Assembly (NCBI GenBank): GCA_963771075.1
Contig: CAVYSE010000028.1
Coordinates: 96,001-160,000, forward strand
Reading direction: 5' to 3'
DNA from: a candidate division FCPU426 bacterium
GTDB taxonomy: Bacteria > Oederibacteriota > Muellerivitia > Muellerivitales > Muellerivitaceae
DNA: 64,000 bases
The notes below the pieces were generated by a model. That model saw nothing but the letters and a program-made list of their open reading frames with translations. It ran no database searches and had not been told where the DNA came from. Numbering within the stretch: the first letter of the stretch is position 1; each line of letters starts with the position of its first letter. Made by a program: the position numbers and the translations under genes. Below are positions 1-64,000 of the stretch, one piece after another.

Positions 1-788
1 TCTGATATCGATTGGTCGAAAACACTGGAAGACCCTAATGTTTTTAAAAGCTGTATCGGAAACAGCATCCCGTTTATTAAATAAGGATTCACCAAACCAG
101 CGAGCAGGGATAAAGCGAAGATCCCCAGGAGTTTTCGATCGCCACCCCGTATATCGAAAAAGCTAGAAATACTGAATACAGCTATCAAGCCCAGTCCCAA
201 GGGAAACAGTCCCTCCACATTGGCCCAAAGACATTGTATGAAGGGTAAAAAAATGAGCAGGTCCTTAATTCGTTTCGCCCTCAGTTCCAAAATCAAAAGG
301 TCCAAGGATAGGAACAACCAGCTTAAAATTTCAGGGCGGGCTTGAAATCGAAGTTCGCAGGCCAATAGGGTCGCAGCCAAGAAAGGAACGCATACCCAGG
401 GGGGGGATTCGGAAATTTCCATTCGTTTCCAGGTAATGAAAAAAATGGCGAACAATAAAATAATTTCCAAAAGGGATATCAGGCGGAACCCGCCCAACCC
501 ATACAGCAAGTAAAGCGAAACCTGATAAAGCCAATGGATATCTAAATAGGCATGGTTCAGGACGGAATAACAAAAAACTTCTTTGGATGGGAATTTTAAA
601 TTCTCGACGATCCATTGGCCCGTCCTTAGATGGTATCCCAAGTCGCTGTCATAAAGCCGGCGGGCCGACAATAAACCCAGCAATAAAAAACAAGAGCCCA
701 GAGCATAGCTCCAAGGATTAATGGTTTTGAAAGAATTTAGGGGGTGTATTTGAAGCTGTGATACATCTTCAGTTGATGTCAAATTCAT
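1..788 (-). CDS. Polytopic membrane protein, GT-C-like (5' part; runs off the left edge)
   Basis: Not in the ORF track. Manual translation from ATG at 788 is open to position 1: MNLTSTEDVS...DSDLGYHLRTGQWIV...RPEILSWLFL...LWANVEGLFPLG...LVNPY. Hydrophobic, with D-x-G-x-H-L-x-x-G, RPE, WAN and NPY motifs. Confidence 0.75.
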   Translation of the reverse strand, partial: MNLTSTEDVSQLQIHPLNSFKTINPWSYALGSCFLLLGLLSARRLYDSDLGYHLRTGQWIVENLKFPSKEVFCYSVLNHAYLDIHWLYQVSLYLLYGLGGFRLISLLEIILLFAIFFITWKRMEISESPPWVCVPFLAATLLACELRFQARPEILSWLFLSLDLLILELRAKRIKDLLIFLPFIQCLWANVEGLFPLGLGLIAVFSISSFFDIRGGDRKLLGIFALSLLAGLVNPYLINGMLFPIQLLKTLGSSSVFDQSIS

Positions 789-840
789 AAAAAAATTATA
801 TCAATTCACGCGCGGAACACGACAAAGAGAAAACGACGGC

Positions 841-3800
841 TTATTTCAAAAACAATAGCTTGGTTAAAAAACGCTGTCTTTTTGTGTCGACTACCACAAC
901 GTAATAAAGGCCATTGGCAATAAGATTGCCTTTTTCATCCTTCATGACGAAAGATGGATCGATACCCGGCTGGGCGTGGAAGGGAATATCAAGGATTTTC
1001 CTAAACGAGAGGGTAAACACCTGGATGGATCCATCCATTCCCATGGTTCCTGTTAATCGAATCGAAACCGGCTGCGTTCCATTTACCGGATTGGGATAAA
1101 GAACCGGGTTTAAAACCGGAATAGGGGTCGAGGTAATCGAGGGTGTCATCGTTCCGCCAGGGGTTGATGTAAAACTTGGGGTTTCTGTCCAAACGGTCGT
1201 CTGGGTGGGAGTTATTGTGGGAGTCCAAGAAGCCGTGACACTGAAGACCTGGGTTAATGTCGAGGTTGGGCTTAGAGTCGTTGTGGCAGTGGGTGAAGGA
1301 GTGGAAGTTGTTGTGTCCGAAAAAACTACCGTCGGGGTTCGGGTCAAGGTTGAGGTCGGACTAAAGGTCCGCGTCCCGGTGGGAGTTGCGCTCCACACAA
1401 GGGTGGGGGTTGCGCTGTTTGTGGGGAAAGCCGTTGAAGTCGGGGTAAATGTTGAGCTTGACGTCATGGTATAGTTTGGGGTCGGGCTTGGCGTGACGGT
1501 TCGAGTCGGGCTATAGGGGAGAGTCGCCGTGAGGCTTACCGTCGCGGTAGGGCTGATTACAATCGTTTGAGTCAGGGTGGAAGTTAGGGTGATTGTACAC
1601 GTTAAAGTGGGGGTCATGGTCAAACTGGGAGTATTGGTAAAACTCGTCGAAAAAGTAGGCGTCGTCGTTTGTGTCAGGGTCAAAGTTTTAGTCGAGGTAA
1701 AGCTAAACACCGGGGTTTGGGTCGCTATAGGGGTAGAAGAAGTTGTTCCAGTCGAGGTTGCAGTTGGAGTGCCCGTAAAACTGAATGTTGGAGTCGGGGT
1801 GTAGGTTTTTGAGAAAGTAAGGGAGGCGGTTGGGGTAAAGGAAGAAGTTGCCGTGATGGTCGTTGTGGGTGTCGAAGAACTCGTAGCACTCAAAATAGGG
1901 GTCATGGTTTGGGTAGGGGAAAGTGTCAGTGTTCCAGTCCCGGTAAGGGTTGCCGTGAATGAAAAAGTAGAGGTGCTAGTCGGGGTATTTGTCCTGGTTA
2001 GAGTCGTCGTAAAAATATTCGTAGGAGTGTTTGTGAATGAAATTGTTGGTGTTGGGGTCGTCGTCAAAACAAGGGTTTGTGTTTGGGTCGTTGTATAAGT
2101 CGATGTCCGGGTCGGGGTCGCTGAAACCGAGAGGGTGGGTGAAGGGGTGAGAGATACCGTGGGGGTAGGCGTGGATGAAAAGGTTGAGGTAAAGGTCGCC
2201 GTTGGACTGTAGGTACGGGTAAGCGTCTGGGTCAAGCTAAAGGTGGGAGTAGCGGTAGCGGTTAAGCCTAAAGTCGGCGTAACCGTGAATGTGGCGGTGG
2301 GGGTGGCCGTGGGTGGAACAATGGGAACAATGCCAATGGCCATGAGGGTGGCGATTTGTACCGACGCCGTTTCGTCCAATTCCAGGGTGCCGTTGGTAAC
2401 CGTGACCGCGAAGGTCTTATCGTCAGCGATATTTTTCCCCGTTCCGAAAGAGGGATAGAGGCTGGTCACGTCCTTGAAAATGTCGAAGTTGGGCAAAACT
2501 GTCACACCGTTCAAAACCACATTGAAGACCCGGTCTCCCGGGGCGGTGTAATAGGTTTCGGCATATTTTAAAGTGACGTCGTAGACCCGGTTGGGCAAAT
2601 TAAATAGGTAGGTCACCCCTCCAGCCGCCCGCTCCGTCATATAAAGGTAAGGGTCGGTCGTATTTGAAATGGGTCCCCCGCTTGAATAGGCGGTTCCAGC
2701 GGTATATCCCCAGTTTCCCGTCGTATAGGCGGTATCGGCCAGCCAGGTAATGGGACCATCGAGGGTCAGGGGGCCCGCACAATTAACGTAAAGCGCTGTA
2801 GCCATTGGGGTCGGTGTGTTGGTCGGTAAGGTGCCCGTGATGGTGGGTGTGAAGGTATTCGTAAAGGTCGAGGTACCCATGGCTGTGGGCGAAAGGGTGA
2901 GGGTGTTGGTGGGCGTGTTGGTCCATGTGTTGGTGACCGTCGGCGTGGGGGGCGTTTGAAGCCGGATAACTTGCATGGCGTTAACCTGGGATGTATCCAC
3001 CGTGGAGCTGAATACAACATCCAATCGGCCGGTGGTAACTTCCACCGTTGTGGGCACATCATAAACCGCATGCTCCCCCACCGTGGCCCAAACATCCAGG
3101 TTGGTCATTACGGGCGTTCCGGCCGCCACCACGCTAAAAACACGCCCGCCAAGGTGGGAATCACCATCATAGTTTTCGCAAAACTTGTATAGCACCTGGT
3201 AATAGCCGTTTGGAACCGTGAAATGATACGTGGGGTTTCCCCACCTTTCCGTTTGATAAAGAGGGGTTTGACCATTGACAGTGCCGGAAATGGCTTGCGT
3301 CGGATAAAGGGAGGTGGATCCCGTGGAGGCTGTGTCATAACCCCAACCGCCCGTGGTGTAGGGTTGGTCCGCCGCCCAAACCGCCCCCGCCGTGTCCGTA
3401 AACTGGGATACGGAGCCGTTGTCCACCCGGATAGTAAGGGGTGCATAGGCAGATAGGGTGGGGGTGGGGGTAGGGGAAACGTAAAGGTTATAATCCAGAA
3501 AATTGTCGGAGAGCATCAGTAATGACATTACGGTCCAGGACTCGTCATAATAGAATCCGCCCTGCAAGAGTTTGCTGCCAACCAGATCGGAATAGGTATT
3601 GTCGATATAGGCTTGGTAGGTCCGGCTCACCATCGCTCCACATCCCGCAGGGCCCACAAAAGCCGCCGATTGGCTGACCGGGCTCGGTCCCTCCGGCAAG
3701 ACGGGTGATTGCGGGTCCGGGGTGCCGTTTAACTTGTAGCCGTCCACGATGGAAACCGCGCCGATGGCTGAAAAGAAACTGCTGGTCAAAGACACATAGG

Positions 3801-4698
3801 CTTGGGACGAGGTATTTCCGAACCAAAGATAGTCCTGGACGATTCGAAAGGGAGTCCGGCAGGCGTCATACTGGTAATCAATGTAAGTCGTATTCACTGA
3901 ATTCTGGGAAACGCCGGCGTTATTGCACCAGGCCGAATCCAGCCCGTTGGAGGAGTTGCCGTAACCTTGATTCAGGTTGGCGTTGAGAATGGCATAGCAA
4001 TTGGCCGCCACGTTCAGCCAACCCGATTGAGTCGTCGCCGCGGCGAACTCCCGGTAATAGGCTGGGGCAAAATAGGATGGGTTGATCGCGCCGAAACCAT
4101 CTCCCGCGGTCAGGGTTTGCCCGGCGCTGTTCACATAGCCGTAAATCTTATTGATCTGGGAAACCGCCAAACTCAGGTAACTCCCCAGGGTGGAACTCGT
4201 TCCCCATTGCCGGACAGCCATTAACAGGCCCCAGGCCATATCCTCATCCGCGTCGGTCGCGGCTCCGCCTCCGTTCGGCCCCAAGGTCCCATCCGAATTG
4301 ATATACCAGTTCATCAAGCCGCTACCGTCCAAGTGTTTTTGCTCGTATTCCCAGAGGTTATCGAAAAGATTTTCATCATTCATGTAAACCGCGATGACCA
4401 TGCCATAGCCGATCCCCTCCGAGACAGTGGAATCGAGATTGAGTCCAGGCTCATTGGGTCTTTGAACGCGGAGGTAACCCGTGGAAGAATCCTTCACCAC
4501 ACAGTCCGTGTACCACTTCACATAGGCTTGGCTGACCGCCGCGTTGGAATAGATGGAGGAATGGAACCCGAAAGGGTTATCCCGGTTCTGGGGAAAGGGG
4601 AAATTCCCCGTGGTTCCATTTACATTTTGCGCCGGGAGAGGGGCGCTCACGCCCAAAAGGAAGACTATTCCAAATAAGGTGGATTTAATTCTTTTCAA
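841..4698 (-). CDS. Secreted GH8 glycoside hydrolase with two malectin-like domains, a long Thr/Ser/Pro-rich stalk and a C-terminal YPNP sorting-like domain
   Basis: Signal peptide; GH8 motifs TVSEGIGYGM, ATDADEDMA, YQYDACR; malectin-like LYQTERWG...RVFSV and LYMTER...FNLPN...RVFNVVLNG; ~400 aa of TPT repeats; C-terminus VLYPNPV...IANGLYYVVV. Confidence 0.9.
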   Translation of the reverse strand: MKRIKSTLFGIVFLLGVSAPLPAQNVNGTTGNFPFPQNRDNPFGFHSSIYSNAAVSQAYVKWYTDCVVKDSSTGYLRVQRPNEPGLNLDSTVSEGIGYGMVIAVYMNDENLFDNLWEYEQKHLDGSGLMNWYINSDGTLGPNGGGAATDADEDMAWGLLMAVRQWGTSSTLGSYLSLAVSQINKIYGYVNSAGQTLTAGDGFGAINPSYFAPAYYREFAAATTQSGWLNVAANCYAILNANLNQGYGNSSNGLDSAWCNNAGVSQNSVNTTYIDYQYDACRTPFRIVQDYLWFGNTSSQAYVSLTSSFFSAIGAVSIVDGYKLNGTPDPQSPVLPEGPSPVSQSAAFVGPAGCGAMVSRTYQAYIDNTYSDLVGSKLLQGGFYYDESWTVMSLLMLSDNFLDYNLYVSPTPTPTLSAYAPLTIRVDNGSVSQFTDTAGAVWAADQPYTTGGWGYDTASTGSTSLYPTQAISGTVNGQTPLYQTERWGNPTYHFTVPNGYYQVLYKFCENYDGDSHLGGRVFSVVAAGTPVMTNLDVWATVGEHAVYDVPTTVEVTTGRLDVVFSSTVDTSQVNAMQVIRLQTPPTPTVTNTWTNTPTNTLTLSPTAMGTSTFTNTFTPTITGTLPTNTPTPMATALYVNCAGPLTLDGPITWLADTAYTTGNWGYTAGTAYSSGGPISNTTDPYLYMTERAAGGVTYLFNLPNRVYDVTLKYAETYYTAPGDRVFNVVLNGVTVLPNFDIFKDVTSLYPSFGTGKNIADDKTFAVTVTNGTLELDETASVQIATLMAIGIVPIVPPTATPTATFTVTPTLGLTATATPTFSLTQTLTRTYSPTATFTSTFSSTPTPTVSLTPSPTLSVSATPTRTSTYTTTQTQTLVLTTTPTPTISFTNTPTNIFTTTLTRTNTPTSTSTFSFTATLTGTGTLTLSPTQTMTPILSATSSSTPTTTITATSSFTPTASLTFSKTYTPTPTFSFTGTPTATSTGTTSSTPIATQTPVFSFTSTKTLTLTQTTTPTFSTSFTNTPSLTMTPTLTCTITLTSTLTQTIVISPTATVSLTATLPYSPTRTVTPSPTPNYTMTSSSTFTPTSTAFPTNSATPTLVWSATPTGTRTFSPTSTLTRTPTVVFSDTTTSTPSPTATTTLSPTSTLTQVFSVTASWTPTITPTQTTVWTETPSFTSTPGGTMTPSITSTPIPVLNPVLYPNPVNGTQPVSIRLTGTMGMDGSIQVFTLSFRKILDIPFHAQPGIDPSFVMKDEKGNLIANGLYYVVVVDTKRQRFLTKLLFLK

Positions 4699-4874
4699 AT
4701 TCGGCCCTTAAACATTGATGAATCTTTCCAACAATGTTTAAAAAATATACCTCATCTTTAAAATTGAAAAAGGGCGATTCACAATAATTTCAAGTTTAAC
4801 GCATCATCCTTGTCAGTCTCATTGGCCTGGAATACGGGAGAAAGTAATTCATTATTGAACTTGGCCAAAATGAA

Positions 4875-6251
4875 TCATTTTTTCAACGTGGAAAGTTCCA
4901 CCCTTTTTGCCTCAGGAGAACCATTGAGAAACAACCCAAAGTAGCCCTCGTCCCCATTTTGGAACGCTTCCAGGACGTAATGGGTTTGAATCCCGCTCTT
5001 GAGGGCCCTGGAAAGCCAAACCAAACCTGACCGGAGAGGATAGAGCCTAAAAAAATTGGGGACGAGATCAAAAGATCTTTTCATGTAATCCCTGAAATCC
5101 GAATATTGGTAAGGTCCTACCGGGTCTGAAATCGTGGCCGCCACGGGTGAGTGGATATCCAAAAGCATCAAGTCCTCGATTCCCATTTCCAAGGCCAGCG
5201 GGACTAAAACGCTGGGTGGGGTGTAAAGGGTCCAGAGAAATCCTATCCGGCCTTGACGGTCCCTAAAAAGATAGGACCGCGCGATGTTGTCGTAAAAACC
5301 GCAAAAGGCATCGGGAAAAGCGTCCTTCCCTGGGTTCCCCTTCTCGATAACCATGAACCGGTTCTGGACAAAGGTTCGAATCTTATCCTTTTCCTGCAAG
5401 TTGGCGTAGGTTCCCATCGCCATCCGCCCACCCTCATAAAAAGCCAGAGTCGCGAGCTCGGGTTGGGGAGGAAGAAAAGGACGCCAATCGTACTGGAACC
5501 CGCCGTACCTTCGCTTTTCCGGGTCCTGATTCCACCAAACGAAATTATCCGATACGTCAAAAACGCCGTTGAAGAGGGCCAAGAGCCCTTGCGAATTTTG
5601 GACCAGGGCGTAATCATTTTTCAAAAGGCTTTTCTCATCCTCCCGCACCCCCGGGAGCCAACCAACTATATGTTTGCGGACCCCGCCCTTGAAGCGGATT
5701 TTGCCCGGGTAATAGACCAGTTGAACCCGGTTTTCGTCAAACGCCGAATAAAAAACCATTGCCCGTTCTTTCATGAGGTCCGCTTGTTGCCGGATCAAGG
5801 CCTTTGCTTTCGGTTTAAGAAAGGGTGTCGTTTCCACCTTCCGGAAATAATCGTCAAAAAGAACCCCTCCCCGGTCGTGGTATTTAACCGCGAAACAGGA
5901 GAGAGTCGCGGTCAACGGCGGAGAGACCGCCGTAAATTCAACGGCACTCGGGTAAAGGAAGGGAAACCCTTCTTTATTATCCTTCGCCTGCCTGGCCCAA
6001 TCGACCGCCAGTTTAAAGGGCCGCTCACCCGGCCCTAAAACCCGGGTCTTGGGCCAATGAAGTTTCGATAACGACTCATAAAGCCATTCACCGGATTTTC
6101 CATAGGCGTACTCCCGGACAGCGGAAACCTGTTTCCCTGCCGGTTCTTCCGAAAAAACTTGAGTCGCGAGGGTCAAGGCCGAAACCCAGAATATAAAACC
6201 GGGCATCAATGTTTTTGAATGGAGGGGGGAGACATTCTTGAAACCAAACAT
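4875..6251 (-). CDS. Exported protein, phosphodiester glycosidase (NAGPA/DUF2233)-like
   Basis: N-terminal hydrophobic segment; LLALFNGVF, LATLAFYEGGRMAMG, ARSYLFRD..GRI and MGIEDLMLLDIH resemble that family. Start abuts the stop of the upstream STAND gene. Confidence 0.55.
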   Translation of the reverse strand: MFGFKNVSPLHSKTLMPGFIFWVSALTLATQVFSEEPAGKQVSAVREYAYGKSGEWLYESLSKLHWPKTRVLGPGERPFKLAVDWARQAKDNKEGFPFLYPSAVEFTAVSPPLTATLSCFAVKYHDRGGVLFDDYFRKVETTPFLKPKAKALIRQQADLMKERAMVFYSAFDENRVQLVYYPGKIRFKGGVRKHIVGWLPGVREDEKSLLKNDYALVQNSQGLLALFNGVFDVSDNFVWWNQDPEKRRYGGFQYDWRPFLPPQPELATLAFYEGGRMAMGTYANLQEKDKIRTFVQNRFMVIEKGNPGKDAFPDAFCGFYDNIARSYLFRDRQGRIGFLWTLYTPPSVLVPLALEMGIEDLMLLDIHSPVAATISDPVGPYQYSDFRDYMKRSFDLVPNFFRLYPLRSGLVWLSRALKSGIQTHYVLEAFQNGDEGYFGLFLNGSPEAKRVELSTLKK

Positions 6252-9200
6252 TTATTTTTTCCGCCTCGCGCGGATTCTTTTGTTTTCTTTCACACCGCCG
6301 GCCTTTTTCGGGCCCCGCCGGCGGGCGTTTGAAAGCCAGTCATGTGCCACATCTTCGATATGGGCCGCCCGGGACCATTGGACCAGGTCGCGGACTTCCT
6401 GCGGGGGAAGCCGGGATTCCAATTGCTGGGCCAACCGGACGATCTTGTCCTTGGTCTCACGCCGGCAAGTGGGATGGTGGAGGGCGAGCGCCAGGAAAGC
6501 GAAGGCGTTTCGTTCATCCCCCAATAGTTTGGTGTACTTGGAAATCGTGACCATGGCGTCCACCAGTTGCGGGGTCAGGTTCGCGGTCAAGGCGCGGTCA
6601 AAAGCGTCCACCAAATAACGCCGGGCCTGGGAAGGCTGGTTACTTTCCAAACTTACTTCGGCCAGCGAAATCAACGCGACGACGATCCCCACCGTGTCCG
6701 TGTGGCGCTTGAACTGTTCCAGGGCGGACATCATATGGCGCCGCGCCGGGCTCCACTTCCCCTCCGCCAACAACAGCGCCCCCCGGTGGTAGGCGTACCA
6801 GGAAAGGTCCAGGGGCTTGACGCCTTCCCTTTCCTGGATTTGCCTTCCCCTTTCGTAAAAGACCCGGGCTTCCTCAAAACGGCGCTCGGCCACCGCCAGG
6901 TTCCCCAAAAGGTCCAGCGACCAAGTCTGTCCCCGGGGGTCTCCCACCAGGCTATAAAGGTCGAGTCCGGTCTTGGCGTGTTGGCTGGCGGATGTGTAGT
7001 CCCCAACAGCCCAAAGCACCCCCGCCAGAAGATTGTGCGACCACCCCATCGCCCGCTTATCCCCAAACTCGACGTGAAGTTTCAAGCCTTCCTTGTACAT
7101 CTCTCGGGCGCCCTCGAAATTTCCCACTGCCTCGATGGCCCTTCCCAGGTTATTGAAGGCCCAGGCCACCCCCTTCCGGTCCCCGCAGGCCACAAAAGCC
7201 GAGAGCCCTTTTTGATAGTAGTAACGGGCCCGCTCATAGTCGGCCAATTTATGGAGGATGTCGCCCATCAAATTGTAGGAATTGGCCGCCCCTCCCTGGG
7301 AACCGACCGATTCGTAATAGGCCATGGCCTTTCTCAGGAATTTTTGGCCTTCGAAATACTTTTCCAGGCTAAGGGCGATATGGCCCATGTTGTTGAACGC
7401 AAACGCCATACCCGCCTTGTCCCCCGCCTTTTGATAAAGCTGGTAGGCTCGCCGGTAATGGGGGAGAGCCTGGTCGTCGCGGCCCAGGGATTGAAGGACC
7501 AGTCCCAAGCCACAGTAGGGAAAAGCCAATTCCTTGCCCGCCCTTTCTTTTTTTAGGACCGCCAAGCAATCCTCGAGTATCTTCTTCGCCTTCTGAAGAT
7601 CGCCCATCCGTTGCATCAGGATCCCCCATCGGGCCATGAGTTTTCCCATCAGGATCTTGGTGGCCCGGGTGGCCTTCTTGCTCCGGTCCTTCGCGGCCAA
7701 AATTTCCACGGCGCCCTGGAAGGCTTCCACCCCCTCCTGGTACCACCCCTTGGTTTCGTAAAGCATGAATATAGAGTCCAGGTAATCGGCCATTCGGCTA
7801 TCGTTGCCTTGCTCCACCGCCCGTCGCCAACCTTCCCGGATGTTCCCGATCTCATCCGTCAGGTAGGCAAGGGCTTGTCCCTGCTTGGCGCCCCATAAAT
7901 TCTTTTCATTGCGCCGCAGTTCCCGGGCCAGGAAAGCGCTGTGGGCGTCCAGGATTTTGTCTTTTTCGGCATGGTCCTTGAAAAGTTTTTCCTTCGCATA
8001 AAATTTCAGGAGGTCATGGACTTCCAAATAGCCGTTGGGCATGGTCCGCACCAGGAACTTTTGGGCCAACTGCCCGAATATCGCCGGGGAAACCCCCGCC
8101 ACATGGGCCGCGGCTTTGGGGGTGAAGCCTCCCTTGAAGACCGAGCAGGCCCGCAAGGCCTTCTTTTGCCGCTCGTTCAAGAGGACCCAGGAATATTCAA
8201 AGACCGCCCGGAGGGATTGCTGGCGAGTGGGCAAATAGGGCATCTCGGCGGCCAAGAAATCGCGGTTGGACTCGATCTTGGCGGCTATCTCTTCCGGCGT
8301 CATGCTTTTGAGCCAGGTCGCCGAAAGCTCCAGCCCCAGGGGCATTCCCTCCAAAACGGCGCTTAACCGGCCGATGCCGATTTTTTCCTCTTCCTTAGGA
8401 TCCCATTCGGGCACCGTCCGTTGGGCGTGCTGAAGGAATAAACGCACCGAAGCGAAGTTCTCAGGATCGCCGGCATCTGGGCCCGTGGGATAGGAAAGCC
8501 CCTTGATTTCCATGACGATTTCCGTTTTGACCTTCAATCTTTCCCGGCTGGTGGCCAGGATGGATACTTGAGGAGCCTCTTGAAGGATGCGGGTTACGAG
8601 TTCGCCCCCTTCCAGCACATGTTCAAAATTGTCCATGATCAGCAGGATCCGCTTGTCGTTCAGGTAATTAAATAATTGCAGTTCCGAATCCTCGGCTCCG
8701 GTGAAAACAAATTTCAGGGCCTGGGCGATGCTCTCCACCATATACCGGGCCGAGGAGAGGGGCGCCAGCCCCACAAAATAAACCCCATCGGGAAAACGGG
8801 AGGTCATCCGGGCGGCGGCTTGAAGGGACAGTCGCGTCTTTCCAAATCCCCCGGGTCCCACCAGGGTGAGGAGCCGTTGGTCTGCCATCGCGAATGTTTG
8901 AATGATCCGTTCGGTTTCCTCTTCCCTACCTAAAAAAGGAACGTTTTGGGACGGCAAGTTTTGGGGAAAATTTTGGAGGGATTGAAGTGGAGGAATTTCA
9001 CCGGCGGACATCCCCTCGGGCTTTAACACAAAGAGGGTCTGGGGTTGCAAAAGGTCATTTAAGAGATGCGGCCCCATATTCTGAAGGACAAATCCGGCGG
9101 GAACCTCCAGCGAATCATGGGCCTTTTCGGTCAGGAGAACTTGCCCCGCGGGGCATGCATCCAGGAGGGCACGGGCGTGATCCAAGGCTGGTCCCAGGCC

Positions 9201-9518
9201 TTTACTCAGGATCCTTTCCGGGGGGGCGGCGTGAAGGGCCACCCTTAAATCGGCCGCTCCCACCCCTTCCCAGTCTCTTTCGATCAGGTCCTGCCTCAGT
9301 TTCAAGAGGGAGGGCAGGATGTTTCCCTTATCAAAATAAGCCCAAACTCCATTGGGAAAACGTCGAGACCAGGCGGCACCCTGTCGGTGAAACTCATCCT
9401 CCAGATGATAAAAAAGGGCCCCTTTCGCGAGTTCCATTTTCTCAAGGGAATAGTCATTCCGGTTGACCGGCTCGATTCGAGAGGTGAGGTATAGAGCCAA
9501 GGGGAGACTCCTAAGCAT
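6252..9518 (-). CDS. STAND/NB-ARC-like ATPase with degenerate N-terminal cyclase-like domain and C-terminal TPR array
   Basis: Walker A GPGGFGKT, Walker B ILLIMDNFEH, LEGMPLGLELSA, repeated A..NNLG TPR units; N-terminal LRVALH...GQVLLT. Confidence 0.9.
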   Translation of the reverse strand: MLRSLPLALYLTSRIEPVNRNDYSLEKMELAKGALFYHLEDEFHRQGAAWSRRFPNGVWAYFDKGNILPSLLKLRQDLIERDWEGVGAADLRVALHAAPPERILSKGLGPALDHARALLDACPAGQVLLTEKAHDSLEVPAGFVLQNMGPHLLNDLLQPQTLFVLKPEGMSAGEIPPLQSLQNFPQNLPSQNVPFLGREEETERIIQTFAMADQRLLTLVGPGGFGKTRLSLQAAARMTSRFPDGVYFVGLAPLSSARYMVESIAQALKFVFTGAEDSELQLFNYLNDKRILLIMDNFEHVLEGGELVTRILQEAPQVSILATSRERLKVKTEIVMEIKGLSYPTGPDAGDPENFASVRLFLQHAQRTVPEWDPKEEEKIGIGRLSAVLEGMPLGLELSATWLKSMTPEEIAAKIESNRDFLAAEMPYLPTRQQSLRAVFEYSWVLLNERQKKALRACSVFKGGFTPKAAAHVAGVSPAIFGQLAQKFLVRTMPNGYLEVHDLLKFYAKEKLFKDHAEKDKILDAHSAFLARELRRNEKNLWGAKQGQALAYLTDEIGNIREGWRRAVEQGNDSRMADYLDSIFMLYETKGWYQEGVEAFQGAVEILAAKDRSKKATRATKILMGKLMARWGILMQRMGDLQKAKKILEDCLAVLKKERAGKELAFPYCGLGLVLQSLGRDDQALPHYRRAYQLYQKAGDKAGMAFAFNNMGHIALSLEKYFEGQKFLRKAMAYYESVGSQGGAANSYNLMGDILHKLADYERARYYYQKGLSAFVACGDRKGVAWAFNNLGRAIEAVGNFEGAREMYKEGLKLHVEFGDKRAMGWSHNLLAGVLWAVGDYTSASQHAKTGLDLYSLVGDPRGQTWSLDLLGNLAVAERRFEEARVFYERGRQIQEREGVKPLDLSWYAYHRGALLLAEGKWSPARRHMMSALEQFKRHTDTVGIVVALISLAEVSLESNQPSQARRYLVDAFDRALTANLTPQLVDAMVTISKYTKLLGDERNAFAFLALALHHPTCRRETKDKIVRLAQQLESRLPPQEVRDLVQWSRAAHIEDVAHDWLSNARRRGPKKAGGVKENKRIRARRKK

Positions 9519-9630
9519 TGGGGGTAGGTCTACTATATTATTACAGGGCCATCCCGGTAGAAAGGCCAGGTCCTCGAATTCGTGATAGGCAAAACCACCA
9601 TTGGTTTCCTGGCCAGAAACGAGTTCCCGA

Positions 9631-10050
9631 TCAGGCCGCCCTTTGATTTAAACCAATTAGCAAAAGGCTTGGACCTGGCTTACTAGCTACGAAACAACCG
9701 ATTCCCAATCGCCTAATGAGGTTTGACGAAAAGGGTCGCAGGGAGATGACCTGGTCATAAAGTTTGAGGGCTTCGGAAACTCTTCCCAGACTGGTCAAAC
9801 CGTTCGCGCAATTCAAAAGGGCCATGGGTTGGCTTGGCTCGAGCTTCAGGGATTTGCCCAGCATCCGGACACCCGCTTCCCTATCCCCCTGTTGAAGGAG
9901 GATGGTTCCCAAATGGGTTAAAAGCAGGGTGTTTTGTGGGAAGAAATTCAGCAGTTCCTTCATCTGTTGGGCGGCTTCCACCAACTTTCCCGCTTGGTGC
10001 AAAGCGATCGCTTGGCGGATTCGGGGATCTTGGGGGTGGGTATGTTTCAC
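9631..10050 (-). pseudogene. TPR protein, probably 3'-truncated
   Basis: About three TPR units (AIALHQAGKLVEA, HLGTILLQQG, NCANGLTSLGRVSEAL); the TPR pattern stops abruptly after ...VISLRP. Confidence 0.55.
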
Positions 10051-10193
10051 GCGCTGACTTCAGCCTCGCTATGGATAAGGCCCACCCTTCGAAACCGCCC
10101 CAATGACATTCGGAGCGATTCAAACTTTCGTGGGAATGGGGGTGCTTTCTTCATTCGATTTTAAGGGAAATTTTCGCCGAGATGCCTTAAAAC

Positions 10194-11561
10194 ATGAGAA
10201 GAATGAAAAGCGTGAATGGCTCTAACAAATATCTTTTTTTAGGTCTTTTTCTTCTTCTCTTCGTTTTGCGCACGGCCTTCGGCTTGAGCGACGAATTCAT
10301 GGAAAACGACCGTCTTCAAACCTACCTGATCGGTTTGAAATGGTATTGTACGGGCGATTGGCCTTATTTCGGGCCCGACCTGGTTTTCTTGAGCACCCTG
10401 CGGGGCCAGATTCCCGGGGCCTTGGAATCTTTCGTCGTGGGCGGGCCCTTCTTCGTCCTTCCCATCCCCGAAGCTCCCTTTCTTTTCCTCAATCTCCTTT
10501 CCCTTTCTTCCATTGCCCTTTTGAGCTGGTATCTTTCCAAGCGGATCTTATCCATCCCTTTCCTTTTCATCTTCGCCTGGATTTCCCTCCTCCCCTGGAC
10601 CCTGAACCAATCCACCTGGGTTTTGAACCCGAGTTACCTGCTTTTCGGAAGCGTGATCTTTTCCATTGGGCTAATGGAAGCCATTCCCGCCCTTTCCATC
10701 CAATTCCTGAAACCCGCCCAGGCCCTGGCCTGGATGGGATTCGGGCTCTGTTGGGACATGCAGTTTCATTTTTCGTGGATACTATTGGCGCCCTATGTGC
10801 CCATCGCGCTTTTGTTATATAGCCGGAAGGCGGGTTGGGGCCAGGTCCCGAAGCTTTTGTTTTATTTCGGCTTGGGCGCCCTGGTACCCGGGTCCTTGAT
10901 CCTTCCGACCCTGATTCGCTACGGCTGGCACTGCCTTTTTACAGGCGAAAGCACCTTCATTCTTTTCAACTTGGATCATGCCCTGTCCTTTTTTACCATG
11001 TTGGCCCGCTACCTTTCCCTGGCCTGTTACGAGATTCCCCGTTTTGTCGGGAACCACACAAGCGACCGATGGGAGTTCCTGACGGTAAAGGACCCCTGGT
11101 TGTTCCCCTTCGCGATGTTTCTGCTCCTCGTGGGATGGATCCAGCCCCTTGTGATGCTATGGAAGGGAGGCATTCAACCTCTTCTTTCCCTCCCAAAGCG
11201 AATCCCGAATGGCGGTCGCCCGGGTGAGATGCCGGTTTTATGGCTCGCTTGGTCCGCGTTTTTCTTGTATTACATCAGTTTTTGGTTCACTCAAAAGGAA
11301 CCCTTCGCCCATATCGCTTACGTCTATTTCCCTATCGTGACCGTCTTCTCTTTTTATATCTGGGACCGGTTCACCCCCCAACCCTTTTGGAGGAAATTCG
11401 GGGTCCTTTGCCTGACGGCCGGTTTCTTTTTACAAACGGGACTAACGCTCTATTGGATCCCCCGGCGGTCCCTTTACCTCAACCGAAACCAGGTGGTCCA
11501 ATCCATCCAAGAGAAAAATTACCACATTCTGGGCGAGCGCAGGCCCGGCGCCCTTTATTAA
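10194..11561 (+). CDS. Polytopic membrane protein (possibly GT-C-like), paralogue A
   Basis: 455 aa with many TM segments; paralogue at 18285-19652. Confidence 0.8.
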   Translation: MRRMKSVNGSNKYLFLGLFLLLFVLRTAFGLSDEFMENDRLQTYLIGLKWYCTGDWPYFGPDLVFLSTLRGQIPGALESFVVGGPFFVLPIPEAPFLFLNLLSLSSIALLSWYLSKRILSIPFLFIFAWISLLPWTLNQSTWVLNPSYLLFGSVIFSIGLMEAIPALSIQFLKPAQALAWMGFGLCWDMQFHFSWILLAPYVPIALLLYSRKAGWGQVPKLLFYFGLGALVPGSLILPTLIRYGWHCLFTGESTFILFNLDHALSFFTMLARYLSLACYEIPRFVGNHTSDRWEFLTVKDPWLFPFAMFLLLVGWIQPLVMLWKGGIQPLLSLPKRIPNGGRPGEMPVLWLAWSAFFLYYISFWFTQKEPFAHIAYVYFPIVTVFSFYIWDRFTPQPFWRKFGVLCLTAGFFLQTGLTLYWIPRRSLYLNRNQVVQSIQEKNYHILGERRPGALY

Positions 11562-11582
11562 GAACCGCGAACAAATACCTAA

Positions 11583-11670
11583 TTTCGCCACAGAAACGCG
11601 GAGATACAGTTAAGAATTTGTAACCCCCCAAAAATGAACAAGATTTAAAAACTGTGCCTCTGTGGTGAAA
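11583..11670. repeat. Intergenic palindromic repeat
   Basis: Imperfect inverted arms TTTCGCCACAGAAAC ... GCCTCTGTGGTGAAA. Confidence 0.55.
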
Positions 11671-11698
11671 GGGGTCTTGTTACTGTCTTTTAACCAAG

Positions 11699-11977
11699 AT
11701 GAGCCGGATCATTTATTCCCTGTATAAGGACTATTCGACAGGGCGTTATTCTCTCGCTGAAATAACTAAGAGGTACTGGAATAAAGGGTTGGTGGTCCGG
11801 AAAAGCAAAAAGATTCTTTCCAAGAGTACGGTTTATAAAATTCTAACTAACCGGATGTATACGGGGGTGTTCCAATGGAGAGATATAAATTACCGGGGTA
11901 AGTACAAGCCTATCATTCCGCAAAAACTTTGGGATAAAACCCAGAAGGTAATGGAAAAACACTTCAAGTTAAGATAA
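11699..11977 (+). pseudogene. Isolated 'recombinase' DNA-binding domain of a large serine recombinase (catalytic domain absent)
   Basis: YSTGRYSLAEI...LSKSTVYKILTNRMYTG...YRGKYKPIIPQKLWDKTQ matches the PF07508-type pattern. An in-frame TGA at 11666-11668 excludes an upstream catalytic domain. Confidence 0.8.
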
Positions 11978-11991
11978 TCAGTAGTACTGAG

Positions 11992-12019
11992 TGTTCCTTT
12001 TGGGTCCCCGTCGCGGACA
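11992..12019 (+). repeat. 28-bp putative recombination site 1
   Basis: TGTTCCTTTTGGG-TC-CCCGTCGCGGACA; right arm conserved, left arm degenerate; 14 bp after the recombinase-domain stop. Confidence 0.75.
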
Positions 12020-12046
12020 GCCCGTTTGGACTAGATTTACAATTCC

Positions 12047-12322
12047 CTAGGACGTTTCATTTACTCTAAGACCCTTAAGTTTCACGGCAACCGACTTCAA
12101 TATTTCAGGCCGGGGATAGTTATAGACGCCTATCACTTTCTCTATACTGGCTAAATGATTGACGACTTGATCAATCGACTTATTTTTCAAAATTATTTTT
12201 ATAATTCCCGGGATATAAACGTCATATTCATCATGAGCATTCGGCTGATCTGAAACTCCGATTGGATCCCAATCACGAATTAAAATTTCATGTATTTTTT
12301 TAAATAATTCTTCGTTTTTCAT
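12047..12322 (-). CDS. Small AT-rich protein, DUF1871-like (cassette gene 1)
   Basis: MKNEELF...DWDPIGV...DEYDVY; fills most of the interval between sites 1 and 2. Confidence 0.75.
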   Translation of the reverse strand: MKNEELFKKIHEILIRDWDPIGVSDQPNAHDEYDVYIPGIIKIILKNKSIDQVVNHLASIEKVIGVYNYPRPEILKSVAVKLKGLRVNETS

Positions 12323-12351
12323 TTCATACTCTTGCTTTTTATTTCCGAGCA

Positions 12352-12379
12352 TGTCCAATGCGGGTCCCCGTCGTGGACA
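12352..12379 (+). repeat. 28-bp putative recombination site 2
   Basis: TGTCCAATGCGGG-TC-CCCGTCGTGGACA. Confidence 0.8.
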
Positions 12380-12397
12380 GCTTTAAAACCCAACTTT

Positions 12398-12745
12398 TTA
12401 ATACTTCCTGTGACAACTTGAACATTTATTTAAGTGACCAGAAACAGCCTTTAATATCCAATACGAAACATTCCAATTGAGCCTTTTCCCACAGTGGGGA
12501 CAAGCAAAACGGACCATTGGCCAGAAGCCAAGAAACATGAGTACTGCGAAACAAATTTCCAAGCAAATAGAAGTCGGATCGCTTTTCAACATTGAGCTTG
12601 GGAAGTGTTTTGAAAAAGAATAAATCAATAAAAATAAGATGCCCATTGTAGCAAAAAACCAAACTACAGTTTTTCGAACATTAGCCAAAGTCGCTTTTCG
12701 TACGGAGAGCATTTCTAATAAGATGAATTTAGAGCGATTCGCCAT
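12398..12745 (-). CDS. Small 2-TM protein with C-terminal zinc ribbon (cassette gene 2)
   Basis: Two hydrophobic segments, then CPHC...CSSC; RBS-like GAAAGGTG before the ATG; AT-rich. Confidence 0.7.
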   Translation of the reverse strand: MANRSKFILLEMLSVRKATLANVRKTVVWFFATMGILFLLIYSFSKHFPSSMLKSDPTSICLEICFAVLMFLGFWPMVRFACPHCGKRLNWNVSYWILKAVSGHLNKCSSCHRKY

Positions 12746-12767
12746 TGGTCACCTTTCTAAAATCTAT

Positions 12768-12795
12768 TGTCCACGACGGGTCCCCGTCGTGGACA
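12768..12795 (+). repeat. 28-bp putative recombination site 3 (perfect palindrome)
   Basis: TGTCCACGACGGG-TC-CCCGTCGTGGACA: perfect 13-bp inverted arms around a TC dinucleotide. Confidence 0.85.
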
Positions 12796-12852
12796 CCTAA
12801 AACCCTTAATAAACTCTATTTTATCCTTTTTGTCGAAATGACGGCAGAATAC

Positions 12853-12878
12853 TTGACATAATGTCTCATATATGAGAC
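12853..12878 (+). promoter_or_regulatory. Likely TA promoter -35 box and autoregulatory operator
   Basis: TTGACA at 12853-12858, then the perfect 16-bp palindrome GTCTCATATATGAGAC (12863-12878) just before the toxin start. Confidence 0.65.
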
Positions 12879-12887
12879 TTTTATTAA

Positions 12888-13205
12888 GTGATATCAACAC
12901 TGCCACAATGCGTGAAAGAGATCGCAGAATTCCCCCAAGATGTACGGGAAGATCTCGCCGACGCTTTAGCACGATTGGATGAAGGTCACACGCTTTCCAT
13001 GCCCCTGTCCCGGCCGATGCCTTCAATTGGAAAGGGTGTACATGAATTGAGATTCAGGGATCGTGCAGGAATTTATCGGGTGATCTATATTTTGGTTGGC
13101 GCGGGAATCATTTATTTGGTTCATGCATTTGTGAAAAAAGACAAGAAGACGCCGATGCCGAATATTGATTTGGCGAAAAGACGCTTAAAGGAAGTGAAAA
13201 GATGA
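12888..13205 (+). CDS. Type II toxin, RelE/ParE (HigB/Gp49-like) family
   Basis: MPLSRPMPSIGKGVHELR...GIYRVIY...LVHAFVKK..KTP; toxin-first order with an ATGA overlap. Confidence 0.9.
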   Translation: MISTLPQCVKEIAEFPQDVREDLADALARLDEGHTLSMPLSRPMPSIGKGVHELRFRDRAGIYRVIYILVGAGIIYLVHAFVKKDKKTPMPNIDLAKRRLKEVKR

Positions 13206-13489
13206 AACATAAAAGTACGGCGGTTGAAATTGCGAAATTGGTAGGTATTTCTCCAGCGAGAGGAATGGAGGCTATTATCAAAGCACAACTGATAACAGCT
13301 GTTTTGCAAGCCATTCAAGTTAAGAAAATGACTCATCAGGAACTCGCTAAGCGCGCAAAGCTCCCCAGGAGCGCCGTGACGGGTATTCTTTCTGGCAGTT
13401 TGCAGAAGGTCACCATTGATCGAGTTCTGAGACTCATTGAAGCGGCGGGTCTTATCGCGGAGATTCGAATCAGAAAATCTGCCGCCTAA
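13202..13489 (+). CDS. XRE-family HTH antitoxin
   Basis: MTHQELAKRAKLPRSAVTGILSG...TIDRVL HTH; translationally coupled to the toxin. Confidence 0.88.
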   Translation: MKHKSTAVEIAKLVGISPARGMEAIIKAQLITAVLQAIQVKKMTHQELAKRAKLPRSAVTGILSGSLQKVTIDRVLRLIEAAGLIAEIRIRKSAA

Positions 13490-13623
13490 AGAAAGTTCTG
13501 GGGGAACATTACCGAATAAAAACAAAGATAGCATGTATGGGCCAGCGACCTGCGTAGTAGCTTGATCAATAGTAGCTGATCAAAAACGCGGGTTGCTCCT
13601 GTTAAGGAGCCTGAACATTGGGG

Positions 13624-13895
13624 TCACCTATGAAAAAGAATGTCCAGGCAAAAGCGTAGTATCACGGCCCCAAGTCCAACCTGAGTCTCAAAGGACTACA
13701 AGTCAGTCACCTATTCGCGGTTGTTTCACCGCACGATAACGTTGGACCCGGCCGCTCAATCACCTATGAAAAAGAATGTCCAGGCAAAAGCGTAGTATCA
13801 CGGCCCCAAGTCCAACCTGAGTCTCAAAGGACTACAAGTCAGTCACCTATTCGCGGTTGTTTCACCGCACGATAACGTTGGACCCGGCCGCTCAA
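13624..13895 (-). repeat. Perfect tandem duplication, 2 x 136 bp, in the IS 3' non-coding region
   Basis: 13624-13759 and 13760-13895 are identical by inspection; TCA continues at 13896-13898. Confidence 0.95.
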
Positions 13896-13953
13896 TCAGG
13901 CCAAGGACCTCAACTCTTGCGGGTTGTGTCAGACCCCGTCGGAGCTGGCCGGG
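13805..13953 (-). ncRNA. Predicted bridge/seek RNA of the IS1111 element
   Basis: Two stem-closed loops. Target loop guides GGGGTC and TTGGCCTGA match the flanks GACC-TGA-CCCC. Donor loop guides GTTATC and ATAGGTGA match the junction ATAGG-TGA-TAAC. Boundaries approximate. Confidence 0.75.
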
Positions 13954-14951
13954 CAGTCCTCAAAAGCTTCCTTCTTTCGTAACATATGAAAGATGCTTTT
14001 CAGCATAGCCCTTGCTACTGCTATTCGTCCCGCGTTATTCCCATGCTTCTTCTTCACCCTCGTGTATAAGGTCCCATACCGTCGGGTTTTGCGAATGGCA
14101 TGAAGCGAGTTCTCAACCAATATCCAGCGAATCCATTTAGAACCCTGTTTGGTGATGTGGCCGTTGTGGCTTTTTCCCCCTGATGCGTGAACACTGGGGA
14201 CCAATCCACCATAAGAACATAGATGTTCCGCGTCCGGGAACCGGCGAATATCCCCAATCTCGCTCAAAATTAATAAAGCCGAAAAGGCACCCACGCCTGG
14301 CATGGTCATCATCAGCTGGGCTTCCGGGCTTTCTGCTGCCATTTTCTTGATCACCTCTTCTGATTTGGCGATCTCTTGGCCTAGTTCCCGGATTACTTCC
14401 ATATATCCGTCCAGTTCCAAACGGTAGCAAGGCCGGGTACCTACCGTGGCAAGTTCGCGGAAGTTCTTTATTCCGAATCGGTTTTTAGTAACGGGTTCGA
14501 TTCCCGCCTTGGTCATGACCGAAGTCATCCGGTTTTTGGCTTGTGTTCTCAATTGCACCAGGGAAGCCCGGTACCTAAGGATTTCCCGTAAGTCGCGGAT
14601 CTCTCGGGGTGGCACATAGGCTCGTGGCAGCAGATCCACCCGCAAAAGTTGAGCCAGGATTCCCGAATCAATTTTATCCGTCTTGATCTTGGCCGAGGCT
14701 ATGGCTTTGACCTTTTGGGGGTGGGCCAATACCAGGTTGGGGAATCGATCCTCGATGAGTTCGTAAAAGTGATACCAATGACCTGTGGCTTCTACTACGA
14801 CCTGGCTACTCACGGGTTGCTTCTTGAAATAAGCCTTTAAAGTATCCGCGTCGTTCTTCAGATCGACTTGTTCCAGCACCTTTCCTTTCTCATTCACTCT
14901 CGTGACGTAGGATGTTTTCTGGTGTAGGTCTACTCCGATATACTGTCCCAC
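13929..14951 (-). CDS. IS110-family DEDD transposase/recombinase
   Basis: IGVDLH, VVVEATG, KIKTDKIDS, MPGVG, YGGLVPSVHASGG, GHITKQG; RBS AGGAGG upstream of GTG. Confidence 0.97.
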   Translation of the reverse strand: MGQYIGVDLHQKTSYVTRVNEKGKVLEQVDLKNDADTLKAYFKKQPVSSQVVVEATGHWYHFYELIEDRFPNLVLAHPQKVKAIASAKIKTDKIDSGILAQLLRVDLLPRAYVPPREIRDLREILRYRASLVQLRTQAKNRMTSVMTKAGIEPVTKNRFGIKNFRELATVGTRPCYRLELDGYMEVIRELGQEIAKSEEVIKKMAAESPEAQLMMTMPGVGAFSALLILSEIGDIRRFPDAEHLCSYGGLVPSVHASGGKSHNGHITKQGSKWIRWILVENSLHAIRKTRRYGTLYTRVKKKHGNNAGRIAVARAMLKSIFHMLRKKEAFEDCPASSDGV

Positions 14952-15094
14952 GGCTGCACCTCCTAAGCGTTTTGCACCACCTGCAAAGGTGAGTGCCTTT
15001 TCGACTCTGGGTTTATCCTAGAGCCTCGTCCCACTTAAGTGGAGACGCTCTACGCTTGGAGCTCTGCAGCCTTTTTCATGTTATCAGGTCTTTA

Positions 15095-15185
15095 TTTTAT
15101 ATTATCTATCCGGGCCTTGAACCGCGTCTCTCCCTCCATCCGCTTCTTTATTATCGCTATCCGGTTCCCCACGGCCGAAGAAGAA
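15095..15185 (-). pseudogene. Remnant C-terminal tail of a REP-associated (Y1) transposase-like gene
   Basis: Manual translation SSAVGNRIAIIKKRMEGETRFKARIDNIK* resembles the ORF at 18022-18216 (ASAVGNRWLTMKKRIRED); the stop is followed by AGACC-TGACCCC once the IS is removed. Confidence 0.55.
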
Positions 15186-15666
15186 AAAAGGCGCCTGGCC
15201 AACATTCAACACTTTAAGCCGTTCATTCCCCTGGAGTCATTGATCATCGTACTCCTGGAATCTCCCTGGCGCCCTTCAGGAAATCAGTTTACAGTTCGCC
15301 CCAATAGCTCATGGCAATTGGGATCACCAAACCACGCCTCTCACCTTGAAGGTTCGAGGCAGGAGACAGTTCGCAGCCCATAAACGGCAGAAAAACTGCA
15401 ACATTATTGACCGATTTTGACCCTTTAGGCCTGTTCCCCACCCAAATATTCGCTTTCATTCGATTTTCCAATTGACGCACAAAAGCATAGCTATTAGTTA
15501 TTAGCTGTTAGCGTTTAGCTGCGGCCTAAACCAAGAGCAAGAAGCTAACACCTTAGGGGAGAATTCCATTAGTTGGCGGTCGACAGTCGACGGTCGGCAG
15601 TTAGGCCTTTAAAGCTGGCTGTCGACAGTGGGCTGTGGACTGTCGACGGCCTTTGGAGGCTCCGCT

Positions 15667-18033
15667 ATGTCACAATCCCCATCTACCCCCGGTACACCCG
15701 AAGAATCGCCAAAAGCAAACCCGCCCGAAATCCTGGTCGTTTCCCTGGACCAGATGCTGGTCGTGCCGGAGGACAACCCCCGGGGGGCCTACCCCCAGCA
15801 AGATGTCTTGGACATGGCCCGAACCCTCAAGCAGTCCGGACAGGAGGATCCCATCCTCCTGAGGCGCCGGACGCCCGAGGAAAGGGCTCAGGCCCACCCG
15901 GACATTCCCTATCGGCTGGTAGGGGGATTCCTCCGTGTTGCCGCCGCCCCCCTGGCGGGCCTGGCCGCCCTTGAAGCCATTGTGCGGGATATGACCCCCC
16001 AAAAGGCACTGCAAGCCGCAATCCTGGACAATGTTCGTAAAGACATGAATTGGCTGGCCTGGGCCCAATCCGCCGATAGCCTGATTAAGGACGGAATGAA
16101 GCTCCAAGAAGCCTCCGATGCACTTGCGAAAGATGCCTCATGGGTCGGAAAACTGCTAAAACTGTTGTCATTATTGGATTTTCCAACACGCCAGCTCATT
16201 TCGGAAAATTTCCGGAAAAAGGACGGTTACGACCTTCCGGAATCCCATGCCCACTGTTTGGAAGACCTGGCGACCGGGGGGCCAAACGATCAGGTTCTTA
16301 TAGGTAATGCCATACGAGTGGTAATAGACCGCCAAATGCCTTTTGAACTTGTGAAAAAGCTGGTCGAATGGATCCAAAAGGGAAACAGCCCTGAAAGCTT
16401 CCCCCAAGACGGCAAAACAGAGGTCAAGAAGGGGGTTAAAAACCAGAGGTTCGACCCCGCCGACCCCCTGGCCAAGCTTTGGCAAGACCTGCCCCGCACC
16501 ATCAAGGTGCGTCCGACACCCAAGGGCTATAAGGCGGTACTGGCCCTTTCTAAAGACGAAGCGGTACTGGCCCTTTATGGCGCCCTGGGCACGGTGGAGG
16601 AGGCCAAGAGGCTTCAAGGCCAGCCCCATGACCCCCGGTTCGCGGCTGCTTTGGCTGACCTCATTCCTGGAGGTAGGCCTGGTGGAATTCTGAATGCGTC
16701 CTTTCCGGCCTCCCCCGCCAGCCTGGGCCTGGGCTCCTGGCTTAAAGGGGTATGGGCGGCATGGATGGGCAGTCTTAAAGCTGGCGGTCCGAAGACACCA
16801 GCTGACAGCCCACAGTCGTCGGTCGACAGCACGCCAAACCCCGGGACAATGGAAAAAACTATATGGGAACTCTTGGCGGGGATCCCTATCACCGCCAAGA
16901 TAAGGGCCAAAGTCAAGAAGGGGGAAAGGCCGACCTTTTGGGAAGTTCTCATCCTCCTTTTAGCCATCCTTGGGATGTTTTTGGGCTTGCTGGGGAAATA
17001 CCTTTGGAAATTTGCCCAGGGGGGTTGGCGTTTGGCGAAGACCTTCCTCGGAAAGGCCTTCCGGCTCCTGGGGGAGGTGGTAGGCAAGCCCGCCAAGAAA
17101 ATAACCCAGGGCGTGGTGGGTATCGCCTTGGTAGTGGGCCTGGCTTATGGGCTCTATCTATTCTTCTTCCACCCGGCAGGGCTAAGGGGCTTGTTGAGCC
17201 GGACCGCCTCCGGGGCAATCCATTGGGTAGGGTCTTGGGTAAACCCTTGGGAAGGCGATACGCACACCGATTCCCCTAAGGAATCGGTGCAATCAAGTCA
17301 TGGGCCTCAACCCGAAGTTTCGGCCCAGATGAAGCCAGAGTCGGTACCTACGCCTGGTCTGAAACCTCCGGTTTCGGACCAAGCCTTGGCAGTACCCATA
17401 TCTAAATCAGATATGGGTACCCCTGTTCCCACGCCTGAGGTTTTTAAAACTAAGCGCCTAAAACTCAAAACTTCTAAATCTCTGAAAAAGTCCATTCCGG
17501 TGGCAGTGGTTTCAACGCAAAACTCAACACCTAAAACTGAGAACGCGGCCCCATCGGGCCAGTCCCAGTTGGACCTTCTCAACCAAATCAACGCGGAATC
17601 AAAAACCGCCCAGGCTTTCGCCCAGGCCTTTTACGCGGCGGATTATAACGACCTGTTGGGCAGGAGAACCAAACTCAACAAATATTTGAGGCCAGGCTAT
17701 TCCGGCGCTTTTTTCAAAGCCTTTCCAACCGGTTTGAAGATCAAGGAAATCGGCGAACATAAGCTGGTTGAAAGTTTCAAACCCTCGGGCGACGCGAAAC
17801 TGTTGAGGTCGGACGATCAATCGGAGGAATTCCAAGTGGAGGGCACCTTGGTCACCCGGAGTGAGATGGATATTACGGACCCCGTCACCACCCAAAAACC
17901 CGCGGGGCTCGTGATTGACCTCTCCCGTGAGCCGGAGTCGAAGGGGCTGGTGACCGGGGTGAGGGAAATGGTTTTTCCGGGAAAAAAGGTCAGCCCGGAA
18001 ATACAGGGGCCAGGCCAACATTTAACACTTTGA
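15667..18033 (+). CDS. ParB-like N-terminal domain fused to TM segments and a possible VirB8/TcpC-like C-terminal domain
   Basis: NPRG...LKQSGQEDPI...YRLVGGFLRVAAA...AILDNVRKDM plus HTH; two TM stretches; C-terminal AFAQAFY..DY..L pattern. RBS GGAGG before ATG 15667. Confidence 0.65.
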   Translation: MSQSPSTPGTPEESPKANPPEILVVSLDQMLVVPEDNPRGAYPQQDVLDMARTLKQSGQEDPILLRRRTPEERAQAHPDIPYRLVGGFLRVAAAPLAGLAALEAIVRDMTPQKALQAAILDNVRKDMNWLAWAQSADSLIKDGMKLQEASDALAKDASWVGKLLKLLSLLDFPTRQLISENFRKKDGYDLPESHAHCLEDLATGGPNDQVLIGNAIRVVIDRQMPFELVKKLVEWIQKGNSPESFPQDGKTEVKKGVKNQRFDPADPLAKLWQDLPRTIKVRPTPKGYKAVLALSKDEAVLALYGALGTVEEAKRLQGQPHDPRFAAALADLIPGGRPGGILNASFPASPASLGLGSWLKGVWAAWMGSLKAGGPKTPADSPQSSVDSTPNPGTMEKTIWELLAGIPITAKIRAKVKKGERPTFWEVLILLLAILGMFLGLLGKYLWKFAQGGWRLAKTFLGKAFRLLGEVVGKPAKKITQGVVGIALVVGLAYGLYLFFFHPAGLRGLLSRTASGAIHWVGSWVNPWEGDTHTDSPKESVQSSHGPQPEVSAQMKPESVPTPGLKPPVSDQALAVPISKSDMGTPVPTPEVFKTKRLKLKTSKSLKKSIPVAVVSTQNSTPKTENAAPSGQSQLDLLNQINAESKTAQAFAQAFYAADYNDLLGRRTKLNKYLRPGYSGAFFKAFPTGLKIKEIGEHKLVESFKPSGDAKLLRSDDQSEEFQVEGTLVTRSEMDITDPVTTQKPAGLVIDLSREPESKGLVTGVREMVFPGKKVSPEIQGPGQHLTL

Positions 18034-18216
18034 GATCTTCTGTGCGAGTTTTTTGTCTTCCCTGATCCTCTTCTTCATCGTCAACCATCGATTTCCCACC
18101 GCGCTGGCCCCAACCCCCATTCGTTCTCCTATAATCCTGGAACTAAGCCCCGCTTTCTTCTTCAACGCATATATCGCTACATCCCTCGCTTCCGATCGCC
18201 TTTTCCCGGCTTTCAC
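18022..18216 (-). pseudogene. DnaA-C-like HTH tail of a REP-associated (Y1) transposase, fragment
   Basis: ARDVAIYALKKKAGLSSRIIGERMGVGASAV; flanked by TGGCCCC motifs at 18006-18012 (minus) and 18231-18237 (plus). Confidence 0.6.
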
Positions 18217-18284
18217 ATGCTATCTTTATTTGGCCCCTTTATTTTGGTTAATTTTTAGTCGTTCCCATTAAAATTCATTAAAAT

Positions 18285-19652
18285 TTGAGGCGCATGAAAA
18301 ACACATCCCTATCCCCTGAAATTTCCTTTGTAAGCCTCTTCCTCTTTCTTTTTGTGTTTCGAACGCTTTTCGGCTTGAGCGGTGATTTTATGGATCCGGA
18401 TCACCTTCAAACTTTCCTGATCGGTTTGAAATGGTTCACCGAGGGAGGATGGCCATATTTTGGGCCGGATTTGGTCGTTCAGGGAGCCCTGCGGGGCCAG
18501 ATTCCCGGGGCCTTGGAATCTTTCGTCGTGGGCGGGCCCTTCTTCGTCCTTCCCATCCCCGAAGCTCCCTTTCTTTTCCTTAATCTCCTTTCCCTTTCTT
18601 CCATTTCCCTTTTGAGCTGGTATCTTTCCAAGCGGATCTTATCCATCCCTTTCCTTTTCATCTTCGCCTGGATTTCCCTCCTCCCCTGGACCCTGAACCA
18701 ATCCACCTGGGTTTTGAACCCGAGTTACCTGCTTTTCGGAAGCGTGATCTTTTCCATTGGGCTAATGGAAGCCATTCCCGCCCTTTCCATCCAATTCCTG
18801 AAACCCGCCCAAGCCCTGGCCTGGATGGGATTCGGGCTCTGTTGGGATATGCAGTTTCATTTTTCGTGGATACTGTTGGCGCCCTATGTGCCCATCGCGC
18901 TTTTGTTATATAGCCGAAAGGCGGGTTGGGGCCAGGTCCCGAGGCTTTTGTTTTATTTCGCCTTGGGCGCCCTGGTGCCCGGGTCCTTGATCCTTCCGAC
19001 CCTGATTCGCTACGGCTGGCATAGCCTATGGATCGGCGGCAGTACGACCGTTCTTTTTAACGCCAATCATGCCCGTGATTTTTTAACTATCCTGGCCCGT
19101 TATCTTTCCCTTGCCTGTTATGAGATCCCCCAGTTCATCGGCGGCCACACGAGCGAGCGTTGGGAGTTCATTACCCGTACGGCTCCATGGTTGTTCCCCT
19201 TCGCGATCTTTCTGCTCCTCGTGGGATGGATTCAGCCGTTCGTCATGTTGTGGAAGGGCTGGGTCCAACCCCTGGTCTACTTAAAAAGGAGGGGCCCGGA
19301 TAGCCTTCGATCGGGCGAGGGCCCGGTGTACCTATTAGCCGGATCGGCTCTCCTTTTTCTTTACTTGAGCTTTTGGTTTACGGAAAAGGAACCTGTTTCC
19401 CATATCGCTTACGTCTATTTCCCCATCGTGACCGTCTTCTCTTTATATATCTGGGACGGATTCGCCCCCCAGTCCTTTTGGAGGAAATTCGGGGTCCTTT
19501 GCCTGGCGGCCAGTCTTTTCTTCCAGGGCGGGGTGATGATGGACCGGTTGCCCCGCCAGTCCCTCTACCTAAACCGGAGCCAGGCGGTAAATGCCATTCA
19601 GGGAAATAACTTTCATTTACTGGGGGAGCGCAGGCCGGGTAGCCGAAATTAA
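18285..19652 (+). CDS. Polytopic membrane protein (possibly GT-C-like), paralogue B
   Basis: 455 aa, colinear with 10194-11561 at an offset of 8091 bp. Confidence 0.8.
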   Translation: MRRMKNTSLSPEISFVSLFLFLFVFRTLFGLSGDFMDPDHLQTFLIGLKWFTEGGWPYFGPDLVVQGALRGQIPGALESFVVGGPFFVLPIPEAPFLFLNLLSLSSISLLSWYLSKRILSIPFLFIFAWISLLPWTLNQSTWVLNPSYLLFGSVIFSIGLMEAIPALSIQFLKPAQALAWMGFGLCWDMQFHFSWILLAPYVPIALLLYSRKAGWGQVPRLLFYFALGALVPGSLILPTLIRYGWHSLWIGGSTTVLFNANHARDFLTILARYLSLACYEIPQFIGGHTSERWEFITRTAPWLFPFAIFLLLVGWIQPFVMLWKGWVQPLVYLKRRGPDSLRSGEGPVYLLAGSALLFLYLSFWFTEKEPVSHIAYVYFPIVTVFSLYIWDGFAPQSFWRKFGVLCLAASLFFQGGVMMDRLPRQSLYLNRSQAVNAIQGNNFHLLGERRPGSRN

Positions 19653-19713
19653 TTCCGTTTCAAGCGGGTAAGTTTTCCACATGATTTTATTTCCAAAAGA
19701 GAAAGGATCAAAT

Positions 19714-21297
19714 ATGCGCGGGATGAATACTTTTCGTTTTTGGATGGGATGGCTGTTATGCCTCCCCCTTCCCCTTTTGGCGGCGGATATCCATTTCTTG
19801 ATCATGCCCGATACGGTGGTGGGACCGATCAGCCCTTACATCTACGGGATGAATGACGAGGACCCTTCCGGAAGCGGCGCGACCCTGCGCCGGCTGGGCG
19901 GCAACCGTTTGACCGGATACAACTGGGTGAACAACGCTTCCAACGCCGGGAGTGACTGGAAACACAGCAGCGACAACTGGCTTTGCGACCGCGAACACTA
20001 TATCGATTGCGGCCAACCGGCCGCTTTGGTGAAACATTTCATCGAGGAAAACCGGGAAGCCGGAATGGAGAGCCTCATTACCCTTCCCATGGCGGGCTTT
20101 GTGGCGGCGGATAAGAACGGAGAGGTCAGCGAAAAGGAGAAGGCCCCCTCCTCCCGTTGGAAGAAGGTGGTCTTCCGCAAGCGGGGAAAATTCACCCTCG
20201 CGCCAAGCGATAAAGACCCGGCCGTCTATGACGACGAATTTGTGAATTTTTTGGTCGCCAACTATAAAAATTCCGCCGGGGGCGGCGTAAAATTCTACGA
20301 CCTGGATAACGAACCAGGCATCTGGTCCCAAACCCATCCCCGGATCCACCCCAAACCGACGACCTATTGGGAAATGGTCAACCTGACCGAAAGGCTCGCC
20401 TTCGCCGTTACCAAGGTGGACCCTACCGCGCAGGTCTTGGGGCCCGTCTCCTACGGCTGGCAGGAGTTCCTCACCCTCCAAAACGCTCCCGACAGCGCGG
20501 ACATCAACAAGACCGAGGGAACCTTCCTGGACTTTTACCTCAAGCAGATGAAAGCGCTCGAGATCCACGACGGCCGTCGGCTTCTTCATATCCTGGACCT
20601 GCACTGGTATCCGGAAGCCCAGGGCAACGGCAAGCGCATCACCGAGGGTGACACTTCCAGCGAATCCGTGGAGGCCCGTCTCCAGGCCCCCCGCAGCCTT
20701 TGGGACCCGGGATACGTGGAAAAAAGCTGGATCACCCAGTATTCCACCCAGGGCAAATCCATCCAGCTGATCCCCTGGCTCAAGGAAAAGGTTGAGAAGG
20801 ACTATCCCGGTACCGGACTGGGATTCACCGAGTACGATTACGGGGCGGGTGACCATGTTTCGGGAGGGATTGCCCAGGCGGACGTGCTGGGCATTTTCGG
20901 GAAATATGGCGTGAACCTGGCGGCCTACTGGGGAACCCTCAAGGCCTACAACCGGGCGGCTTTCCGACTCTTTCGCAACTATGACGGCCAGGGCTCGGCC
21001 TTTGGCGATACCGAGGTTTCCTCCGGTTCCGATGACATCGTCCAAACTTCCGTTTATGCCGCGACCGACTCAAAACGGGGCGGCTCCCTCTGGATGGTGG
21101 TCCTGAACAAGAACCAAAAAGAAAACATTTCGGGCAGGTTCGAGATCCAGGGAAAATCGGTCTACAAAAATTGGGTTCGGTACGGTTTTGACAGCCGATC
21201 CGCCGACATCAAGACTATGGGTTCGGGAACTCTCAACCAGAACAAGTTCGATTATTCTCTGCCGCCCTTAACCGCCAGCCTCTTTGTCTGCCAATAA
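19714..21297 (+). CDS. GH44 endoglucanase/xyloglucanase
   Basis: Signal peptide; RRLGGNRLTGYNWVNNASNAGSDW, YDLDNEPGIW, LDLHWYPE, FTEYDYG. Start approximate. Confidence 0.92.
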   Translation: MRGMNTFRFWMGWLLCLPLPLLAADIHFLIMPDTVVGPISPYIYGMNDEDPSGSGATLRRLGGNRLTGYNWVNNASNAGSDWKHSSDNWLCDREHYIDCGQPAALVKHFIEENREAGMESLITLPMAGFVAADKNGEVSEKEKAPSSRWKKVVFRKRGKFTLAPSDKDPAVYDDEFVNFLVANYKNSAGGGVKFYDLDNEPGIWSQTHPRIHPKPTTYWEMVNLTERLAFAVTKVDPTAQVLGPVSYGWQEFLTLQNAPDSADINKTEGTFLDFYLKQMKALEIHDGRRLLHILDLHWYPEAQGNGKRITEGDTSSESVEARLQAPRSLWDPGYVEKSWITQYSTQGKSIQLIPWLKEKVEKDYPGTGLGFTEYDYGAGDHVSGGIAQADVLGIFGKYGVNLAAYWGTLKAYNRAAFRLFRNYDGQGSAFGDTEVSSGSDDIVQTSVYAATDSKRGGSLWMVVLNKNQKENISGRFEIQGKSVYKNWVRYGFDSRSADIKTMGSGTLNQNKFDYSLPPLTASLFVCQ

Positions 21298-21306
21298 GCC
21301 CTAAAG

Positions 21307-21370
21307 GCTGTAAGAAAACTATGTTTTCCTTCGCGATCTTCGCGGTGAAAGTTTGAGGTTTTGTTGCAGG
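21307..21370. repeat. Short dispersed MITE/REP-like element
   Basis: GCTGTAAGAAAAC...TCTTCGCGGTGAAAGTTTGAGGTTTTGTTGCAGG; close copy at 31902-31964. Confidence 0.7.
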
Positions 21371-21372
21371 CT

Positions 21373-22530
21373 CTAGTCTTTTTCGGTGCTCAGGGTCTCA
21401 AAAAGGCCCGAGGAAAAGCTGTCTCCATCATAGGTCTGGGTCGGAGCCTCTTTTTCCACGGCCGCCTCGGAAGGGGCCGGCATGTGGATGAAATCCCTGT
21501 TTGCCAAAGGCCCTAAAACGCAGTAGGGAGTCACCTTGTCGCGCAGCCCCTTGAGCTGGACGGGAAGGCGCGATTCGATGTGGAACTTGTCGCTGACCAG
21601 CAAGGCCATTTCCTCGTTCATCAGGATCTCATCCTGCGGGCATATGGAACAAAGACGGGAGGAGAGATTGACCGAGTTGCCGATGAGGGTAAATTCCATC
21701 CGGTTGCGCGAACCCAGGTTTCCCATGATGGCGTGCCCCGCCACGATCCCGACCCCCATGCCGATCTTGACGTTGCGGGCCTTCAGCTCGCTGTTGGCTC
21801 GTGAGATCGAAGTAAATGCTTTTTGCATCTCGAAGGCCGCCTGTACCACCCGTTCGGCCTCCTCCTTCTCGTTTTCCGCGGTCCGCTTGAAATAGATCAG
21901 GGCCGCGTCCCCGATGAATTTGTTGATCTCCCCGCCCTTTTTTTCCACTGCCGCTTGGATGCCCGTGAAAATCTGGTTCAAAACCCGCAAGGTTTCTTTG
22001 CTCGTCAGTTGTTCGGTCATCTGGGTGAAACCCCGGATGTCGGAAAAGAGGATGAAGGCCAGCTGAAGCTGTCCGCCCAGGTTGCTGCCGCCCCCGGAGG
22101 TTTGAAGGACGTGTTTGGAGCCCTCGCTTCCCAGGTAGCGGTCAAGGGTTTGACGGTTGGCGGCGAGATTCCTGATGTTTTCCTGCACGACCGCCGTGGC
22201 CGCGTCCACCACCGATTCCATCCGTTTTTCAACGTCGAAAGGGGAGGCGTTCTCCGCGAAACGCCAATTCTCAGGGAGGGCTCCCGTCTTGAAGAAAATC
22301 CATTGAAGGCGGCAAAACCAGGTAACCTTGGACTGCCACAGGAACAGGAACCACCAGGCCGCCAAGACCAACGCGGCCACCCCGAATACCAAAAGACTTT
22401 GGTTCAAGTTATGCGTGTAGAGCCAATCCAATTCACCCACAACCGCCGAAAAGATGAGCAGGGTGAGAAAGAAAAACAGGGAAACCTTGAAGGTAAACGC
22501 CCTGTTTTTGACCGAGGATAGGGTAGCCAC
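21373..22530 (-). CDS. Membrane-anchored class III adenylate/guanylate cyclase
   Basis: 2 TM; ILFSDIRGFT, KFIGDA, MEFTLIGNSVNLSSRL, LKG. Confidence 0.92.
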   Translation of the reverse strand: MATLSSVKNRAFTFKVSLFFFLTLLIFSAVVGELDWLYTHNLNQSLLVFGVAALVLAAWWFLFLWQSKVTWFCRLQWIFFKTGALPENWRFAENASPFDVEKRMESVVDAATAVVQENIRNLAANRQTLDRYLGSEGSKHVLQTSGGGSNLGGQLQLAFILFSDIRGFTQMTEQLTSKETLRVLNQIFTGIQAAVEKKGGEINKFIGDAALIYFKRTAENEKEEAERVVQAAFEMQKAFTSISRANSELKARNVKIGMGVGIVAGHAIMGNLGSRNRMEFTLIGNSVNLSSRLCSICPQDEILMNEEMALLVSDKFHIESRLPVQLKGLRDKVTPYCVLGPLANRDFIHMPAPSEAAVEKEAPTQTYDGDSFSSGLFETLSTEKD

Positions 22531-22972
22531 TCATGACCTCTTGAAACTTTTTAATTGTCCCGGTGAGGGTTCAACCTACCGGACTAGACAACCATGATTA
22601 TATGGAAACATATCTCCCATTAAGTTCCAATAGGCGGGTTAAAAAGGGAAAATGGTTAACCGAAGTATCGAAGAAGCGCTTCTTTTTAGGAAAAACTCCC
22701 GACCATTAACTTGCCAAATGGAATAGTGAACCTAGAAACTTTATGAAGAGAGGGCAACAAAACCCTTTTAACCACGGAGACTCAGAGTCGCGATTTTTAA
22801 TTCATTCTTATTTTTCAGGGTTCTTTTGCTTCCTAAACTGCGTCTCCATACCGCTGTCCCCCTTGGCCCGAAGGTTCAATAAATCAGGCCTATAACAACC
22901 CTATGAATGGTCGCGATGGGGTGGATTTTTATTACTGCCTCCTAAATTAATTTCGATCGGAATAAGGCGCGC

Positions 22973-23833
22973 CTACTTCGGGGCTGAGGGGGGATGTTTA
23001 CACCAGGGAAATTGGGAAGCCAGGGCCCCTTCCAGGAGAAAATCGGGAATGAATCGTTTTAGGAAATAAAGCAAGTGGTCTTCACCCTTCACGAGGTACC
23101 GTCGCTTCATGGGTTTATCCGACAAGGCCCGAAAGGCCACCTTCACCAGTTTTTCCACCGGGGCGGCGTGCTTGAACCTTTCCAGGCTGAATTTCTCGAA
23201 GTTCCGGGTGAATTCGCTGTAGGGGGAGTCTTTCGCCAGCGCCCTCTCCCCCCGCCGGGCGTTTTGGGCCACTTCCGTTTTAATCTCGCTTGGAACCAAT
23301 TCAGAGACTTCCACACCGAAAAGGCCGGCTTCCATGCGCATGGCGTCGGTGAGGGACCGGACCGCGAACTTGGTGGCCGAATAGGGTCCCAATACGGGCA
23401 GGGCCACCAGGCCCCCCACGCTTCCCACGTTGAGGATCTTGCCGGTTCCCTGGCGGCGCATGACGGGAAGAACTTCCCGGGTTACCCGGAGGAGCCCGAA
23501 GACATTGGTCTCGAATTGGGCTTTCAGGTCCCGGTCCGAGAGGTCTTCCCAGAAACCGGCCATCACGAAACCCGCGTTGTTCATCAAAAAATCCAGCCGC
23601 CCCTCTTTCTTCACCAATGAGGAGACGGCTTTTTTGACGGAGGGGGTCTTATCCACATCCATTGGGAGGGGAACCACCGGCAGTGTTTTTGAAAGATTTT
23701 TCAGGTCCCGGGCGCGCCTGGGGTTGCGGAAGGTGGCATAAACCCTCCAACCTTTTTCCGCCAAGGCCCGGGTCATCGCCAATCCTATTCCGGAGTTGGC
23801 TCCGGTCACCAAGGCGACAGGTAAGTTATCCAT
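22973..23833 (-). CDS. Short-chain dehydrogenase/reductase
   Basis: TGANSGIG, NNAG, YSATK. Confidence 0.95.
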   Translation of the reverse strand: MDNLPVALVTGANSGIGLAMTRALAEKGWRVYATFRNPRRARDLKNLSKTLPVVPLPMDVDKTPSVKKAVSSLVKKEGRLDFLMNNAGFVMAGFWEDLSDRDLKAQFETNVFGLLRVTREVLPVMRRQGTGKILNVGSVGGLVALPVLGPYSATKFAVRSLTDAMRMEAGLFGVEVSELVPSEIKTEVAQNARRGERALAKDSPYSEFTRNFEKFSLERFKHAAPVEKLVKVAFRALSDKPMKRRYLVKGEDHLLYFLKRFIPDFLLEGALASQFPWCKHPPSAPK

Positions 23834-24680
23834 TTTTCACCGCCTGGAACCTTTCGAGGGTGTAATTCATTACCCGGTCATAGATCCAGTCCGGCATGAA
23901 ACGCTGGGCTATAGGGAAAAAGCGGGCGTCCTTCCCGACCGGATATCTCAGCGCCATATTCCCGTCTTCCAGGGCCTTGAGGACCGCCTGGGCCACGATT
24001 TCCGGGCCTGGGGCCTGGGCGGATTGGCCATTTCCATAGCCGAGAATTTTGTCCAGTACAGCCTGGTAAGGGGATTTTCCTGATTGGAAGATCTTGTTTT
24101 GACGCCGATTGTCTTTGAACCTCGTTTGGATCTGGCCCGGCTCCACCATCCCAACCTCGACCCCAAAGGGCCTCAGTTCCAGCCGCAGGCTTTCGCTCAA
24201 GGCCTCCACGGCGTGCTTGGAGGAGCAATAGAGGCCCACGCCCGCGAAGGTCATCTTACCCGCCACCGAGCTGATGTTCAGAATCCTGCCCCGACCCCGG
24301 GAACGCATGGAGGGGAGCGCCTCCCGGGTTACCCGGAATAAACCAAACAAATTGGTTTCATATTGGGCCAGGATTTCATCGTCCGTAAAATCCTCCAAAG
24401 CCCCAAAAGCCCCCCAACCTGCGTTGTTGACCAAGGCGTCCAGCCCACCCGATTTTTTCAAGACGAGAGCCATGGTCCGGCGCACCGAGGAGGCCTTATC
24501 CACGTCCATGTGGAAAACTTCGACGGACAGCCCTTGGACGCGTGCTTTCAAGGGGGCGGACCTTTTCATGTCACGCAGAGTCGCGAAAACTCGCCAGCCC
24601 CTTTGGGCTAAAAGGGCTGACGTCTCCAAGCCGATGCCGGAGGAACAGCCTGTGATCAAAACGGTTTTGGGGCTTCCCAT
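23826..24680 (-). CDS. Short-chain dehydrogenase/reductase
   Basis: TGCSSGIG, VNNAG, YCSSK; tandem with the preceding SDR. Confidence 0.95.
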   Translation of the reverse strand: MGSPKTVLITGCSSGIGLETSALLAQRGWRVFATLRDMKRSAPLKARVQGLSVEVFHMDVDKASSVRRTMALVLKKSGGLDALVNNAGWGAFGALEDFTDDEILAQYETNLFGLFRVTREALPSMRSRGRGRILNISSVAGKMTFAGVGLYCSSKHAVEALSESLRLELRPFGVEVGMVEPGQIQTRFKDNRRQNKIFQSGKSPYQAVLDKILGYGNGQSAQAPGPEIVAQAVLKALEDGNMALRYPVGKDARFFPIAQRFMPDWIYDRVMNYTLERFQAVKNG

Positions 24681-24835
24681 GGTTTCTCCTTTTGCGGGGA
24701 ACGACGACAGTTTAACGGCTTGTGCCTTTACGAAGAACCTGTAAAAAACCCGCCAAGGCGGGCTTGAAGATTGCCCAACTGGCTGAAAACCGTTAGGATG
24801 GGTGCGATTTCCTGGATTTTCACCCTTTTCGAGGT

Positions 24836-25522
24836 GTGATCATGCGCCTTCAAACGCTTTTAGGCTGGGTTCTTATCCTAATCCTTCCCACGGTTCTTTG
24901 GGCCAAGGCTTATAACGAAATGGAAGTGGTCAATTTACAGGGAACCATCATGGTGCAACACGCCGACAACAGCGCCCCGACGGCCCTCATGACGAACAGC
25001 ACGGTGGAAAAGGGGGATACCCTCACCTGTTACGATCAAAGTTGGGTGGTCCTGAAAACGCACAGCGGGGCAAGGATCGGCTTGGATGGCCTCTATGGGC
25101 CGACCGTGGTCAATATTGATGAGTTCTACCTGGAGGGGCCGGACCGCCAGATCCGCTTCGTGCTTCAAAGAGGCGTCCTTTTCCTAAAGACCAACGGTTA
25201 TGGTTCCCGGCAAAGCTTTTTCGAGATCAACACGGGTTCAGTGGTGACCGCGATTAATGACACCCAGGCCCGCTTGGCCTACGTTCCGGAGCAGGCCAGC
25301 CTGACCGTTCAGCATTTCTTTGGCGACTTGAGCGTCGTCGACAAGGATCACGAGGAAAAATTCCAGATGAGCCACTCGGAACGCCATTGGAAAAACGGGG
25401 CGATGCTGGAAAAGGATCCCCTTCCGACCGACGATATCGACTGGATCAACTTCAAGAAGTTTTTTGACTTCGATCCCCGTGTCGTGCCGACCAATAACAA
25501 TTTCCTCTTGAACGGCGAATAA
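24836..25522 (+). CDS. Exported FecR-like domain protein
   Basis: Signal peptide; GDTLTC..S.V.L, LQRGVL, FEINT pattern. Confidence 0.6.
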   Translation: MIMRLQTLLGWVLILILPTVLWAKAYNEMEVVNLQGTIMVQHADNSAPTALMTNSTVEKGDTLTCYDQSWVVLKTHSGARIGLDGLYGPTVVNIDEFYLEGPDRQIRFVLQRGVLFLKTNGYGSRQSFFEINTGSVVTAINDTQARLAYVPEQASLTVQHFFGDLSVVDKDHEEKFQMSHSERHWKNGAMLEKDPLPTDDIDWINFKKFFDFDPRVVPTNNNFLLNGE

Positions 25523-25538
25523 CCGGCCTCGATCCGCA

Positions 25539-25727
25539 ATGAATCCGCTCCAACTGGAGTACACCTGCCCCTATTGCGGTTATCCCAACTTTTCCCCCCT
25601 TGATCCCGTCAGCGGCCTCCAGGAATGGACCTCGGACTGTGAAAATTGCTGCCGACCCATCGCCTTGAGGGCCAGGGTCCGGCAGGGGGAGGTCGAGGAA
25701 TGGGAAGCGGGAAGGGAGCAAGACTGA
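25539..25727 (+). CDS. CPXCG-motif cysteine-rich protein
   Basis: CPYCG...DCENCCRPI. Confidence 0.85.
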   Translation: MNPLQLEYTCPYCGYPNFSPLDPVSGLQEWTSDCENCCRPIALRARVRQGEVEEWEAGREQD

Positions 25728-25816
25728 GAGGCAGATATTAGCCATTGGCTTTTAGCGGATGGCTACCCCTGCGCGAGCGCAATGAGCTCTATGAGCTAAT
25801 AGCTAAAAGCTGCTGG

Positions 25817-26509
25817 TCAGGGCGTAACCGCCGCCCCGCCGTGCATGACCAGGTTGACCACTACCTTGGCCACATAAAGAAGGAAATAGATCAGCATCCC
25901 CGCGCCGCATATCCAGGAAATAATGGTGAGGGCCTTTCGATTAAAAAGGTTGCGGGTGTAATGCACGCCCAACCCCAGGCAGGAATACCAGATCAGTTCG
26001 CTCACCAAAACCGCCGAGAAAAAGCTGGTCGCGGCCCCTCCCGCCATGGGGATGTTGCCGGACAATTGAAGGGTACTCACCCATCCCACCCACCAGATCA
26101 GGGCAAAGGGGTTGGTGGCCACCAGCAGGAACCCCATGACGAATGAATTGTCCATCCACTGGATTTGCTTACGCACCGTGATATTTTCCATGGCCTCGGG
26201 GTTTTCCCGGATCTCCGTGAGGACCGAATAGGCGAGAAAGAGCAAAAAGAGGGCGGAGATCCCCCAAACGATGATTTTCCCGATGCCCACGATCCCTTCC
26301 TTGGAGATCCCGACAAAGACGATATAGGCGAAAATAGCGTCCACCAGCGCCGCACCCGCCCCGACCAAGAAGGTTTCCTGGAAGCCCCGGACAATGCCCC
26401 GGCGGATAGCCAGGAAATTCACCGGACCGATCAAAACCGCGCTCCCAAAACCGAAAATCAGGCCCTGGGTAATGGCGAGATAAATGAGTTTAAAAGTTTC
26501 GCTCCACAT
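25817..26509 (-). CDS. LysE-family translocator
   Basis: LIGPVNFLAIRRG, GAGAALVD, GFLLVATNPFALIWW. Confidence 0.9.
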   Translation of the reverse strand: MWSETFKLIYLAITQGLIFGFGSAVLIGPVNFLAIRRGIVRGFQETFLVGAGAALVDAIFAYIVFVGISKEGIVGIGKIIVWGISALFLLFLAYSVLTEIRENPEAMENITVRKQIQWMDNSFVMGFLLVATNPFALIWWVGWVSTLQLSGNIPMAGGAATSFFSAVLVSELIWYSCLGLGVHYTRNLFNRKALTIISWICGAGMLIYFLLYVAKVVVNLVMHGGAAVTP

Positions 26510-26633
26510 AGCTGGTTATTTTACAGGATTAGGCGGGGGGCCGATAAAAAAAGGGGTGTGGCGAAGCCGCTTTCTGCTTTTCCCGGCTTGACCTCGGGGG
26601 GGCTGGGAGGCGAAACTCAAGGGAGCTTTACAA

Positions 26634-26770
26634 GCTCTAACAAAACCTCAACTTCTTTCCACGAAGACCGCGAAGAGCACCAAGAACGGGATTAAAATCT
26701 TGGTAAAACCAAGAAATGGAACTTCGTGATCTTCGTGTGCTTTGGGACGAAAGAGGTTTTGGATAGGTTC
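26634..26770. repeat. Palindromic MITE/REP-like element
   Basis: CTAACAAAACCTC...CACGAAGACCGCGAAG...CTTCGTGATCTTCGTG...GAGGTTTTGGATAG inverted arms. Confidence 0.7.
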
Positions 26771-26793
26771 TTAATCCATTCAAGGGAACGAAC

Positions 26794-27279
26794 ATGGCCG
26801 AAACCGCTCTGGTGAATATCCTGATGGGAAGCAAATCCGACTGGGAAGTGATGAAAAACGCCTCGGATACCCTCAAGCAATTCGGGGTCGCCCATGAATG
26901 CCGGGTTCTTTCCGCGCACCGCACTCCCCGCGAGACCGCCGAATATGTGGCAGGCGCGGAAAACCGGGGGGTCGAGGTGGTGATCGCCGCGGCCGGGGGC
27001 GCCGCCCACCTGGCGGGAGTTTGCGCCGCCCATACCCTCCTGCCCGTGTTGGGAGTGCCCATGGAGAGCAAATTGATGGGGCTGGATTCCCTCCTTTCCA
27101 CCGCCCAAATGCCCGGCGGCATTCCCGTCGGGACCCTTGCCGTCGGCAAGGCCGGGGCCGTGAACTCCGCCCTTCTAGCCGTCGCCATCCTGGGGCTCAA
27201 GCGGCCCGATCTCAAGGAAAAGCTCAAGACCTTCCGCAAGGACCAGGCCGACAAGGTTTTGAAAGAAAAGCTGGATTAA
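26794..27279 (+). CDS. purE: N5-CAIR mutase
   Basis: MGSKSDW, SAHRTP, AGGAAHLAG, LDSLLSTAQMPGGIPV. Confidence 0.97.
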   Translation: MAETALVNILMGSKSDWEVMKNASDTLKQFGVAHECRVLSAHRTPRETAEYVAGAENRGVEVVIAAAGGAAHLAGVCAAHTLLPVLGVPMESKLMGLDSLLSTAQMPGGIPVGTLAVGKAGAVNSALLAVAILGLKRPDLKEKLKTFRKDQADKVLKEKLD

Positions 27280-27390
27280 TCGGGCCGACCTTCCCAGGGC
27301 GGCTTTTCCCCGCCAAAAATATCCTTCCCCACTTACCTTTGCCGCTTCCCTGGGTTATCCTGCGGTTCATTTTCAATCAGGGCGGTACCG

Positions 27391-30213
27391 ATGTTTCAAG
27401 ACGATCCAACCGATCCCCTTTCCTCCCAATCCCCGGCTCAGGGCGATTACACCCTCTCGCACGTGGTGCGTTTTTTCGCGCGCAACCTCGGCCAGGTTAT
27501 TTCCGATCAGGATGGCCCCCAAGCCCTGGCCCTGGTGGAAAGGGTCCGGTCCCTATGCAAACAGCTCCGAGCCACCCCCGGCGAGGCCATCGCCGAGGAA
27601 GTAGCCGCCATCATCGCGGGTCTTTCCCTGGAACAGCTCAACTTGCTCACGAAAGCCTTCACCCATTATTTCGGCCTGATCAACCTGGCGGAGAAGCTGG
27701 AACTGCTTTACCAGATCCGGGAGGAATCCCTTTTAAATCCCCAATCCAAACGGGAGGGTTCCCTTTCTTCCGCCATCCGGCTATTGCGGGAACAGGGGGT
27801 TCCGGCGAAGAAACTGCAAACCCTCCTGGGTCAGGCCCGCATCACCATGGTCTTCACCGCCCACCCCACCGAGTCCAAGCGCCCCACCATCCTGGATAAG
27901 CTTCACCGTATCGGCAGTCTGGCTTCCCGTTTAAGTCAGGAAAGGCTTTTGCGGGAGGAAATGGAGGATTGCCAGAACCAGCTGAGGGAAGAACTGACCT
28001 CCCTCTGGCAGACTGACGATGTGCGCCAGACCCAGCCCGAGGTTTTGGACGAAGTCCGGGGCCATCTTTATTACTATAAGGAAACCCTGATGCAGGTGAT
28101 CCCCTCCCTCTACCGGGAATTGGAGAATTCCCTGAAAGAGGAATATCCCAAGACCCCCTGGCCCCTGAAATCCTTCCTGACCTTCGGCACCTGGATGGGG
28201 GGGGACCGGGACGGCAATCCTTTCGTGACCCCGGCCGTGACGGTCGAGGCCCTCTGTTTGCTCCGTAAAGTGGGTTTGGAATTAACGATGGAATCCGTGG
28301 ACATGCTTTCTTCCCGGCTTTCCATCTCCAGCCGTTGGGCGTCGATTTCCGACCCCCTGCGCCAATCCCTGGAGGCGGACGCGAAACTTTTCCCGGCTCT
28401 TTCCGAAAATCTTTCCCGCCGGTCACCGCGGGAGTATTACCGGCACAAATGCTCCTATATCTCCGAGAAATTGCGCCGGACCCTGGCCTATAACGGCCAA
28501 TTCAAGGAACATTGGCGTGCCGGGCTGGAAAAACCCTTGAAAGACACCTGGTATGCCACGCCCGCAGGGCTTTTGGAGGAATTGAAGATGGTCTCCGGGA
28601 GTTTGATCGGGAACAACGGCGGGATCCTGGCGGAAGGATTCCTGGAGGAGGTGATCCGTCGGGTGGAGGTCTTTGGGTTCAACCTGGCTTCCATGGATGT
28701 GCGGCAGCATAGCGCCCGCCACTCGGCCGCCCTCGCGGAGATCTTTCAAACCATCGGGGTGGCCGACGATTATGACCGCCTGAGCGAAGACTTGAAACGG
28801 GCCATCCTCATCCAGGAACTCAAGGGCAAACGCCCGCTGGTCTCCGACCGTCTGGCCCTCAGCCCCGAAACCCGGGAGACGCTGGAGACCTTCCACATGA
28901 TCGCCCGGGTGAAAGAACACCTGGACCCTTCGGCCCTCCACACCTACATCATCTCCATGACCAAAAACATCAGCGACGTCCTCGCTGTGCTCCTATTGGC
29001 CCGGGAAGCGGGCCTCTTTCTGGACAACGCTTACAGCCGTATCGATGTGGTACCGCTATTTGAGACCCGGGGGGATTTGCGGAACGCCGGGGCCTTCATG
29101 GCCAAGCTCTTCAAGATCGACGTGTACCGACGCCACGTCGCCCAGCGATGCGACCTTCAGGAGATCATGCTCGGCTACAGCGACTCCAACAAGGAAAGCG
29201 GGTACCTGGCGGCCAATTGGTCCCTGTACCGCGCCCAGGTGGATCTGGCCTCGGTGGCGGACCAGCACGAAATCCAATTGCGGCTGTTCCACGGGCGGGG
29301 CGGCAGCATCGGCCGGGGGGGCGGACCCGCCAGCCGGGCGATCCTGGCCCAGCCTCCACGAACCATCCGGGGGGCCCTGAAAATCACCGAGCAGGGAGAG
29401 GTCATCAGCGACCATTACGGCGAGCCGGAAGCGGCCCGCCATCATTTGGAACAAATATTGAACGCCGCCTTACGTAGTTCCTTTCCCTCCAAGGAAGTGA
29501 TGCCGAAAAAAAGCTGGGAACATCTCATGGAAAAAATCGCCGAAGCCTCCCACCAGGCCTACCGGTCCCTGGTTTATGACCATCCCCGCTTCGTGGAATA
29601 CTTCCGCCTGGCCACCCCCATCTCGGAGATCAGCCAGCACCGGATCGCGAGCAGGCCCGCCAGCCGCAAGGTTAGCGACCATATCGAGGATTTGCGCGCC
29701 ATCCCCTGGGTCTTTAGTTGGATGCAGTCCCGCACTACCCTGCCGGGATGGTACGGACTGGGGTCCGCCCTCCAGAAAACGATCAGGGAAACACCCGAGG
29801 GATTATCCCAACTACGGGAAATGTATGCCCAATGGCCCTTTTTCCAGCAGCTCTTGGACAACGCCCAAATGATCCTGTCCAAGGCGGACATGGATATCGC
29901 CCGGCGCTACGCCGCCCTCTGTCCGGACGAGGGGCTTCGGAAGGAAATTTTCGGGCGAATTGAAGCCGAATACCTGGAGTCCCTATCGGCCATCCGGCAA
30001 ATCGCCCAGGTCCAGGAAATCCTGGAAAAGGATATCCAGCTTTTCCAATCTATAAAATTACGCAATCCCTACATTGATCCCATCAGTTTTATACAAATCG
30101 AGTTGATTCAACGTCTACGCTCGAACCCAAGCGAACTTTTGAAGGCCCAACTTCAGGAAGCTATCCTCATGACGATCAACGGCATCGCGGCGGGCCTGAA
30201 AAACACGGGTTAA
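27391..30213 (+). CDS. ppc: Phosphoenolpyruvate carboxylase
   Basis: VFTAHPTE, WMGGDRDGNP, MLGYSDSNKE, FHGRGGSIGRGG, LRAIPW, GLKNTG. Confidence 0.98.
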   Translation: MFQDDPTDPLSSQSPAQGDYTLSHVVRFFARNLGQVISDQDGPQALALVERVRSLCKQLRATPGEAIAEEVAAIIAGLSLEQLNLLTKAFTHYFGLINLAEKLELLYQIREESLLNPQSKREGSLSSAIRLLREQGVPAKKLQTLLGQARITMVFTAHPTESKRPTILDKLHRIGSLASRLSQERLLREEMEDCQNQLREELTSLWQTDDVRQTQPEVLDEVRGHLYYYKETLMQVIPSLYRELENSLKEEYPKTPWPLKSFLTFGTWMGGDRDGNPFVTPAVTVEALCLLRKVGLELTMESVDMLSSRLSISSRWASISDPLRQSLEADAKLFPALSENLSRRSPREYYRHKCSYISEKLRRTLAYNGQFKEHWRAGLEKPLKDTWYATPAGLLEELKMVSGSLIGNNGGILAEGFLEEVIRRVEVFGFNLASMDVRQHSARHSAALAEIFQTIGVADDYDRLSEDLKRAILIQELKGKRPLVSDRLALSPETRETLETFHMIARVKEHLDPSALHTYIISMTKNISDVLAVLLLAREAGLFLDNAYSRIDVVPLFETRGDLRNAGAFMAKLFKIDVYRRHVAQRCDLQEIMLGYSDSNKESGYLAANWSLYRAQVDLASVADQHEIQLRLFHGRGGSIGRGGGPASRAILAQPPRTIRGALKITEQGEVISDHYGEPEAARHHLEQILNAALRSSFPSKEVMPKKSWEHLMEKIAEASHQAYRSLVYDHPRFVEYFRLATPISEISQHRIASRPASRKVSDHIEDLRAIPWVFSWMQSRTTLPGWYGLGSALQKTIRETPEGLSQLREMYAQWPFFQQLLDNAQMILSKADMDIARRYAALCPDEGLRKEIFGRIEAEYLESLSAIRQIAQVQEILEKDIQLFQSIKLRNPYIDPISFIQIELIQRLRSNPSELLKAQLQEAILMTINGIAAGLKNTG

Positions 30214-30386
30214 CTTTTTTAAATCGGGAATCTCTTGTTCAATTTACAAAGATTTAACCCCACCCAAGCCCGGCCTTAAAACCCCCATGGTCGAATGGAC
30301 AAAACATGACCGAAATCGTATGTACCCGTTGAATTCAATGTAAAATAACGAAGGTCGACGTTCGAAATAGTGAAAGTGCCCTATTC

Positions 30387-31184
30387 ATGCCCAACCCAGC
30401 TCACCCCAACCTTTTGGTCGTAGAACCCAATCCCAATCTCCGCGAATTGCTCGTCATTCGCTTGGAGTGTTTCAATTGTAATGTGTTGGAAGCTTCCAAT
30501 ACCTCCGAGCTGGATAAAATCCTTCCGAACCATCCCGTAGAAATCATTGTCACGGCCTGGTCCATCCCCGGGCTGGAGGGTTTGGAACTGCTCAAGCGGT
30601 TGGAACCCCGCCGTCGCAAGGTGCTCCTTCTGGTCGAATCGGACGTTGAAGTACCGACCGCCAACCTTGCCCTTTTAGGCCTGGATTCGGTCCATACCCA
30701 CAAGAAAAGATCGGACCTTTTTAAAAGGGTCGAGGACCTCTTAGGCCAGGTTCGCAACTTTCCCTCGGAAGCGCCCGTTCCATCCAGCAGACAGATCCTT
30801 CTGGTGGACGATTCCAAGGCCATCCGGTCATTTCTCCGAAAAAGCCTGGAAACTTCGCTGCCCGGTTCCGTGATCCGGGAGGCGGCCGATGGCGTGACCG
30901 CTATCTCCGAAATGTCCAAAAAAAAGGTCGATTTGATCGTGACCGATCTGGAAATGCCCGGAATGGACGGCCGGACTTTCCTGCGCAAGATCCGCCAAAA
31001 TCCGATTTTGAGAGCCAAGCCCATTCTGGTCTTGTCCGGATCCATCACCCACGAGCTTTTGGAGGAATTCAAGGAGGACCCGGCCCTACTTTTCATCGCC
31101 AAGCCCTGCACCGCCGAAGTTTTAGGCCAAAGCGCGGTCCGCCTTCTCAACCCCGAATTGAAAGCTTCCCGGCTGAAAGTTTAA
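30387..31184 (+). CDS. Tandem receiver-domain response regulator
   Basis: Degenerate first REC; second REC with LLVDDS, VTDLEMPGMDG, AKP. Confidence 0.88.
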   Translation: MPNPAHPNLLVVEPNPNLRELLVIRLECFNCNVLEASNTSELDKILPNHPVEIIVTAWSIPGLEGLELLKRLEPRRRKVLLLVESDVEVPTANLALLGLDSVHTHKKRSDLFKRVEDLLGQVRNFPSEAPVPSSRQILLVDDSKAIRSFLRKSLETSLPGSVIREAADGVTAISEMSKKKVDLIVTDLEMPGMDGRTFLRKIRQNPILRAKPILVLSGSITHELLEEFKEDPALLFIAKPCTAEVLGQSAVRLLNPELKASRLKV

Positions 31185-31313
31185 TCCAACGCGAACCCGA
31201 ATATTTCCACGCCCTCACGGCCGAACATAGGCGCCCGATTTGCGCTACTGTAGAAAACCTTCGAGGGTTGGTTGTATCCCGTTTATATCAAAAACGTTAA
31301 GATAGGACCCCTT

Positions 31314-31721
31314 ATGGTGCTCAAATCCTTTCCCAACATCCTTCTCGTGGACGACAGCACCACCAACCTTCTCCTGCTTTCCCGCGCCATGAAAGCCAAG
31401 GGTTTTCTTGTAGAAACAGCGGCCAGCGGGGCGGAGGCCCTGGAACTAATCAACAACCATTCCTTCGGCTTGATATTGCTTGATTTGTTGATGCCGGGCC
31501 TGGATGGCTTGGAAGTTTGTCAAAGGCTCAGCCAACATCCCCAGCGGGCGCAATTCAAGGTGGTCATCTGTTCTGGATGCGATGAACTGGAAGTGATCCA
31601 AAACACCCTGGGAACGGGCGCGGACGCCTATTTTGTCAAGGAAGGAACGCCCGAGGAATTCGCCGACCGTTTGGCGGCGCTCTTCGCCGGTGAAACCACC
31701 ACGCCATCCGAACCGCTGTAG
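31314..31721 (+). CDS. Single-domain response regulator
   Basis: LLVDDS, LLDLLMPGLDG, GADAYFVK. Confidence 0.9.
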   Translation: MVLKSFPNILLVDDSTTNLLLLSRAMKAKGFLVETAASGAEALELINNHSFGLILLDLLMPGLDGLEVCQRLSQHPQRAQFKVVICSGCDELEVIQNTLGTGADAYFVKEGTPEEFADRLAALFAGETTTPSEPL

Positions 31722-31901
31722 GCCGCCCTGGATTTCGCCGGTCGGCAATCCATCTCCCTGGGCTTGACCTCTCCTACCAAGCCTCCACACGACTTGTCAT
31801 CCGATCGGCCATAACTTAAAACCCCTAACCCTCATCAAATAATTACCACAGGGACAAGGGACGACACCGACCTCATTCATGCTTTATGGAAACTCTTAAG
31901 T

Positions 31902-31964
31902 GCTGTAACAAAACCATGATTTTCTTGGCGTCTTCGCGGTCAAAGGTTGAGGTTTGGTTACAGG
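31902..31964. repeat. Short dispersed MITE/REP-like element
   Basis: GCTGTAACAAAACC...TCTTCGCGGTCAAAGGTTGAGGTTTGGTTACAGG; terminal inverted repeat; close copy of 21307-21370. Confidence 0.7.
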
Positions 31965-31974
31965 TTTTAATATC

Positions 31975-33264
31975 CTACGCGCCCTTTAAATCCATCACCG
32001 CCAGGTGGATCGGTTCATTCCCCACCTCATAATACCGGTCAAAAAGCACCTCCCCGGTCGGCAGTCCGAGGGACTCGGAGGTTTTGGGGGCCACTGAGGG
32101 AATACTCAAAAAATGATGCTTGGACATCATGGATTTGATGTTCCCGCCTAAAATATTCACCATTTCTTTCAACGCGTCCTCGGAAAGCTCGGCGGGTACG
32201 AGACCCTTTCCATCTCCGAACAAATAACTCGCCGAATCGGCGGCGGTTTTATCCGTGACCGTCAGGCGGACCATTAGGTTTCGGGCCCCGAGGATCCGGA
32301 TATAAGCTGAGATTAAGGACGTGCCGGCGCGGAACCCTTTTTTGCCCGTCCCGATCGGGGTCTTTCCCATCATCGTGGCCCAAAGATCCAGCAGGAACCG
32401 GTCGATCGCCTCCAGATTCAGGGCTCCTTCCACCGACACCGCTTGGCGCACATGGTAACCCACGACCTGATCGCCGTAAGGCAGGCTGTTCAGGCTGCCT
32501 CCCAGAAAAAGCGCGGTCTCCGAAGACCCCAAAAACAGAATGCCCACCGCGCCAAGGGATTCCCGGCAGCGGGTCAGGACGCTTTTCTTCATGTCCGTCT
32601 CGAAATAGATCATGACGTTGCGCATCAGGAGAAGGTCGACCGGTTTCTCCTCCAGCCACTTTTCTTTCAGGTTGATGTTCCTGAATTCCACGCTGAGCCG
32701 AATTTCATCTTTTACTCGATAGTTGGAACCTACAGGCTCCATATAACGTTCCAGGTACTGGGGCGGGAGGCCGCGCCGGCTTTCCACGCCGTTATAAATC
32801 CCGGATCGGGCTTGTTCGAGGACGGTCTTGGAAAAATCGCTGGCGATGATCCGAAAGTCCCAGTCCATCAAATAGGGGAACTTGTCATGGATCATCATGG
32901 CCAGGCTGTATGGCTCCTGCCCGGTCGAGCAGGCGGCGCTCCAAAGGGTCAGGGATTTCGAATCTTTTTTGCGATGGACGATCTCCGGCAAGACCCGGCT
33001 TTCGAGAATCTGGAAAAAGGCCGGATCCCTGAAAAAATAGGTTTCTCCCGGCACCAAAGACTCCACTACCTTTTGGGAGAGGCTTCCCTGCGGATCCTTC
33101 TCGATGGTTCGCATCAGATCCTGCATAGAGGAAACTCCCCAGGTTTCCAGGTTCGGTTCCACCAGGGACAAGAGCAGATCATCCCGGTCGTTTTCCAGAT
33201 TGACCCCGCATTGAGCCAGGACCAACTGCCGAAGAGTCTCAAAAAAAGAGGTCTGAACGCTCAT
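31975..33264 (-). CDS. cheR: CheR methyltransferase with C-terminal CheX-like domain
   Basis: ETYFFRD, WSAACSTGQEPYSLAM, MRNVMIYF; C-terminal DALKEMVNILGGNIK...LSIP. Start at the ATGA overlap with cheB. Confidence 0.92.
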   Translation of the reverse strand: MSVQTSFFETLRQLVLAQCGVNLENDRDDLLLSLVEPNLETWGVSSMQDLMRTIEKDPQGSLSQKVVESLVPGETYFFRDPAFFQILESRVLPEIVHRKKDSKSLTLWSAACSTGQEPYSLAMMIHDKFPYLMDWDFRIIASDFSKTVLEQARSGIYNGVESRRGLPPQYLERYMEPVGSNYRVKDEIRLSVEFRNINLKEKWLEEKPVDLLLMRNVMIYFETDMKKSVLTRCRESLGAVGILFLGSSETALFLGGSLNSLPYGDQVVGYHVRQAVSVEGALNLEAIDRFLLDLWATMMGKTPIGTGKKGFRAGTSLISAYIRILGARNLMVRLTVTDKTAADSASYLFGDGKGLVPAELSEDALKEMVNILGGNIKSMMSKHHFLSIPSVAPKTSESLGLPTGEVLFDRYYEVGNEPIHLAVMDLKGA

Positions 33265-34331
33265 GGTTTCTTTCCCTGTGGAACAGCGTGGTATCCCTCG
33301 ACCCAAACCGCTTCCGCAATCTCCGCCGCGATCGACCCGACGTCCAGAACCTTGTCGGCCAAGCGGGCTTTCGCCACCACTCCTGGCATGCCCCAAACCA
33401 CGCTGGAAGCCTCATTCTGGACCAGGATGGAAGCCCCTTGGGCCCTCAATTTTTCCGCACCCCTAAACCCGTCTTGGCCCATGCCGGTCAAGACCACCGC
33501 CAAGGCATTGGGTCCCATCACCTTGGCGGCGGACTCAAAAAGCACGTCCACCGAAGGCCGGCATGAATTGACCGCGGGCCCCTGGTTCAAGGCGATTCGA
33601 ACGCCTTCCGGGGACGGCCGCAGCTCCATGTGATGGTCGCCCGGAGCCAATCGGACCATGGGACCCTCCAGCCGTTCCCCATCCCGCGCTTCGCGGACAT
33701 CCAATCCTGTTTGGTGGGCCAACCGAAGCGCCAGGGTTTCGGTGAATAACGGGGGAAGGTGTTGGACGATCAAGATGGGCACTTTCCAGGGGGAGGGAAG
33801 CCCGCCCAATACCGTCAAGAGCGCGGCGGGCCCCCCCGTGGAGGATCCAATGAGTACCGCTTCGGGCCTGGACTTGCGTGGGAGCTTCATCTCTAAGGAC
33901 CCGGCCGTGAATCCTTCGGGGGATCGCTTCAACAGGGCCTTCATTTTGGGGATCAGGCTTTGCCGGATCTTATCCAGAGCCTCCTCCCGGCTGCCGCTTC
34001 CCTCGGGTTTTTCCTCGTAATCCTGGGCTCCCAGCAAGAGGGCTTCCACCGTGGTCTGGGCTCCCAATTTCGTAAGGCTGGAATACATCACCACGAGCAG
34101 GCGGGGATACAGGGACCTTATTTGCTTGAGGGTTTGCAAACCGTCCATTTCGGGCATCTCGACGTCCAGCAACACCAGGTCGGGATGGAACAGGGGTATG
34201 ATTTCCAGGGCTTTCCGGCCGTCCGGAGCCGTGCCCACGACGGTGAGCTCCGGGTCCTCATCCAGGACCCGGACTAGGGTCTGCCGGACAACCACCGAAT
34301 CGTCGACCAGCAGCAATCGGGCCTTAGCCAT
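33261..34331 (-). CDS. cheB: Chemotaxis methylesterase
   Basis: REC domain plus IGSSTGGP, IVQHLP, RPSVDVLF, LTGMGQDG. Confidence 0.96.
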   Translation of the reverse strand: MAKARLLLVDDSVVVRQTLVRVLDEDPELTVVGTAPDGRKALEIIPLFHPDLVLLDVEMPEMDGLQTLKQIRSLYPRLLVVMYSSLTKLGAQTTVEALLLGAQDYEEKPEGSGSREEALDKIRQSLIPKMKALLKRSPEGFTAGSLEMKLPRKSRPEAVLIGSSTGGPAALLTVLGGLPSPWKVPILIVQHLPPLFTETLALRLAHQTGLDVREARDGERLEGPMVRLAPGDHHMELRPSPEGVRIALNQGPAVNSCRPSVDVLFESAAKVMGPNALAVVLTGMGQDGFRGAEKLRAQGASILVQNEASSVVWGMPGVVAKARLADKVLDVGSIAAEIAEAVWVEGYHAVPQGKKP

Positions 34332-34710
34332 GGGGTCCTTCCCCGAGGAGTCCGATCAACTCCAGCTTCTTTTTAAGCACATCCTTCGTGAAAGGCTTGG
34401 TCACATACTCGTCGGCGCCGGCATCGAACATTTTTTCCATGTTCTGCGCCTGGGCCTCGCTGGAAACCACCACCAGGCGGATCTTCCGGTACTCCGGGCG
34501 CGAGCGTACGGCCATAATGAATTCATACCCGTTCATCTCCGGCATATTCCAATCCACCAGGACCAGGTCCAACGCTCCGGACTTGCCCAGCAGGTCCATG
34601 CCCTCCAGTCCGTTTCCCGCTTCCTGGACCTCAAACCCCAGTTCGCCCATGATCTTCTTGAGGATCATGCGCATGGCCTTGGAATCATCCATAATCAAAA
34701 CTGATTTCAT
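34324..34710 (-). CDS. cheY: CheY-like response regulator
   Basis: DDSKAMR, VDWNMPEMNG, TKPF; inside the che operon. Confidence 0.9.
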   Translation of the reverse strand: MKSVLIMDDSKAMRMILKKIMGELGFEVQEAGNGLEGMDLLGKSGALDLVLVDWNMPEMNGYEFIMAVRSRPEYRKIRLVVVSSEAQAQNMEKMFDAGADEYVTKPFTKDVLKKKLELIGLLGEGPHG

Positions 34711-34755
34711 CTTTTCCGTTCCTCTTGTTGGACTTGGAAAAATCCCTTTTTCGGT

Positions 34756-36261
34756 TTAAACCTTGAACTGGCCCACCAGGGCCTGAAGGTCGGAGGCGGT
34801 CCGGTAGAGGTCCTTCGCCGCGGCCTGGATATCGGTCGCGCCCTTGGAGGTACTCTTGGTGGCCTGGGCCACCCCCGAGATGTTCCCCGCGATCTCGGTG
34901 GAACCCCGGGCCGCCTCCGCCAGGTTTCGGCTCATTTCGGTGGTGGTGGCCGCCTGTTCCTCCACCGCGCTGGCGATGGTCGTGGAGATGTCGTTGATCT
35001 TGGAAATGATCTCACTGATCTTGCCGATGGCCTCCACAGAAACATGGGTGCTGTTGCGAATGGACTGGACGCGTTTCTCGATGTCCTCGGTGGAACGCGC
35101 CGTTTCCTTGGCCAATTCCTTGATCTCATTGGCGACGACGGCGAATCCACGCCCTGCTTCACCGGCCCTCGCCGCCTCAATGGTGGCGTTCAAGGCCAGC
35201 AGGTTCGTCTGCTCATTGATCGAAGTGATCACCTTCAAGACTTCGCCTATTTCGGCGCTGGCCTGGCCCAGCTGTGTCACGTGGGAATTGGCGTCCTTGG
35301 CGATCCGCACCGCGGACACGGCCACCTGGGCGGCTTCGCTGGAGTTTTGGGCGATTTCCTTGATGCTGGAGGACATGCCCTGGGTGGCCGAGGACACCAC
35401 CTGCAGGTTCTGGCTCACCTGGCGGGCTCCGGCGGAAACCGCGTTGGCCTGGGAGGAAGTCTCCTGGGCGGCCACCCCCACCACGGTCGCGGTCTCGGTC
35501 AGCTGGCCGGAGGAGGCCAAAAGGGAGCGGCCCGTTTCCACGAAGGATTGGACCAGCCTCTGCATCCTCTCCGCGAAAAGGTTAAAGGCCCCCGCGATCT
35601 CGCCCAACTCGTCCTTCGAATCCAACTCCAGGCGCTTGGTCAAATCACCCTCTCCCCGGGCGATATCCTTTAACCGGTTGAGGAGTTGGTAAAGGGGGAC
35701 CGTCAGCTGTTTTTGAAGCGTGGAAGCCACTAGGTATGAAATCAACATGGACAGGAGCCAAACCGCGACCGTTAATCCGAGGAACCGGTAGAAGCGGGCG
35801 CTCATATCGGCCATGTCCGACTCCAGGAAGAGGGTCCCGGATTTTTCCCCGGCCATTTGAATGGAGTGGAAATATCGGATCGTGTTCCCCTTAAACTCAA
35901 ACCCCTCGTTCCCCAAAGGCGGCAGGGTCGCCTGGCTATCCTGTTTGGCGGACCGGTAACTGGCGAAGGTATTGCCTTTGGAGTCGTAGAGGCATGCGGT
36001 CAGGATGTGGGGGTTGCCCTTGAGGGTCGCCAGTAAATCGCCCGCGGTCTTGGTGTCATTGAAGGCCAGGGCCGCAGTGCTGTTGTCCCCGATCACCTGG
36101 GCAAGATTCTCCAGATTCTGTTCCATGACGGTCGGGTAGGTCACCCTTTCCAGCAAAATGAAGGCCAGGCAGGCGGTCACCAGCGACACCGAAGCCGTGA
36201 CGGTGGTGATGAACATGATCTTGCGGGCAATCCCCATGTCTTTGAAATTAATAGTGAGCAT
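34756..36261 (-). CDS. Methyl-accepting chemotaxis protein with CHASE8-like (YfiN-type) periplasmic sensor and HAMP
   Basis: [23 protein letters not shown]...ACLYD-TM; HAMP GDLTKRL...[30 protein letters not shown]. Confidence 0.92.
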
Positions 36262-36346
36262 TCTTTTACCCCCAGCCGATTCTGTGACGATGTCGATTAC
36301 AGGTCAATGTCCGTTTCCCCGGAAGGAATTCCAGGAAGTGTAGCAC

Positions 36347-36937
36347 TCAATTACCTTCATATATTTTACATATTTGCAACAATTTAGAGCTTATCGAAAG
36401 ACCCGCCTTCTTGGCGGCCCCCACGTTTACCATCAGGGAAATTTTCGATCCCACCATATCAAAGAGAATATCCCCGCCTTTGAAAGGAAAGTTCTCGATC
36501 TCCGACACCGTCAAGACGCTGGAACCTTTTAATCCCGCGAGGATGGTTGAAACCCGGTCCTTTTCGCTGTAGCAAATGAAAAGAATTTGGCACTTTTTAA
36601 GGGAAGCCGCAGTACCCGCCCCAAATGCGGCGAAACGCTTGAGCTTGATGGGATGACCCCCGGCCTTTTTGCCATTGACGGCTGAATCCAGGACATCCCC
36701 AAAGGGATCCTCTCCCAATACTCCGATCACCAGGGGAGCGCCCGCCCCCGGCATGGCATCGGGAGGCCAGGTCACGAAATTGGCGAATTGGTAGAGGGCT
36801 GCCGCCTTGACGGAGTATTCGGAAAAATTGGCCTTGGCCGGGATACCCCCGGCCAGGAGCGCGAGAGATCCGATCGCCATCATGAAGGCTTTCCGCTTTT
36901 TTGAAAAAGTTAACTTTTTCAAGAGTCCCTCTTTCAC
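36347..36937 (-). CDS. YfiR/HmsC-family (DUF4154) periplasmic protein
   Basis: EYSVKAAALYQFANFVTWP, IGVLGEDPFG, CQILFI, VLTVSE, AGLSISSKLL. Confidence 0.9.
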   Translation of the reverse strand: MKEGLLKKLTFSKKRKAFMMAIGSLALLAGGIPAKANFSEYSVKAAALYQFANFVTWPPDAMPGAGAPLVIGVLGEDPFGDVLDSAVNGKKAGGHPIKLKRFAAFGAGTAASLKKCQILFICYSEKDRVSTILAGLKGSSVLTVSEIENFPFKGGDILFDMVGSKISLMVNVGAAKKAGLSISSKLLQICKIYEGN

Positions 36938-38088
36938 GAAACGCTTAATAGTTCACCACCACTTGGCCATAAACCCGCGGGACAATCTGGGTAGGATTGA
37001 CCCCAATGGTTTGAATGGTTTCAGAATGAGTGCCCTCCAGGTCCATCCCCCACAATCCCAGGGTGAGCTCTTCATCAACCTTCAAGGTCGATCCCACATT
37101 CACCCGGGTGTAGGGAGAGAGGGTGGGGAGAGCAGGGCTCAAATTGTTATCAGTCTGAAATGTGGCGTCTACCCAATAGCAATCCCCATTCAGTTTCCAA
37201 CCCGGCAAGGCTTCCCAACTGACCCGGCCACTGACGATATTGTGGGGAGGGGTGGCCCCCAATTCGGAGTTGGAGGAATTCACCATAGCTTGGTCATAGT
37301 CCTCGTAGGTGTAAGCCAGGGCGAATTGGAACGTCTTCACCGGGTTCCATTTAGCGCTCAATTCACCACCCCAAATATCCCCGGAGCCGTTGTTTTGCGC
37401 TTGATAAATGGGAATTTGATTAGGAGCCAATGTATTGCTGATAGTTCCCCCGGCTGGAGAATCGAAGGTTCCCGTCACCCACTCAAAAGACACCAGTTGG
37501 GAATAGCTGTTATAGAAACCAGCCAAATCTAATGAAAATTCCTTCGTTAAGTTGGCGCGATAGCCCAACTCGTAGGCCGTTAAAACCTCGGATTGTAAAT
37601 TGGAGTTAGGTATCAAAGCTACGTAATCCCCCGGGATCGGGGACTCGGTGACATAAATATCCGACGATTCCAAAGCCTGGGAGGGAATCCTCACCGCCCG
37701 GGATACCGCCCCCCAGAGGGTGTCTTTCGAATCCGGGGTAAAGAGAATACGTCCCGAGGGCTGCCATTCCCAACCCGTGTAGGAGTTGTTCTCAGCTTTG
37801 ATCCCGCCCGTCACGTAAAGCAGGTCCGGCGCCAGGGTGAAACGATCCTGGAGGAAAACATTGTAGATGTTGAGGCTCTGGTTCGACGGGGTGTAATACC
37901 AGTAGACGGGATTCAGGAACTGGTCGGAATAATTGCGGAAACCGCCCCCCCAAGTGATCTCGTTCCAATCGTTCAAATGGAACCGATGCTGCCCCTCGGC
38001 GTCGAACTGGCCCAGATTGGTGATGGTAGGTGCTATATACCCGCTGATGGGTGTTTGCTGGCTTTGGTTATCATAACTGTAGTAAACC

Positions 38089-39501
38089 CACTCTTGTCCT
38101 AAATAAAGGACTAAAAAAAGACACCTCCGACTGAAGTAGAATTGGGTTAGTCGACAAGCCCAAAGCGACGGTTACCAGCCGTCGCTACTTCAAACATCCG
38201 GAGGCGTATTTCGATGGTACCACCAACCAGTCTTTTTGCCCAAGTGTTGAAAATTGTGGATCGCACGGCTTTTGAACGAATTGTGCGGGAGTTTGAAGCC
38301 GAAAAACACGCCAAGGGGTTCAGTTGCTGGAATCAGTTTGTTTCCATGCTTTTCTGCCAGATGGGAGCCGCCCATTCCTTGAGGGAAATCTGTGGTGGCC
38401 TCCACACGGCCCTTGGGAAATTGACCCATTTGGGTCTTTGCGAAGCACCCACTAAATCCACCTTGGCTTACGCTAACGCCAACCGTCCTTGGCAGGTTCA
38501 GCAAAGTCTTTTCTACCATCTGCTATCGAAGTGTCAGCTACAGGCGGCCATCTCGAAGAGGAAATTCAAGTTCAAGAATCCCCTCTACAGCCTGGACTCC
38601 AGCACCATTGATCTTTGTTTGTCAGTCTTCGACTGGGCAAAGTTCCGTAGGACCAAAGGGGCCATCAAACTCCATCTCTTGCTGGATCATCAGGGATACT
38701 TGCCCTGCTGGGGACTCGTAACGGAGGGAGGCGTGCATGACGTGAAAGTGGCTCAAAAGCTGGATTTTCCGGTGGATTCAATCGTAGTGATGGATCGGGG
38801 ATATGTGGATTTCTTTCTTCTGGCCCGATGGACGTTCCAAGGCGTGTGGTGGGTGACCCGTGCCAAGATCAACATGGCCTACGAGGTGGTGAAGAACCTG
38901 CCGGTTCCGAAAACGGGCAACGTCCTGAAGGACCAAGTGATACGGTTAACAACGTTTCGGTCACAGGAAGCCTACCCGAAAGAGATGCGACGAGTGGTGG
39001 TATGGGACGAAGACCAGAAGCGGGAACTCGTATTCCTTACCAACCACATGGGTTTTGCTGCCTCGACGGTGGCGGCCATCTACAAGGAACGTTGGCAGAT
39101 CGAGTTGTTCTTCAAGGCTCTCAAGCAGAACTTACGGGTGAAGACTTTCGTAGGGACCACTGAGAATGCTGTTCAGACGCAGATTTGGACAGCATTGATT
39201 GCCATGCTGCTGTTGAAATTCCTTCAACTGAAGAGCCATATCGCCTGGAGCCTGTCCCACTTGGCGGCCATGCTGCGGATGAATCTATTGACCTACCGCG
39301 ATTTGTGGGCTTGGTTGGATGCACCATTCCTGGTGGCGAGATTGGAACCGGCGGAAAAACAGATGGAATTAATACCCTCGTGATTTGGACAGCATCCGGA
39401 CGAAAGGGGGGGGCTTATCCCTGGAAATTCACAAACCTGTCCAAAATCGCTTGTTTTTCTTGGGGGGCAGCGGTCAGATTGAGTTGTTTAGGATAGCAGT
39501 G
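38089..39501 (+). mobile_element. IS4-family element, 1413 bp, with 9-bp target duplication
   Basis: IRs CACTCTTGTCCTAAATA and CACTGCTATCCTAAACA (reverse complement); direct repeat TAGTAAACC at 38080-38088 and 39502-39510. Confidence 0.95.
38214..39383 (+). CDS. IS4-family DDE transposase
   Basis: LDSSTIDL, VMDRGY, YKERWQIELFFKALKQ (YREK motif). Confidence 0.97.
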   Translation: MVPPTSLFAQVLKIVDRTAFERIVREFEAEKHAKGFSCWNQFVSMLFCQMGAAHSLREICGGLHTALGKLTHLGLCEAPTKSTLAYANANRPWQVQQSLFYHLLSKCQLQAAISKRKFKFKNPLYSLDSSTIDLCLSVFDWAKFRRTKGAIKLHLLLDHQGYLPCWGLVTEGGVHDVKVAQKLDFPVDSIVVMDRGYVDFFLLARWTFQGVWWVTRAKINMAYEVVKNLPVPKTGNVLKDQVIRLTTFRSQEAYPKEMRRVVVWDEDQKRELVFLTNHMGFAASTVAAIYKERWQIELFFKALKQNLRVKTFVGTTENAVQTQIWTALIAMLLLKFLQLKSHIAWSLSHLAAMLRMNLLTYRDLWAWLDAPFLVARLEPAEKQMELIPS

Positions 39502-40605
39502 TAGTAAACCAACGCCTGAATTTGCGAATCGTCTTTGAAACTTCTGGTCCATTGCCCTTGTAAATAAGCGTTTTGATCCACAGAGGTGTTTTGATCCATA
39601 AGCGGTTGACTATTGGCAATATTCCATAAGGGAAGGGAAATAGTGGCTATCTGAAGGTAACTAAAATATCCTTTTTGCGCTCCCCCCTGGATATTCAGGT
39701 CATTGCCTTCCTCTCCATGGTAATCCAACCGGAAACTTGCCCGGCCGTCGTTCCATCCGTCGTTCCACAGGCTTCCGTTGCTATCCTCGTTGTATTCTTG
39801 GAAAGGCTGATAATAGGAGGCATGTGCATCGATTTTATAAAAAAGGCTGTCGCCCAAACTGCCTCCATAGCGAGCCGTTTGGACGCTATCCATGGGAAGA
39901 CCCTGGGCTTGTGCCACGGCCGTTCCAGTGGAATAAACGGGCATCCCCTCCGAGGTCGAAAGGTATAACCCCTGGGCCGTTTTGGCGTCCTTGGTGATGA
40001 TGTTAATCACGCCGTTGATAGCGTTGGAGCCCCAAAGTGCGCCTCCGGGCCCTCGAATCACTTCGATGCGGTCTATCTCTTCCAGTGGGATATCCAATTC
40101 ACTCCAATTCACCCCGCCTGTGATGGGTTGGTAAACGCTTCGGCCGTCGACCAGCACCAGCATCTTATCGTTGTATTGGTCGTCAAAACCCCTGGCGCTG
40201 ATGGCCCACTGGTTATTGTTTTGGCGGGCGACCTGGACACCGGGAACCATGGTCAGCAAGTCGGGGATCGAACGGGCCCCGCTTTGCTGGATGTCCTCCT
40301 GGGTGATGACGAAAATAGCCGAGGTGGCGTTCATCAGGGATTCGGCCTTCTTGGAGGAGGAGGTCACCACCACGTTCAACCCCATCAGGCTTTCCAAGCT
40401 GACCTGGGTCAGGTCCTGGGTGGGAGCGGGCGTCGCGGCGGCTGGCGCACCCTGGGGAGTGTCGGCCAAAGTGGCCACCGGCGTGGCCTGCTCCAGGGCT
40501 GGCTTCACGTCTTGCGCCGGGAGGAATCCTGTCTGGGCGAGGCTCAACAAGAAGCCCAGGACTGGGATTTTGATCCACAGAGATCTTTTCATAGCGCAAT
40601 CTCCT

Positions 40606-41058
40606 TTAACGATTATCCAACCGCAAGACTTCTTCCAACCGCAGGGCTAATACCAATCCCCCGCCCCACGGGCAGGCTCCCCGAATGAGACGCCTCACTT
40701 GGGAGGGGACGGTCGAAGGCGGTTCCTGGAACCGCTCCGGGTCCATCTCCACCACATCTCCAAGCTCATCGACCATCAAACTGACCGGTTCCCCCGGCAT
40801 TTTTAATACCAGGTGGGCGGGACGGGAGGGCGTTTTCGTCCCTATGCCCAAGCGATGGTTCAAGCCGATAACGGTTAAAACCTGGCCCCGCAGGTTCATG
40901 AGGCCCTTTACTTCGGGGTGGGCCAGCGGCACCGACGTGACCGCCCCTCCCCGCACCACTTCAGCCACGTTCAAGGCCTCGATTCCAAAGGTCATGTCGC
41001 CCGCCTTAAAAAGACAGAAGGGTTGGGGTCCGTTCACGGGCATGCCGGGGGAGGTCAT
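40606..41058 (-). CDS. cheW: CheW coupling protein
   Basis: VPLA...GLMNLRGQVLTVI, LMVDELGDV. Confidence 0.93.
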   Translation of the reverse strand: MTSPGMPVNGPQPFCLFKAGDMTFGIEALNVAEVVRGGAVTSVPLAHPEVKGLMNLRGQVLTVIGLNHRLGIGTKTPSRPAHLVLKMPGEPVSLMVDELGDVVEMDPERFQEPPSTVPSQVRRLIRGACPWGGGLVLALRLEEVLRLDNR

Positions 41059-43256
41059 GCGATTCCCAATCCTTCAAAAAATTCGGGCTGGTTCCAGCCC
41101 TTTTCGCCCCCGGCCCGAAGGGACTCCAACCGGAGAAGGCCTTCCAGGTCCACTAGGTCTGTCGATTGGCCCCCGATCGGCAGGGTTCCCCGGATGCCCG
41201 GGCGGCCCAAGCAATCGGATATCTCCGCGGAAGGGCTTTCAAGAATATCCAACGCTTCCTCCACCTCCAGGGCGAAGGTTTTTCCCTTATGGGAGCAAAC
41301 AACAGCTTGCGTTTTTTCATCCGGCTTTTTGGATGGGCCCACGAAGGAATCATCCCTCGACAAAAGCCGGGCGGATCTTAACAGTAAAAGAAGCTTGCCC
41401 TCATGGGGAACGGTTTCCACAGCGCCGGTGGATTGGACTTCCTCCGGCAGGAACGAAGCCAGCCTCAGGACCGATTCCAGGTCCAGGGCAAGGCGGTCCA
41501 TCGAAGCGGTCTTAAAAACCAAAAACTTGCGGGAAACCCCTTCCTGGGAAGTTGGGTCCGTACGGGCCTGCGGAACGGACTCTGATTCACTAAGGGTTTT
41601 AAGGAATTCAATGCCGGCCTTTTGGGCCAATCCGCGGACATCCAGGATCAGGGTCACCCGCCCATCCCCCAGGATCGTGGACCCCGACCAAACGGGGATG
41701 GTCTTGAGGTGATGGCCCAGCGGCTTCACGACTACCTCTTGGAAATCGCCAACGCCCTCCAGGAGCAAACCAAAATCACCGCGGTCATAGTTCAACACCG
41801 CGATATAGCGGGTTCGCTGGGCCTGGTTGGTATCCGGTGGAAAGGCGAGGACTTCCCGCAGGATGACCAGCGGAAGAAGTTTCCCCCGCAACCGATAAAC
41901 AGGCGCTTGATGGATTTTATTTAACTCCTTGGACGCCTTTTCGGGGTCCAGACGGATCAATTCCTTGAGGGCGGCCCGGGGCAAGACAAAGGTCTGACCT
42001 CCGGTTTCCACCAGCAGGGCGGGAAGCACCGCCAGTGTCAGGGGAATTCTCAGGCGGAAAAGGGTGCCTTGGCCTTTTTTCGATTCCACCTCCACCTTGC
42101 CGCCCATACGGTCCAGGTTGGCTTTGACCACATCCATCCCAACCCCCCGGCCCGAGAATTGGGTGACTTCCTTCGCGGTGGAAAAACCCGCTTGGAAGAT
42201 CAGCTGGGAAGCCTTTTCCATGTCCAGATGGGCGGCTTCTTCTGCGGTAATCAGTTTTTCCTGCACGGCCTTCGCTCGGATCTTCTCAAGGGAAAGACCC
42301 GCCCCGTCGTCGGAAACCTCGACCAGGACCTGGCCCGATTCATGGGAGGCCTTTAACCTCAATTTTCCATCGGGGGACTTCCCGGCCTTTTGTCGATTCT
42401 CCGGGCTTTCCAACCCATGGTCGACGGCGTTGCGCACCAGATGGGTCAAGGGATCCCGGATCAATTCCAGAAGACCCTTATCCACCTCGGTTTCCCCGCC
42501 GATCATTTCCAAAACGACTTTCTTGCCGCAGGCGTCCCCTATATCCCGCACTAACCGGGGAAACCTGTTCCAAAGCACCGAAATGGGCTGAAGCCTCGCT
42601 TTCATCACCTTTTCCTGCAAGCGCATGGAAAGGTCGCTGAGGGGCTGGAGGCGGGAGATCCATTGTGGATTTTTTTCAGAAAGCGCCCATTGAAGGGCTT
42701 GGTTGCGGGCCAGGACCAATTCACCGCTGAGATTCATCAAGTGGTCCAATTGGGCCACATCTATCCGCAACGCCGTATCCTCGATAACGGAGGGGGTGGA
42801 TGACGATCCCTCCGGGGTTTTGGGGGAAACGGAAGCGGAAACTTGGGAAGAATCGGACGGAAGGGTTGGTGAAAGTTGGGCAAGCGCCTCCATTCGGGAA
42901 AGAATAGAGGAATCATCGGCTTTGCCTTCGGTCTGGTCGGTTTCCACATGGGATAGGATTCGGCGAATGGAGTCCACCAGGGCGAGCAGACCTCCGGTCA
43001 TGACCCGGGTGATCTTGAGTTTATCGGCCCGCAGGAGACTAAGAATGTTTTCACCTGAATGGGCCAGCTTAGCCAGTCGGGCATAGCCAAGAAATCCGCT
43101 GGTTCCCTTGAGGGTGTGGAGCGTTCGATAGATCTGGGCGAGTTTTTCCTTGTCAGAGGGGTTCTTTTCATAACTCATGAGATCCCGCTCGAACTTATCC
43201 AACCCCTCGTAACTTTCGAGGAGAAACTCTTTTGTTATTTCATCCATTTCGGCCAA
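41055..43256 (-). CDS. cheA: CheA histidine kinase with a second CheW-like domain
   Basis: Hpt RTLHTLKG; HLVRNAVDHG; DDGAG; GFST...SGRGVGMDVV; P5 domain plus extra CheW-like C-terminus. Confidence 0.96.
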   Translation of the reverse strand: MAEMDEITKEFLLESYEGLDKFERDLMSYEKNPSDKEKLAQIYRTLHTLKGTSGFLGYARLAKLAHSGENILSLLRADKLKITRVMTGGLLALVDSIRRILSHVETDQTEGKADDSSILSRMEALAQLSPTLPSDSSQVSASVSPKTPEGSSSTPSVIEDTALRIDVAQLDHLMNLSGELVLARNQALQWALSEKNPQWISRLQPLSDLSMRLQEKVMKARLQPISVLWNRFPRLVRDIGDACGKKVVLEMIGGETEVDKGLLELIRDPLTHLVRNAVDHGLESPENRQKAGKSPDGKLRLKASHESGQVLVEVSDDGAGLSLEKIRAKAVQEKLITAEEAAHLDMEKASQLIFQAGFSTAKEVTQFSGRGVGMDVVKANLDRMGGKVEVESKKGQGTLFRLRIPLTLAVLPALLVETGGQTFVLPRAALKELIRLDPEKASKELNKIHQAPVYRLRGKLLPLVILREVLAFPPDTNQAQRTRYIAVLNYDRGDFGLLLEGVGDFQEVVVKPLGHHLKTIPVWSGSTILGDGRVTLILDVRGLAQKAGIEFLKTLSESESVPQARTDPTSQEGVSRKFLVFKTASMDRLALDLESVLRLASFLPEEVQSTGAVETVPHEGKLLLLLRSARLLSRDDSFVGPSKKPDEKTQAVVCSHKGKTFALEVEEALDILESPSAEISDCLGRPGIRGTLPIGGQSTDLVDLEGLLRLESLRAGGEKGWNQPEFFEGLGIA

Positions 43257-43599
43257 GAAACTCTCCCAAATTCCACTCAGTAACCGTTAAAAAAACCTCA
43301 AACTTTTATCGAGAAAACGCGAAGATCGTGAAGAAAAGCAAAGTATTGTTTGACCCTATAATTTAAAGGTTAAACCTTATCCTTTAGGTTAACCGGGATA
43401 AGTATTAAACCTCTGCAACATGCAAACTTCACCCTAAAAACCAGCACTAAAATCAACATTTTATATAAAGATTTCCAAATTGAACTGTTTCAAAAGTGCA
43501 TTTATCTCCGACACGCCCTTGTGGGATAAAGGGGCGGCCGTTAACCTGAAGACCTAAAACCATTTTCCATGCGGATGATGAGGAAAGGTCATTCATTTC

Positions 43600-44562
43600 A
43601 TGACGGAAATAGAAAAAGCCGCCCGAATCATCCAAGAAGGCGGTTTGGTGGCCTTTCCCACCGAAACGGTTTATGGTTTGGGCGCCGATGCCCTCAATCC
43701 CATGGCAGTGGCCCGCATCTTCGAGGTTAAACACCGCCCTCAATTTGATCCCCTTATTGTTCACGTGGCGGATCTGCGCCAAGCCGAGATATTGGTTAAA
43801 AACCTGCCTTCTCGGGCGGTGAAATTGGCCGATGCCTTTTGGCCCGGTCCCCTGACCCTGGTTTTGGAAAAAAGCCCCTTGATTCCCGATTTGGTCACCG
43901 CTTCCCTTCCCACCGTCGCCCTACGGGTGCCGGATCATCCCCTGGCCTTGAGCCTGATACAAGAGTCGGGCAGGCCCATCGCGGCGCCCAGCGCGAACCC
44001 TTTTGGAGGCGTCAGCCCCACGACCGCCGGTCATGTCCATAAATCCTTGGGCGGGAAAGTAGACCTCATCCTGGATGGCGGAGCCTGCCGCGTGGGTGTG
44101 GAATCCACGGTCCTTTCCCTTACAGGGGAAATTCCCGTTTTACTTCGTCCGGGCGGGGTCAGCCTGGAGGATCTTCAATCCCTCCTGGGCGAAGTGGCTC
44201 TGGCCCAGGAAGGGTCCCTTCCCCAGGCCCCCGGCCAGCTTCCCAGCCATTACGCGCCTTGCACTCCCCTTCGATTTCTCGACCGGCTTCCCTCCCAATC
44301 TTTTAAAGGCCAATGGGGGCTTCTCACCCTACAACCCATCAAGGAAAACCATTCCTTTGAGGTGATTGAATGTTTATCGGCCGCGGGCGACCTTCGGGAA
44401 GCGGCGGCCAATCTTTTTTCATCCTTGCGGAAATTGGACTCGATGGGATTGGACGGGATCCTGGCCCTTTCCGTCCCCGAGATAGGATTGGGGCGGGCGA
44501 TCAACGACCGACTGAGGCGAGCCGGCGCCCAAACGGATCCGTCCCGCCCAACCCAGTCCTAA
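43600..44562 (+). CDS. sua5: L-threonylcarbamoyladenylate synthase (Sua5 type)
   Basis: VAFPTETVYGLGA, PLIVH, AAPSAN, APGQLPSHYAP, AINDRLRRA. Confidence 0.95.
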   Translation: MTEIEKAARIIQEGGLVAFPTETVYGLGADALNPMAVARIFEVKHRPQFDPLIVHVADLRQAEILVKNLPSRAVKLADAFWPGPLTLVLEKSPLIPDLVTASLPTVALRVPDHPLALSLIQESGRPIAAPSANPFGGVSPTTAGHVHKSLGGKVDLILDGGACRVGVESTVLSLTGEIPVLLRPGGVSLEDLQSLLGEVALAQEGSLPQAPGQLPSHYAPCTPLRFLDRLPSQSFKGQWGLLTLQPIKENHSFEVIECLSAAGDLREAAANLFSSLRKLDSMGLDGILALSVPEIGLGRAINDRLRRAGAQTDPSRPTQS

Positions 44563-44984
44563 CTGGAATGATCCGATACCGGCGTAAGTTCTTCCGGTGG
44601 CAGCAGTCCCAGAAGACTTCCGACCATTCGATCGATATCGGAATCGGTTTGAAAAGGAGGATCATTCTTGAAAAAGCCTTCCGATTGGAAACATCGGGCT
44701 AATCGATCCTCCAAATCCGCGATCATTAGGACCTTCATGTTGGAATAAAGGCCCCGGAGGCGCACCATCAATTCCAGGACATCGGGACAAGCCCCGTCCA
44801 GGTCCATGATGAGAAGGTCATAACCCTGGGCTTCAAGTTTGTTCCAGGCTTGGGAAATCCTCTCAACCCCTTCGGTTTCAAAACCCAGTTCCCCAAAATA
44901 ACGACATCCCTGGGAGCGCGCACCGGGCTTGGGTTCCAAGACAAGAATTTTAAAATCATTCAGTGGCATGGTTTCCTCGGGCAT
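44559..44984 (-). CDS. Atypical receiver-domain protein
   Basis: KILVLE...YDLLIMDLD; start uncertain. Confidence 0.6.
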   Translation of the reverse strand: MPEETMPLNDFKILVLEPKPGARSQGCRYFGELGFETEGVERISQAWNKLEAQGYDLLIMDLDGACPDVLELMVRLRGLYSNMKVLMIADLEDRLARCFQSEGFFKNDPPFQTDSDIDRMVGSLLGLLPPEELTPVSDHSS

Positions 44985-45159
44985 CGCTGTTTGGATGAAT
45001 CGGACATGAAACTCCGACCGCCTTATGATGCCTAATGGTTGTCTAAACATTTATGTTCAATGTCATAAACAACAGGACAAATCCGTTTGGAGGCCTGTGT
45101 TAAAGAGGGGCGAAAGAGGCTAAAATTTCGTTGTTTTCATCCACCGGACGGAGGATTTC

Positions 45160-46128
45160 ATGCGTTATCGTCGTCTTGGACAAACTGACCTGGAGGTTTC
45201 CGAAATCAGCCTGGGTTGCTGGACCCTGGGAGGTTTGAATTGGGTCAACGGTTCCCCCAACGGCTGGGCCAACGTGGATGAGGCGGAGGTCAAACGGGCC
45301 ATCGATTACGCCCTGGAGCAAGGGGTGAACCACTTCGATAACGCGGATGTCTACGGGAACGGGCGGGCCGAACAGATGCTCGCGCGGTTATTAGGCGACC
45401 GGACAAAAAAAGTCTCCATCGCGTCCAAGATCGGCTGGTTTCCGGGGACGGCGGCCCATGCCTACGAAGCCGCCCATATCCGCCACCAGTGCGAACAATC
45501 CCTGATTAACCTGAGGCGGGATGTCATCGACCTTTATTATTTCCACCACGGGGACTTCGGCCCGAATGACCGGTACCTGGATGGAGCCGTGGACACGATG
45601 GTTAAATTAAGGAAAGAGGGAAAAATACGCCTGATCGGGCTATCCTCCTATTCCCACAAGGATTTCGAGAGGCTGGTTCCCCAAGTGAAGCCCGATGTGC
45701 TTCAAAGCTGGGCCCACATCATGGATGACCAGTTTATCCGGGAAGGCTCCCCGGTCCGAAAACTGTTGGATGGGCGGAAAATGAGTTTCGTGGCCTTCTC
45801 CCCCCTAAACCAGGGCCTGCTGTTGGGCAAATTCGATCCTAAAAATCCCCCCCAATTCGAGGCCGGGGACCATCGGCTCGGGGACAAGCGCTTCACCTCC
45901 GAAAACCTATTGGACCTCCAACCCAAAATCGAAAGACTGAAAACCCGGTTCGGTTCGGACGTGAGGGACCTGGCCCGGGTCGCCTTGCAGTACCTTTTGG
46001 CCGAGCCGGTGACTGCCTGCGTTATCCCGGGTTTCCGGAATCTCCACCAGGTGCAGGTCAATCTTTCGGGGGCGGAGAGCCCCCTGACGGCGGAAGACCT
46101 GGCCTATATCCGGCAAACTTTTGTTTAG
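45160..46128 (+). CDS. Aldo/keto reductase
   Basis: YRRLGQTDLEVSEISLG, FDNADVYG, IDLYYFH, SPLNQGLL. Confidence 0.95.
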   Translation: MRYRRLGQTDLEVSEISLGCWTLGGLNWVNGSPNGWANVDEAEVKRAIDYALEQGVNHFDNADVYGNGRAEQMLARLLGDRTKKVSIASKIGWFPGTAAHAYEAAHIRHQCEQSLINLRRDVIDLYYFHHGDFGPNDRYLDGAVDTMVKLRKEGKIRLIGLSSYSHKDFERLVPQVKPDVLQSWAHIMDDQFIREGSPVRKLLDGRKMSFVAFSPLNQGLLLGKFDPKNPPQFEAGDHRLGDKRFTSENLLDLQPKIERLKTRFGSDVRDLARVALQYLLAEPVTACVIPGFRNLHQVQVNLSGAESPLTAEDLAYIRQTFV

Positions 46129-46184
46129 CGGATGGGGTTAAGCCGTTTTCACGAATAGTTTTTATAAAACTACCGGAGGAAAAA

Positions 46185-46742
46185 ATGAAAAGAATATATT
46201 GGATTTTAACTTTTGCTCTGCTTTTTCAATCCCAGGCCCGCTCCCAGGATAACAGCGACACGGCGAACAAGGCCGCCATGGAAGCCGCGATTGTCTCGCC
46301 TTGGTTTTTGGGAATCAGCCTGGGCGCGTCCATCCCCTCGGAACAATGGGACCCCAACTTCCCCCTCGGCGGAGGGGGCGTCCTATCGGGGGGTTACCGG
46401 TTGAATACCGCCCTGGCCCTTCAGTTGGATTTGAACCCCTGGTTCTACACCGGCGGGGGGGATACCCTGACCGACTCCAGGATATTTTGCGATTTGCGGG
46501 TCAGTTTCCCCAGCAAAGGCTATGTCACCTATTTCCTCATCGGGCCAGGCTATGACGTTCAAGTGGCCAATAACGACGGCTATAACACTTCAACCCTAGC
46601 CGGAAATTTGGGTTTGGGGGCTCAATTCGATATTCACTCGGGGGAGCATATCTTTATCGAGGGCCGCTATGACATCTTGTTTTATAAGAACCTCAACCAG
46701 CAAGATGTACCTATTCTTTTTGGCCTGATGGAAGATTTGTAA
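46185..46742 (+). CDS. Small outer-membrane beta-barrel protein
   Basis: Signal peptide; alternating Gly/aromatic strands (GYRLN, GLGAQF, FIEGRY). Confidence 0.7.
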   Translation: MKRIYWILTFALLFQSQARSQDNSDTANKAAMEAAIVSPWFLGISLGASIPSEQWDPNFPLGGGGVLSGGYRLNTALALQLDLNPWFYTGGGDTLTDSRIFCDLRVSFPSKGYVTYFLIGPGYDVQVANNDGYNTSTLAGNLGLGAQFDIHSGEHIFIEGRYDILFYKNLNQQDVPILFGLMEDL

Positions 46743-46892
46743 CCGTCCAGGCAAAAGTCAAACCAAACCTCAACACAAAGAAACAAATTTCTTTTGCCAT
46801 AAGCCTTCGGTTTTATCGACTTCAAAATAACAAGCCACCCTTTGAGTCTTTGAGTTGGATTATTTAAACAGCATTAAGGAGATAGAAAAGCC

Positions 46893-48413
46893 ATGGCATC
46901 CCAAACGGCCTACGAAGAACTCTTGAAACGCATGAATGAGATCGCCCTCTTAGGCAACACGGCGGGCGTGCTGGGCTGGGACCAGGAAGTTTACATGCCC
47001 TCCGCCAACGCCCCTTACCGGGCGGAGCAGGAATCGCTCCTGGCGGGGATGATCCACCAGAAATTCACCGATCCCCGGGTGGGCGAATGGATCGCGGCCG
47101 CGGAGGCCTCGAAAGATCTCACGGGTGACGCCCTCTCCGACAGCGCCATCAATTTGCGGGAATGGCGCCGTTCCTACGACCGATCCAAGAAACTACCCCA
47201 ATCCCTGGTCGAGGAGATGGCCCGGGTTTCCTCCAACGCCCAGGTGGAATGGGTGGAGGCCCGGAAAACCAGCGACTTCAAGCGGTTCCAGCCCTGGCTG
47301 GAAAAGATCCTCAAACTCGTCCAGGAACAGGCCAAACACTACGGCTACCAGGACCATCCCTACGATGCCCTGTTAGAGGATTACGAACCCGGCCTGACCA
47401 CGAAAAAGCTCGACGCTTTGTTCCCCCCTTTAAGGGATAAGCTGTCGGCCCTCTCGGCCAAAATCACTTCCTCCCGTCGCCAACCCGACCTTTCCATTCT
47501 CAAACGGCCCTGCCCAGTGCCCGCCCAACAGGCCTTCTGCCGAAAATTGGCCGAGTCGATCGGTTTTGATTTCAACCGGGGACGCATCGACGTTTCCGCC
47601 CATCCCTTCACGACAGGTCTGGGGCCCGGGGACACGCGCATCACCACCCGGTTCGAGGAAACCAACTTCGAAAACGCCTTTTTCTCCACACTGCACGAGG
47701 CCGGCCACGGCATCTATGACCAGGGTTTGCCCTCGAGCCTGGACCTTTACGGCACGCCCCGCGCCTCTGCCGTTTCCCTGGGCATCCATGAGTCCCAATC
47801 CCGCCTGTGGGAAAACCTGGTGGGACGGAGCCTGGCCTTCTGGAAGTATTTTTTTCCGGAACTTCAAAAATCCTTCCCAGGGACCTTCGACGACGTGACG
47901 GTGGAGCAATTCCATTTCGCCATCAACCACTCCGCGCCCTCCCTCATCCGCACCGAGTCGGATGAGGTAACCTACAACCTGCACGTTTGCCTGCGCTACG
48001 AGATCGAGACCAGCCTCCTCGCGGGAAAATTGGAGACGGCCGAGGTGCCTCACCGCTGGAATGAATTAACGAAAAAATACCTGGGAATCACGCCCCCCAA
48101 CGACGCACAGGGCTGTTTGCAGGACGTGCATTGGAGCCACGGCAGTTTCGGCTATTTCCCCACCTATACCCTGGGAAACCTCTACTCCGCCCAGTTCTTC
48201 GCGGCGGCGGACCGGGAAGTCGGGCCCCTGGTCCCGGGATTCGAAAGGGGCGATTTCAAAGCCTTGAAAGGATGGCTCAACCAAAAAATCCACGCCGAGG
48301 GGCAAAAATACCTGGCGGGGGATTTGTGCGGGAAGGTGACGGGAAAACCCCTCAGCCCCGAGCCCTTCCTGGACTACCTGGGGAAAAAATTCGGGTCGTT
48401 ATACGGGTTTTAA
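46893..48413 (+). CDS. M32 metallocarboxypeptidase
   Basis: HPF, HEAGH, HESQSRLWEN, GCLQDVHW, GYFPTY. Confidence 0.96.
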   Translation: MASQTAYEELLKRMNEIALLGNTAGVLGWDQEVYMPSANAPYRAEQESLLAGMIHQKFTDPRVGEWIAAAEASKDLTGDALSDSAINLREWRRSYDRSKKLPQSLVEEMARVSSNAQVEWVEARKTSDFKRFQPWLEKILKLVQEQAKHYGYQDHPYDALLEDYEPGLTTKKLDALFPPLRDKLSALSAKITSSRRQPDLSILKRPCPVPAQQAFCRKLAESIGFDFNRGRIDVSAHPFTTGLGPGDTRITTRFEETNFENAFFSTLHEAGHGIYDQGLPSSLDLYGTPRASAVSLGIHESQSRLWENLVGRSLAFWKYFFPELQKSFPGTFDDVTVEQFHFAINHSAPSLIRTESDEVTYNLHVCLRYEIETSLLAGKLETAEVPHRWNELTKKYLGITPPNDAQGCLQDVHWSHGSFGYFPTYTLGNLYSAQFFAAADREVGPLVPGFERGDFKALKGWLNQKIHAEGQKYLAGDLCGKVTGKPLSPEPFLDYLGKKFGSLYGF

Positions 48414-50134
48414 TAAGGGCGCCGCTCAGGCGCGGCCTGAACTCCGGTATTGGCGGCCATTTTCGCTTTTTCCTCCTCCACCAAAACCCGCCGGAGCATC
48501 TTTCCCACCAGTTGGTTCTTGGGCAGGCTGTCCCTGAATTCCACGTCCCGGGGAACTTTGTACTTGGCCAGGCGGTCCTTGCAAAACTCGATGATTTCCT
48601 TCCTCGTGCAGGGGACGCCCGGTTTCAGGACCACGTAGGCCTTCAGCTTGTCCACCAGGACCCGGTCCGGGACACCGGCCACCACGCAATCCAGGACCTT
48701 TTCATACTTAAAAAGCACTTCCTCGACTTCCCGGGGATAAACGTTCTCGCCGCCCACCTTGACCATGTCCTTCTTGCGATCCACGACGGAGAAAAACCCT
48801 TCCTCGTCCATGACGGCGATATCCCCCGTATAGAGCCAGCCGTCCCGAAGGGTGCGTTGGGTTTCCTCGGGCTGGTTCCAATAGCCTTTCATGACCTGGG
48901 GCCCCTTAATGACCAATTCCCCCGCTTCCCCCGGCGGGAGAACCCGATCACCGGTTTCCAGGTCCATGACCCGCGCCTCCGTACCCGGCAGTGGAACCCC
49001 GATCCGACCCACCTTGCGTTTGCCGAAAACCGGGTTGCAATGCGTGACGGGCCCGGCCTCGGTGAGCCCGTACCCTTCTACCAATTTACCGCCGGTGAGT
49101 TCCTCGAACTGCCGTTGGACTTCCTCGTGCAGGGGCCCGGCCCCCGAGATGCAGGCTTTGATGCTCCGCACGTTGTATTTCTTCACCTGGGGATGGTTGT
49201 TGATGGCCGCGTAAAAGGCCTGCACCCCCGGCAGCACCCCCACCTGGTACTGATTGACCGTTTCCATGACCTGGACGACATCAAACCTGGGCAAAAGCAC
49301 CATGGCGGAGCCGAAGGCGATGGCGGTGTTCATCCCCACCGTCATGCCATAGCAATGGAAGATGGGAACCGCGACGAGGAAAATTTCCTGGCCCCCTTTC
49401 AACATCCAAAACCAGGACTTGCACTGGTAAGCGTTGGCCACAAGATTGCGGTGGGTCAGGATGGCGCCCTTGGAAAGGCCCGTGGTGCCGCCCGTGTACT
49501 GCAGGAGGGCGACGTCATCGACCTGGATGGTTCGCGGAAGTTTCGGCGGGGCCTTGGAAGACCGGCCCAATTCTTTCGTGAAGGATTTGAAAAGGGCGTC
49601 CTCCGGCCATGGCACCCAGGTCTTGTTCCTGAGGGACTTGAGCTTGAATAACCACCTCAGGGGAATGGGGAAATAATCGTTGATGCGGGTAAGCCAGGCT
49701 TTTTTCAACCCGCAGGCGGCCGACACTTGCCGCAGGATAGGCGCGAAACGGTCGAGGGAAACCACGTATTGGGCGCCCGAATCCCTCAACTGGGCGGAGG
49801 TTTCATCGGCGGTGTGGAGGGGATTCAATTGGGTGAGGATGGCCCCCGCGCGGAGCGCGCCGTAAAACGCGATCACGCAGGGCGGACAATTGGGAAGATA
49901 AAGCGCCACCCGTTCCCCGGGCCGCACCCCTTCCCGGATCAAGGCATTCGCGAATTGGTTGGCCTTTTCATTGAGTTGGCCATAGGTGATACGGGTTCCG
50001 AAATAATGGATGGCCGGGCGGTGGGGATATTGGCGGGAGATGCTTTCCAAAAAATCGGGAAGCGTCAGTTCCGGGTATTGGAGGTTTTTGGGAACCTGCT
50101 CGTCGTAGGATGAAAGCCAGGGCATGGAGGCCAT
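48410..50134 (-). CDS. Long-chain fatty-acid-CoA ligase
   Basis: LQYTGGTTGLSKG, EGYGLTE, WLYTGD, DRKKDM, VYPREVEE. Confidence 0.95.
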   Translation of the reverse strand: MASMPWLSSYDEQVPKNLQYPELTLPDFLESISRQYPHRPAIHYFGTRITYGQLNEKANQFANALIREGVRPGERVALYLPNCPPCVIAFYGALRAGAILTQLNPLHTADETSAQLRDSGAQYVVSLDRFAPILRQVSAACGLKKAWLTRINDYFPIPLRWLFKLKSLRNKTWVPWPEDALFKSFTKELGRSSKAPPKLPRTIQVDDVALLQYTGGTTGLSKGAILTHRNLVANAYQCKSWFWMLKGGQEIFLVAVPIFHCYGMTVGMNTAIAFGSAMVLLPRFDVVQVMETVNQYQVGVLPGVQAFYAAINNHPQVKKYNVRSIKACISGAGPLHEEVQRQFEELTGGKLVEGYGLTEAGPVTHCNPVFGKRKVGRIGVPLPGTEARVMDLETGDRVLPPGEAGELVIKGPQVMKGYWNQPEETQRTLRDGWLYTGDIAVMDEEGFFSVVDRKKDMVKVGGENVYPREVEEVLFKYEKVLDCVVAGVPDRVLVDKLKAYVVLKPGVPCTRKEIIEFCKDRLAKYKVPRDVEFRDSLPKNQLVGKMLRRVLVEEEKAKMAANTGVQAAPERRPY

Positions 50135-50231
50135 TGGGGCGCCTTTAGATCGGTTTTGGATAATCCCGGATCAGCCGCCGACATTATGAAACGGCCCACG
50201 CGGTGGCGGAATAAAAATTTTTTTCGGCGGC

Positions 50232-51986
50232 CTAGGCCCTGTTTCTGGAAGCGCTCAACCCGACCCAACCCACCAACAGGAATTCCAACGCCACAAAGGC
50301 GCAGACGTAAGGTAGCCCGCCCTTGGAGAACCCGTAACTGTGAAGCCCCACACCCAGGATGAAGTTGACTCCGTACCAGGCCATCAAAACGCCCAGAAAA
50401 GCTGAGACTACGCCGATCGTAAAACCCACATCCTTCAGCCAGCCCGAGAGCCTCCCATGGAGGATGGCGACATAACCCAGAAGGGCGATCAAGGCCCAGG
50501 TTTCCTTGGGGTCCCATCCCCAGAACCGGCCCCAGGAATAATTGGCCCAAACCCCCCCCAGGATGGTCCCCGCCGCCAACAACACTACCCCCACCTGCAC
50601 CACCCGGTACAGAAGCCGGGTTTGCCGTTTCAGCCTTTCCGGGTCCTTCCCGTGTTTCCAGATGGTCCAGAGGCAGACATGGCCGATCCCCAAGGAAAGC
50701 AGGAAGGCCGCGTAACTTAAGGTGATGGTCAAGACGTGGATGGTCAGCCAATAATTGCTCCGCAGGACCGGCTCCAGGGGTTGGATGGAAGGGTCCAGCA
50801 CCGTGGGGACGTTGTCCGCCAGTACGAACCCGACGACCGCCATAACCGAACCCGCAACGGCAAACTGCCGGTTCTTGAAGATGAGCTCGAAGACCAGAGC
50901 GAAAACCGTCATGCCGAAAGTCACCCAGATCAGCGACTCGTACATGTTGGAAACGGGGGGCCGTCCCGCGATCATGCACCGCAGGGTGAAACCATAGGCG
51001 CTTAAAAGAATGCCCCCGATGAACAGGACAAAACCCGGCCAATAGGCAAAACGCGCGCCCATTAAGATGGAGAGGCCCATCAGGAGAAAGGCGCCCAGCT
51101 GGATGATCCAGGCCCAACGGAAGGGCTTGGCGGAGTTGTACTGGATTTCGAGGGAGATCTTGCCCGGGTCGGGCCATTCCTTTCCTCCCACCTGCTGGAG
51201 CAATTGGTAAAATTGGTCGCAAGCTTGGGTGAAATCAGCGGCGTTCCCCGCCTTGTAGGACAACATCAGTTGGGCGAAAGAACCCAACAGTTCCTTGGCC
51301 GAATCCGGCATCTTGGCCCCGTCCCTTTGGTAAGCCTGCCGGAAATCATCCAGCGAGGCCCACTTTTGGGTTCCCGGATTGGGCAGGGGGATGATGGCGA
51401 GGGCCGACCCTGATTCGATCTCTTCCAACCGTTGCAGGCGTCCAAAGACCGCCAGGGCTTCCTTGTCCACCGCGTTCAGGCTTATCTTCTTTTCCTGCTT
51501 TTCATAGCATTGATTGGCATAGGCGATAAACCCGTCGTTATGGACCAGGGAAACCGGCATGGCCCTTTTCTGGTCTTTCGGTATGCCCAGCATGTCCTTG
51601 AGACCCAGGTTCTCCACCAGGACGCACTCTTTCATGTCCCAGGGGCCCGGTTGGGCGATCCATTGCATGAGGGTGTCGAGTGAATCCCGGCCCTCGAATC
51701 GCTCCCTTCCGGTCACCATGCGGACGCTTTCCCGCGCGAAGGTGTCCAAAGGCTTGACCCGCCCCCCATCCTGGATGGGAATTTTCCCCAGGGCGGAAAA
51801 ATCCATCGGCTCCGCGAACACCGGAATACAAAAGGCCAACAGCAAGGCGATTGAACCGCGAAGGCGCGAAGAAAGGCAATATTCCGATAAAACCTTTAAA
51901 CCATATTTAAGATTAACCCCGATCATGGTTGTTGGGATTTCTTCGCGGTTTCGCGGCGAATATTTTTCGTTTTCTTTTTTAGGCAT
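50232..51986 (-). CDS. ccsA: Cytochrome c biogenesis protein CcsA (system II)
   Basis: GRVKPLDT, LRSNYWLTIHV, GGVWANYSWGRFWGWDPKETW, GLHSY. Confidence 0.95.
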   Translation of the reverse strand: MPKKENEKYSPRNREEIPTTMIGVNLKYGLKVLSEYCLSSRLRGSIALLLAFCIPVFAEPMDFSALGKIPIQDGGRVKPLDTFARESVRMVTGRERFEGRDSLDTLMQWIAQPGPWDMKECVLVENLGLKDMLGIPKDQKRAMPVSLVHNDGFIAYANQCYEKQEKKISLNAVDKEALAVFGRLQRLEEIESGSALAIIPLPNPGTQKWASLDDFRQAYQRDGAKMPDSAKELLGSFAQLMLSYKAGNAADFTQACDQFYQLLQQVGGKEWPDPGKISLEIQYNSAKPFRWAWIIQLGAFLLMGLSILMGARFAYWPGFVLFIGGILLSAYGFTLRCMIAGRPPVSNMYESLIWVTFGMTVFALVFELIFKNRQFAVAGSVMAVVGFVLADNVPTVLDPSIQPLEPVLRSNYWLTIHVLTITLSYAAFLLSLGIGHVCLWTIWKHGKDPERLKRQTRLLYRVVQVGVVLLAAGTILGGVWANYSWGRFWGWDPKETWALIALLGYVAILHGRLSGWLKDVGFTIGVVSAFLGVLMAWYGVNFILGVGLHSYGFSKGGLPYVCAFVALEFLLVGWVGLSASRNRA

Positions 51987-53439
51987 TGGCTTCCCCTTTT
52001 TTCCACGCGGGATTCTTGAACCAAAACATCAGGATGATCCCGAAAATCATGACCAGGCACCCGCCGTACTTTAAGACCAGGCCCGGGTCCCTGCCTACGG
52101 CGAAAACCGACACGAATTTCCCGTCCGGTTCCTTCGAATAGCTGGCCTGGAACACGGTGTATCCCCCCCGGTGGAGGGGATGGTTCATGTAAATCTGGGT
52201 GGGAACCTGGATCCCTTTCTCGGGGTCGAGCACATAAACATCGCTGGCGTAGGAGGCGGGCTTGTCCGTTCCCGGATCCAACCCCAGGTTGAACTTGACC
52301 AATTCCAGCCCGAAAGGAAGGTTCTGCTGGCGGGGGCCAAAAGCCACCGAGAAGGGCTTGCCGCCCAGGGTAAAGGTTTGCTGATTTTGATACCCGATCC
52401 AACCCTCGTGTTTTTCCGTCCCCCTCAAAATCTCATAATGCAGGGCCGGCTCAGGATCCCGCTGCTCGGGAAGGGGCTGGGGGTTGTATTGCTCGACCGG
52501 GACCGCCCTTTGCATTTTTTCCACCACCTTGAACTGCATGTCCATCCACCCCGTGGCGGTATCCACCCCCATCTTGAGAGGTTCAATGGAGGACCATTCC
52601 CCGCGATGGCGGATTTGGTATTTCAACACCGCCTGAGGGTACTCCAGCAGGGCAAGCGCGTTGGGAGGGAAGGCATGGGCGAATTTCCTGACCTTTTCTT
52701 TCCAATCCGCGATCGTCACGTAATAAACCGAGGCCGGGCCCAGGTCGACCTGCCCGTAATCCCGGTCTCCCAGGAAGAGCCATTGATCCTGGTTCACGAA
52801 GGAGCTGGCCAACACCACATGGATTGCGGGGGTGCGGATTTGCGGGTCCTGGGGGGCTTGGGCGCTGATGCTTTTCTGGGCGTTGAAGTAATATTGATTC
52901 ACCACCGCCAGGCCGCCATTTCCCAATTTGAACATTTTGGGATGGTCCGGGCTCGGGGGGCCGAAGGGAAACTGGGCCGAGAAACTTTCCGGTGCATTTT
53001 CCCCCTCTTGGGTGTAAAAGGTGGGTTTGTCTTCCTGGAAAACCTGCCCCGATTCCCCCTCGTTCAAGGCGATCTGTCCGTCATTTCCCCATTGCTGGGT
53101 CACCAGCGACCCCAAGAGAATGAAGATGATCCCCAAATGGGTGATCACGAAGCCGGTCTGGTGTTTTTTCCAGGGGTACCGGGATAGGGCCGAGCAAAGC
53201 ACATTGGAACCAAGGAGCATCAAAAAGGCGGCGAACCACCAGGTCGTGTAAACATAATGCTTGGCCGCCCAGGTGGAATACCGGGATTCCACGATGGTTC
53301 CGGCCGCCAACAAAACCGCCAGGATGAATAAAAGGGGAACCGCGAGTTGAAGGGATGACAGGATTTTAAAGGCTTTTTTGAGGAAAGAGCGCAACCAGGA
53401 ACCTCCGGTGATCAAGCGGGGGCTTATCTTAGGAGCCAT
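51979..53439 (-). CDS. resB: Cytochrome c biogenesis protein ResB/CcsB
   Basis: GTIVES, GFVITHLG, IYMNHPL..GGYTVFQASY, DPG; coupled to ccsA. Confidence 0.88.
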   Translation of the reverse strand: MAPKISPRLITGGSWLRSFLKKAFKILSSLQLAVPLLFILAVLLAAGTIVESRYSTWAAKHYVYTTWWFAAFLMLLGSNVLCSALSRYPWKKHQTGFVITHLGIIFILLGSLVTQQWGNDGQIALNEGESGQVFQEDKPTFYTQEGENAPESFSAQFPFGPPSPDHPKMFKLGNGGLAVVNQYYFNAQKSISAQAPQDPQIRTPAIHVVLASSFVNQDQWLFLGDRDYGQVDLGPASVYYVTIADWKEKVRKFAHAFPPNALALLEYPQAVLKYQIRHRGEWSSIEPLKMGVDTATGWMDMQFKVVEKMQRAVPVEQYNPQPLPEQRDPEPALHYEILRGTEKHEGWIGYQNQQTFTLGGKPFSVAFGPRQQNLPFGLELVKFNLGLDPGTDKPASYASDVYVLDPEKGIQVPTQIYMNHPLHRGGYTVFQASYSKEPDGKFVSVFAVGRDPGLVLKYGGCLVMIFGIILMFWFKNPAWKKGEANA

Positions 53440-53626
53440 AGCGGGTCAAAACAAGGCTTATGGGAACCTAATCATTCACCTCATGCCGACACTCTTTAAG
53501 GCATTTTTTAGGAGGTCTGTATAGTCCCGATTTCTTTGGCCCTTTGGCCAAAGGGGGACAGAGGCATTTACTAATAGCAGTAAAACCGAAAAACTAATTT
53601 CCAGAGTTGTCCTTATGCCCAGGCCA

Positions 53627-54055
53627 CTAGGGATTGACTGCCTGCGGCATTCGGAATACCGGTGTGGGGGTTGGGTCGGGTAAGGCGGGAAGACGCAAAT
53701 AAGCCCTTAAGCCCTTCACGAATTTCCGGAGTGGATCGCTATCCGGGTTAAGTTCCGATGCCTTTTGAAAGTTCTTCAGGGCTTCTTTGTAATCTTTTCT
53801 CATGTAATAAATGGTCCCGAGGGCCTGGTAAGCGGGCCAATAGGTGATGTCCTCATCTATCGCTGAATTGTAATAAGAAATCGCCAAGTCATATTGTTTT
53901 TTTTCAAAGGCCTGAGTCCCCATCCGTACGTAATCGGGCGCGTGTTCTTGTGCGAAAAGTATGTACGATACTAGAAAAAAACAGGACCCCGTCAAACATA
54001 AAACGAGGAATCGGATGGACTTTAATTTTGACTTTCTCAAGGGCAACTCTTTCAT
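53627..54055 (-). CDS. Exported TPR protein
   Basis: Signal-like segment; AYQALGTIYY...EALKNFQKASELNP. Confidence 0.85.
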   Translation of the reverse strand: MKELPLRKSKLKSIRFLVLCLTGSCFFLVSYILFAQEHAPDYVRMGTQAFEKKQYDLAISYYNSAIDEDITYWPAYQALGTIYYMRKDYKEALKNFQKASELNPDSDPLRKFVKGLRAYLRLPALPDPTPTPVFRMPQAVNP

Positions 54056-54150
54056 AGGTAACTGATTTTAGACGTTTTTACTTAAATCCTTGATAGTACA
54101 AGCGGCCTAGTCTTTCATCAAACCGGAACGCCCCTCATTTTTGGAGAATG

Positions 54151-55207
54151 CTATAAGTTGAAGTTGAGCCCCACATTAATTGGAAATTCGATGATGGTGT
54201 AACCGGGTGTTTGATAAGACAAGTTTAAAGCGGATACCGTCTCTGTCGCCCCACCGACCAAGATGAAATTAAATTTCCCCTCCGCAAAAAAATTCATGTT
54301 GTTTCCAGCTGGAAACTGGACCCCACCCCCTATTTGAGCCATGGGACAAAGGGTAGAGGAAGAGGGCATAGAGTAACCGTAACTATATTCAACCGTTCCA
54401 TTATATGTACCCCAATTCCGTCACCGACCCAGAGTTAGAAATCAAAGCAAACCCTAGCCCTCCGAGCAAGTACGGTTGGGTTTGGTTGCCGCCCCCCTCC
54501 CCCAGTCGATACTTTACTGCTGCGGCAATCTCGATATTGGTCTGATTGATCGTTTCTGTCACTCCCTCGTTTTCGCCGTATAGTGGGGCAGAATAATTGA
54601 AATTAGCGCCATAGGCGTAAACAGCCCCGTTAACGCCGATGGATAAATTGGAACCCATGGGAAAATAAACTCCCAGTCCGCCTCCGAAGCCGATCCCGAA
54701 CCCTCCTGCTAAAGACGGGAGGGTCATTCCAGTTCCCAAACTGCTAGGAAGTAGATCGGAGCCGCTCAAAGGTAAAGCCCCGCCAATCATTATGTCCAAT
54801 TCCGTTTTCTTTTCGCCGCCAGTGGCACCCCCAACAGCGGAAAAATTACTCGTTGGGAGCGAGGGATTAGCAGGATTGGAATTGACCTGGGTTTGAAGAT
54901 ATTGAATGACCGGGTCCAACTGGGTCAGGCTCGGGTTGAGGGTCTTGGCTCTCTGGTAGGCGGCCAAAGCTTCCGGTTTTTGGCCCAGATAGTAATAGCA
55001 ATTCCCTAAACCCTGAAAGGCCGCCGTGTTGGAGGGATCCAGCGTGGTCGCGTATTTGTAATAGGTAATGGCCTTGGTGTAATCCTTGGCGGCGTAAAGC
55101 TGGTTTCCGTAATTGAGGTAGGCGGCAGCGTTGGGAGTTTGGGCGGAGAGAGGAATCTGGATAACAAAAATCATGAGAATAAAGGCAACGGCCAACAATC
55201 GTTTCAT
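54151..55207 (-). pseudogene. TPR plus outer-membrane beta-barrel protein with an apparent single-base frameshift
   Basis: Barrel strands continue in another frame. Deleting one base of CCCC (54410-54413) gives ...TELGTYNGTVEYSYGYSMPSS...GLNFNL. Confidence 0.75.
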
Positions 55208-55386
55208 AAAAACCCTCCAAATCAAATTTACGGGTAAACACAGCAAACAGGAACGAAAGGAATCTATTTCAATTTAAGCTAAAACCAAAAAAGTTTTAAA
55301 CGTTTTAACGCCACCCAAAAGCAAAAGGATTATACCACCCCCAAAAAGGGCTAAAAATCAGGAAAATTCGATTACCTCAGCGGGTT

Positions 55387-56124
55387 TTAAGGAATGGATT
55401 CCTGAACAGATTCACCCAGGTAAGCTTCTTTCACCTTTGGATCAGCCAAAACCTGGGCGGCGGGACCTTCCAACAGGATGGACCCTGTCTCCAAAACATA
55501 GGCGTAATTCGAAATTTCAAGCGCTAATTGGGCGTTTTGCTCCACCAATAGAATGGTCGTTCCATCCCGATTGATCTTTCCGATGATCTCAAAAATCAAC
55601 TCGATCGCCTGAGGAGCCAGTCCCAAGGAAGGCTCATCCAATAAGAGTAGCTGGGGCCGCGCCATGAGCGCCCGCCCAATGGCCAGCATTTGCTGTTCCC
55701 CACCGGAGAGGGTTCCGGCCGATTGGCCCCTTCTTTCCGAGAGCCTGGGAAAAAGGGAAAAGACATGATCCAGGTCCTTTTTTATTCCCGGCTTGTCCTG
55801 GCGGACGTAAGCGCCCAGGTCCAGGTTTTCTTCCACATTCAGGTTGGGAAAGATCCCCCGCCCCTCCGGGCATTGGACGATGCCCATCTTCACCCGAAGA
55901 TGCGGTTCTTTGCCGGATAAACTCTGGCCATGAAAGAATATATCGCCTTCCGTCGGCTTCGTTAAACCCGATATGGACCGAAGCACGGTGGATTTACCCG
56001 CCCCATTGGCCCCGATCAAGCTCACGATGGAACCCGAATCCACATGAAGGTTAACGCCCCGAAGGGCCTGGATGGACTCGTAATAAACACTTAGGTTTCG
56101 AATCTCAAGCAGGGGGTGGGTCAT
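55387..56124 (-). CDS. livF: Branched-chain amino acid ABC ATPase
   Basis: GANGAGKS, CPEGRGIF, LSGGEQQMLAIGRALM, LLLDEPSLGLAP. Confidence 0.95.
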   Translation of the reverse strand: MTHPLLEIRNLSVYYESIQALRGVNLHVDSGSIVSLIGANGAGKSTVLRSISGLTKPTEGDIFFHGQSLSGKEPHLRVKMGIVQCPEGRGIFPNLNVEENLDLGAYVRQDKPGIKKDLDHVFSLFPRLSERRGQSAGTLSGGEQQMLAIGRALMARPQLLLLDEPSLGLAPQAIELIFEIIGKINRDGTTILLVEQNAQLALEISNYAYVLETGSILLEGPAAQVLADPKVKEAYLGESVQESIP

Positions 56125-56909
56125 TTCTTTTTCCCCAGATAGGCTTCAATCACCTTAGTTTCGTTTTGAATTTCCTTGGGTGTGCCTTCCGCGATTTTGA
56201 TCCCGTGATCCATCACGTGGATGCGCTCGCAGATTCCCATGACCACCCGCATATCGTGCTCAATCAACAGGATGGAAAGTTGGAACTCATCCCGGATCTT
56301 GCGGATGACCCGGGTGAGCCAAAGGGTTTCCTGTGGGTTCATGCCCGCCGCTGGCTCATCCAAGAGTAATACCTTGGCACCCGTGGCCAGGGCCCGGGCG
56401 ATCTCCAGTTTTTTCTGGTCGCCATAGGGCAGGGCGCCCGCGAGCGTTCCGGCTCGGTGGGTCATTTCCAGGACCTCCATCAGGCGATAGGTTTCGGAAG
56501 CGAACCGGTTCTCCGCCTCGTGGAAACGTTTGGCCTGTAATAGCGCCGCGGGAAGGCTGTAGGGATCCTGATGGTGGAAAGCCACTTGGATATTGGCTTC
56601 CACCGTGAGTTCCTTGAAGAGGCGAATATTCTGGAAGGTTCGAACCAGGCCCAGGTGGGTAATCTGGTGGGTTTTGAGTCCCCGCAAGGAGTGTCCGTTC
56701 AGGAGGATCTCCCCGGCTTGGGGCCGGTAAATACCGGAAAGCAGGTTAAAGACGGTGGTCTTTCCCGCCCCATTGGGCCCGATGAGCCCCGCCAATTCCC
56801 CCTGGCGCAGGACAAGCGAGAAATCATCCACCGCCACCAACCCGCCGAAGGATAGGGTGATGTTTTCAGCTTCCAGGACCGTTTCCCGGCCGTCATGTTT
56901 CTTGATCAA
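56121..56909 (-). CDS. livG: Branched-chain amino acid ABC ATPase
   Basis: GPNGAGKTT, RTFQNIRLF, LPYGDQKKLEIARAL, DEPAAGMN. Confidence 0.95.
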   Translation of the reverse strand: MIKKHDGRETVLEAENITLSFGGLVAVDDFSLVLRQGELAGLIGPNGAGKTTVFNLLSGIYRPQAGEILLNGHSLRGLKTHQITHLGLVRTFQNIRLFKELTVEANIQVAFHHQDPYSLPAALLQAKRFHEAENRFASETYRLMEVLEMTHRAGTLAGALPYGDQKKLEIARALATGAKVLLLDEPAAGMNPQETLWLTRVIRKIRDEFQLSILLIEHDMRVVMGICERIHVMDHGIKIAEGTPKEIQNETKVIEAYLGKKK

Positions 56910-57309
56910 AAATCACCCCACCCAAAGTATGGGACAACAGGTCATGTCCAGGCAACGAAAACCCAACTTCCATCCCAAAGACGCAAGACACTCAGGACCT
57001 CTTGATTTCATACAACCATGAAAAAATTGATTTGCCTGGTGGAGTCCCCCGGGCAAGCCCGTGGAAATTCCACGAAGTCCATGACGACCTTCCATAAAAA
57101 TCGACTTTCAATGAAAATCGGTACAAGCTTCCAGCTTTTTAAAAAAATTCGTCTTTTCTTTGCGGATTAGTGTTGGATGGGCTTTTTTCTTTAAGTTGAT
57201 CTATAACGGCAACAGTTTATCCCAAGAAGGTTGGGCTTGACTCTTCCCCCGCGAAAAATGTGAATTGGAAGGCTGGACTTCAGCCCGGACGCTGGTAGAA
57301 TCCCGCCGC

Positions 57310-57981
57310 ATGAAATCCCTCATCTTCGACTTCGACGGCCTCATCCTGGACACCGAAACGGTGATTTTCCAGGTTTGGAATGAGATCTACGCCACCTATG
57401 ACCGGCAATTGGCCTTGTCCGATTGGGCCTTTTGCATCGGCACTTCCCATCATGCTTTTGACGTATACGGCGACCTGGAGAAACAGATAGGAAAAGCCCT
57501 TCCCCGCGAGGAGATCAAGAAACGGCATCAAACCCGCGCCCAGGAATTATTAAGGGAAATGAAACCCCGCCCGGGGGTCCTGGAATACCTGAAAGAAGCG
57601 CAAAGACTGAACCTTTCCCTCGCGGTGGCTTCCAGTTCCCACCGGGATTGGGTGGAAAACCACTTGGATCAGCTTCATTTGAGGGATTATTTCCAGGTGG
57701 TCCGGACCGCGGATGACGTCAGGAAGGTCAAACCCGACCCGGAGCTGTATCTTTCCGCCTTGGAAGCCCTGGGGGAAAAACCCGGAGATGCCATCGCCTT
57801 TGAGGATTCCCCGAACGGCATTCGGGCCGCCCAAGCCGCCGGGCTTTTCTGCCTGGCGGTTCCTAATTCGGTGACAACCCGGTTGGACCTAACCCACGCC
57901 GACGACCGCCTGGAGTCCATGGCCGACCTACCCTTGGCGGACCTATTGGATCGGGTGGAGCTTTCCCGCGCAAAAGCCTGA
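57310..57981 (+). CDS. HAD-superfamily hydrolase
   Basis: FDFDGLILDTE, KPDPELY, AFEDSPNG. Confidence 0.95.
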   Translation: MKSLIFDFDGLILDTETVIFQVWNEIYATYDRQLALSDWAFCIGTSHHAFDVYGDLEKQIGKALPREEIKKRHQTRAQELLREMKPRPGVLEYLKEAQRLNLSLAVASSSHRDWVENHLDQLHLRDYFQVVRTADDVRKVKPDPELYLSALEALGEKPGDAIAFEDSPNGIRAAQAAGLFCLAVPNSVTTRLDLTHADDRLESMADLPLADLLDRVELSRAKA

Positions 57982-58064
57982 GACTTTACCACCCAGGTAC
58001 AAAGACACCCAGAAAAACAAAAACAGATCCTGATTTTTACCGGTCTTCACAAAATTGTTTTTCC

Positions 58065-58721
58065 TTAACGCTTCGCGATGAGGATATTGGTCATGCCCCA
58101 GGGCTGGCGGAAATCCAGGGGCGTCAAAAGGGGCAGGAGAAAAGCGGGCGTCTTATTCGGGACGGTCATGCCGTGGGAAAAGGCCTCCATCACTTTCAGG
58201 CCGTTTTTTTCCAGCAAGCCCTTCAAATAACTTAACGAAAATTTCAAAGCGGAGCGTTCTTCCGCGACCAGCGCCGAAAAGAGACACATCAAGGGGTTCG
58301 CCCGGTTCGGTTCCATCACGACCACATATTTGCGGCTGACCCGGCGCATTTCCGAAAGGACCTTTCCAGGGTCCTCCACATGGTGTAAAAGCGCGTGGCA
58401 AAAAACCACGTCGAAGGCCATATCCTGGAAAGCCAGCCGGTTGGCGTCCATCCCGAATTTACTGTCCAAGGGGTTGGCTTGAAGCATCGCTTGAGAGTAG
58501 TCCACGCCCACGGTTTGGCAAATCTCACTGAAAGGCTGGGAGAAAAACCCATTACCACACCCCAGGTCCAAAAGCCTCTGCCCGGGTTGAATCTTCACGG
58601 TTTTCCGGATTTCCATGATTTTTGAAAGGGCGTAATGCCGCACGACCGGATGGCCGGGCGGACGGCGTTCGGCCAAGGCTTTTCTTTCCCAGTAATCCTT
58701 CTGAAACAAACCCTGGCTCAT
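58065..58721 (-). CDS. Class I SAM-dependent methyltransferase
   Basis: LLDLGCGNG, GVDYS, FDVV...LHHV; ATGA overlap with the upstream gene. Confidence 0.92.
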   Translation of the reverse strand: MSQGLFQKDYWERKALAERRPPGHPVVRHYALSKIMEIRKTVKIQPGQRLLDLGCGNGFFSQPFSEICQTVGVDYSQAMLQANPLDSKFGMDANRLAFQDMAFDVVFCHALLHHVEDPGKVLSEMRRVSRKYVVVMEPNRANPLMCLFSALVAEERSALKFSLSYLKGLLEKNGLKVMEAFSHGMTVPNKTPAFLLPLLTPLDFRQPWGMTNILIAKR

Positions 58722-59566
58722 TCCGGGTTGGATTTCTGGAAATAAAAAAGATAGGAGCACAGCACAAAACCCGCCAGGGAAAAGCCGATCCAAAGGGTGA
58801 CCAAAAGATCGGTCGCGTCCCCCAGCAAGGCAGGTAGCTTTACCGAGGACAAGGCCAGGATCCCCAACAGGAACATGAGGAGGGTCGCCGCCTCCGGACT
58901 TAAAAGCGAAACCGGGTTAAAGCAAGAGATGAACCCCTTCAAGTATTTCTTGTCATTGAATTTGACCCGGGCCAACGGCAAATGGGGTGTGAGTTGGCGG
59001 ACCCGATATCCAAATAACCCGTAGGCCCCGATCAAATAAACCATCGCGAATACGATCCCGTAATCCAACCCTTCCCCCCCCTTCACGATCAGGGTGATCG
59101 CGGATAGCCCGAGGGTCGGCAGAAAAAAAGATTGAAAGAGCGAAAACAGGGTTTCCAGCTTCTGGATCTTTCTCAAGAGGCCCGGCTCCTCAATGACGAA
59201 TCCGAATCCAACGGCTCCCCAGGGGTAATAATGCCAGATGCCTTCCGGATTTTGCTGGAGGTAAAGGGAACCCAACAGTTCGAAGAGCCGGTTCGGGTTG
59301 GGAAAGGCTCCCGATGGTGGTTCAATGGGCTTGGGAAGAGATGGATCAGGGCTTGCTTCCCCCTTTTCCGGGGCGGCCAGGGGCCCGGAAGATTCCAGAG
59401 CCGCTGCTTCTGTGGCTTTTCGGGTAGCTTCTTCCGCCGCCTTTTGGGCTTCCGCCTGCTTTGATTTCCATTTGGAGAACACAAGGCCGCAATACTCACA
59501 GTCCAGCCTAGTCTCCGGCTGTTCAAAACCACAGGTTGGGCATTTCATCTGTTTTCTTTCCCTCAT
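58718..59566 (-). CDS. Zinc-ribbon membrane protein
   Basis: CPTC...CEYC at the N-terminus, then ~4 TM segments. Confidence 0.7.
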   Translation of the reverse strand: MRERKQMKCPTCGFEQPETRLDCEYCGLVFSKWKSKQAEAQKAAEEATRKATEAAALESSGPLAAPEKGEASPDPSLPKPIEPPSGAFPNPNRLFELLGSLYLQQNPEGIWHYYPWGAVGFGFVIEEPGLLRKIQKLETLFSLFQSFFLPTLGLSAITLIVKGGEGLDYGIVFAMVYLIGAYGLFGYRVRQLTPHLPLARVKFNDKKYLKGFISCFNPVSLLSPEAATLLMFLLGILALSSVKLPALLGDATDLLVTLWIGFSLAGFVLCSYLFYFQKSNPE

Positions 59567-59880
59567 TTACCCAGGGTCATGCAAAGTCCACCCGCCACCA
59601 CCAGCGCCCCGCCCCACCATCTCTCGGGAGGGATGGTTTCCTTGAAGACAAAATAGCTCAAAACTTGGGATATCACGAAAAACAAAGTGATATAAACCCC
59701 CAGAAGCCTCCCAAAGTCCCATTTGGGGAGATTCACGGTCAAGCCATACAAGAATAATACCCCCGCGCCGAGCAAAAACCCCAGGATTCTTCCGGATTTC
59801 AGTCCCCATCGCACCAAGGCATCACCCCCGCTTTCCAGCAGAGCGGCCAACGCCAAAACAATAATGACCTTTAAATCCAT
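59563..59880 (-). CDS. Small 4-TM protein (YnfA/SMR-like)
   Basis: AALLESGGDA, FGRLLGVYI..FF. Confidence 0.75.
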   Translation of the reverse strand: MDLKVIIVLALAALLESGGDALVRWGLKSGRILGFLLGAGVLFLYGLTVNLPKWDFGRLLGVYITLFFVISQVLSYFVFKETIPPERWWGGALVVAGGLCMTLGK

Positions 59881-59986
59881 GGTTTCTTCCTTTTCATTAT
59901 TAGTCTTCAAGAATCCAAACCTATTTTCCACCCCCACGATGCGCCCCCAAAAACAGTGAATCGTGGTGGTGAAAATTCGGTTTTTA

Positions 59987-61903
59987 TTACCACTTCTGGG
60001 TAGCGGTGGTTTCCCTTAGGGATAGAACAGGACAATATATTCCCTTGTCTTCCCGCTCCCACCAATCTCCGGTCGAGGCCTTTTCTTGATCGGTGGAAAA
60101 CCGGTAATCGTAAATCAGGGCTCGTACATAACGAGGTGGCCCAGTCGGAAAGGGATTATCTCCCAAGAGCTTTAACACCTCCGGCTTGCCTCGGAGCAAT
60201 GCCGTCTCCAGGTTCAGGAACCAGGGGTTCTCATTCAGGTTGCCCAGGGCCGCGAACCACAACTGCCAATCCAGTCGGGGCTGGTGGGGTGCCGACCAGT
60301 GGGGAGGAACCCGCAGGTCCCCGGGCTTGTAGCGGTAACCGTAGGCTTTCCAAACCCGGCCATCCTCGCTTCCCTCCAGAATGATCTCCGGCCGTTCAGT
60401 GGTCATGACCGCGAATAGGCCATAGCCGTTGACCGTCTCAAAAGGCGCCGCGGCGTCATAGACAGCCGCGAGTATCCAAGGCCATCGGATGGACGCCTTG
60501 AAGGAAAAGGCTATTTGCATCGTACTGAGAAGCAATACGAAAACTAAAAATACGGATTGAATCCACTTCGGCCAAGCCCAAACATCCGGTCGGGTGTTTT
60601 TTGATGCGTCATCCTGAAATAGGCGTCGAATGACGCCCGGCCAGGCAGCGTCCTCCAGGAAGAAAAGGCCCAGTCCCGCCGAAACCCAGTTGAAGAAGCA
60701 GTAATTCCCCGTCAGGGCGATCAAAACCTGCAAGGCCAACCAAAAACCGAAGGCATAGGGTTTGAACCGCCGGGGGCCCCAGAGGGCAAAAGGCACGACC
60801 AGTTCCGTGAAAAACACGAAAAGACAGGAGGCTTTCTGGAACCAAACGGGGAGGTGGTCCATGGACCAAGCGAGGGGCGTGGGTAGGGGCTGGGTATGGT
60901 AATGGAAACAGAGGGCCGTCAGGTTTTGCCAGGAAGGGTCCCCGCTGGAAAGCTTCACGACCCCAGCGCAAAAAGCGAGCCGAAAAAGGAGCCATTGGAA
61001 CAGGAAGACCAGGATGGGCGAGGGGTTGGATTTTCCAGTGAAGCCGGGTTTCCAAACCAGGGGGGATGCCAGGAAGGAAAGGAACCCCGCCTCGAGAAGG
61101 AGGATGTCCCATTGGAAATTGAGGAAATCCTGGCCCACCCTCACCAGGGAAAGGTAAAGGGCCCAAAGGAGAAATAGGCAAAGGGCCGGGGCGATATCGA
61201 TTAAAAGAAGGATCGAGCAAAGGACTCCCGCCCAGTATAGGGCGTGTAAAAAAGCGTCGCTGGTATTGAGCCAGCAAAGACTCGGAAAAGTCCAAAAACC
61301 AGCCCCACCCAGCTGGTTCTTGACTTCGGAAAGGAATTGGGAGGCGGGAAAGAGCCCCGAGCTTCCGATCAGGCCGTCCAGCTGGGAACCGAGGGAAAGG
61401 AAGGCCGCCAGGAAAGCCAGGGCCAGCATTTTGACGAAAAGCCAGCGGGAAACCTGGTAGGTAGGTGGTTCATCCGCCGGGGCCAAGCCGCAGGACCCGG
61501 CTCTGGAAAACCAGTTCCGATGGGAAGCCACGAATCCATAGGCCTTTTCGGAAACAAAGGCGAGTCCGGGAAATTGCTCATAGGCCCGGGAAAGCCAACC
61601 CCAACCCGACCGAAAGGACAGGCCCCGGAAAACCGCCTGGGCGCCCGACGAAACCTTTCCGTCCGGCTCGATCAACTGGACCGCCTTCTGAAATTGATCC
61701 TTGGAAATTTCAGGAAACAAACCCGCCGCTTCCTGGTAGGGCCGGTAATCCACCTTCTCCCCGGTGAGGAACCTCCATCGCTTGATCCAAAGCCGGCAAA
61801 ACCCGCAATCCCCGTCGTAAACCATGAGCGGTTTGGCGGGTCTGGGGGTATCGGAAAGGAGTCGGGATGGGGATGGGGGAACCAACAAATCTTTATCCTG
61901 CAT
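59987..61903 (-). CDS. Lipase maturation factor family protein with N-terminal DCC1-like (DxxCxxC) domain
   Basis: YDGDCGFC; FQWDILLLEAG, HYHTQPLP, GYGLFAVMT, PHQPRLDWQLWFAAL. Confidence 0.92.
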   Translation of the reverse strand: MQDKDLLVPPSPSRLLSDTPRPAKPLMVYDGDCGFCRLWIKRWRFLTGEKVDYRPYQEAAGLFPEISKDQFQKAVQLIEPDGKVSSGAQAVFRGLSFRSGWGWLSRAYEQFPGLAFVSEKAYGFVASHRNWFSRAGSCGLAPADEPPTYQVSRWLFVKMLALAFLAAFLSLGSQLDGLIGSSGLFPASQFLSEVKNQLGGAGFWTFPSLCWLNTSDAFLHALYWAGVLCSILLLIDIAPALCLFLLWALYLSLVRVGQDFLNFQWDILLLEAGFLSFLASPLVWKPGFTGKSNPSPILVFLFQWLLFRLAFCAGVVKLSSGDPSWQNLTALCFHYHTQPLPTPLAWSMDHLPVWFQKASCLFVFFTELVVPFALWGPRRFKPYAFGFWLALQVLIALTGNYCFFNWVSAGLGLFFLEDAAWPGVIRRLFQDDASKNTRPDVWAWPKWIQSVFLVFVLLLSTMQIAFSFKASIRWPWILAAVYDAAAPFETVNGYGLFAVMTTERPEIILEGSEDGRVWKAYGYRYKPGDLRVPPHWSAPHQPRLDWQLWFAALGNLNENPWFLNLETALLRGKPEVLKLLGDNPFPTGPPRYVRALIYDYRFSTDQEKASTGDWWEREDKGIYCPVLSLRETTATQKW

Positions 61904-62046
61904 GCTTCTTATTCTATAGGGAACATCAAGGTTGGGGGATAGGGGTGATTCTTTATTCTTGGAATAAAGGGGCATATACTTTTAACCAAGCTTGTCGGAC
62001 GTTGGGTTCCGATTTTGGTTTCAGCGCCATCGCGAGGGGAGGTTTT

Positions 62047-62910
62047 ATGGATGACCATCGCTTGATGTACTACTTCGGCAATGAACCCTATACCCGTTTC
62101 GTGATCTTCCTGGTGTTCTTTTCTTTGATGGCCCTTTGGCAGAAATCAAGCCGTTTCCGCCCCCTGTCCGTCCCGCTCAAGGAAAGGTGGCTTAGCCACC
62201 TGGGTTTGGCCTTCGTCAACCTGCTCCTGTTCCGCCTGCTGTTTTCCGGGACCGCCCTTTGGGCCGCCTATTGGGCTGCCCGGCACGGGTTAGGCCTTTT
62301 CCGCAAGGTGGAAGTTCCCTTCCTATTCTCCCTCATCTTCACGGTGGTTTTCCTGGACTGGATGGTTTACTACCTCCATCGGATGTTTCACGCCCTTCCT
62401 GTGCTATGGCGGGTCCACCGCATCCACCACACGGACCCGGACGTGGAAGTTTCCACGGGAGTCCGGTTTCATCCTTTCGAAGTGATCCTCACCATGCTTT
62501 GGAAAGCGTTTTTTATCGTCCTCCTGGGCGCCCCCTTGTCCGGTGTTTTCGTTTATGAGGTCATGGTGATGGCCGCGAACCTATTCAACCATTCCAACGC
62601 GCGCCTTCCCAAACTGTTGGAATCCTGGGTTCGTCTTTTATTCGTGACGCCCGACATGCACCGGGTGCACCATTCCCTGGACCCGCGGGAGACCAACTCT
62701 AATTTCGGTTTTATCTTCAGCTTTTGGGACAGGGCCCTGATGACCTATAGGGTCGCCCCGGAAAAAGGGCAGGAGGGTGTCCTGCTCGGGCAGGAAAACC
62801 TGAGGGCGCCCCAGGATCAAACGATCGCGAACCTGCTCAAACAACCCTTCCTAAACCCCGAGGGACAATTTAAATGGTCCAACCTTTGGGGTAAACCTTG
62901 GGTTCATTGA
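62047..62910 (+). CDS. Sterol desaturase/fatty acid hydroxylase family protein
   Basis: His boxes HRMFH, HRIHH, HRVHH; RFHPFE; NSNFG; RBS GGAGG. Confidence 0.93.
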   Translation: MDDHRLMYYFGNEPYTRFVIFLVFFSLMALWQKSSRFRPLSVPLKERWLSHLGLAFVNLLLFRLLFSGTALWAAYWAARHGLGLFRKVEVPFLFSLIFTVVFLDWMVYYLHRMFHALPVLWRVHRIHHTDPDVEVSTGVRFHPFEVILTMLWKAFFIVLLGAPLSGVFVYEVMVMAANLFNHSNARLPKLLESWVRLLFVTPDMHRVHHSLDPRETNSNFGFIFSFWDRALMTYRVAPEKGQEGVLLGQENLRAPQDQTIANLLKQPFLNPEGQFKWSNLWGKPWVH

Positions 62911-64000
62911 CCGGAAACGATAAAAGCCGGGTTGCAATAACCCCGCGTTTGCAAAAACGGCGCGGAAAGAAGATATTTGGCATTGTTCGAGATTGAATTC
63001 GTTTTAGCTTGTTCAAAAATATTCTTTTTGTCCTTCCCTGGCGCCTTTGCTTCTTCCTGTAGGATTTTAGTGTTGTTTTCTTTTTTCCCTGGAATTTCGA
63101 AATAAATCCAGGTATCCCCGACCCTCCCGGTGGGAGCCAACCCGAGAACCCAGCTTTGGGCGATTTCCCGGGTGGGGAGATAGGCCAGGGGAGCGATTTG
63201 CAGGAAGGACGCGTTCACGGCATAAGTTGTCCCTCCCTGAGGTCCTTTTAAATCTTCCTGGGTCCAGGGCTCCCAATCCAAGCCATAAACCTGCGGGTCC
63301 ACCGCCCCGTAATAGGCCAACCGCACCCTTCCCCAATTTCTTATTTTCGCTTCCCCGGCCAGCCGCTTTAAATCCTGTCCCCAATCCAGGTTGGAATCCC
63401 CGAGAAGGAACATTTTTTGTTGCGCTGGGACCCAGTCATTGAAATAGCTCAAAGCTTGTGGCGCCTGAAGGCCCACGCTTAAACCTTGCCACACGACCAG
63501 GCCCCAAGCCGCCATTTGCCAGGCCTTTTGATTTTTCCCATGATCGGCCTGGACCATCCAGGCCCAGGCCCTGCCCGCCAGGAGGAATAGGAAAGGAAAA
63601 GCGGGAAGCAGGTAGCGCACACCCAAATTGGGCGCCCCTAAAAGGGCAACGGAAAAAAGGAGGGGCGATACCCATTGCCAGCCTGGAACCAAAACTCTTT
63701 TTTTAATCGCGAGCAGGACGAAAAGACCCAGCAAGAGCAGGATAGGAATCGGTTCCTTGACGGCAAACGCGCAGGGTAAGTAAAGCCATTGGTTTTGAAA
63801 GCTTTCCCGACCCAAGAAGAAAACGGGGTGGGGGCTGGCCGCGAAAACCAGATCTTCCCTAAGTTTTTCTGCTAAGGAATTCCAGGGCCAAGGATGGTCC
63901 GGCAGGCTGAAAGTTCCCGGCAGGTATAAAAGAAAAAGGGCGCATCCCATCCCCAGCGCCACCAGGGCCCAACGCTTCCCTAAGGACCGAACCAACTTTC
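62904..64000 (-). CDS. GT-C (PMT/ArnT-like) membrane glycosyltransferase, 3' part
   Basis: GVRYLLP, LSYFN, LGDSNLDWGQDL; the frame runs off the right edge. Confidence 0.75.
   Translation of the reverse strand, partial: KLVRSLGKRWALVALGMGCALFLLYLPGTFSLPDHPWPWNSLAEKLREDLVFAASPHPVFFLGRESFQNQWLYLPCAFAVKEPIPILLLLGLFVLLAIKKRVLVPGWQWVSPLLFSVALLGAPNLGVRYLLPAFPFLFLLAGRAWAWMVQADHGKNQKAWQMAAWGLVVWQGLSVGLQAPQALSYFNDWVPAQQKMFLLGDSNLDWGQDLKRLAGEAKIRNWGRVRLAYYGAVDPQVYGLDWEPWTQEDLKGPQGGTTYAVNASFLQIAPLAYLPTREIAQSWVLGLAPTGRVGDTWIYFEIPGKKENNTKILQEEAKAPGKDKKNIFEQAKTNSISNNAKYLLSAPFLQTRGYCNPAFIVSGQ

Follow-up and report, generated by a model that had tools for sequence, protein, structure and literature searches.

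The 64-kb stretch of DNA analysed here (the window) contains the 3' end of a serine recombinase gene, followed by three copies of a 28-bp site with small genes lying between and behind them (Table 1). The genome holding the window is called G000, with C numbers for its contigs and L numbers for fetched loci. An earlier note on this DNA had described three co-oriented sites at 11992, 12352 and 12768, spaced 360 and 416 bp, with one AT-rich gene on the minus strand in each interval. This arrangement is present: each interval holds a single minus-strand ORF of 36–37% GC, compared to 54% in the window. The recombinase domain ends 14 bp before site 1, as had been noticed, and its remnant matches PF07508 at 11699–11977 (E 6.6e-12). 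Site 3, which had been called a perfect palindrome, has perfect 13-bp arms but an asymmetric TC core and is not one. A search for its pattern with up to three mismatches recovers sites 2 and 3, while site 1 is found with the profile only; the pattern search gave no match in any of 100 dinucleotide shuffles of the window. No Rfam families were found between 10000 and 20000.

The first cargo gene had been placed 30 bp from site 2. This holds for the start codon ATG 12322 but not for TTG 12358 or ATG 12352, which overlap the site. For its product there is a weak lead to a DUF1871-like cluster, below the Atlas recognition threshold, and no second copy of unit A was found among the fetched loci or family genomes. 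The second cargo gene probably encodes a small membrane protein with a zinc ribbon, the zinc-ribbon matches being sub-threshold. The toxin-antitoxin (TA) pair behind site 3 is what it had been taken for, and it is also a third cassette which has lost its closing site: unit C is 92% identical in G020 from site 3 to 13518, where the G020 copy has a site about 20 bp further on and the window, at 13519, has other DNA in its place. The palindrome upstream of the TA genes may be an operator, judging from the autoregulation of type II TA systems. The homologues of unit C in G020 and G014 end in a match of 35–39 bp to the recombinase 3' end plus a site. The 13-bp palindrome in front of site 1, or a near copy of it, is located behind recombinase ends in G000, G004, G021 and G044 but is missing at the G024 head and at the intact G004 head.

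Table 1. Features of the array, in window positions
Feature	Position	Strand	Remarks
3' remnant of recombinase gene (recombinase domain only, 92-aa ORF from 11699), catalytic half lost	11694..11977	+	PF07508; ~96% DNA identity to three other copies
13-bp palindrome TCAGTA-G-TACTGA	11978..11990	.	between recombinase stop codon and head site
Site 1 (head site)	11992..12019	+	left arm TGTTCCTTTTGGG, platform-specific; TC core 12005-12006; right arm cassette-type
Unit A, 360 bp core to core	12005..12364	.	bounded by sites 1 and 2
Cargo gene 1, ~91-103 aa depending on start	12047..12358	-	no Pfam or PADLOC family
Site 2, core 12365-12366	12352..12379	+	pattern and profile search
Unit B, 416 bp core to core	12365..12780	.	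letter-identical copy in G024 (different genus)
Cargo gene 2, 115 aa, unnamed family	12398..12745	-	hydrophobic stretches, two CxxC pairs
Site 3, consensus site, perfect 13-bp arms, core 12781-12782	12768..12795	+	pattern and profile search
Unit C, toxin-antitoxin cassette	12781..13518	.	closing site missing in G000
Operator-like palindrome upstream of TA genes	12863..12878	.	putative
Gp49 (RelE-like) toxin	12888..13205	+	PF05973, E 8.9e-22
HTH_37 antitoxin	13202..13489	+	PF13744, E 1.2e-10
Decayed copy of last codons of recombinase gene, end of unit C	13492..13518	+	match by eye from alignment

Some further features of the window surround the array. A pair of 17-bp inverted repeats (13520–13536 and 18215–18231) encloses 4.7 kb with an IS110 gene, a ParB-like membrane gene and an IS200-like tail, and the left repeat coincides with the point at which the TA cassette is cut off. 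The IS110 gene (13624–13895 and 13929–14951) has six further full-length identical copies in G000, and its 136-bp end is tandemly duplicated in the window. The array and its neighbours lie between two paralogous genes for 455-aa membrane proteins without a Pfam family (10194–11561 and 18285–19652, 8,091 bp apart), which in some stretches reach 94% identity.

Distribution of the site and exchange of units

A profile scan of G000 yielded 92 sites at ≥22 bits and 102 at ≥17 bits, compared to none and two, respectively, in one block-shuffled control. The 102 sites form 16 clusters of 2–14 sites and 11 lone sites. With one mismatch allowed, the site pattern was found in 21 of 24 genomes of the same family, in the one genome of the same order and in none of 15 others; an exact 18-mer of the site occurs in 24 of 30 same-family genomes, again in the one of the same order, and in none of 67 outside the order. 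The motif is hence present genome-wide in G000 and family-wide. At least 135 stretches matched in a metagenome scan; viral contigs gave no match to the 18-bp site. In the same-order genome, G025, which is the only genome of a sister family, there is a single site (L133:6083), and on another contig a full-length recombinase of the tRNA type.

For a comparison of the units we used 525 sites from 14 genomes. G000 was covered completely and the 13 others by 80 stretches selected for their known sites, so that the counts for the latter are partial. Neighbouring sites within 6 kb are co-oriented in 405 cases and opposed in 11. The median unit length is 838 bp, and 213 of the 304 units of ≤1.5 kb contain one ORF. 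Whole units recur in 56 pairs (≥90% of length, ≥80% identity), which form clusters and are not independent; the orientation is the same in all of them and in 52 the flanks are unrelated on both sides. Gene content between sites thus is not fixed across genomes. The clearest case comes from the window itself: unit B together with site 3 (12365–12795) occurs in G024, where identity begins exactly at the TC core and both flanks are unrelated. Over the 444 nt compared, mismatches are restricted to positions 5, 7, 9, 12 and 13 of the upstream site. In G024 this unit is the first one after an intact recombinase about 74% identical to that of G000. An HflX-type GTPase gene was also seen as a cassette (L294:3078-4391), with a 90% identical match in G002 (L117) between different neighbours.

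The assembled contigs of four sequencing runs contained no circle junctions, and none of the runs listed as containing this DNA was of RNA. Two candidates from these contigs were not counted as evidence: a joint of 12021 and 12767 in one run, whose short side has only 29 letters and may be a repeat artefact, and a loose end behind site 1 in another run, which is the unit at G000:C5:87663.

Conservation is confined to the 28 bp, with an information content of ≤0.5 bits outside, and the TC core is found in 498 of 525 sites. To locate the exchange, sites sharing one flank only (95% over 80 nt) were compared after removal of the 24 sites which abut an intron. Where only the left flank is shared, left arms are identical in 19 of 20 pairs (background 6.7%) and right arms in 8 of 20; these pairs are not independent, six of the 20 coming from four head sites of one genome. 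Where only the right flank is shared, 2 of 18 pairs have identical left arms and 12 have identical right arms (background 24%). The right arms of the other six differ, four of them at position 19, which may be due to later mutation or conversion. Variants at positions 12–13 move with the left flank and the variant at position 18 moves with the right flank; thus, the crossover is bracketed to positions 14–17. Two or more changes at positions 11–13 occur in 20 of the 525 sites, 17 of these with TC intact, and two or more at positions 16–18 in two sites only. Changes at 11–13 with TC kept would fit a 2-bp overlap. The arms show no co-variation (positions 10/19, Fisher p 0.81) and their complementarity is that of random re-pairing, as expected if they are re-assorted halves of a duplex site and not a folded strand. 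Consensus sites fold strongly (site 3, z −5.1), whereas sites 1 and 2 have z values of −0.13 and −1.53 against shuffles. The geometry of the 28 bp is 13-2-13, but 11-6-11 can also be read. From these comparisons it is almost certain that the cassettes are mobile and are exchanged at the centre of the site.

The cargo was surveyed in 110 of the 120 ORFs called in the arrays of G000, leaving out ten short opposite-strand, overlapping or duplicate calls. No Pfam family was assigned to 48 of them, about 23 are TA components by manual reading, and the remainder includes acetyltransferases, reductases, regulators, transposases and intron maturases. PADLOC detected no convincing defence system among 113 proteins, the five matches being generic RT, HTH or repeat proteins or weak, and therefore an anti-phage role is unsupported by known families. 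The main (longest) ORF lies on the strand opposite to the site and the recombinase in 285 of 298 short units. Main ORFs start at a median of 45 bp from the next site and point towards the recombinase 3' end, so that no promoter logic of the integron type is evident. Predicted promoters are not in excess in the window (6 vs 3.5 ± 1.8), and there was neither a clear signal in or beside the site nor a clear positional −10 peak.

A near-identical group II intron of 2 kb (RVT_1 and GIIM, 529 aa) abuts the edge of a site, in either orientation; 12 such cases are from G000 and another 12 from five further genomes (for instance, G000:C3:170575-173315 and C5:77994-90331). IS110 and IS200-like genes are present in arrays as well. 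At G000:C26:137587-144453, near a contig end, part of an array is duplicated in inverted form around an intron end, possibly an assembly artefact.

Short serine recombinases and the origin of the site

G000 has four recombinase 3' ends with 97–98% protein identity to that of the window, one of which belongs to an intact gene (G000:C8:80002-80835), a 277-aa ORF with PF00239 and PF07508. The window copy is a 5'-truncated version of this gene. Each of the four ends is followed by the same left arm, identical to that of site 1, and then by a different unit, the right flanks being unrelated.

All 19 database proteins of this clade are 275–283 aa long, lack PF13408 and are 68–96% identical, and the stop codons of the short clade were confirmed in DNA. 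Longer relatives reach at most about 60% identity and mostly carry PF13408. A quick tree with 79 rows unites the short proteins in a single clade (SH-aLRT 99). The catalytic residues R18, S20, D89, R90 and R93 are invariant in 20 of 20 sequences, and dN/dS is 0.03–0.16 in the 11 of 15 short-clade pairs for which dS was computable, which indicates that the clade is under purifying selection. A structure model, of moderate confidence by pLDDT (67; pTM 0.44), matches SprA, Bxb1 and LI integrase. Only distant recombinases were found in a plasmid collection (all 138 records <60%, the ten listed 28–32%), and a profile search of representatives gave no second short clade that could be placed in its DNA context.

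A site follows thirteen recombinase ends in six genomes, all from this one clade; for one of these ends (L157) the link is no more than a short match. The 13 first units behind them are all different, at most 41% alike over 80 nt. The link to serine recombinases expected in the earlier note is thereby borne out, but the enzyme beside the arrays is a short natural variant of the large serine recombinases, not one of full length. A full co-oriented site lies 8–34 bp past the stop codon of four of the six intact genes; the other two have a half site at +36 (G020) and an inverted site about 110 bp on (L231). By comparison, none of the 17 loci of other relatives holds a site. The intact short gene occurs in only 5 of 31 family genomes, and no PF07508 was detected in the site-rich genomes G002, G003, G008, G018 and G041 (15–38 sites; 89–99% complete). 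These genomes appear to parallel CALINs, but would leave room for another enzyme.

The possibility that the recombinase gene is itself a cassette was rejected, as there is no site within 18–20 kb upstream in four of five genomes. In G004, ordinary-looking chromosomal genes lie upstream of the intact recombinase. Three loci (L301, L074 and L102) have a conserved stretch of about 280 bp (75–85% identity) some 250–800 bp upstream of the recombinase start; in some loci it occurs twice, near the start of a divergent upstream gene. Behind the intact recombinase of G000 the first unit is a 90-bp one without a gene (L005:2313-2430, corresponding to G000:C8:80850-80967), and it reads like the free-form tail of full-length relatives.

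The protein tails of the relatives bear on the origin of the site. A W-[LRYGVAM]-[PRGAE] motif close to the C-terminus is present in 96 of 120 full-length relatives; most such tails continue as a tRNA read in reverse (WLPGPDSNQ type), and tRNA-like tails are visible in the DNA. Sisters of the short clade end in WLPVMD (P0145, the nearest full-length relative, known from the protein sequence alone and with no relatives among viral contigs) or WLPIPNDLRT (P0121, P0126). Read in the same frame, the site gives WVPVVD or WVPIMD, close to these tails. The earlier note had read WVPVAD and RVPVVD from the window and compared them with recombinase C-termini; this reading is out of frame with the recombinase ORF. 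Seven sites, with window site 2 counted twice through its G024 copy, continue as D-x-[FLY]-[RK]-[TN], where the null gives 1.2 on average and at most 5; one of them is the head site belonging to the intact recombinase of G000 (WVPVVDKFRTL). Those DNA tails of full-length relatives which could be read scored much lower than true sites, with 1.4 bits as the best right-part score. Judged by these tails, the site probably descends from an attachment site in the 3' end of a tRNA-targeting full-length ancestor, a derivation which does not cover the left arm. Att scars, offered earlier as an alternative to gene capture, would thus probably be the source of the site and not a competing explanation.

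Proposed mechanism and its alternatives

We propose that the 28-bp site (two 13-bp arms around TC) joins mobile gene cassettes and is recombined as double-stranded DNA. A dimer of the short recombinase (catalytic plus recombinase domain, 275–283 aa) would bind it with one subunit per arm, cut around TC and swap the half-sites. All sites would be near-equivalent to this enzyme, presumably because it has lost the zinc ribbon and the coiled coil which enforce the directionality of attP x attB. Units would become excised as circles and, more rarely, inserted at another site, head site included, and the asymmetric core would hold sites and genes in one orientation. The recombinase gene would travel with mobile-element genes (ArdC, RadC), leaving arrays and truncated copies behind. 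The window would then hold an array left without its own enzyme, which contig C8 could serve in trans, and the intact 277-aa copy is a possible source for the catalytic domain which the earlier note had supposed to be supplied in trans. We consider it likely that the short serine recombinase is the enzyme and works in this way. The idea of gene capture driven by a serine recombinase, with which that note began, is supported as an interpretation, the catalysis being deduced from sequence.

The weak step in this scheme is integration. For the Listeria integrase, PMC3783163 gives a contact area of 13 bp for the recombinase domain, and the arms of our site have the same length. According to the same text, this integrase without its coiled coil excises with any pair of sites but does not integrate between molecules, and its binding drops about 25-fold when the zinc domain is deleted. 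It is therefore plausible that the short enzyme excises, whereas insertion by such an architecture would need adaptation or a helper, neither of which was found. Integration is the step against which the literature argues, though the comparative data require it of some enzyme. The difficulty would disappear if integration were rare, if a helper existed or if other changes compensated.

Among the alternatives, the one that survives best assumes that larger elements with a serine recombinase, full-length or short, inserted serially and decayed to remnants bounded by att sites, comparable to CIME or SCC elements. The single-gene units would be end products with no circulating pool, and exchange would be due to full-length relatives. 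A route of accretion is described in PMC5704250. In the closest full-length relatives the gene stops at the 3' end of a tRNA and the protein has a W-L-P tail; the sister P0145 ends in WLPVMD. Mobile-element genes lie upstream of the intact gene, ArdC in three of five genomes (G000, G020, G044) and RadC in two (G020, G044). Of the 13 head sites, 8 stand behind a truncated recombinase end and one more behind a frameshifted copy, and not only the TA units of G014 and G020 but also a unit of G002 end in a remnant of the recombinase end. However, such a remnant is on the left of only 13 of the 525 sites. The sites of G000 lie at 27 separate places, none of which adjoins a tRNA (the nearest, a lone site, is 1,444 bp away), and no array was found beside any of the 46 tRNA genes checked. 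Furthermore, G000 has no full-length PF07508 gene and the loci of full-length relatives are without a site. Since small units recur whole across genera with exact site-to-site ends, independent decay is disfavoured, and we regard this explanation as unlikely.

It is clearly less probable still that another enzyme, for instance a host tyrosine recombinase acting on the 11-6-11 reading (dif/pdif geometry), moves the cassettes with the serine recombinase as a passenger. The 6-bp spacer of tyrosine recombinases normally must match between partners. The identical unit B stands behind a head site differing at positions 12–13, and such variants are found in 20 sites, although by inspection the 11-6-11 geometry fits and the crossover window lies inside that spacer. 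The site presumably has no likeness to dif. None of the eight PF00589 genes of G000 is located within about 26 kb of a site, whereas the 3' end of the serine gene abuts a site 13 times. Moreover, the sites here are direct, whereas pdif modules are flanked by inversely oriented sites according to a title cited in PMC9771954. The existence of site-rich genomes without a serine enzyme would be in line with such an enzyme. Hardly credible, finally, is a REP-like palindrome or single-strand hairpin (terminator, transposase target), with genes shuffled incidentally by homologous recombination, by insertion sequences or by the group II intron: the strong folding of consensus sites, the intron at 24 of 525 sites and the IS110 and IS200-like genes in arrays would agree with it, but sites 1 and 2 fold little or no better than shuffles, the arms re-pair at random without co-variation, and neither strict co-orientation nor exchange at the centre of a site is expected of REPs.

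Comparison with known systems

If the short serine recombinase is indeed the enzyme, the arrays share features with several described systems. In pdif modules of Acinetobacter plasmids, short sites also bound exchangeable gene modules without IntI; theirs are, however, located on plasmids and served by XerCD tyrosine recombinases, with inverse sites and a spacer of ≥6 bp (PMC9771954).

CIME accretion (PMC5704250) and SCC islands (PMC5397144) resemble the arrays in their recombinase-less units bounded by att sites, in direct stacking and in a recombinase encoded elsewhere. Composite SCC islands also use serine recombinases (CcrAB/CcrC; PMC5397144). An enzyme of the Ccr family was not found here, scores being 60 of 700 bits for CcrA and 74 of 900 bits for CcrB and thus below the cut-offs. 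While CIME and SCC are decayed multi-gene elements stacked at one chromosomal target, here single-gene units are distributed among many loci, the enzyme is truncated and no host target gene is evident. Decay of a recombinase-bearing element may plausibly have produced the TA unit as well as the truncated platforms, but it is not evident as the origin of most units.

With the large serine integrases (Listeria LI/A118, Bxb1, phiC31, SPbeta SprA) the short enzyme has the catalytic and recombinase domains, the invariant catalytic residues and the inverted arms around a dinucleotide in common (PMC3783163, PMC5499577). It differs in the lack of zinc ribbon and coiled coil, in using one type of 28-bp site in tens of copies as against a pair of attP and attB of 40–50 bp, and in moving other genes, not a prophage. 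Being the natural version of a deletion which cripples the model integrases, it directly tests the need for the two missing domains. With 277 aa and a site of 28 bp, such a recombinase would also make a compact engineering tool.

The closest parallel is to integrons and CALINs. Gene capture by integrons, the textbook case, depends on IntI and attC. As described in bioRxiv 10.1101/2024.07.02.601686, integrons and CALINs likewise have arrays of small co-oriented cassettes, many with TA genes or of unknown function; a platform site is located next to the recombinase gene, some arrays are orphans lacking the enzyme, and the sites are the target of a group II intron. The cassettes found here, too, are small and mobile, and mostly carry a single gene. 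The head sites are a candidate for the analogue of attI, 13 of them having 13 different first units, a diversity from which we do not derive a preference for the head site. The differences are equally clear: a serine recombinase takes the place of the tyrosine recombinase IntI; the site is a fixed 28 bp with exchange at its centre and re-assorted arms, in contrast to attC folded as a single strand; the head site follows the 3' end of the gene and the cassette genes point to it, with no evident promoter Pc reading into the array; and there are many arrays per genome. IntI (TIGR02249) did not exceed the cut-off in any of five site-rich genomes (best 79 of 265 bits), nor in any of 14 controls, which means that this search had no positive control. 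The system works like an integron but fails with regard to IntI, attC and Pc, and it is not an integron. No earlier description of it was found in a literature search covering largely journals outside subscription, without supplements. A search based on attC would presumably miss these arrays, so that such gene pools would go uncounted. We lean, with some reserve, towards the view that loss of the zinc ribbon and coiled coil from a tRNA-targeting large serine integrase, together with conversion of its internal att site into a symmetric 28-bp site, gave rise to a minimal bidirectional recombinase capturing, storing and trading single-gene cassettes throughout the family, which would be an independent instance of the integron principle, brought about by a natural Cre-like serine recombinase.

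Follow-up and report, generated by a model that had tools for sequence, protein, structure and literature searches.

A right-end-anchored tandem duplication in an IS1111-type element, with its inner breakpoint at the DNA of a predicted left-target guide

Introduction

Tandem expansion beside IS110-family transposase genes was surveyed by Hu et al. (10.64898/2026.08.14.744561), who reported 468 cases at IS110 loci, composed of non-coding units with left-donor-only boundaries, and proposed that left-donor-end reactions are resolved in place. In the available part of that paper, which also treats 5,813 partial circles, internal endpoints recur and the sequences recognised there are left undefined; the terms 'IS1111' and 'LT-only' are absent from its main text as accessible. 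For IS621, Xie et al. (10.64898/2026.08.31.748434) described that a single half-site, the left target alone included, suffices in vitro, and the words 'self', 'own' and 'encoding' do not occur in the accessible portion of their text. Sun et al. (10.1101/2025.10.25.684509) described direct transfer of the right junction of CazIS110-1 to a new target, together with tandem repeats that revert, found among excision clones (3 of 96). The donor loop by itself supports excision, according to the accessible text of PMC13626964. Among IS1111-family seekRNA elements, ISEc11, ISKpn4, ISPa11 and IS4321/IS5075 were characterized by Siddiquee et al. 2024 (PMC11187229), whose available text gives the group a 7-nt left and a 3-nt right terminal extension and places the right-target guide before the left-target guide.

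No statement that guide-coding DNA serves as a recombination site was found in the main texts of the IS110/IS1111 papers searched, nor in the accessible parts of PMC11208160, 10.1101/2025.05.14.653916, 10.64898/2026.04.29.721476 and PMC13674456. The literature searched, as far as its texts were accessible, likewise held no discussion of how bridge-RNA elements treat their own guide DNA.

Here we describe an IS1111-type element with a 136-bp tandem repeat, located in a window (the whole stretch of DNA analysed) of 64,000 nucleotides. As far as the available texts allow comparison, its repeat unit resembles those of Hu et al. in being non-coding, tandem and next to the transposase gene, with one boundary at the left-donor end. 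It differs in the second boundary, which they call 'yet to be defined', having tested donor matches alone, and which here is the element's own left-target guide DNA. The half-match of IS621 is alike in that the core plus one matching arm, left target included, suffices, but was obtained with a full donor, synthetic partners and an IS110-group enzyme. CazIS110-1 offers a parallel in that the top strand of its right junction is passed to a new target, with tandem by-products that revert, although those repeats comprise the whole cargo between true ends. The seekRNA elements share with this one the 3' non-coding region, the extensions, the guide order and the choice of other elements' ends or repeats as targets, whereas the present element targets the ends of RAYT elements and has a perfect inverted repeat of only 9 bp. 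In ISPpu9/MITEPpu9 (PMC12288879, in its accessible part), internal end-like sites likewise lead to circles of less than the whole element and to a small-RNA module present in tandem copies; those sites are full copies of the end box, unlike the guide-coding DNA considered here.

The element, its ends and its target

The recombinase was assigned to the IS110/IS1111 family from its DEDD RuvC domain and its C-terminal PF02371 domain with the conserved serine (Table 1). Terminal extensions lie beyond the inverted repeats (TGATAAC on the left, AGG on the right), as in the IS1111 group, and guides and covarying stems are found at and past the transposase stop codon, corresponding to the downstream non-coding region of that group. 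The sub-terminal inverted repeats are perfect over 9 bp (such repeats are usually 11–13 bp long and perfect or nearly so), match at 13 of 20 positions on extension and are 70% identical over 30 nt. At the sequence level, domains, 3' guide region, extensions and guide order thus agree with the IS1111-type identity proposed in a preliminary description of this DNA. The nearest plasmid match shows 41% identity, and the clade is without a name; a plasmid DNA search with the right end gave no match. Scanning the genome contigs with the single protein yielded nothing, while an alignment-based scan yielded matches.

Table 1. Features of the duplicated element and its target in the window.
Feature	Position	Strand	Basis
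IS1111-type element including both TGA cores, 1463 nt at this locus	13624..15086	-	
Intact RNA-guided recombinase of the IS110 family (340 aa), with D8/E54/D92/D95 and S257	13929..14951	-	PF01548 and PF02371; NF033542 above cut-off; residue conservation
Left end, made up of the 7-nt extension TGATAAC (15080-15086) and the sub-terminal inverted repeat of this side (15071-15079)	15071..15086	-	
Predicted target-binding loop, single copy, intact	13883..13953	-	covarying outer stem, guide-flank covariation, fold
Parts of the target loop: outer stem, right-target guide GGGGTC (13932-13937), inner hairpin, left-target guide TTGGCCTGA (13896-13904)		-	
Inner breakpoint: TGA core within the left-target guide DNA	13896..13898	-	sequence
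Repeat unit 1, the one nearer the transposase gene, comprising the 3' strand of the target-loop stem, the donor-binding loop, a -35-like hexamer and the inner right end	13760..13895	-	sequence, alignment fold
Predicted donor-binding loop of unit 1: right-donor guide GTTATC (13871-13876), left-donor guide ATAGGTGA (13843-13850)			
Inner right end of unit 1: inverted repeat (13766-13774), AGG, core (13760-13762)		-	
Repeat unit 2, with the outer right end and a further copy of the donor loop	13624..13759	-	sequence
Outer right end of unit 2: inverted repeat (13630-13638), AGG, core (13624-13626)		-	
Novel junction joining the right end (left-donor half) through TGA to post-guide TTGAG	13759..13762	-	sequence
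Inner target part: multi-copy terminal repeat from a RAYT-type (Y1 transposase) element	15087..15179	-	
Outer target part CCCCAATGTTC, completing the RAYT-type end	13613..13623	-	

Six other complete copies are present in the genome. Each measures 1327 nt and shows 0 differences from the one-unit version of the present element, and none is duplicated, so that the comparison of genomic copies suggested earlier singles out this locus. The left junctions of all seven insertions read ...CC|TGA|TAAC and the outer right junctions of all seven read ATAGG|TGA|C(C/T)CC; because both sets agree, TGA was taken as the core. From the same insertions, the left target is roughly TTGGCC/AAGACC and the right target is CCCC (6/7) or CTCC.

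The RAYT-type terminal repeat hosts three of the seven complete copies, this locus included. We counted 30 such ends, and about two dozen well-matched empty target sites exist in the genome. The clade target consists of the TGACCCC ends of RAYT-type elements encoding Y1_Tnp and a DnaA-like HTH (e.g. G000:C3:341990-342931, L443:90-1031), and a relative in L021 occupies the same kind of end. A literature search gave no paper naming both IS1111 and RAYT among the matches listed. A solo 34-bp right-end fragment followed by TGACCCC stands behind short tandem repeats of a host end at G000:C6:2793-2836 (L445).

Predicted bridge RNA and its guides

The left-target guide was located by covariation with the flank. 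In 19 distinct related elements, the five bases preceding a conserved TGATTG in the 3' non-coding region agreed with five bases of the left flank of the respective element at 75 of 95 positions, against a mean of 38 (sd 5) in shuffled controls, none of 100,000 shuffles reaching 75; the 19 elements are kin, which overstates this significance. When 20 right-end regions are aligned, their common fold shows a target loop and a donor loop, with compensatory changes at 15 of 23 pairs. The single-sequence fold is not significant (z -1.4) and does not open the donor loop, which the alignment fold does. Candidate right-donor guides matched at 4–6 of 6 positions in the best 6-mer, a comparison that has no control and is suggestive only. 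The Rfam search returned no relevant family. Read on the minus strand, the right-target guide comes before the left-target guide, which is the order of the IS1111 group.

The element contains 29 TGA triplets, one of which shows a 6/6 match to the left-target guide, namely the guide itself, where the match is true by construction; the next best matches at 3/6. Over nine positions, the guide DNA agrees with the guide at 9/9 and the true left junction of this copy, AAGACCTGA, at 6/9. To its right, the guide site reads TTGA, compared with CCCC or CTCC in 7/7 insertions, and is therefore a poor full target.

The 136-bp duplication

The preliminary description had reported an identical 136-bp tandem repeat with both breakpoints at the recombination core, and this holds in the assembly: positions 13624-13759 and 13760-13895 are 100% identical. 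The match continues to 13898 (139 nt in total) and extends leftward by 0 nt, so the breakpoints share TGA only. On the minus strand, the unit starts directly after TTGGCC-TGA (13896-13904) and ends with the right end CATAGG-TGA. The core was set by the seven left and seven outer right junctions, and the placement of the inner breakpoint in left-target guide DNA, also claimed at the outset, is backed by the guide-flank covariation. The unit carries the donor loop and the right end, leaving the element with two right ends, as first described.

At the novel junction, the full right end is kept, i.e. there is a left-donor match only, which is how Hu et al. define their boundary; opposite it stands TTGAGCG, which shares 2/7 positions with the right donor TAACATG. 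With 136 bp, 100% identity and a position adjoining the transposase gene, the unit also falls within their thresholds of at least 50 bp and at least 95%. Exact tandem duplications of at least 50 bp are rare in this genome, with 10 rows across 4.39 Mb.

The first unit retains a complete two-loop RNA gene. Because of this and of the intact recombinase, the element is probably still mobile from either right end, and the repeat probably able to revert. The DNA could possibly encode an RNA in which a single target loop is accompanied by two donor loops. In our reading, a normal circle junction would give TGGACA-17-TAACAT; the duplication junction forms no -10 hexamer, and no promoter-like site was found across 13500-15200.

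Evidence on the physical reality of the junction

The repeat is confirmed at the level of the assembly. Four short-read runs of 18 listed, from four studies (X1, X2, X3 and X5), were compared, and the junction was seen in the contigs of none. In X1, X2 and X5, the element is a single piece on one contig, with no break at the guide; in X3, the right-flank junction of this locus is present and the element body is uncovered (93% read). The depth in X1 (51 vs 8) implies about six copies per genome, and its flank contig departs from the window at 13612, which makes the insertion at this locus uncertain in X1. Among the contig pieces listed for the four runs there was no joint or junction piece, with no extra depth at the junction bin, and no circle joint occurred among the joints listed. 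A degenerate, family-level junction motif had 19 metagenome matches, none near an IS110 gene and all attributable to chance, and was found in 0 of 164 loci. The reciprocal product is absent from the genome, all seven guide sites continuing normally. Since neither the four runs nor the metagenome motif search showed the junction, the repeat either is confined to the source strain or molecule or is an artefact.

An assembly or sequencing artefact, or replication slippage independent of the recombinase, would account for a junction seen in no independent run or collection. The assembly looks like a long-read one, with identical 1.3-kb repeats resolved, and fold-back inverted duplications occur on five contigs (G000:C18:280800-283850 and the ends of C10, C17, C22 and C26), probably as long-read artefacts; one lies within a copy of this element. 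Their arms are 91–97% identical, however, while the duplication at 13624-13895 sits mid-contig with both units error-free. Slippage would have had 3 nt of homology to work with, yet both ends fall on the core; exact tandem rows are rare, as noted above, and the same end-anchored geometry recurs in seven other genomes. We therefore consider an artefact or slippage unlikely. As a separate observation, the fold-back that involves this element passes through a partial copy of it.

A RAYT-type host element, the ends of which often carry short tandem repeats, might also have made the duplication, and TGACCCC-containing tandem repeats of 10–275 bp do occur at host ends in this genome. Those units hold TGACCCC plus outer flank, whereas the 136-bp unit is devoid of CCCC and lies wholly inside the insertion sequence, making this origin extremely improbable.

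Right-end repeats in other genomes

The survey drew on 653 IS110-family loci of other genomes, with some redundancy, of which 596 were usable and 473 remained after rough de-duplication. Tandem repeats at the right-end junction, of 15–648 bp, were found at 16 other loci in seven genomes, i.e. about 3% of the surveyed loci; the count of 16 of about 476 is approximate, as de-duplication lost three known positives (L243, L601 and L605), and copies within one genome are not independent.

Two of five copies of another IS1111 element, inserted at different sites of one genome (G091), carry the same 64-bp duplication, running from the donor-guide core to the right end (L255:1759-1893 and L257:1796-1931); their breakpoints share 7–8 nt of homology, which slippage could use too. 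In L066, a 46-bp unit starts 3 nt past the donor-guide core. Units restarting at non-guide sites were found in L243 (648 bp), L341 (283 bp), L401 (15 bp) and L007/L017/L028 (17 bp). The seven affected copies in G675 have units of 19–353 bp, some in arrays of three or four units or of mixed units, and restart at several TG cores, none a target guide; L601, L600 and L607 restart at right-target look-alikes. The G675 element (L596-L620) is itself an IS1111 element with a TG core, with right-end repeats of up to four units in seven of about 27 copies, and would be a good natural system for studying one-ended expansion.

In the survey for duplications beginning at a guide core, proposed in the preliminary description, the donor guide lay at or beside the start in three of the 16 (L255, L257 and L066) and the target guide in none, guides having been placed by eye in five of the seven genomes, the other two having an inner break less than 20 nt from the end. 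A second donor loop was present in none of 39 locus records of the element's own clade with a full right end, a redundant set that includes four records from this genome.

Tandem repeats classed as flank, host-repeat, gap-edge or left-end were excluded, namely those at L008, L029, L021/L046, L040/L041, L100, L222, L224, L266, L323, L371, L399, L442, L568, L581, L589 and L655; among these, L371, L442 and L021 were inspected and the remainder were judged from position. Two further arrangements were observed: the left end of L048 resembles an inverted right end, and in L042 the right end is followed at a short distance by another left end.

Proposed mechanism

From the geometry of the repeat and the identity of the guide, we infer a recombinase mechanism. 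In our proposal, the recombinase loaded with bridge RNA would have bound two sites 136 bp apart, namely the right junction and the guide DNA; at the latter, the left-target guide would pair at 9/9 positions with the bottom strand of its own gene. The top strand would then be cut at the guide TGA and joined to the right end, an exchange that places the post-guide sequence next to the right end. This single-strand joint may then have been fixed as a tandem repeat by replication or repair, instead of departing as a 136-nt circle. We give even chances to the reading that the element's own recombinase joined the right end to the left-target guide DNA, recognised as a half-matching target.

This reading is favoured by breakpoints that share only 3 nt, both the core, by the guide-flank covariation, by the 9/9 match of the guide site against 6/9 at the true left junction, by the 16 right-end-anchored repeats in seven genomes and by error-free units as opposed to the 91–97% identical fold-back arms. 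The three donor-guide cases (L255, L257 and L066) and the target look-alikes (L601, L600 and L607) also speak for it, and published in-place tandem units, half-site sufficiency and direct right-junction transfer lend it support by analogy, within the accessible parts of those reports. Against it, the case is a single locus, the absence of target-guide starts in the 16 others gives no sign of a general preference, and the junction was seen neither in the contigs of the four runs nor among the 19 metagenome matches.

The same one-ended reaction of the right end may instead have taken a nearby TGA core as partner, the guide being involved by coincidence. Seven TGA cores lie within 140 nt of the right end; G675 copies and the non-guide restarts listed above show such partners being used elsewhere, and in the available text of Hu et al. 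(10.64898/2026.08.14.744561) partial circles have an unmatched boundary whose resemblance to the donor does not exceed chance. The strongest objection to a role of the guide is that one guide match in 17, selected as a match and with seven TGA nearby, is compatible with chance. The site used here is, however, the farthest of the seven and the sole full left-target match, and several other cases restart at look-alikes of target or donor halves, so partner choice seems non-random. We regard a coincidental core as rather unlikely. Taken jointly, the two one-step recombinase readings probably apply, which would make the repeat a right-end-anchored duplication of the class already described; what is new is the inner breakpoint at target-guide DNA. 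The self-targeting put forward in the preliminary description is plausible but unproven.

The route originally suggested was the insertion of a whole second element into the guide DNA, followed by collapse of the 1.2-kb left parts through homologous recombination or by the assembler. It predicts exactly the observed sequence, and, from the accessible texts, a left-target half-site accepts a circular donor in vitro (10.64898/2026.08.31.748434) and IS110 seems to be without target immunity (10.64898/2026.08.14.744561). Nested insertion takes two steps where one in-place step suffices, however, and the guide/left-end junction that it would create is absent from the assembly, with none listed in the four runs. 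About two dozen better empty targets were available in the genome, the guide site having the poor right target TTGA, and nested insertion cannot yield the arrays of three or four or of mixed units seen elsewhere. Since such three- and four-unit arrays exist at other loci, the in-place, one-step joining of the right end to the guide DNA is the simpler route; the second-copy route is not needed and is very unlikely.

Implications

In CRISPR systems, PAMs prevent cutting of the own array. Bridge-RNA genes might, tentatively, be regarded as built-in decoy sites, IS1111 recombinases recurrently recombining the right end with the element's own target- and donor-guide DNA. It is conceivable, if doubtful, that such recombination amplifies or loops out donor-loop modules, each left guide copying a half-site plus core. 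If this decoy reading were true, it would put a name to some of the internal endpoints that recur, so far unexplained, in partial circles and repeats. Should guide DNA be a real substrate, it would give an identity to internal endpoints left undefined in the 2026 survey, offer a route to vary donor-loop dosage and provide a design rule for editors, predicting self-rearrangement of bridge-RNA cassettes in editing vectors. If it is not a substrate, the locus is one more right-end-anchored repeat, of the kind present at about 3% of surveyed loci.

Surroundings of the element

The left end of a different IS110-family element lies at 13523-13612 of the window and belongs to the same sequence family as the left ends in L369, L373 and L375. 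It is cut at 13612 by the RAYT-type end, which was later entered by the IS1111 element, making three nested mobile elements. A set of palindromic repeats of 20–31 nt between small genes, with a Gp49/RelE-like and HTH gene pair after them, covers 12002-12021, 12352-12382, 12768-12798 and 12888-13489.

Follow-up and report, generated by a model that had tools for sequence, protein, structure and literature searches.

Likely bispecific guide-RNA region of an IS1111-type element, with its first guide inside the transposase gene

A minus-strand region overlapping the end of a transposase gene had been proposed, in a sequence-only reading, to encode a bispecific guide RNA of the kind used by IS110 and IS1111 elements, with one guide inside the last codons of the gene. 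The locus raises the question of where such an RNA would lead the transposase, and whether a guide that is also coding sequence ties the choice of target to the protein. Here, we examined this region (13805..13953) in the window, i.e., the whole 64,000-nt stretch of DNA that was analyzed. Judged by its sequence features, the region is the right end and guide-RNA region of an IS1111-type IS110 element. We read it as a guide RNA because its stems and guides covary, its element has 7-bp and 3-bp terminal extensions and subterminal repeats, and its guides follow the IS1111 order. Very probably, it holds four covarying guides, the first of them in the last three transposase codons, which would direct the excised circle into the end repeats of Y1-transposase elements.

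The element and its guide region

The transposase scored 238 bits against the NF033542 profile (cut-off 140). Residues D8, E54, D92, D95, and S257 were invariant across 34 aligned homologues, with S257 aligning to the SG motif region of IS621. The predicted structure had IS621 as its best match (E 1.5e-15, TM ~0.7), and the named protein matches carried generic IS110 labels at ~40%. The IS110 features present are a RuvC-like DEDD domain, a Tnp domain with a catalytic serine, and a two-loop RNA with guides around a short core. According to the available text of the IS1111 paper, IS1111 elements usually have subterminal repeats of 11-13 bp with extensions of 7 bp on the left and 3 bp on the right, and the top-strand match in the RNA precedes the bottom-strand match (PMC11187229). 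Given a TG core, the extensions outside the subterminal repeats were 7 bp (TG+ATAAC) and 3 bp (AGG), and both loops had the top-strand match first. The perfect subterminal repeat of the window copy was 9 bp, below the usual length; runs of 10-14 bp occurred in 29 of 50 clusters. The right non-coding region was longer than the left (166 vs. 132 bp), with the RNA start already within the ORF. By its ends, its right non-coding region, and its guide order, the element would thus be classed as a member of the known IS1111 system.

The host genome contains seven full copies of the element, each with different flanks, along with two partial copies arranged as an inverted pair and one right end standing alone. 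For the window copy, the ends were fixed by alleles of its host repeat that lack the element. The inverted pair (contig C18:281545-283119) consists of two partial copies head to head with a 3-bp overlap join, one of them 93% identical with indels, and is possibly a long-read fold-back artefact. The solo right end, 44 bp long, lies at a Y1 remnant (C6:2793-2836), and a diverged right-end fragment of 58 bp was found at C1:118275-118331; in both, the inner break is not at the guide core. A second, distant IS110-family transposase (27% identity) is present in two copies (C9:2073-3068 and C5:85818-86813). Wider genome searches yielded hardly any further copies (2/401 genomes), and a scan of viral contigs found no relatives of the element.

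Several features surround the element in the window. An 18-bp motif, seen by eye, occurs at 12002-12019, 12362-12379, and 12769-12796, the last a full hairpin, and its copies separate short minus-strand ORFs (12047-12358 and 12398-12745) like small cassettes. At 12888-13489, a Gp49-like (DUF891) gene overlaps an HTH_37 gene, resembling a type II toxin-antitoxin pair. Two ORFs for 455-aa membrane proteins (10194-11561 and 18285-19652) share long identical stretches and flank the IS, the cassette-like ORFs, and a ParB_N gene (15628-18033).

Table 1 Positions of the element, its RNA features, and its flanks in the window
Feature	Position	Strand	Basis
IS1111-type element proper, 1,324 bp, TG core to first right end	13763..15086	minus	full copies, empty alleles
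Left terminal extension, 7 bp: core TG + right-donor ATAAC	15080..15086	minus	identical in every copy; 7/3 IS1111 rule
Left subterminal inverted repeat, 9 bp perfect, 11/14	15071..15079	minus	sequence
First right end: -35-like TGGACA (13782-13777), right subterminal repeat (13774-13766), 3-bp extension AGG	13763..13782	minus	
DEDD transposase/recombinase, 340 aa	13929..14951	minus	PF01548+PF02371, NF033542, alignment, fold match
Target-loop stem, 5' arm, within ORF, codons ~334-337	13942..13953	minus	10 pairs, 97% of cells paired, 9 with two-sided changes
First target guide, pairs with top strand right of core	13931..13939	minus	right-target positions +1 to +5 covary
Target-loop inner hairpin, variable, GCAA cap	13908..13928	minus	fold; length differs among relatives
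Second target guide TGGCC + TG, pairs with bottom strand left of core	13897..13903	minus	left-target positions -1 to -5 covary
Predicted handshake dinucleotide AT, target loop: first two right-donor bases	13895..13896	minus	A in 35/37, T in 35/37 clusters
Target-loop stem, 3' arm	13883..13893	minus	consensus fold, stem covariation
Donor loop: closing GTC (13883-13881), first donor guide GTTAT (13876-13872)	13870..13883	minus	covariation, consensus closure
Donor-loop inner hairpin	13853..13868	minus	4 pairs, 100% of cells paired
Second donor guide ATAGG + TG	13844..13850	minus	2.97/3 own vs. 2.15 permuted
Predicted handshake dinucleotide AC, donor loop: first two right-target bases	13842..13843	minus	
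Closing GAC (13840-13838) and conserved 3' hairpin (13833-13820)	13820..13840	minus	consensus fold
Exact 136-bp second copy of 13898-13763 (target-loop 3' arm, whole donor loop, right end)	13627..13762	minus	
Left flank: 3' remnant of Y1 (TIRYT-like) gene and terminal inverted repeat; left target AGACC (15091-15087)	15087..15178	minus	tblastn with the genome's Y1 proteins; empty copies
Right flank: TG core and remainder of host terminal inverted repeat	13613..13626	minus	matches empty alleles

For comparison, homologous loci were collected as the best matches, at most 80 each, from relatives, genome contigs, and metagenome contigs. Of at least 176 loci, 166 had a readable stop, and for 77 inverted-repeat pairing by itself was enough to resolve both ends; 70 were kept after removal of duplicates and the window copy, forming 37 clusters at 80% and 50 clusters at 90% protein identity. 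Loci missing one or both ends (short contigs, distant clades) were excluded from all counts. One cluster comprised the six other copies of this genome together with locus L097. In two loci, L098 and L099, the right end measured 312-319 bp, roughly double what is usual.

All four guide motifs were found at the minus-strand positions that had been read from the sequence. Among 5000 dinucleotide-shuffled versions of 13805-13953, the matches arose singly 338, 125, 22, and 17 times, and no version held all four. We then carried out the test that the sequence-only reading had proposed, covariation of guides and insertion sites across homologues. All four segments covaried with their own junctions among the 70 loci (0/2000 permutations each, scored over 37 clusters), which supports the bispecific reading. 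The scores for own versus permuted junctions were 3.98 vs. 2.27 of 6 for the second target guide, 3.04 vs. 1.87 of 4 for the first donor guide, 2.97 vs. 2.15 of 3 for the second donor guide, and 3.59 vs. 2.91 of 5 for the first target guide, the last undercounted through misalignment. When the first target guide was re-anchored blind to the target (61/70 elements, 29 clusters), right-target positions 1-5 covaried (0.78-0.93 vs. 0.64-0.77 permuted, 0-7/2000), and positions 6-7 stayed below significance; the covarying part is 13937-13933, plus the core-facing C. On the left, positions 1-5 covaried (0.68-0.84 vs. 0.33-0.49 permuted) and positions 6-7 did not. The second target guide, initially drawn at 13896-13904, therefore matches as proposed, but its covariation is limited to 5 nt of the left target (TGGCC) rather than its full length. 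Swapping targets between nearest neighbours favoured the own target by 19:0, 9:0, 17:1, and 15:0; no row served in two swap pairs, although branches may be common to several, and kin are not fully independent in either the permutation or the swap test. In the first donor guide, the bases that face the core were not conserved as complements among relatives. By sequence comparison, the pairing covers 5+2 nt on the left and 2+5 nt on the right.

The stems supported the same architecture. Both arms of the target-loop stem and the GCGGT/ACCGC hairpin lie where they had been placed, the latter pairing in 100% of cells. Across the target-loop stem and the donor hairpin, 98% of 546 cells were paired, compared with 28-46% in slid controls, and 13 of the 14 pairs had changed on both sides; the single-sequence fold was weak by itself (z -1.96), and no relevant Rfam family matched. 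The proposed GTCCAAC/GTTGGAC stem exists in the window (7 bp, 0/200 shuffles), but as the conserved closure of the donor loop it was unsupported, with at least 6 bp in only 6 of 39 relatives. The proximal GTC/GAC closure was kept in 34 of 39. The donor loop thus most likely closes on GTC/GAC, and the distal helix may be an alternative fold.

Core, handshake bases, and target

The core of the circle junction had been read as TGA. We found it to be TG, with a third base that varies at the right junction. The left junction was TG+A in 50/50 clusters, whereas the right was TG+A in 36, TG+T in 8, TG+G in 3, TG+C in 2, and CG+T in 1; the core G was imposed by the end-finding rule, and an unconstrained pass gave the same pattern. 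A three-base core was rejected because the third base belongs to the element at the left and to the target at the right.

As the sequence-only reading had noted, TGGACA and the left-end hexamer do stand 17 nt apart in the predicted circle. A TTGACA-like hexamer stood 16-18 nt from the left-end hexamer in 24/37 clusters, compared with 0-7 in shifted controls. A promoter scan of the linear locus returned 0 sites, as expected if the promoter forms in the circle alone. By analogy with characterised relatives, excision would bring the -35-like and -10-like hexamers together, a single transcript would bear both gene and RNA, and an RNA of ~135-150 nt would be cut from it, here within the ORF. No circle junction was found among the contigs of four sequencing runs. 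A single metatranscriptome yielded an RNA contig of 151 nt (depth 3) that derives from a 98% relative and covers 13971-13821; its ends and strand are uninformative, and its length is near the predicted span and that of long seekRNAs, reported as 148-172 nt in the text available.

Once strands have been exchanged in IS621, each loop pairs with the partner DNA through the two bases that follow its second guide (PMC11208158). Here, the base after the second donor guide followed the first right-target base (0.89 vs. 0.64 permuted, 0/2000), and the next base behaved likewise (0.76 vs. 0.60, 2/2000). A non-A first right-target base was copied after the second donor guide in 14 of 18 elements, with 4 disagreeing, and where this base was A, another base followed the guide in 0/52. 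On the tree, the donor-loop position had 5 changes; supported branches gave 2 independent pairs, which both agreed with the handshake without reaching significance. The target-loop AT is too nearly invariant to carry a covariation signal. The covariation suggests that the two bases after each second guide would act as handshake guides. Flipping the DNA maps the element onto the IS621 scheme, and the bottom strand (in gene orientation) is therefore predicted to be exchanged first, which would make the reaction a strand mirror of that of IS621. The unflipped arrangement, a top-strand handshake after the first guides, was rejected, as those columns showed no covariation. In 36/50 clusters, target and donor did not differ at the first handshake position, a condition reported as unfavourable for IS621/IS622 in the accessible parts of PMC11208158 and 10.1101/2025.05.14.653916.

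These post-guide bases might instead be extensions of the guides that grip the integrated junctions during excision, or be shared by descent, a reading that we find rather doubtful. Pairings after insertion and before excision involve the same base pairs (PMC13626964, in its available portion), and the supported independent pairs number only 2, but three different substitutions (G, T, and C) each follow the target, and, with the DNA flipped, the bases agree with the handshake guides of IS621 in position and length. We therefore prefer the mirrored handshake.

What the guides lead to can be read from the flanks. Sequence comparison identifies the landing motif as the terminal inverted repeat that bounds Y1-transposase elements known as TIRtrons, placed in subclass 2.1 (10.1101/279083) and given the terminal repeat consensus GGGGWSAS in the available text of PMC3733652. 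The target motif was within one mismatch of this consensus in 23/37 clusters. The RNA would likely direct the transposase to recombine the predicted circle into these repeats. Among the copies in the host genome, those on C19 and C26 lie within the end repeat of Y1 genes, and the copies on C3 and C28, the partial pair on C18, and the solo end on C6 lie 12-80 bp from Y1 fragments. The C11 flank resembles another repeat subfamily, and no Y1 match was found near the C18:92149 and C21 copies. The seven targets match 3-5/5 of the left and 5-7/7 of the right guide positions, and the match to the second target guide is exact at 2/7 copies. Across the resolved loci, a Y1 gene was detected beside 6/70 (3/37 clusters), counted over short flanks with queries from the host genome alone. 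The Y1 genes belong to PF01797, encode ~306-311 aa, and carry inverted repeats at both ends; they score 72.5 bits against NF047646, below the cut-off of 80.

Besides solo 3' remnants, the host genome carries about 15 Y1 genes of 300+ aa, some of them broken. Their inverted repeats start GGG(G)TCAG or GGGGCCAG and form several subfamilies. Repeats of 13 and 18 bp to the right of the C26 and C19 copies were considered as made by the IS and rejected, because the same repeat type follows the empty end C26:77297 and the C2 Y1 end. Locus L129 (88% protein identity) has the same RNA scaffold and first guide, with a second target guide changed to ATGAC; this matches another end-repeat subfamily of the host genome, and the left flank of L129 is off its contig.

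A duplicated right end and a coding guide

The window copy carries a 136-bp duplication that is absent from the other six full copies. Its join reads right end, core, and then the bases that follow the second target guide. The inner end is the sole 9/9 match in the element to left target, core, and AT, and the best mimic of the left junction among 79 TG sites. Most likely, the recombinase took the DNA encoding the second target guide, which spells left target, core, and two donor bases, for a left junction and then joined it to a right end, either by recombining the right junction with this decoy on a sister copy or through excision and re-entry of a 136-bp circle. The duplication is thus likely a misfire of the element's own recombinase.

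Slippage at the TGA microhomology, or an assembly error without involvement of the recombinase, seems unlikely to us. It would fit a single event and the absence of a bridging contig in three DNA runs (coverage gaps prove nothing), and the same assembly has the degenerate, read-chimera-like inverted pair on C18. Against this, the ends of the duplication are the exact right core and the exact best mimic of the left junction, and a join with one end fixed could have used any of 28 TGA or 80 TG sites. No recurrent duplication or truncation at guide templates was found beyond the window copy, either in a repeat scan of the 166 loci with a readable stop or by eye in unresolved loci at ≥42% identity. 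In the portions of the literature available, tandem repeats of non-coding DNA that have a true donor boundary on one side are described for IS110 elements (n=468; 10.64898/2026.08.14.744561), as are ssr9 duplications of ISPpu9 (PMC12288879).

The first guide does lie in the last transposase codons: GGGGTC encodes G339-V340, followed by the TGA stop at 13931-13929, and the guide region as a whole (13931..13939) encodes D338-G339-V340 and touches the stop. Among relatives, the first guide was wholly within the ORF in 25/41 clusters, in all three frames (14, 8, and 3), with the stop ranging from 46 nt before to 38 nt after the guide. The overlap state switched at least 4 times on a tree of 39 rows, from which two frameshifted rows were left out. 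In the predicted structure, the last helix ends at residue 326, and residues 335-340 have pLDDT <50; the distance from the VAR motif to the C-terminus varied from 22 to 46 residues in 119 homologues. The sequence-only reading had suggested that the overlap couples retargeting to the protein tail. Retargeting does rewrite the codons (GV, RV, GA, and DY in one frame), but a functional constraint was not borne out: the overlap is labile, the tail has low pLDDT, and changed first guides were found in 6/25 clusters inside the ORF and 6/16 outside (Fisher p 0.48; small numbers).

Because the state is labile, all three frames occur, the tail is of low confidence, and retargeting shows no brake, we consider the overlap neutral. 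It most likely reflects drift of the stop codon through a dispensable tail and is common among relatives and likely harmless; the coding guide is genuine, though probably a neutral variant. A regulatory side effect is possible, as cutting the RNA out would leave an mRNA lacking a stop.

A functional overlap, in which each transcript gives either full-length protein or guide RNA and so balances the two or limits transposition, strikes us as improbable. The RNA would be obtainable only by cutting the mRNA within the ORF, or would fold only when the ribosome is absent. The 5' stem arm and first guide do lie in the ORF here and in 25/41 clusters, the sole RNA contig begins in the ORF (a weak point), and there are precedents in the accessible texts: co-transcription and processing have been proposed for IS1111 (PMC11187229), and TnpB RNA lies inside the 3' coding region and is processed from its own mRNA (10.64898/2026.09.09.750255). 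However, the guide is outside the ORF in 16/41 clusters, at least four state switches and three frames speak against a maintained arrangement, and characterised IS1111 RNAs begin 39-74 nt past the stop (PMC11187229 and its preprint). It is very improbable that the amino acids encoded by the guide matter to the protein and constrain retargeting: the 12 closest proteins (74-97% identity) all end alike in PASS/LASS-x-G/R-V and GGGGT occurs in 19/25 guides inside the ORF, but GGGGT also dominates outside it (10/16, p 0.48) because the target repeat itself keeps GGGG, and the poorly predicted tail and its variable length noted above point the same way. Neutral drift remains our preferred account of the overlap.

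Relation to known systems

Elements with bridge or seek RNAs are being engineered for genome editing, and what is known of their mechanism comes almost entirely from IS621 and ISCro4. This clade supplies a natural, base-by-base pairing map for an IS1111-type RNA, from which the first-exchanged strand and the handshake positions are predicted in testable form. The mirrored handshake and the guide template as decoy are the more useful and testable outcomes, rather than the coding guide. For design, RNA boundaries set at the stop codon would lose the first guide in more than half of the clade, and the RNA-encoding DNA is predicted to be an off-target in its own right. Taken together, guide, core, and handshake bases account for 9 of the 14 junction bases, so that every such element would have decoys built into its RNA gene. 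A bolder combination, in which IS1111 is the strand mirror of IS621, these decoys duplicate donor-loop modules, and a transcript serves as either protein or guide, is speculative and in our view probably overreaches; if true, decoy firing would be a route to multi-loop or arrayed guides.

We found no literature report of IS1111 handshake bases or of a coding guide in the accessible texts, including PMC13604230 and 10.1101/2025.10.25.684509; figures, preprint supplements, and subscription papers (e.g., those on ISCro4 in Science) may hold either. The comparisons below draw on the same accessible portions. The IS1111 paper cautions that the IS110 and IS1111 families should not be assumed to work alike (PMC11187229). 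Like the element described here, ISEc11, ISKpn4, ISPa11, and ISPst6 have a DEDD transposase of ~340 aa, a long non-coding right end, subterminal repeats flanked by extensions of 7 bp and 3 bp, and a top-strand match before the bottom-strand match (PMC11187229). They have a junction promoter, which here is predicted from the hexamers. The long RNAs of ISEc11 and ISPa11 start 74 and 39 nt after the stop, whereas here the 5' stem and first guide lie in the ORF (PMC11187229). The present element further differs from these four in that its target is a TIRtron end and that the donor loop and handshake bases are resolved by covariation.

IS621 and ISCro4 (IS622) share with our element the protein fold, two RNA loops with two guides in each, and a 2-bp core, and the dinucleotide after their second guide pairs with partner DNA, as is predicted here (PMC11208160, PMC11208158, PMC13626964). 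Their RNA lies in the left end, with a CT core and a top-strand handshake; here, the RNA lies in the right end, with a TG core and a predicted bottom-strand handshake. Their guide order is also opposite to that of the element.

In TnpB systems, the guide lies beyond the ORF. The TnpB reRNA (omegaRNA) resembles the present case in that a guide scaffold lies inside the ORF end of its own protein and is cut from the mRNA (10.64898/2026.09.09.750255). The TnpB protein and RNA are unrelated to those of the element, and here the variable guide is itself coding. In ecological terms, the element would follow the end repeats of another, little-studied mobile element. IS4321 and IS5075 are reportedly IS1111 members that have Tn21's terminal inverted repeats as their target. 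Like our element, they land in the terminal repeat of another mobile element; their host is a Tn3-family transposon, whereas here it is a Y1/HUH TIRtron (PMC3733652; 10.1101/279083). Finally, in the tandem repeats and partial circles of IS110 elements (10.64898/2026.08.14.744561) and in ssr9 (PMC12288879), as here, the repeated unit ends at the true left-donor boundary. In those tandem repeats the other boundary is mostly unassigned, whereas here it coincides with the DNA encoding the second target guide, core, and handshake bases.
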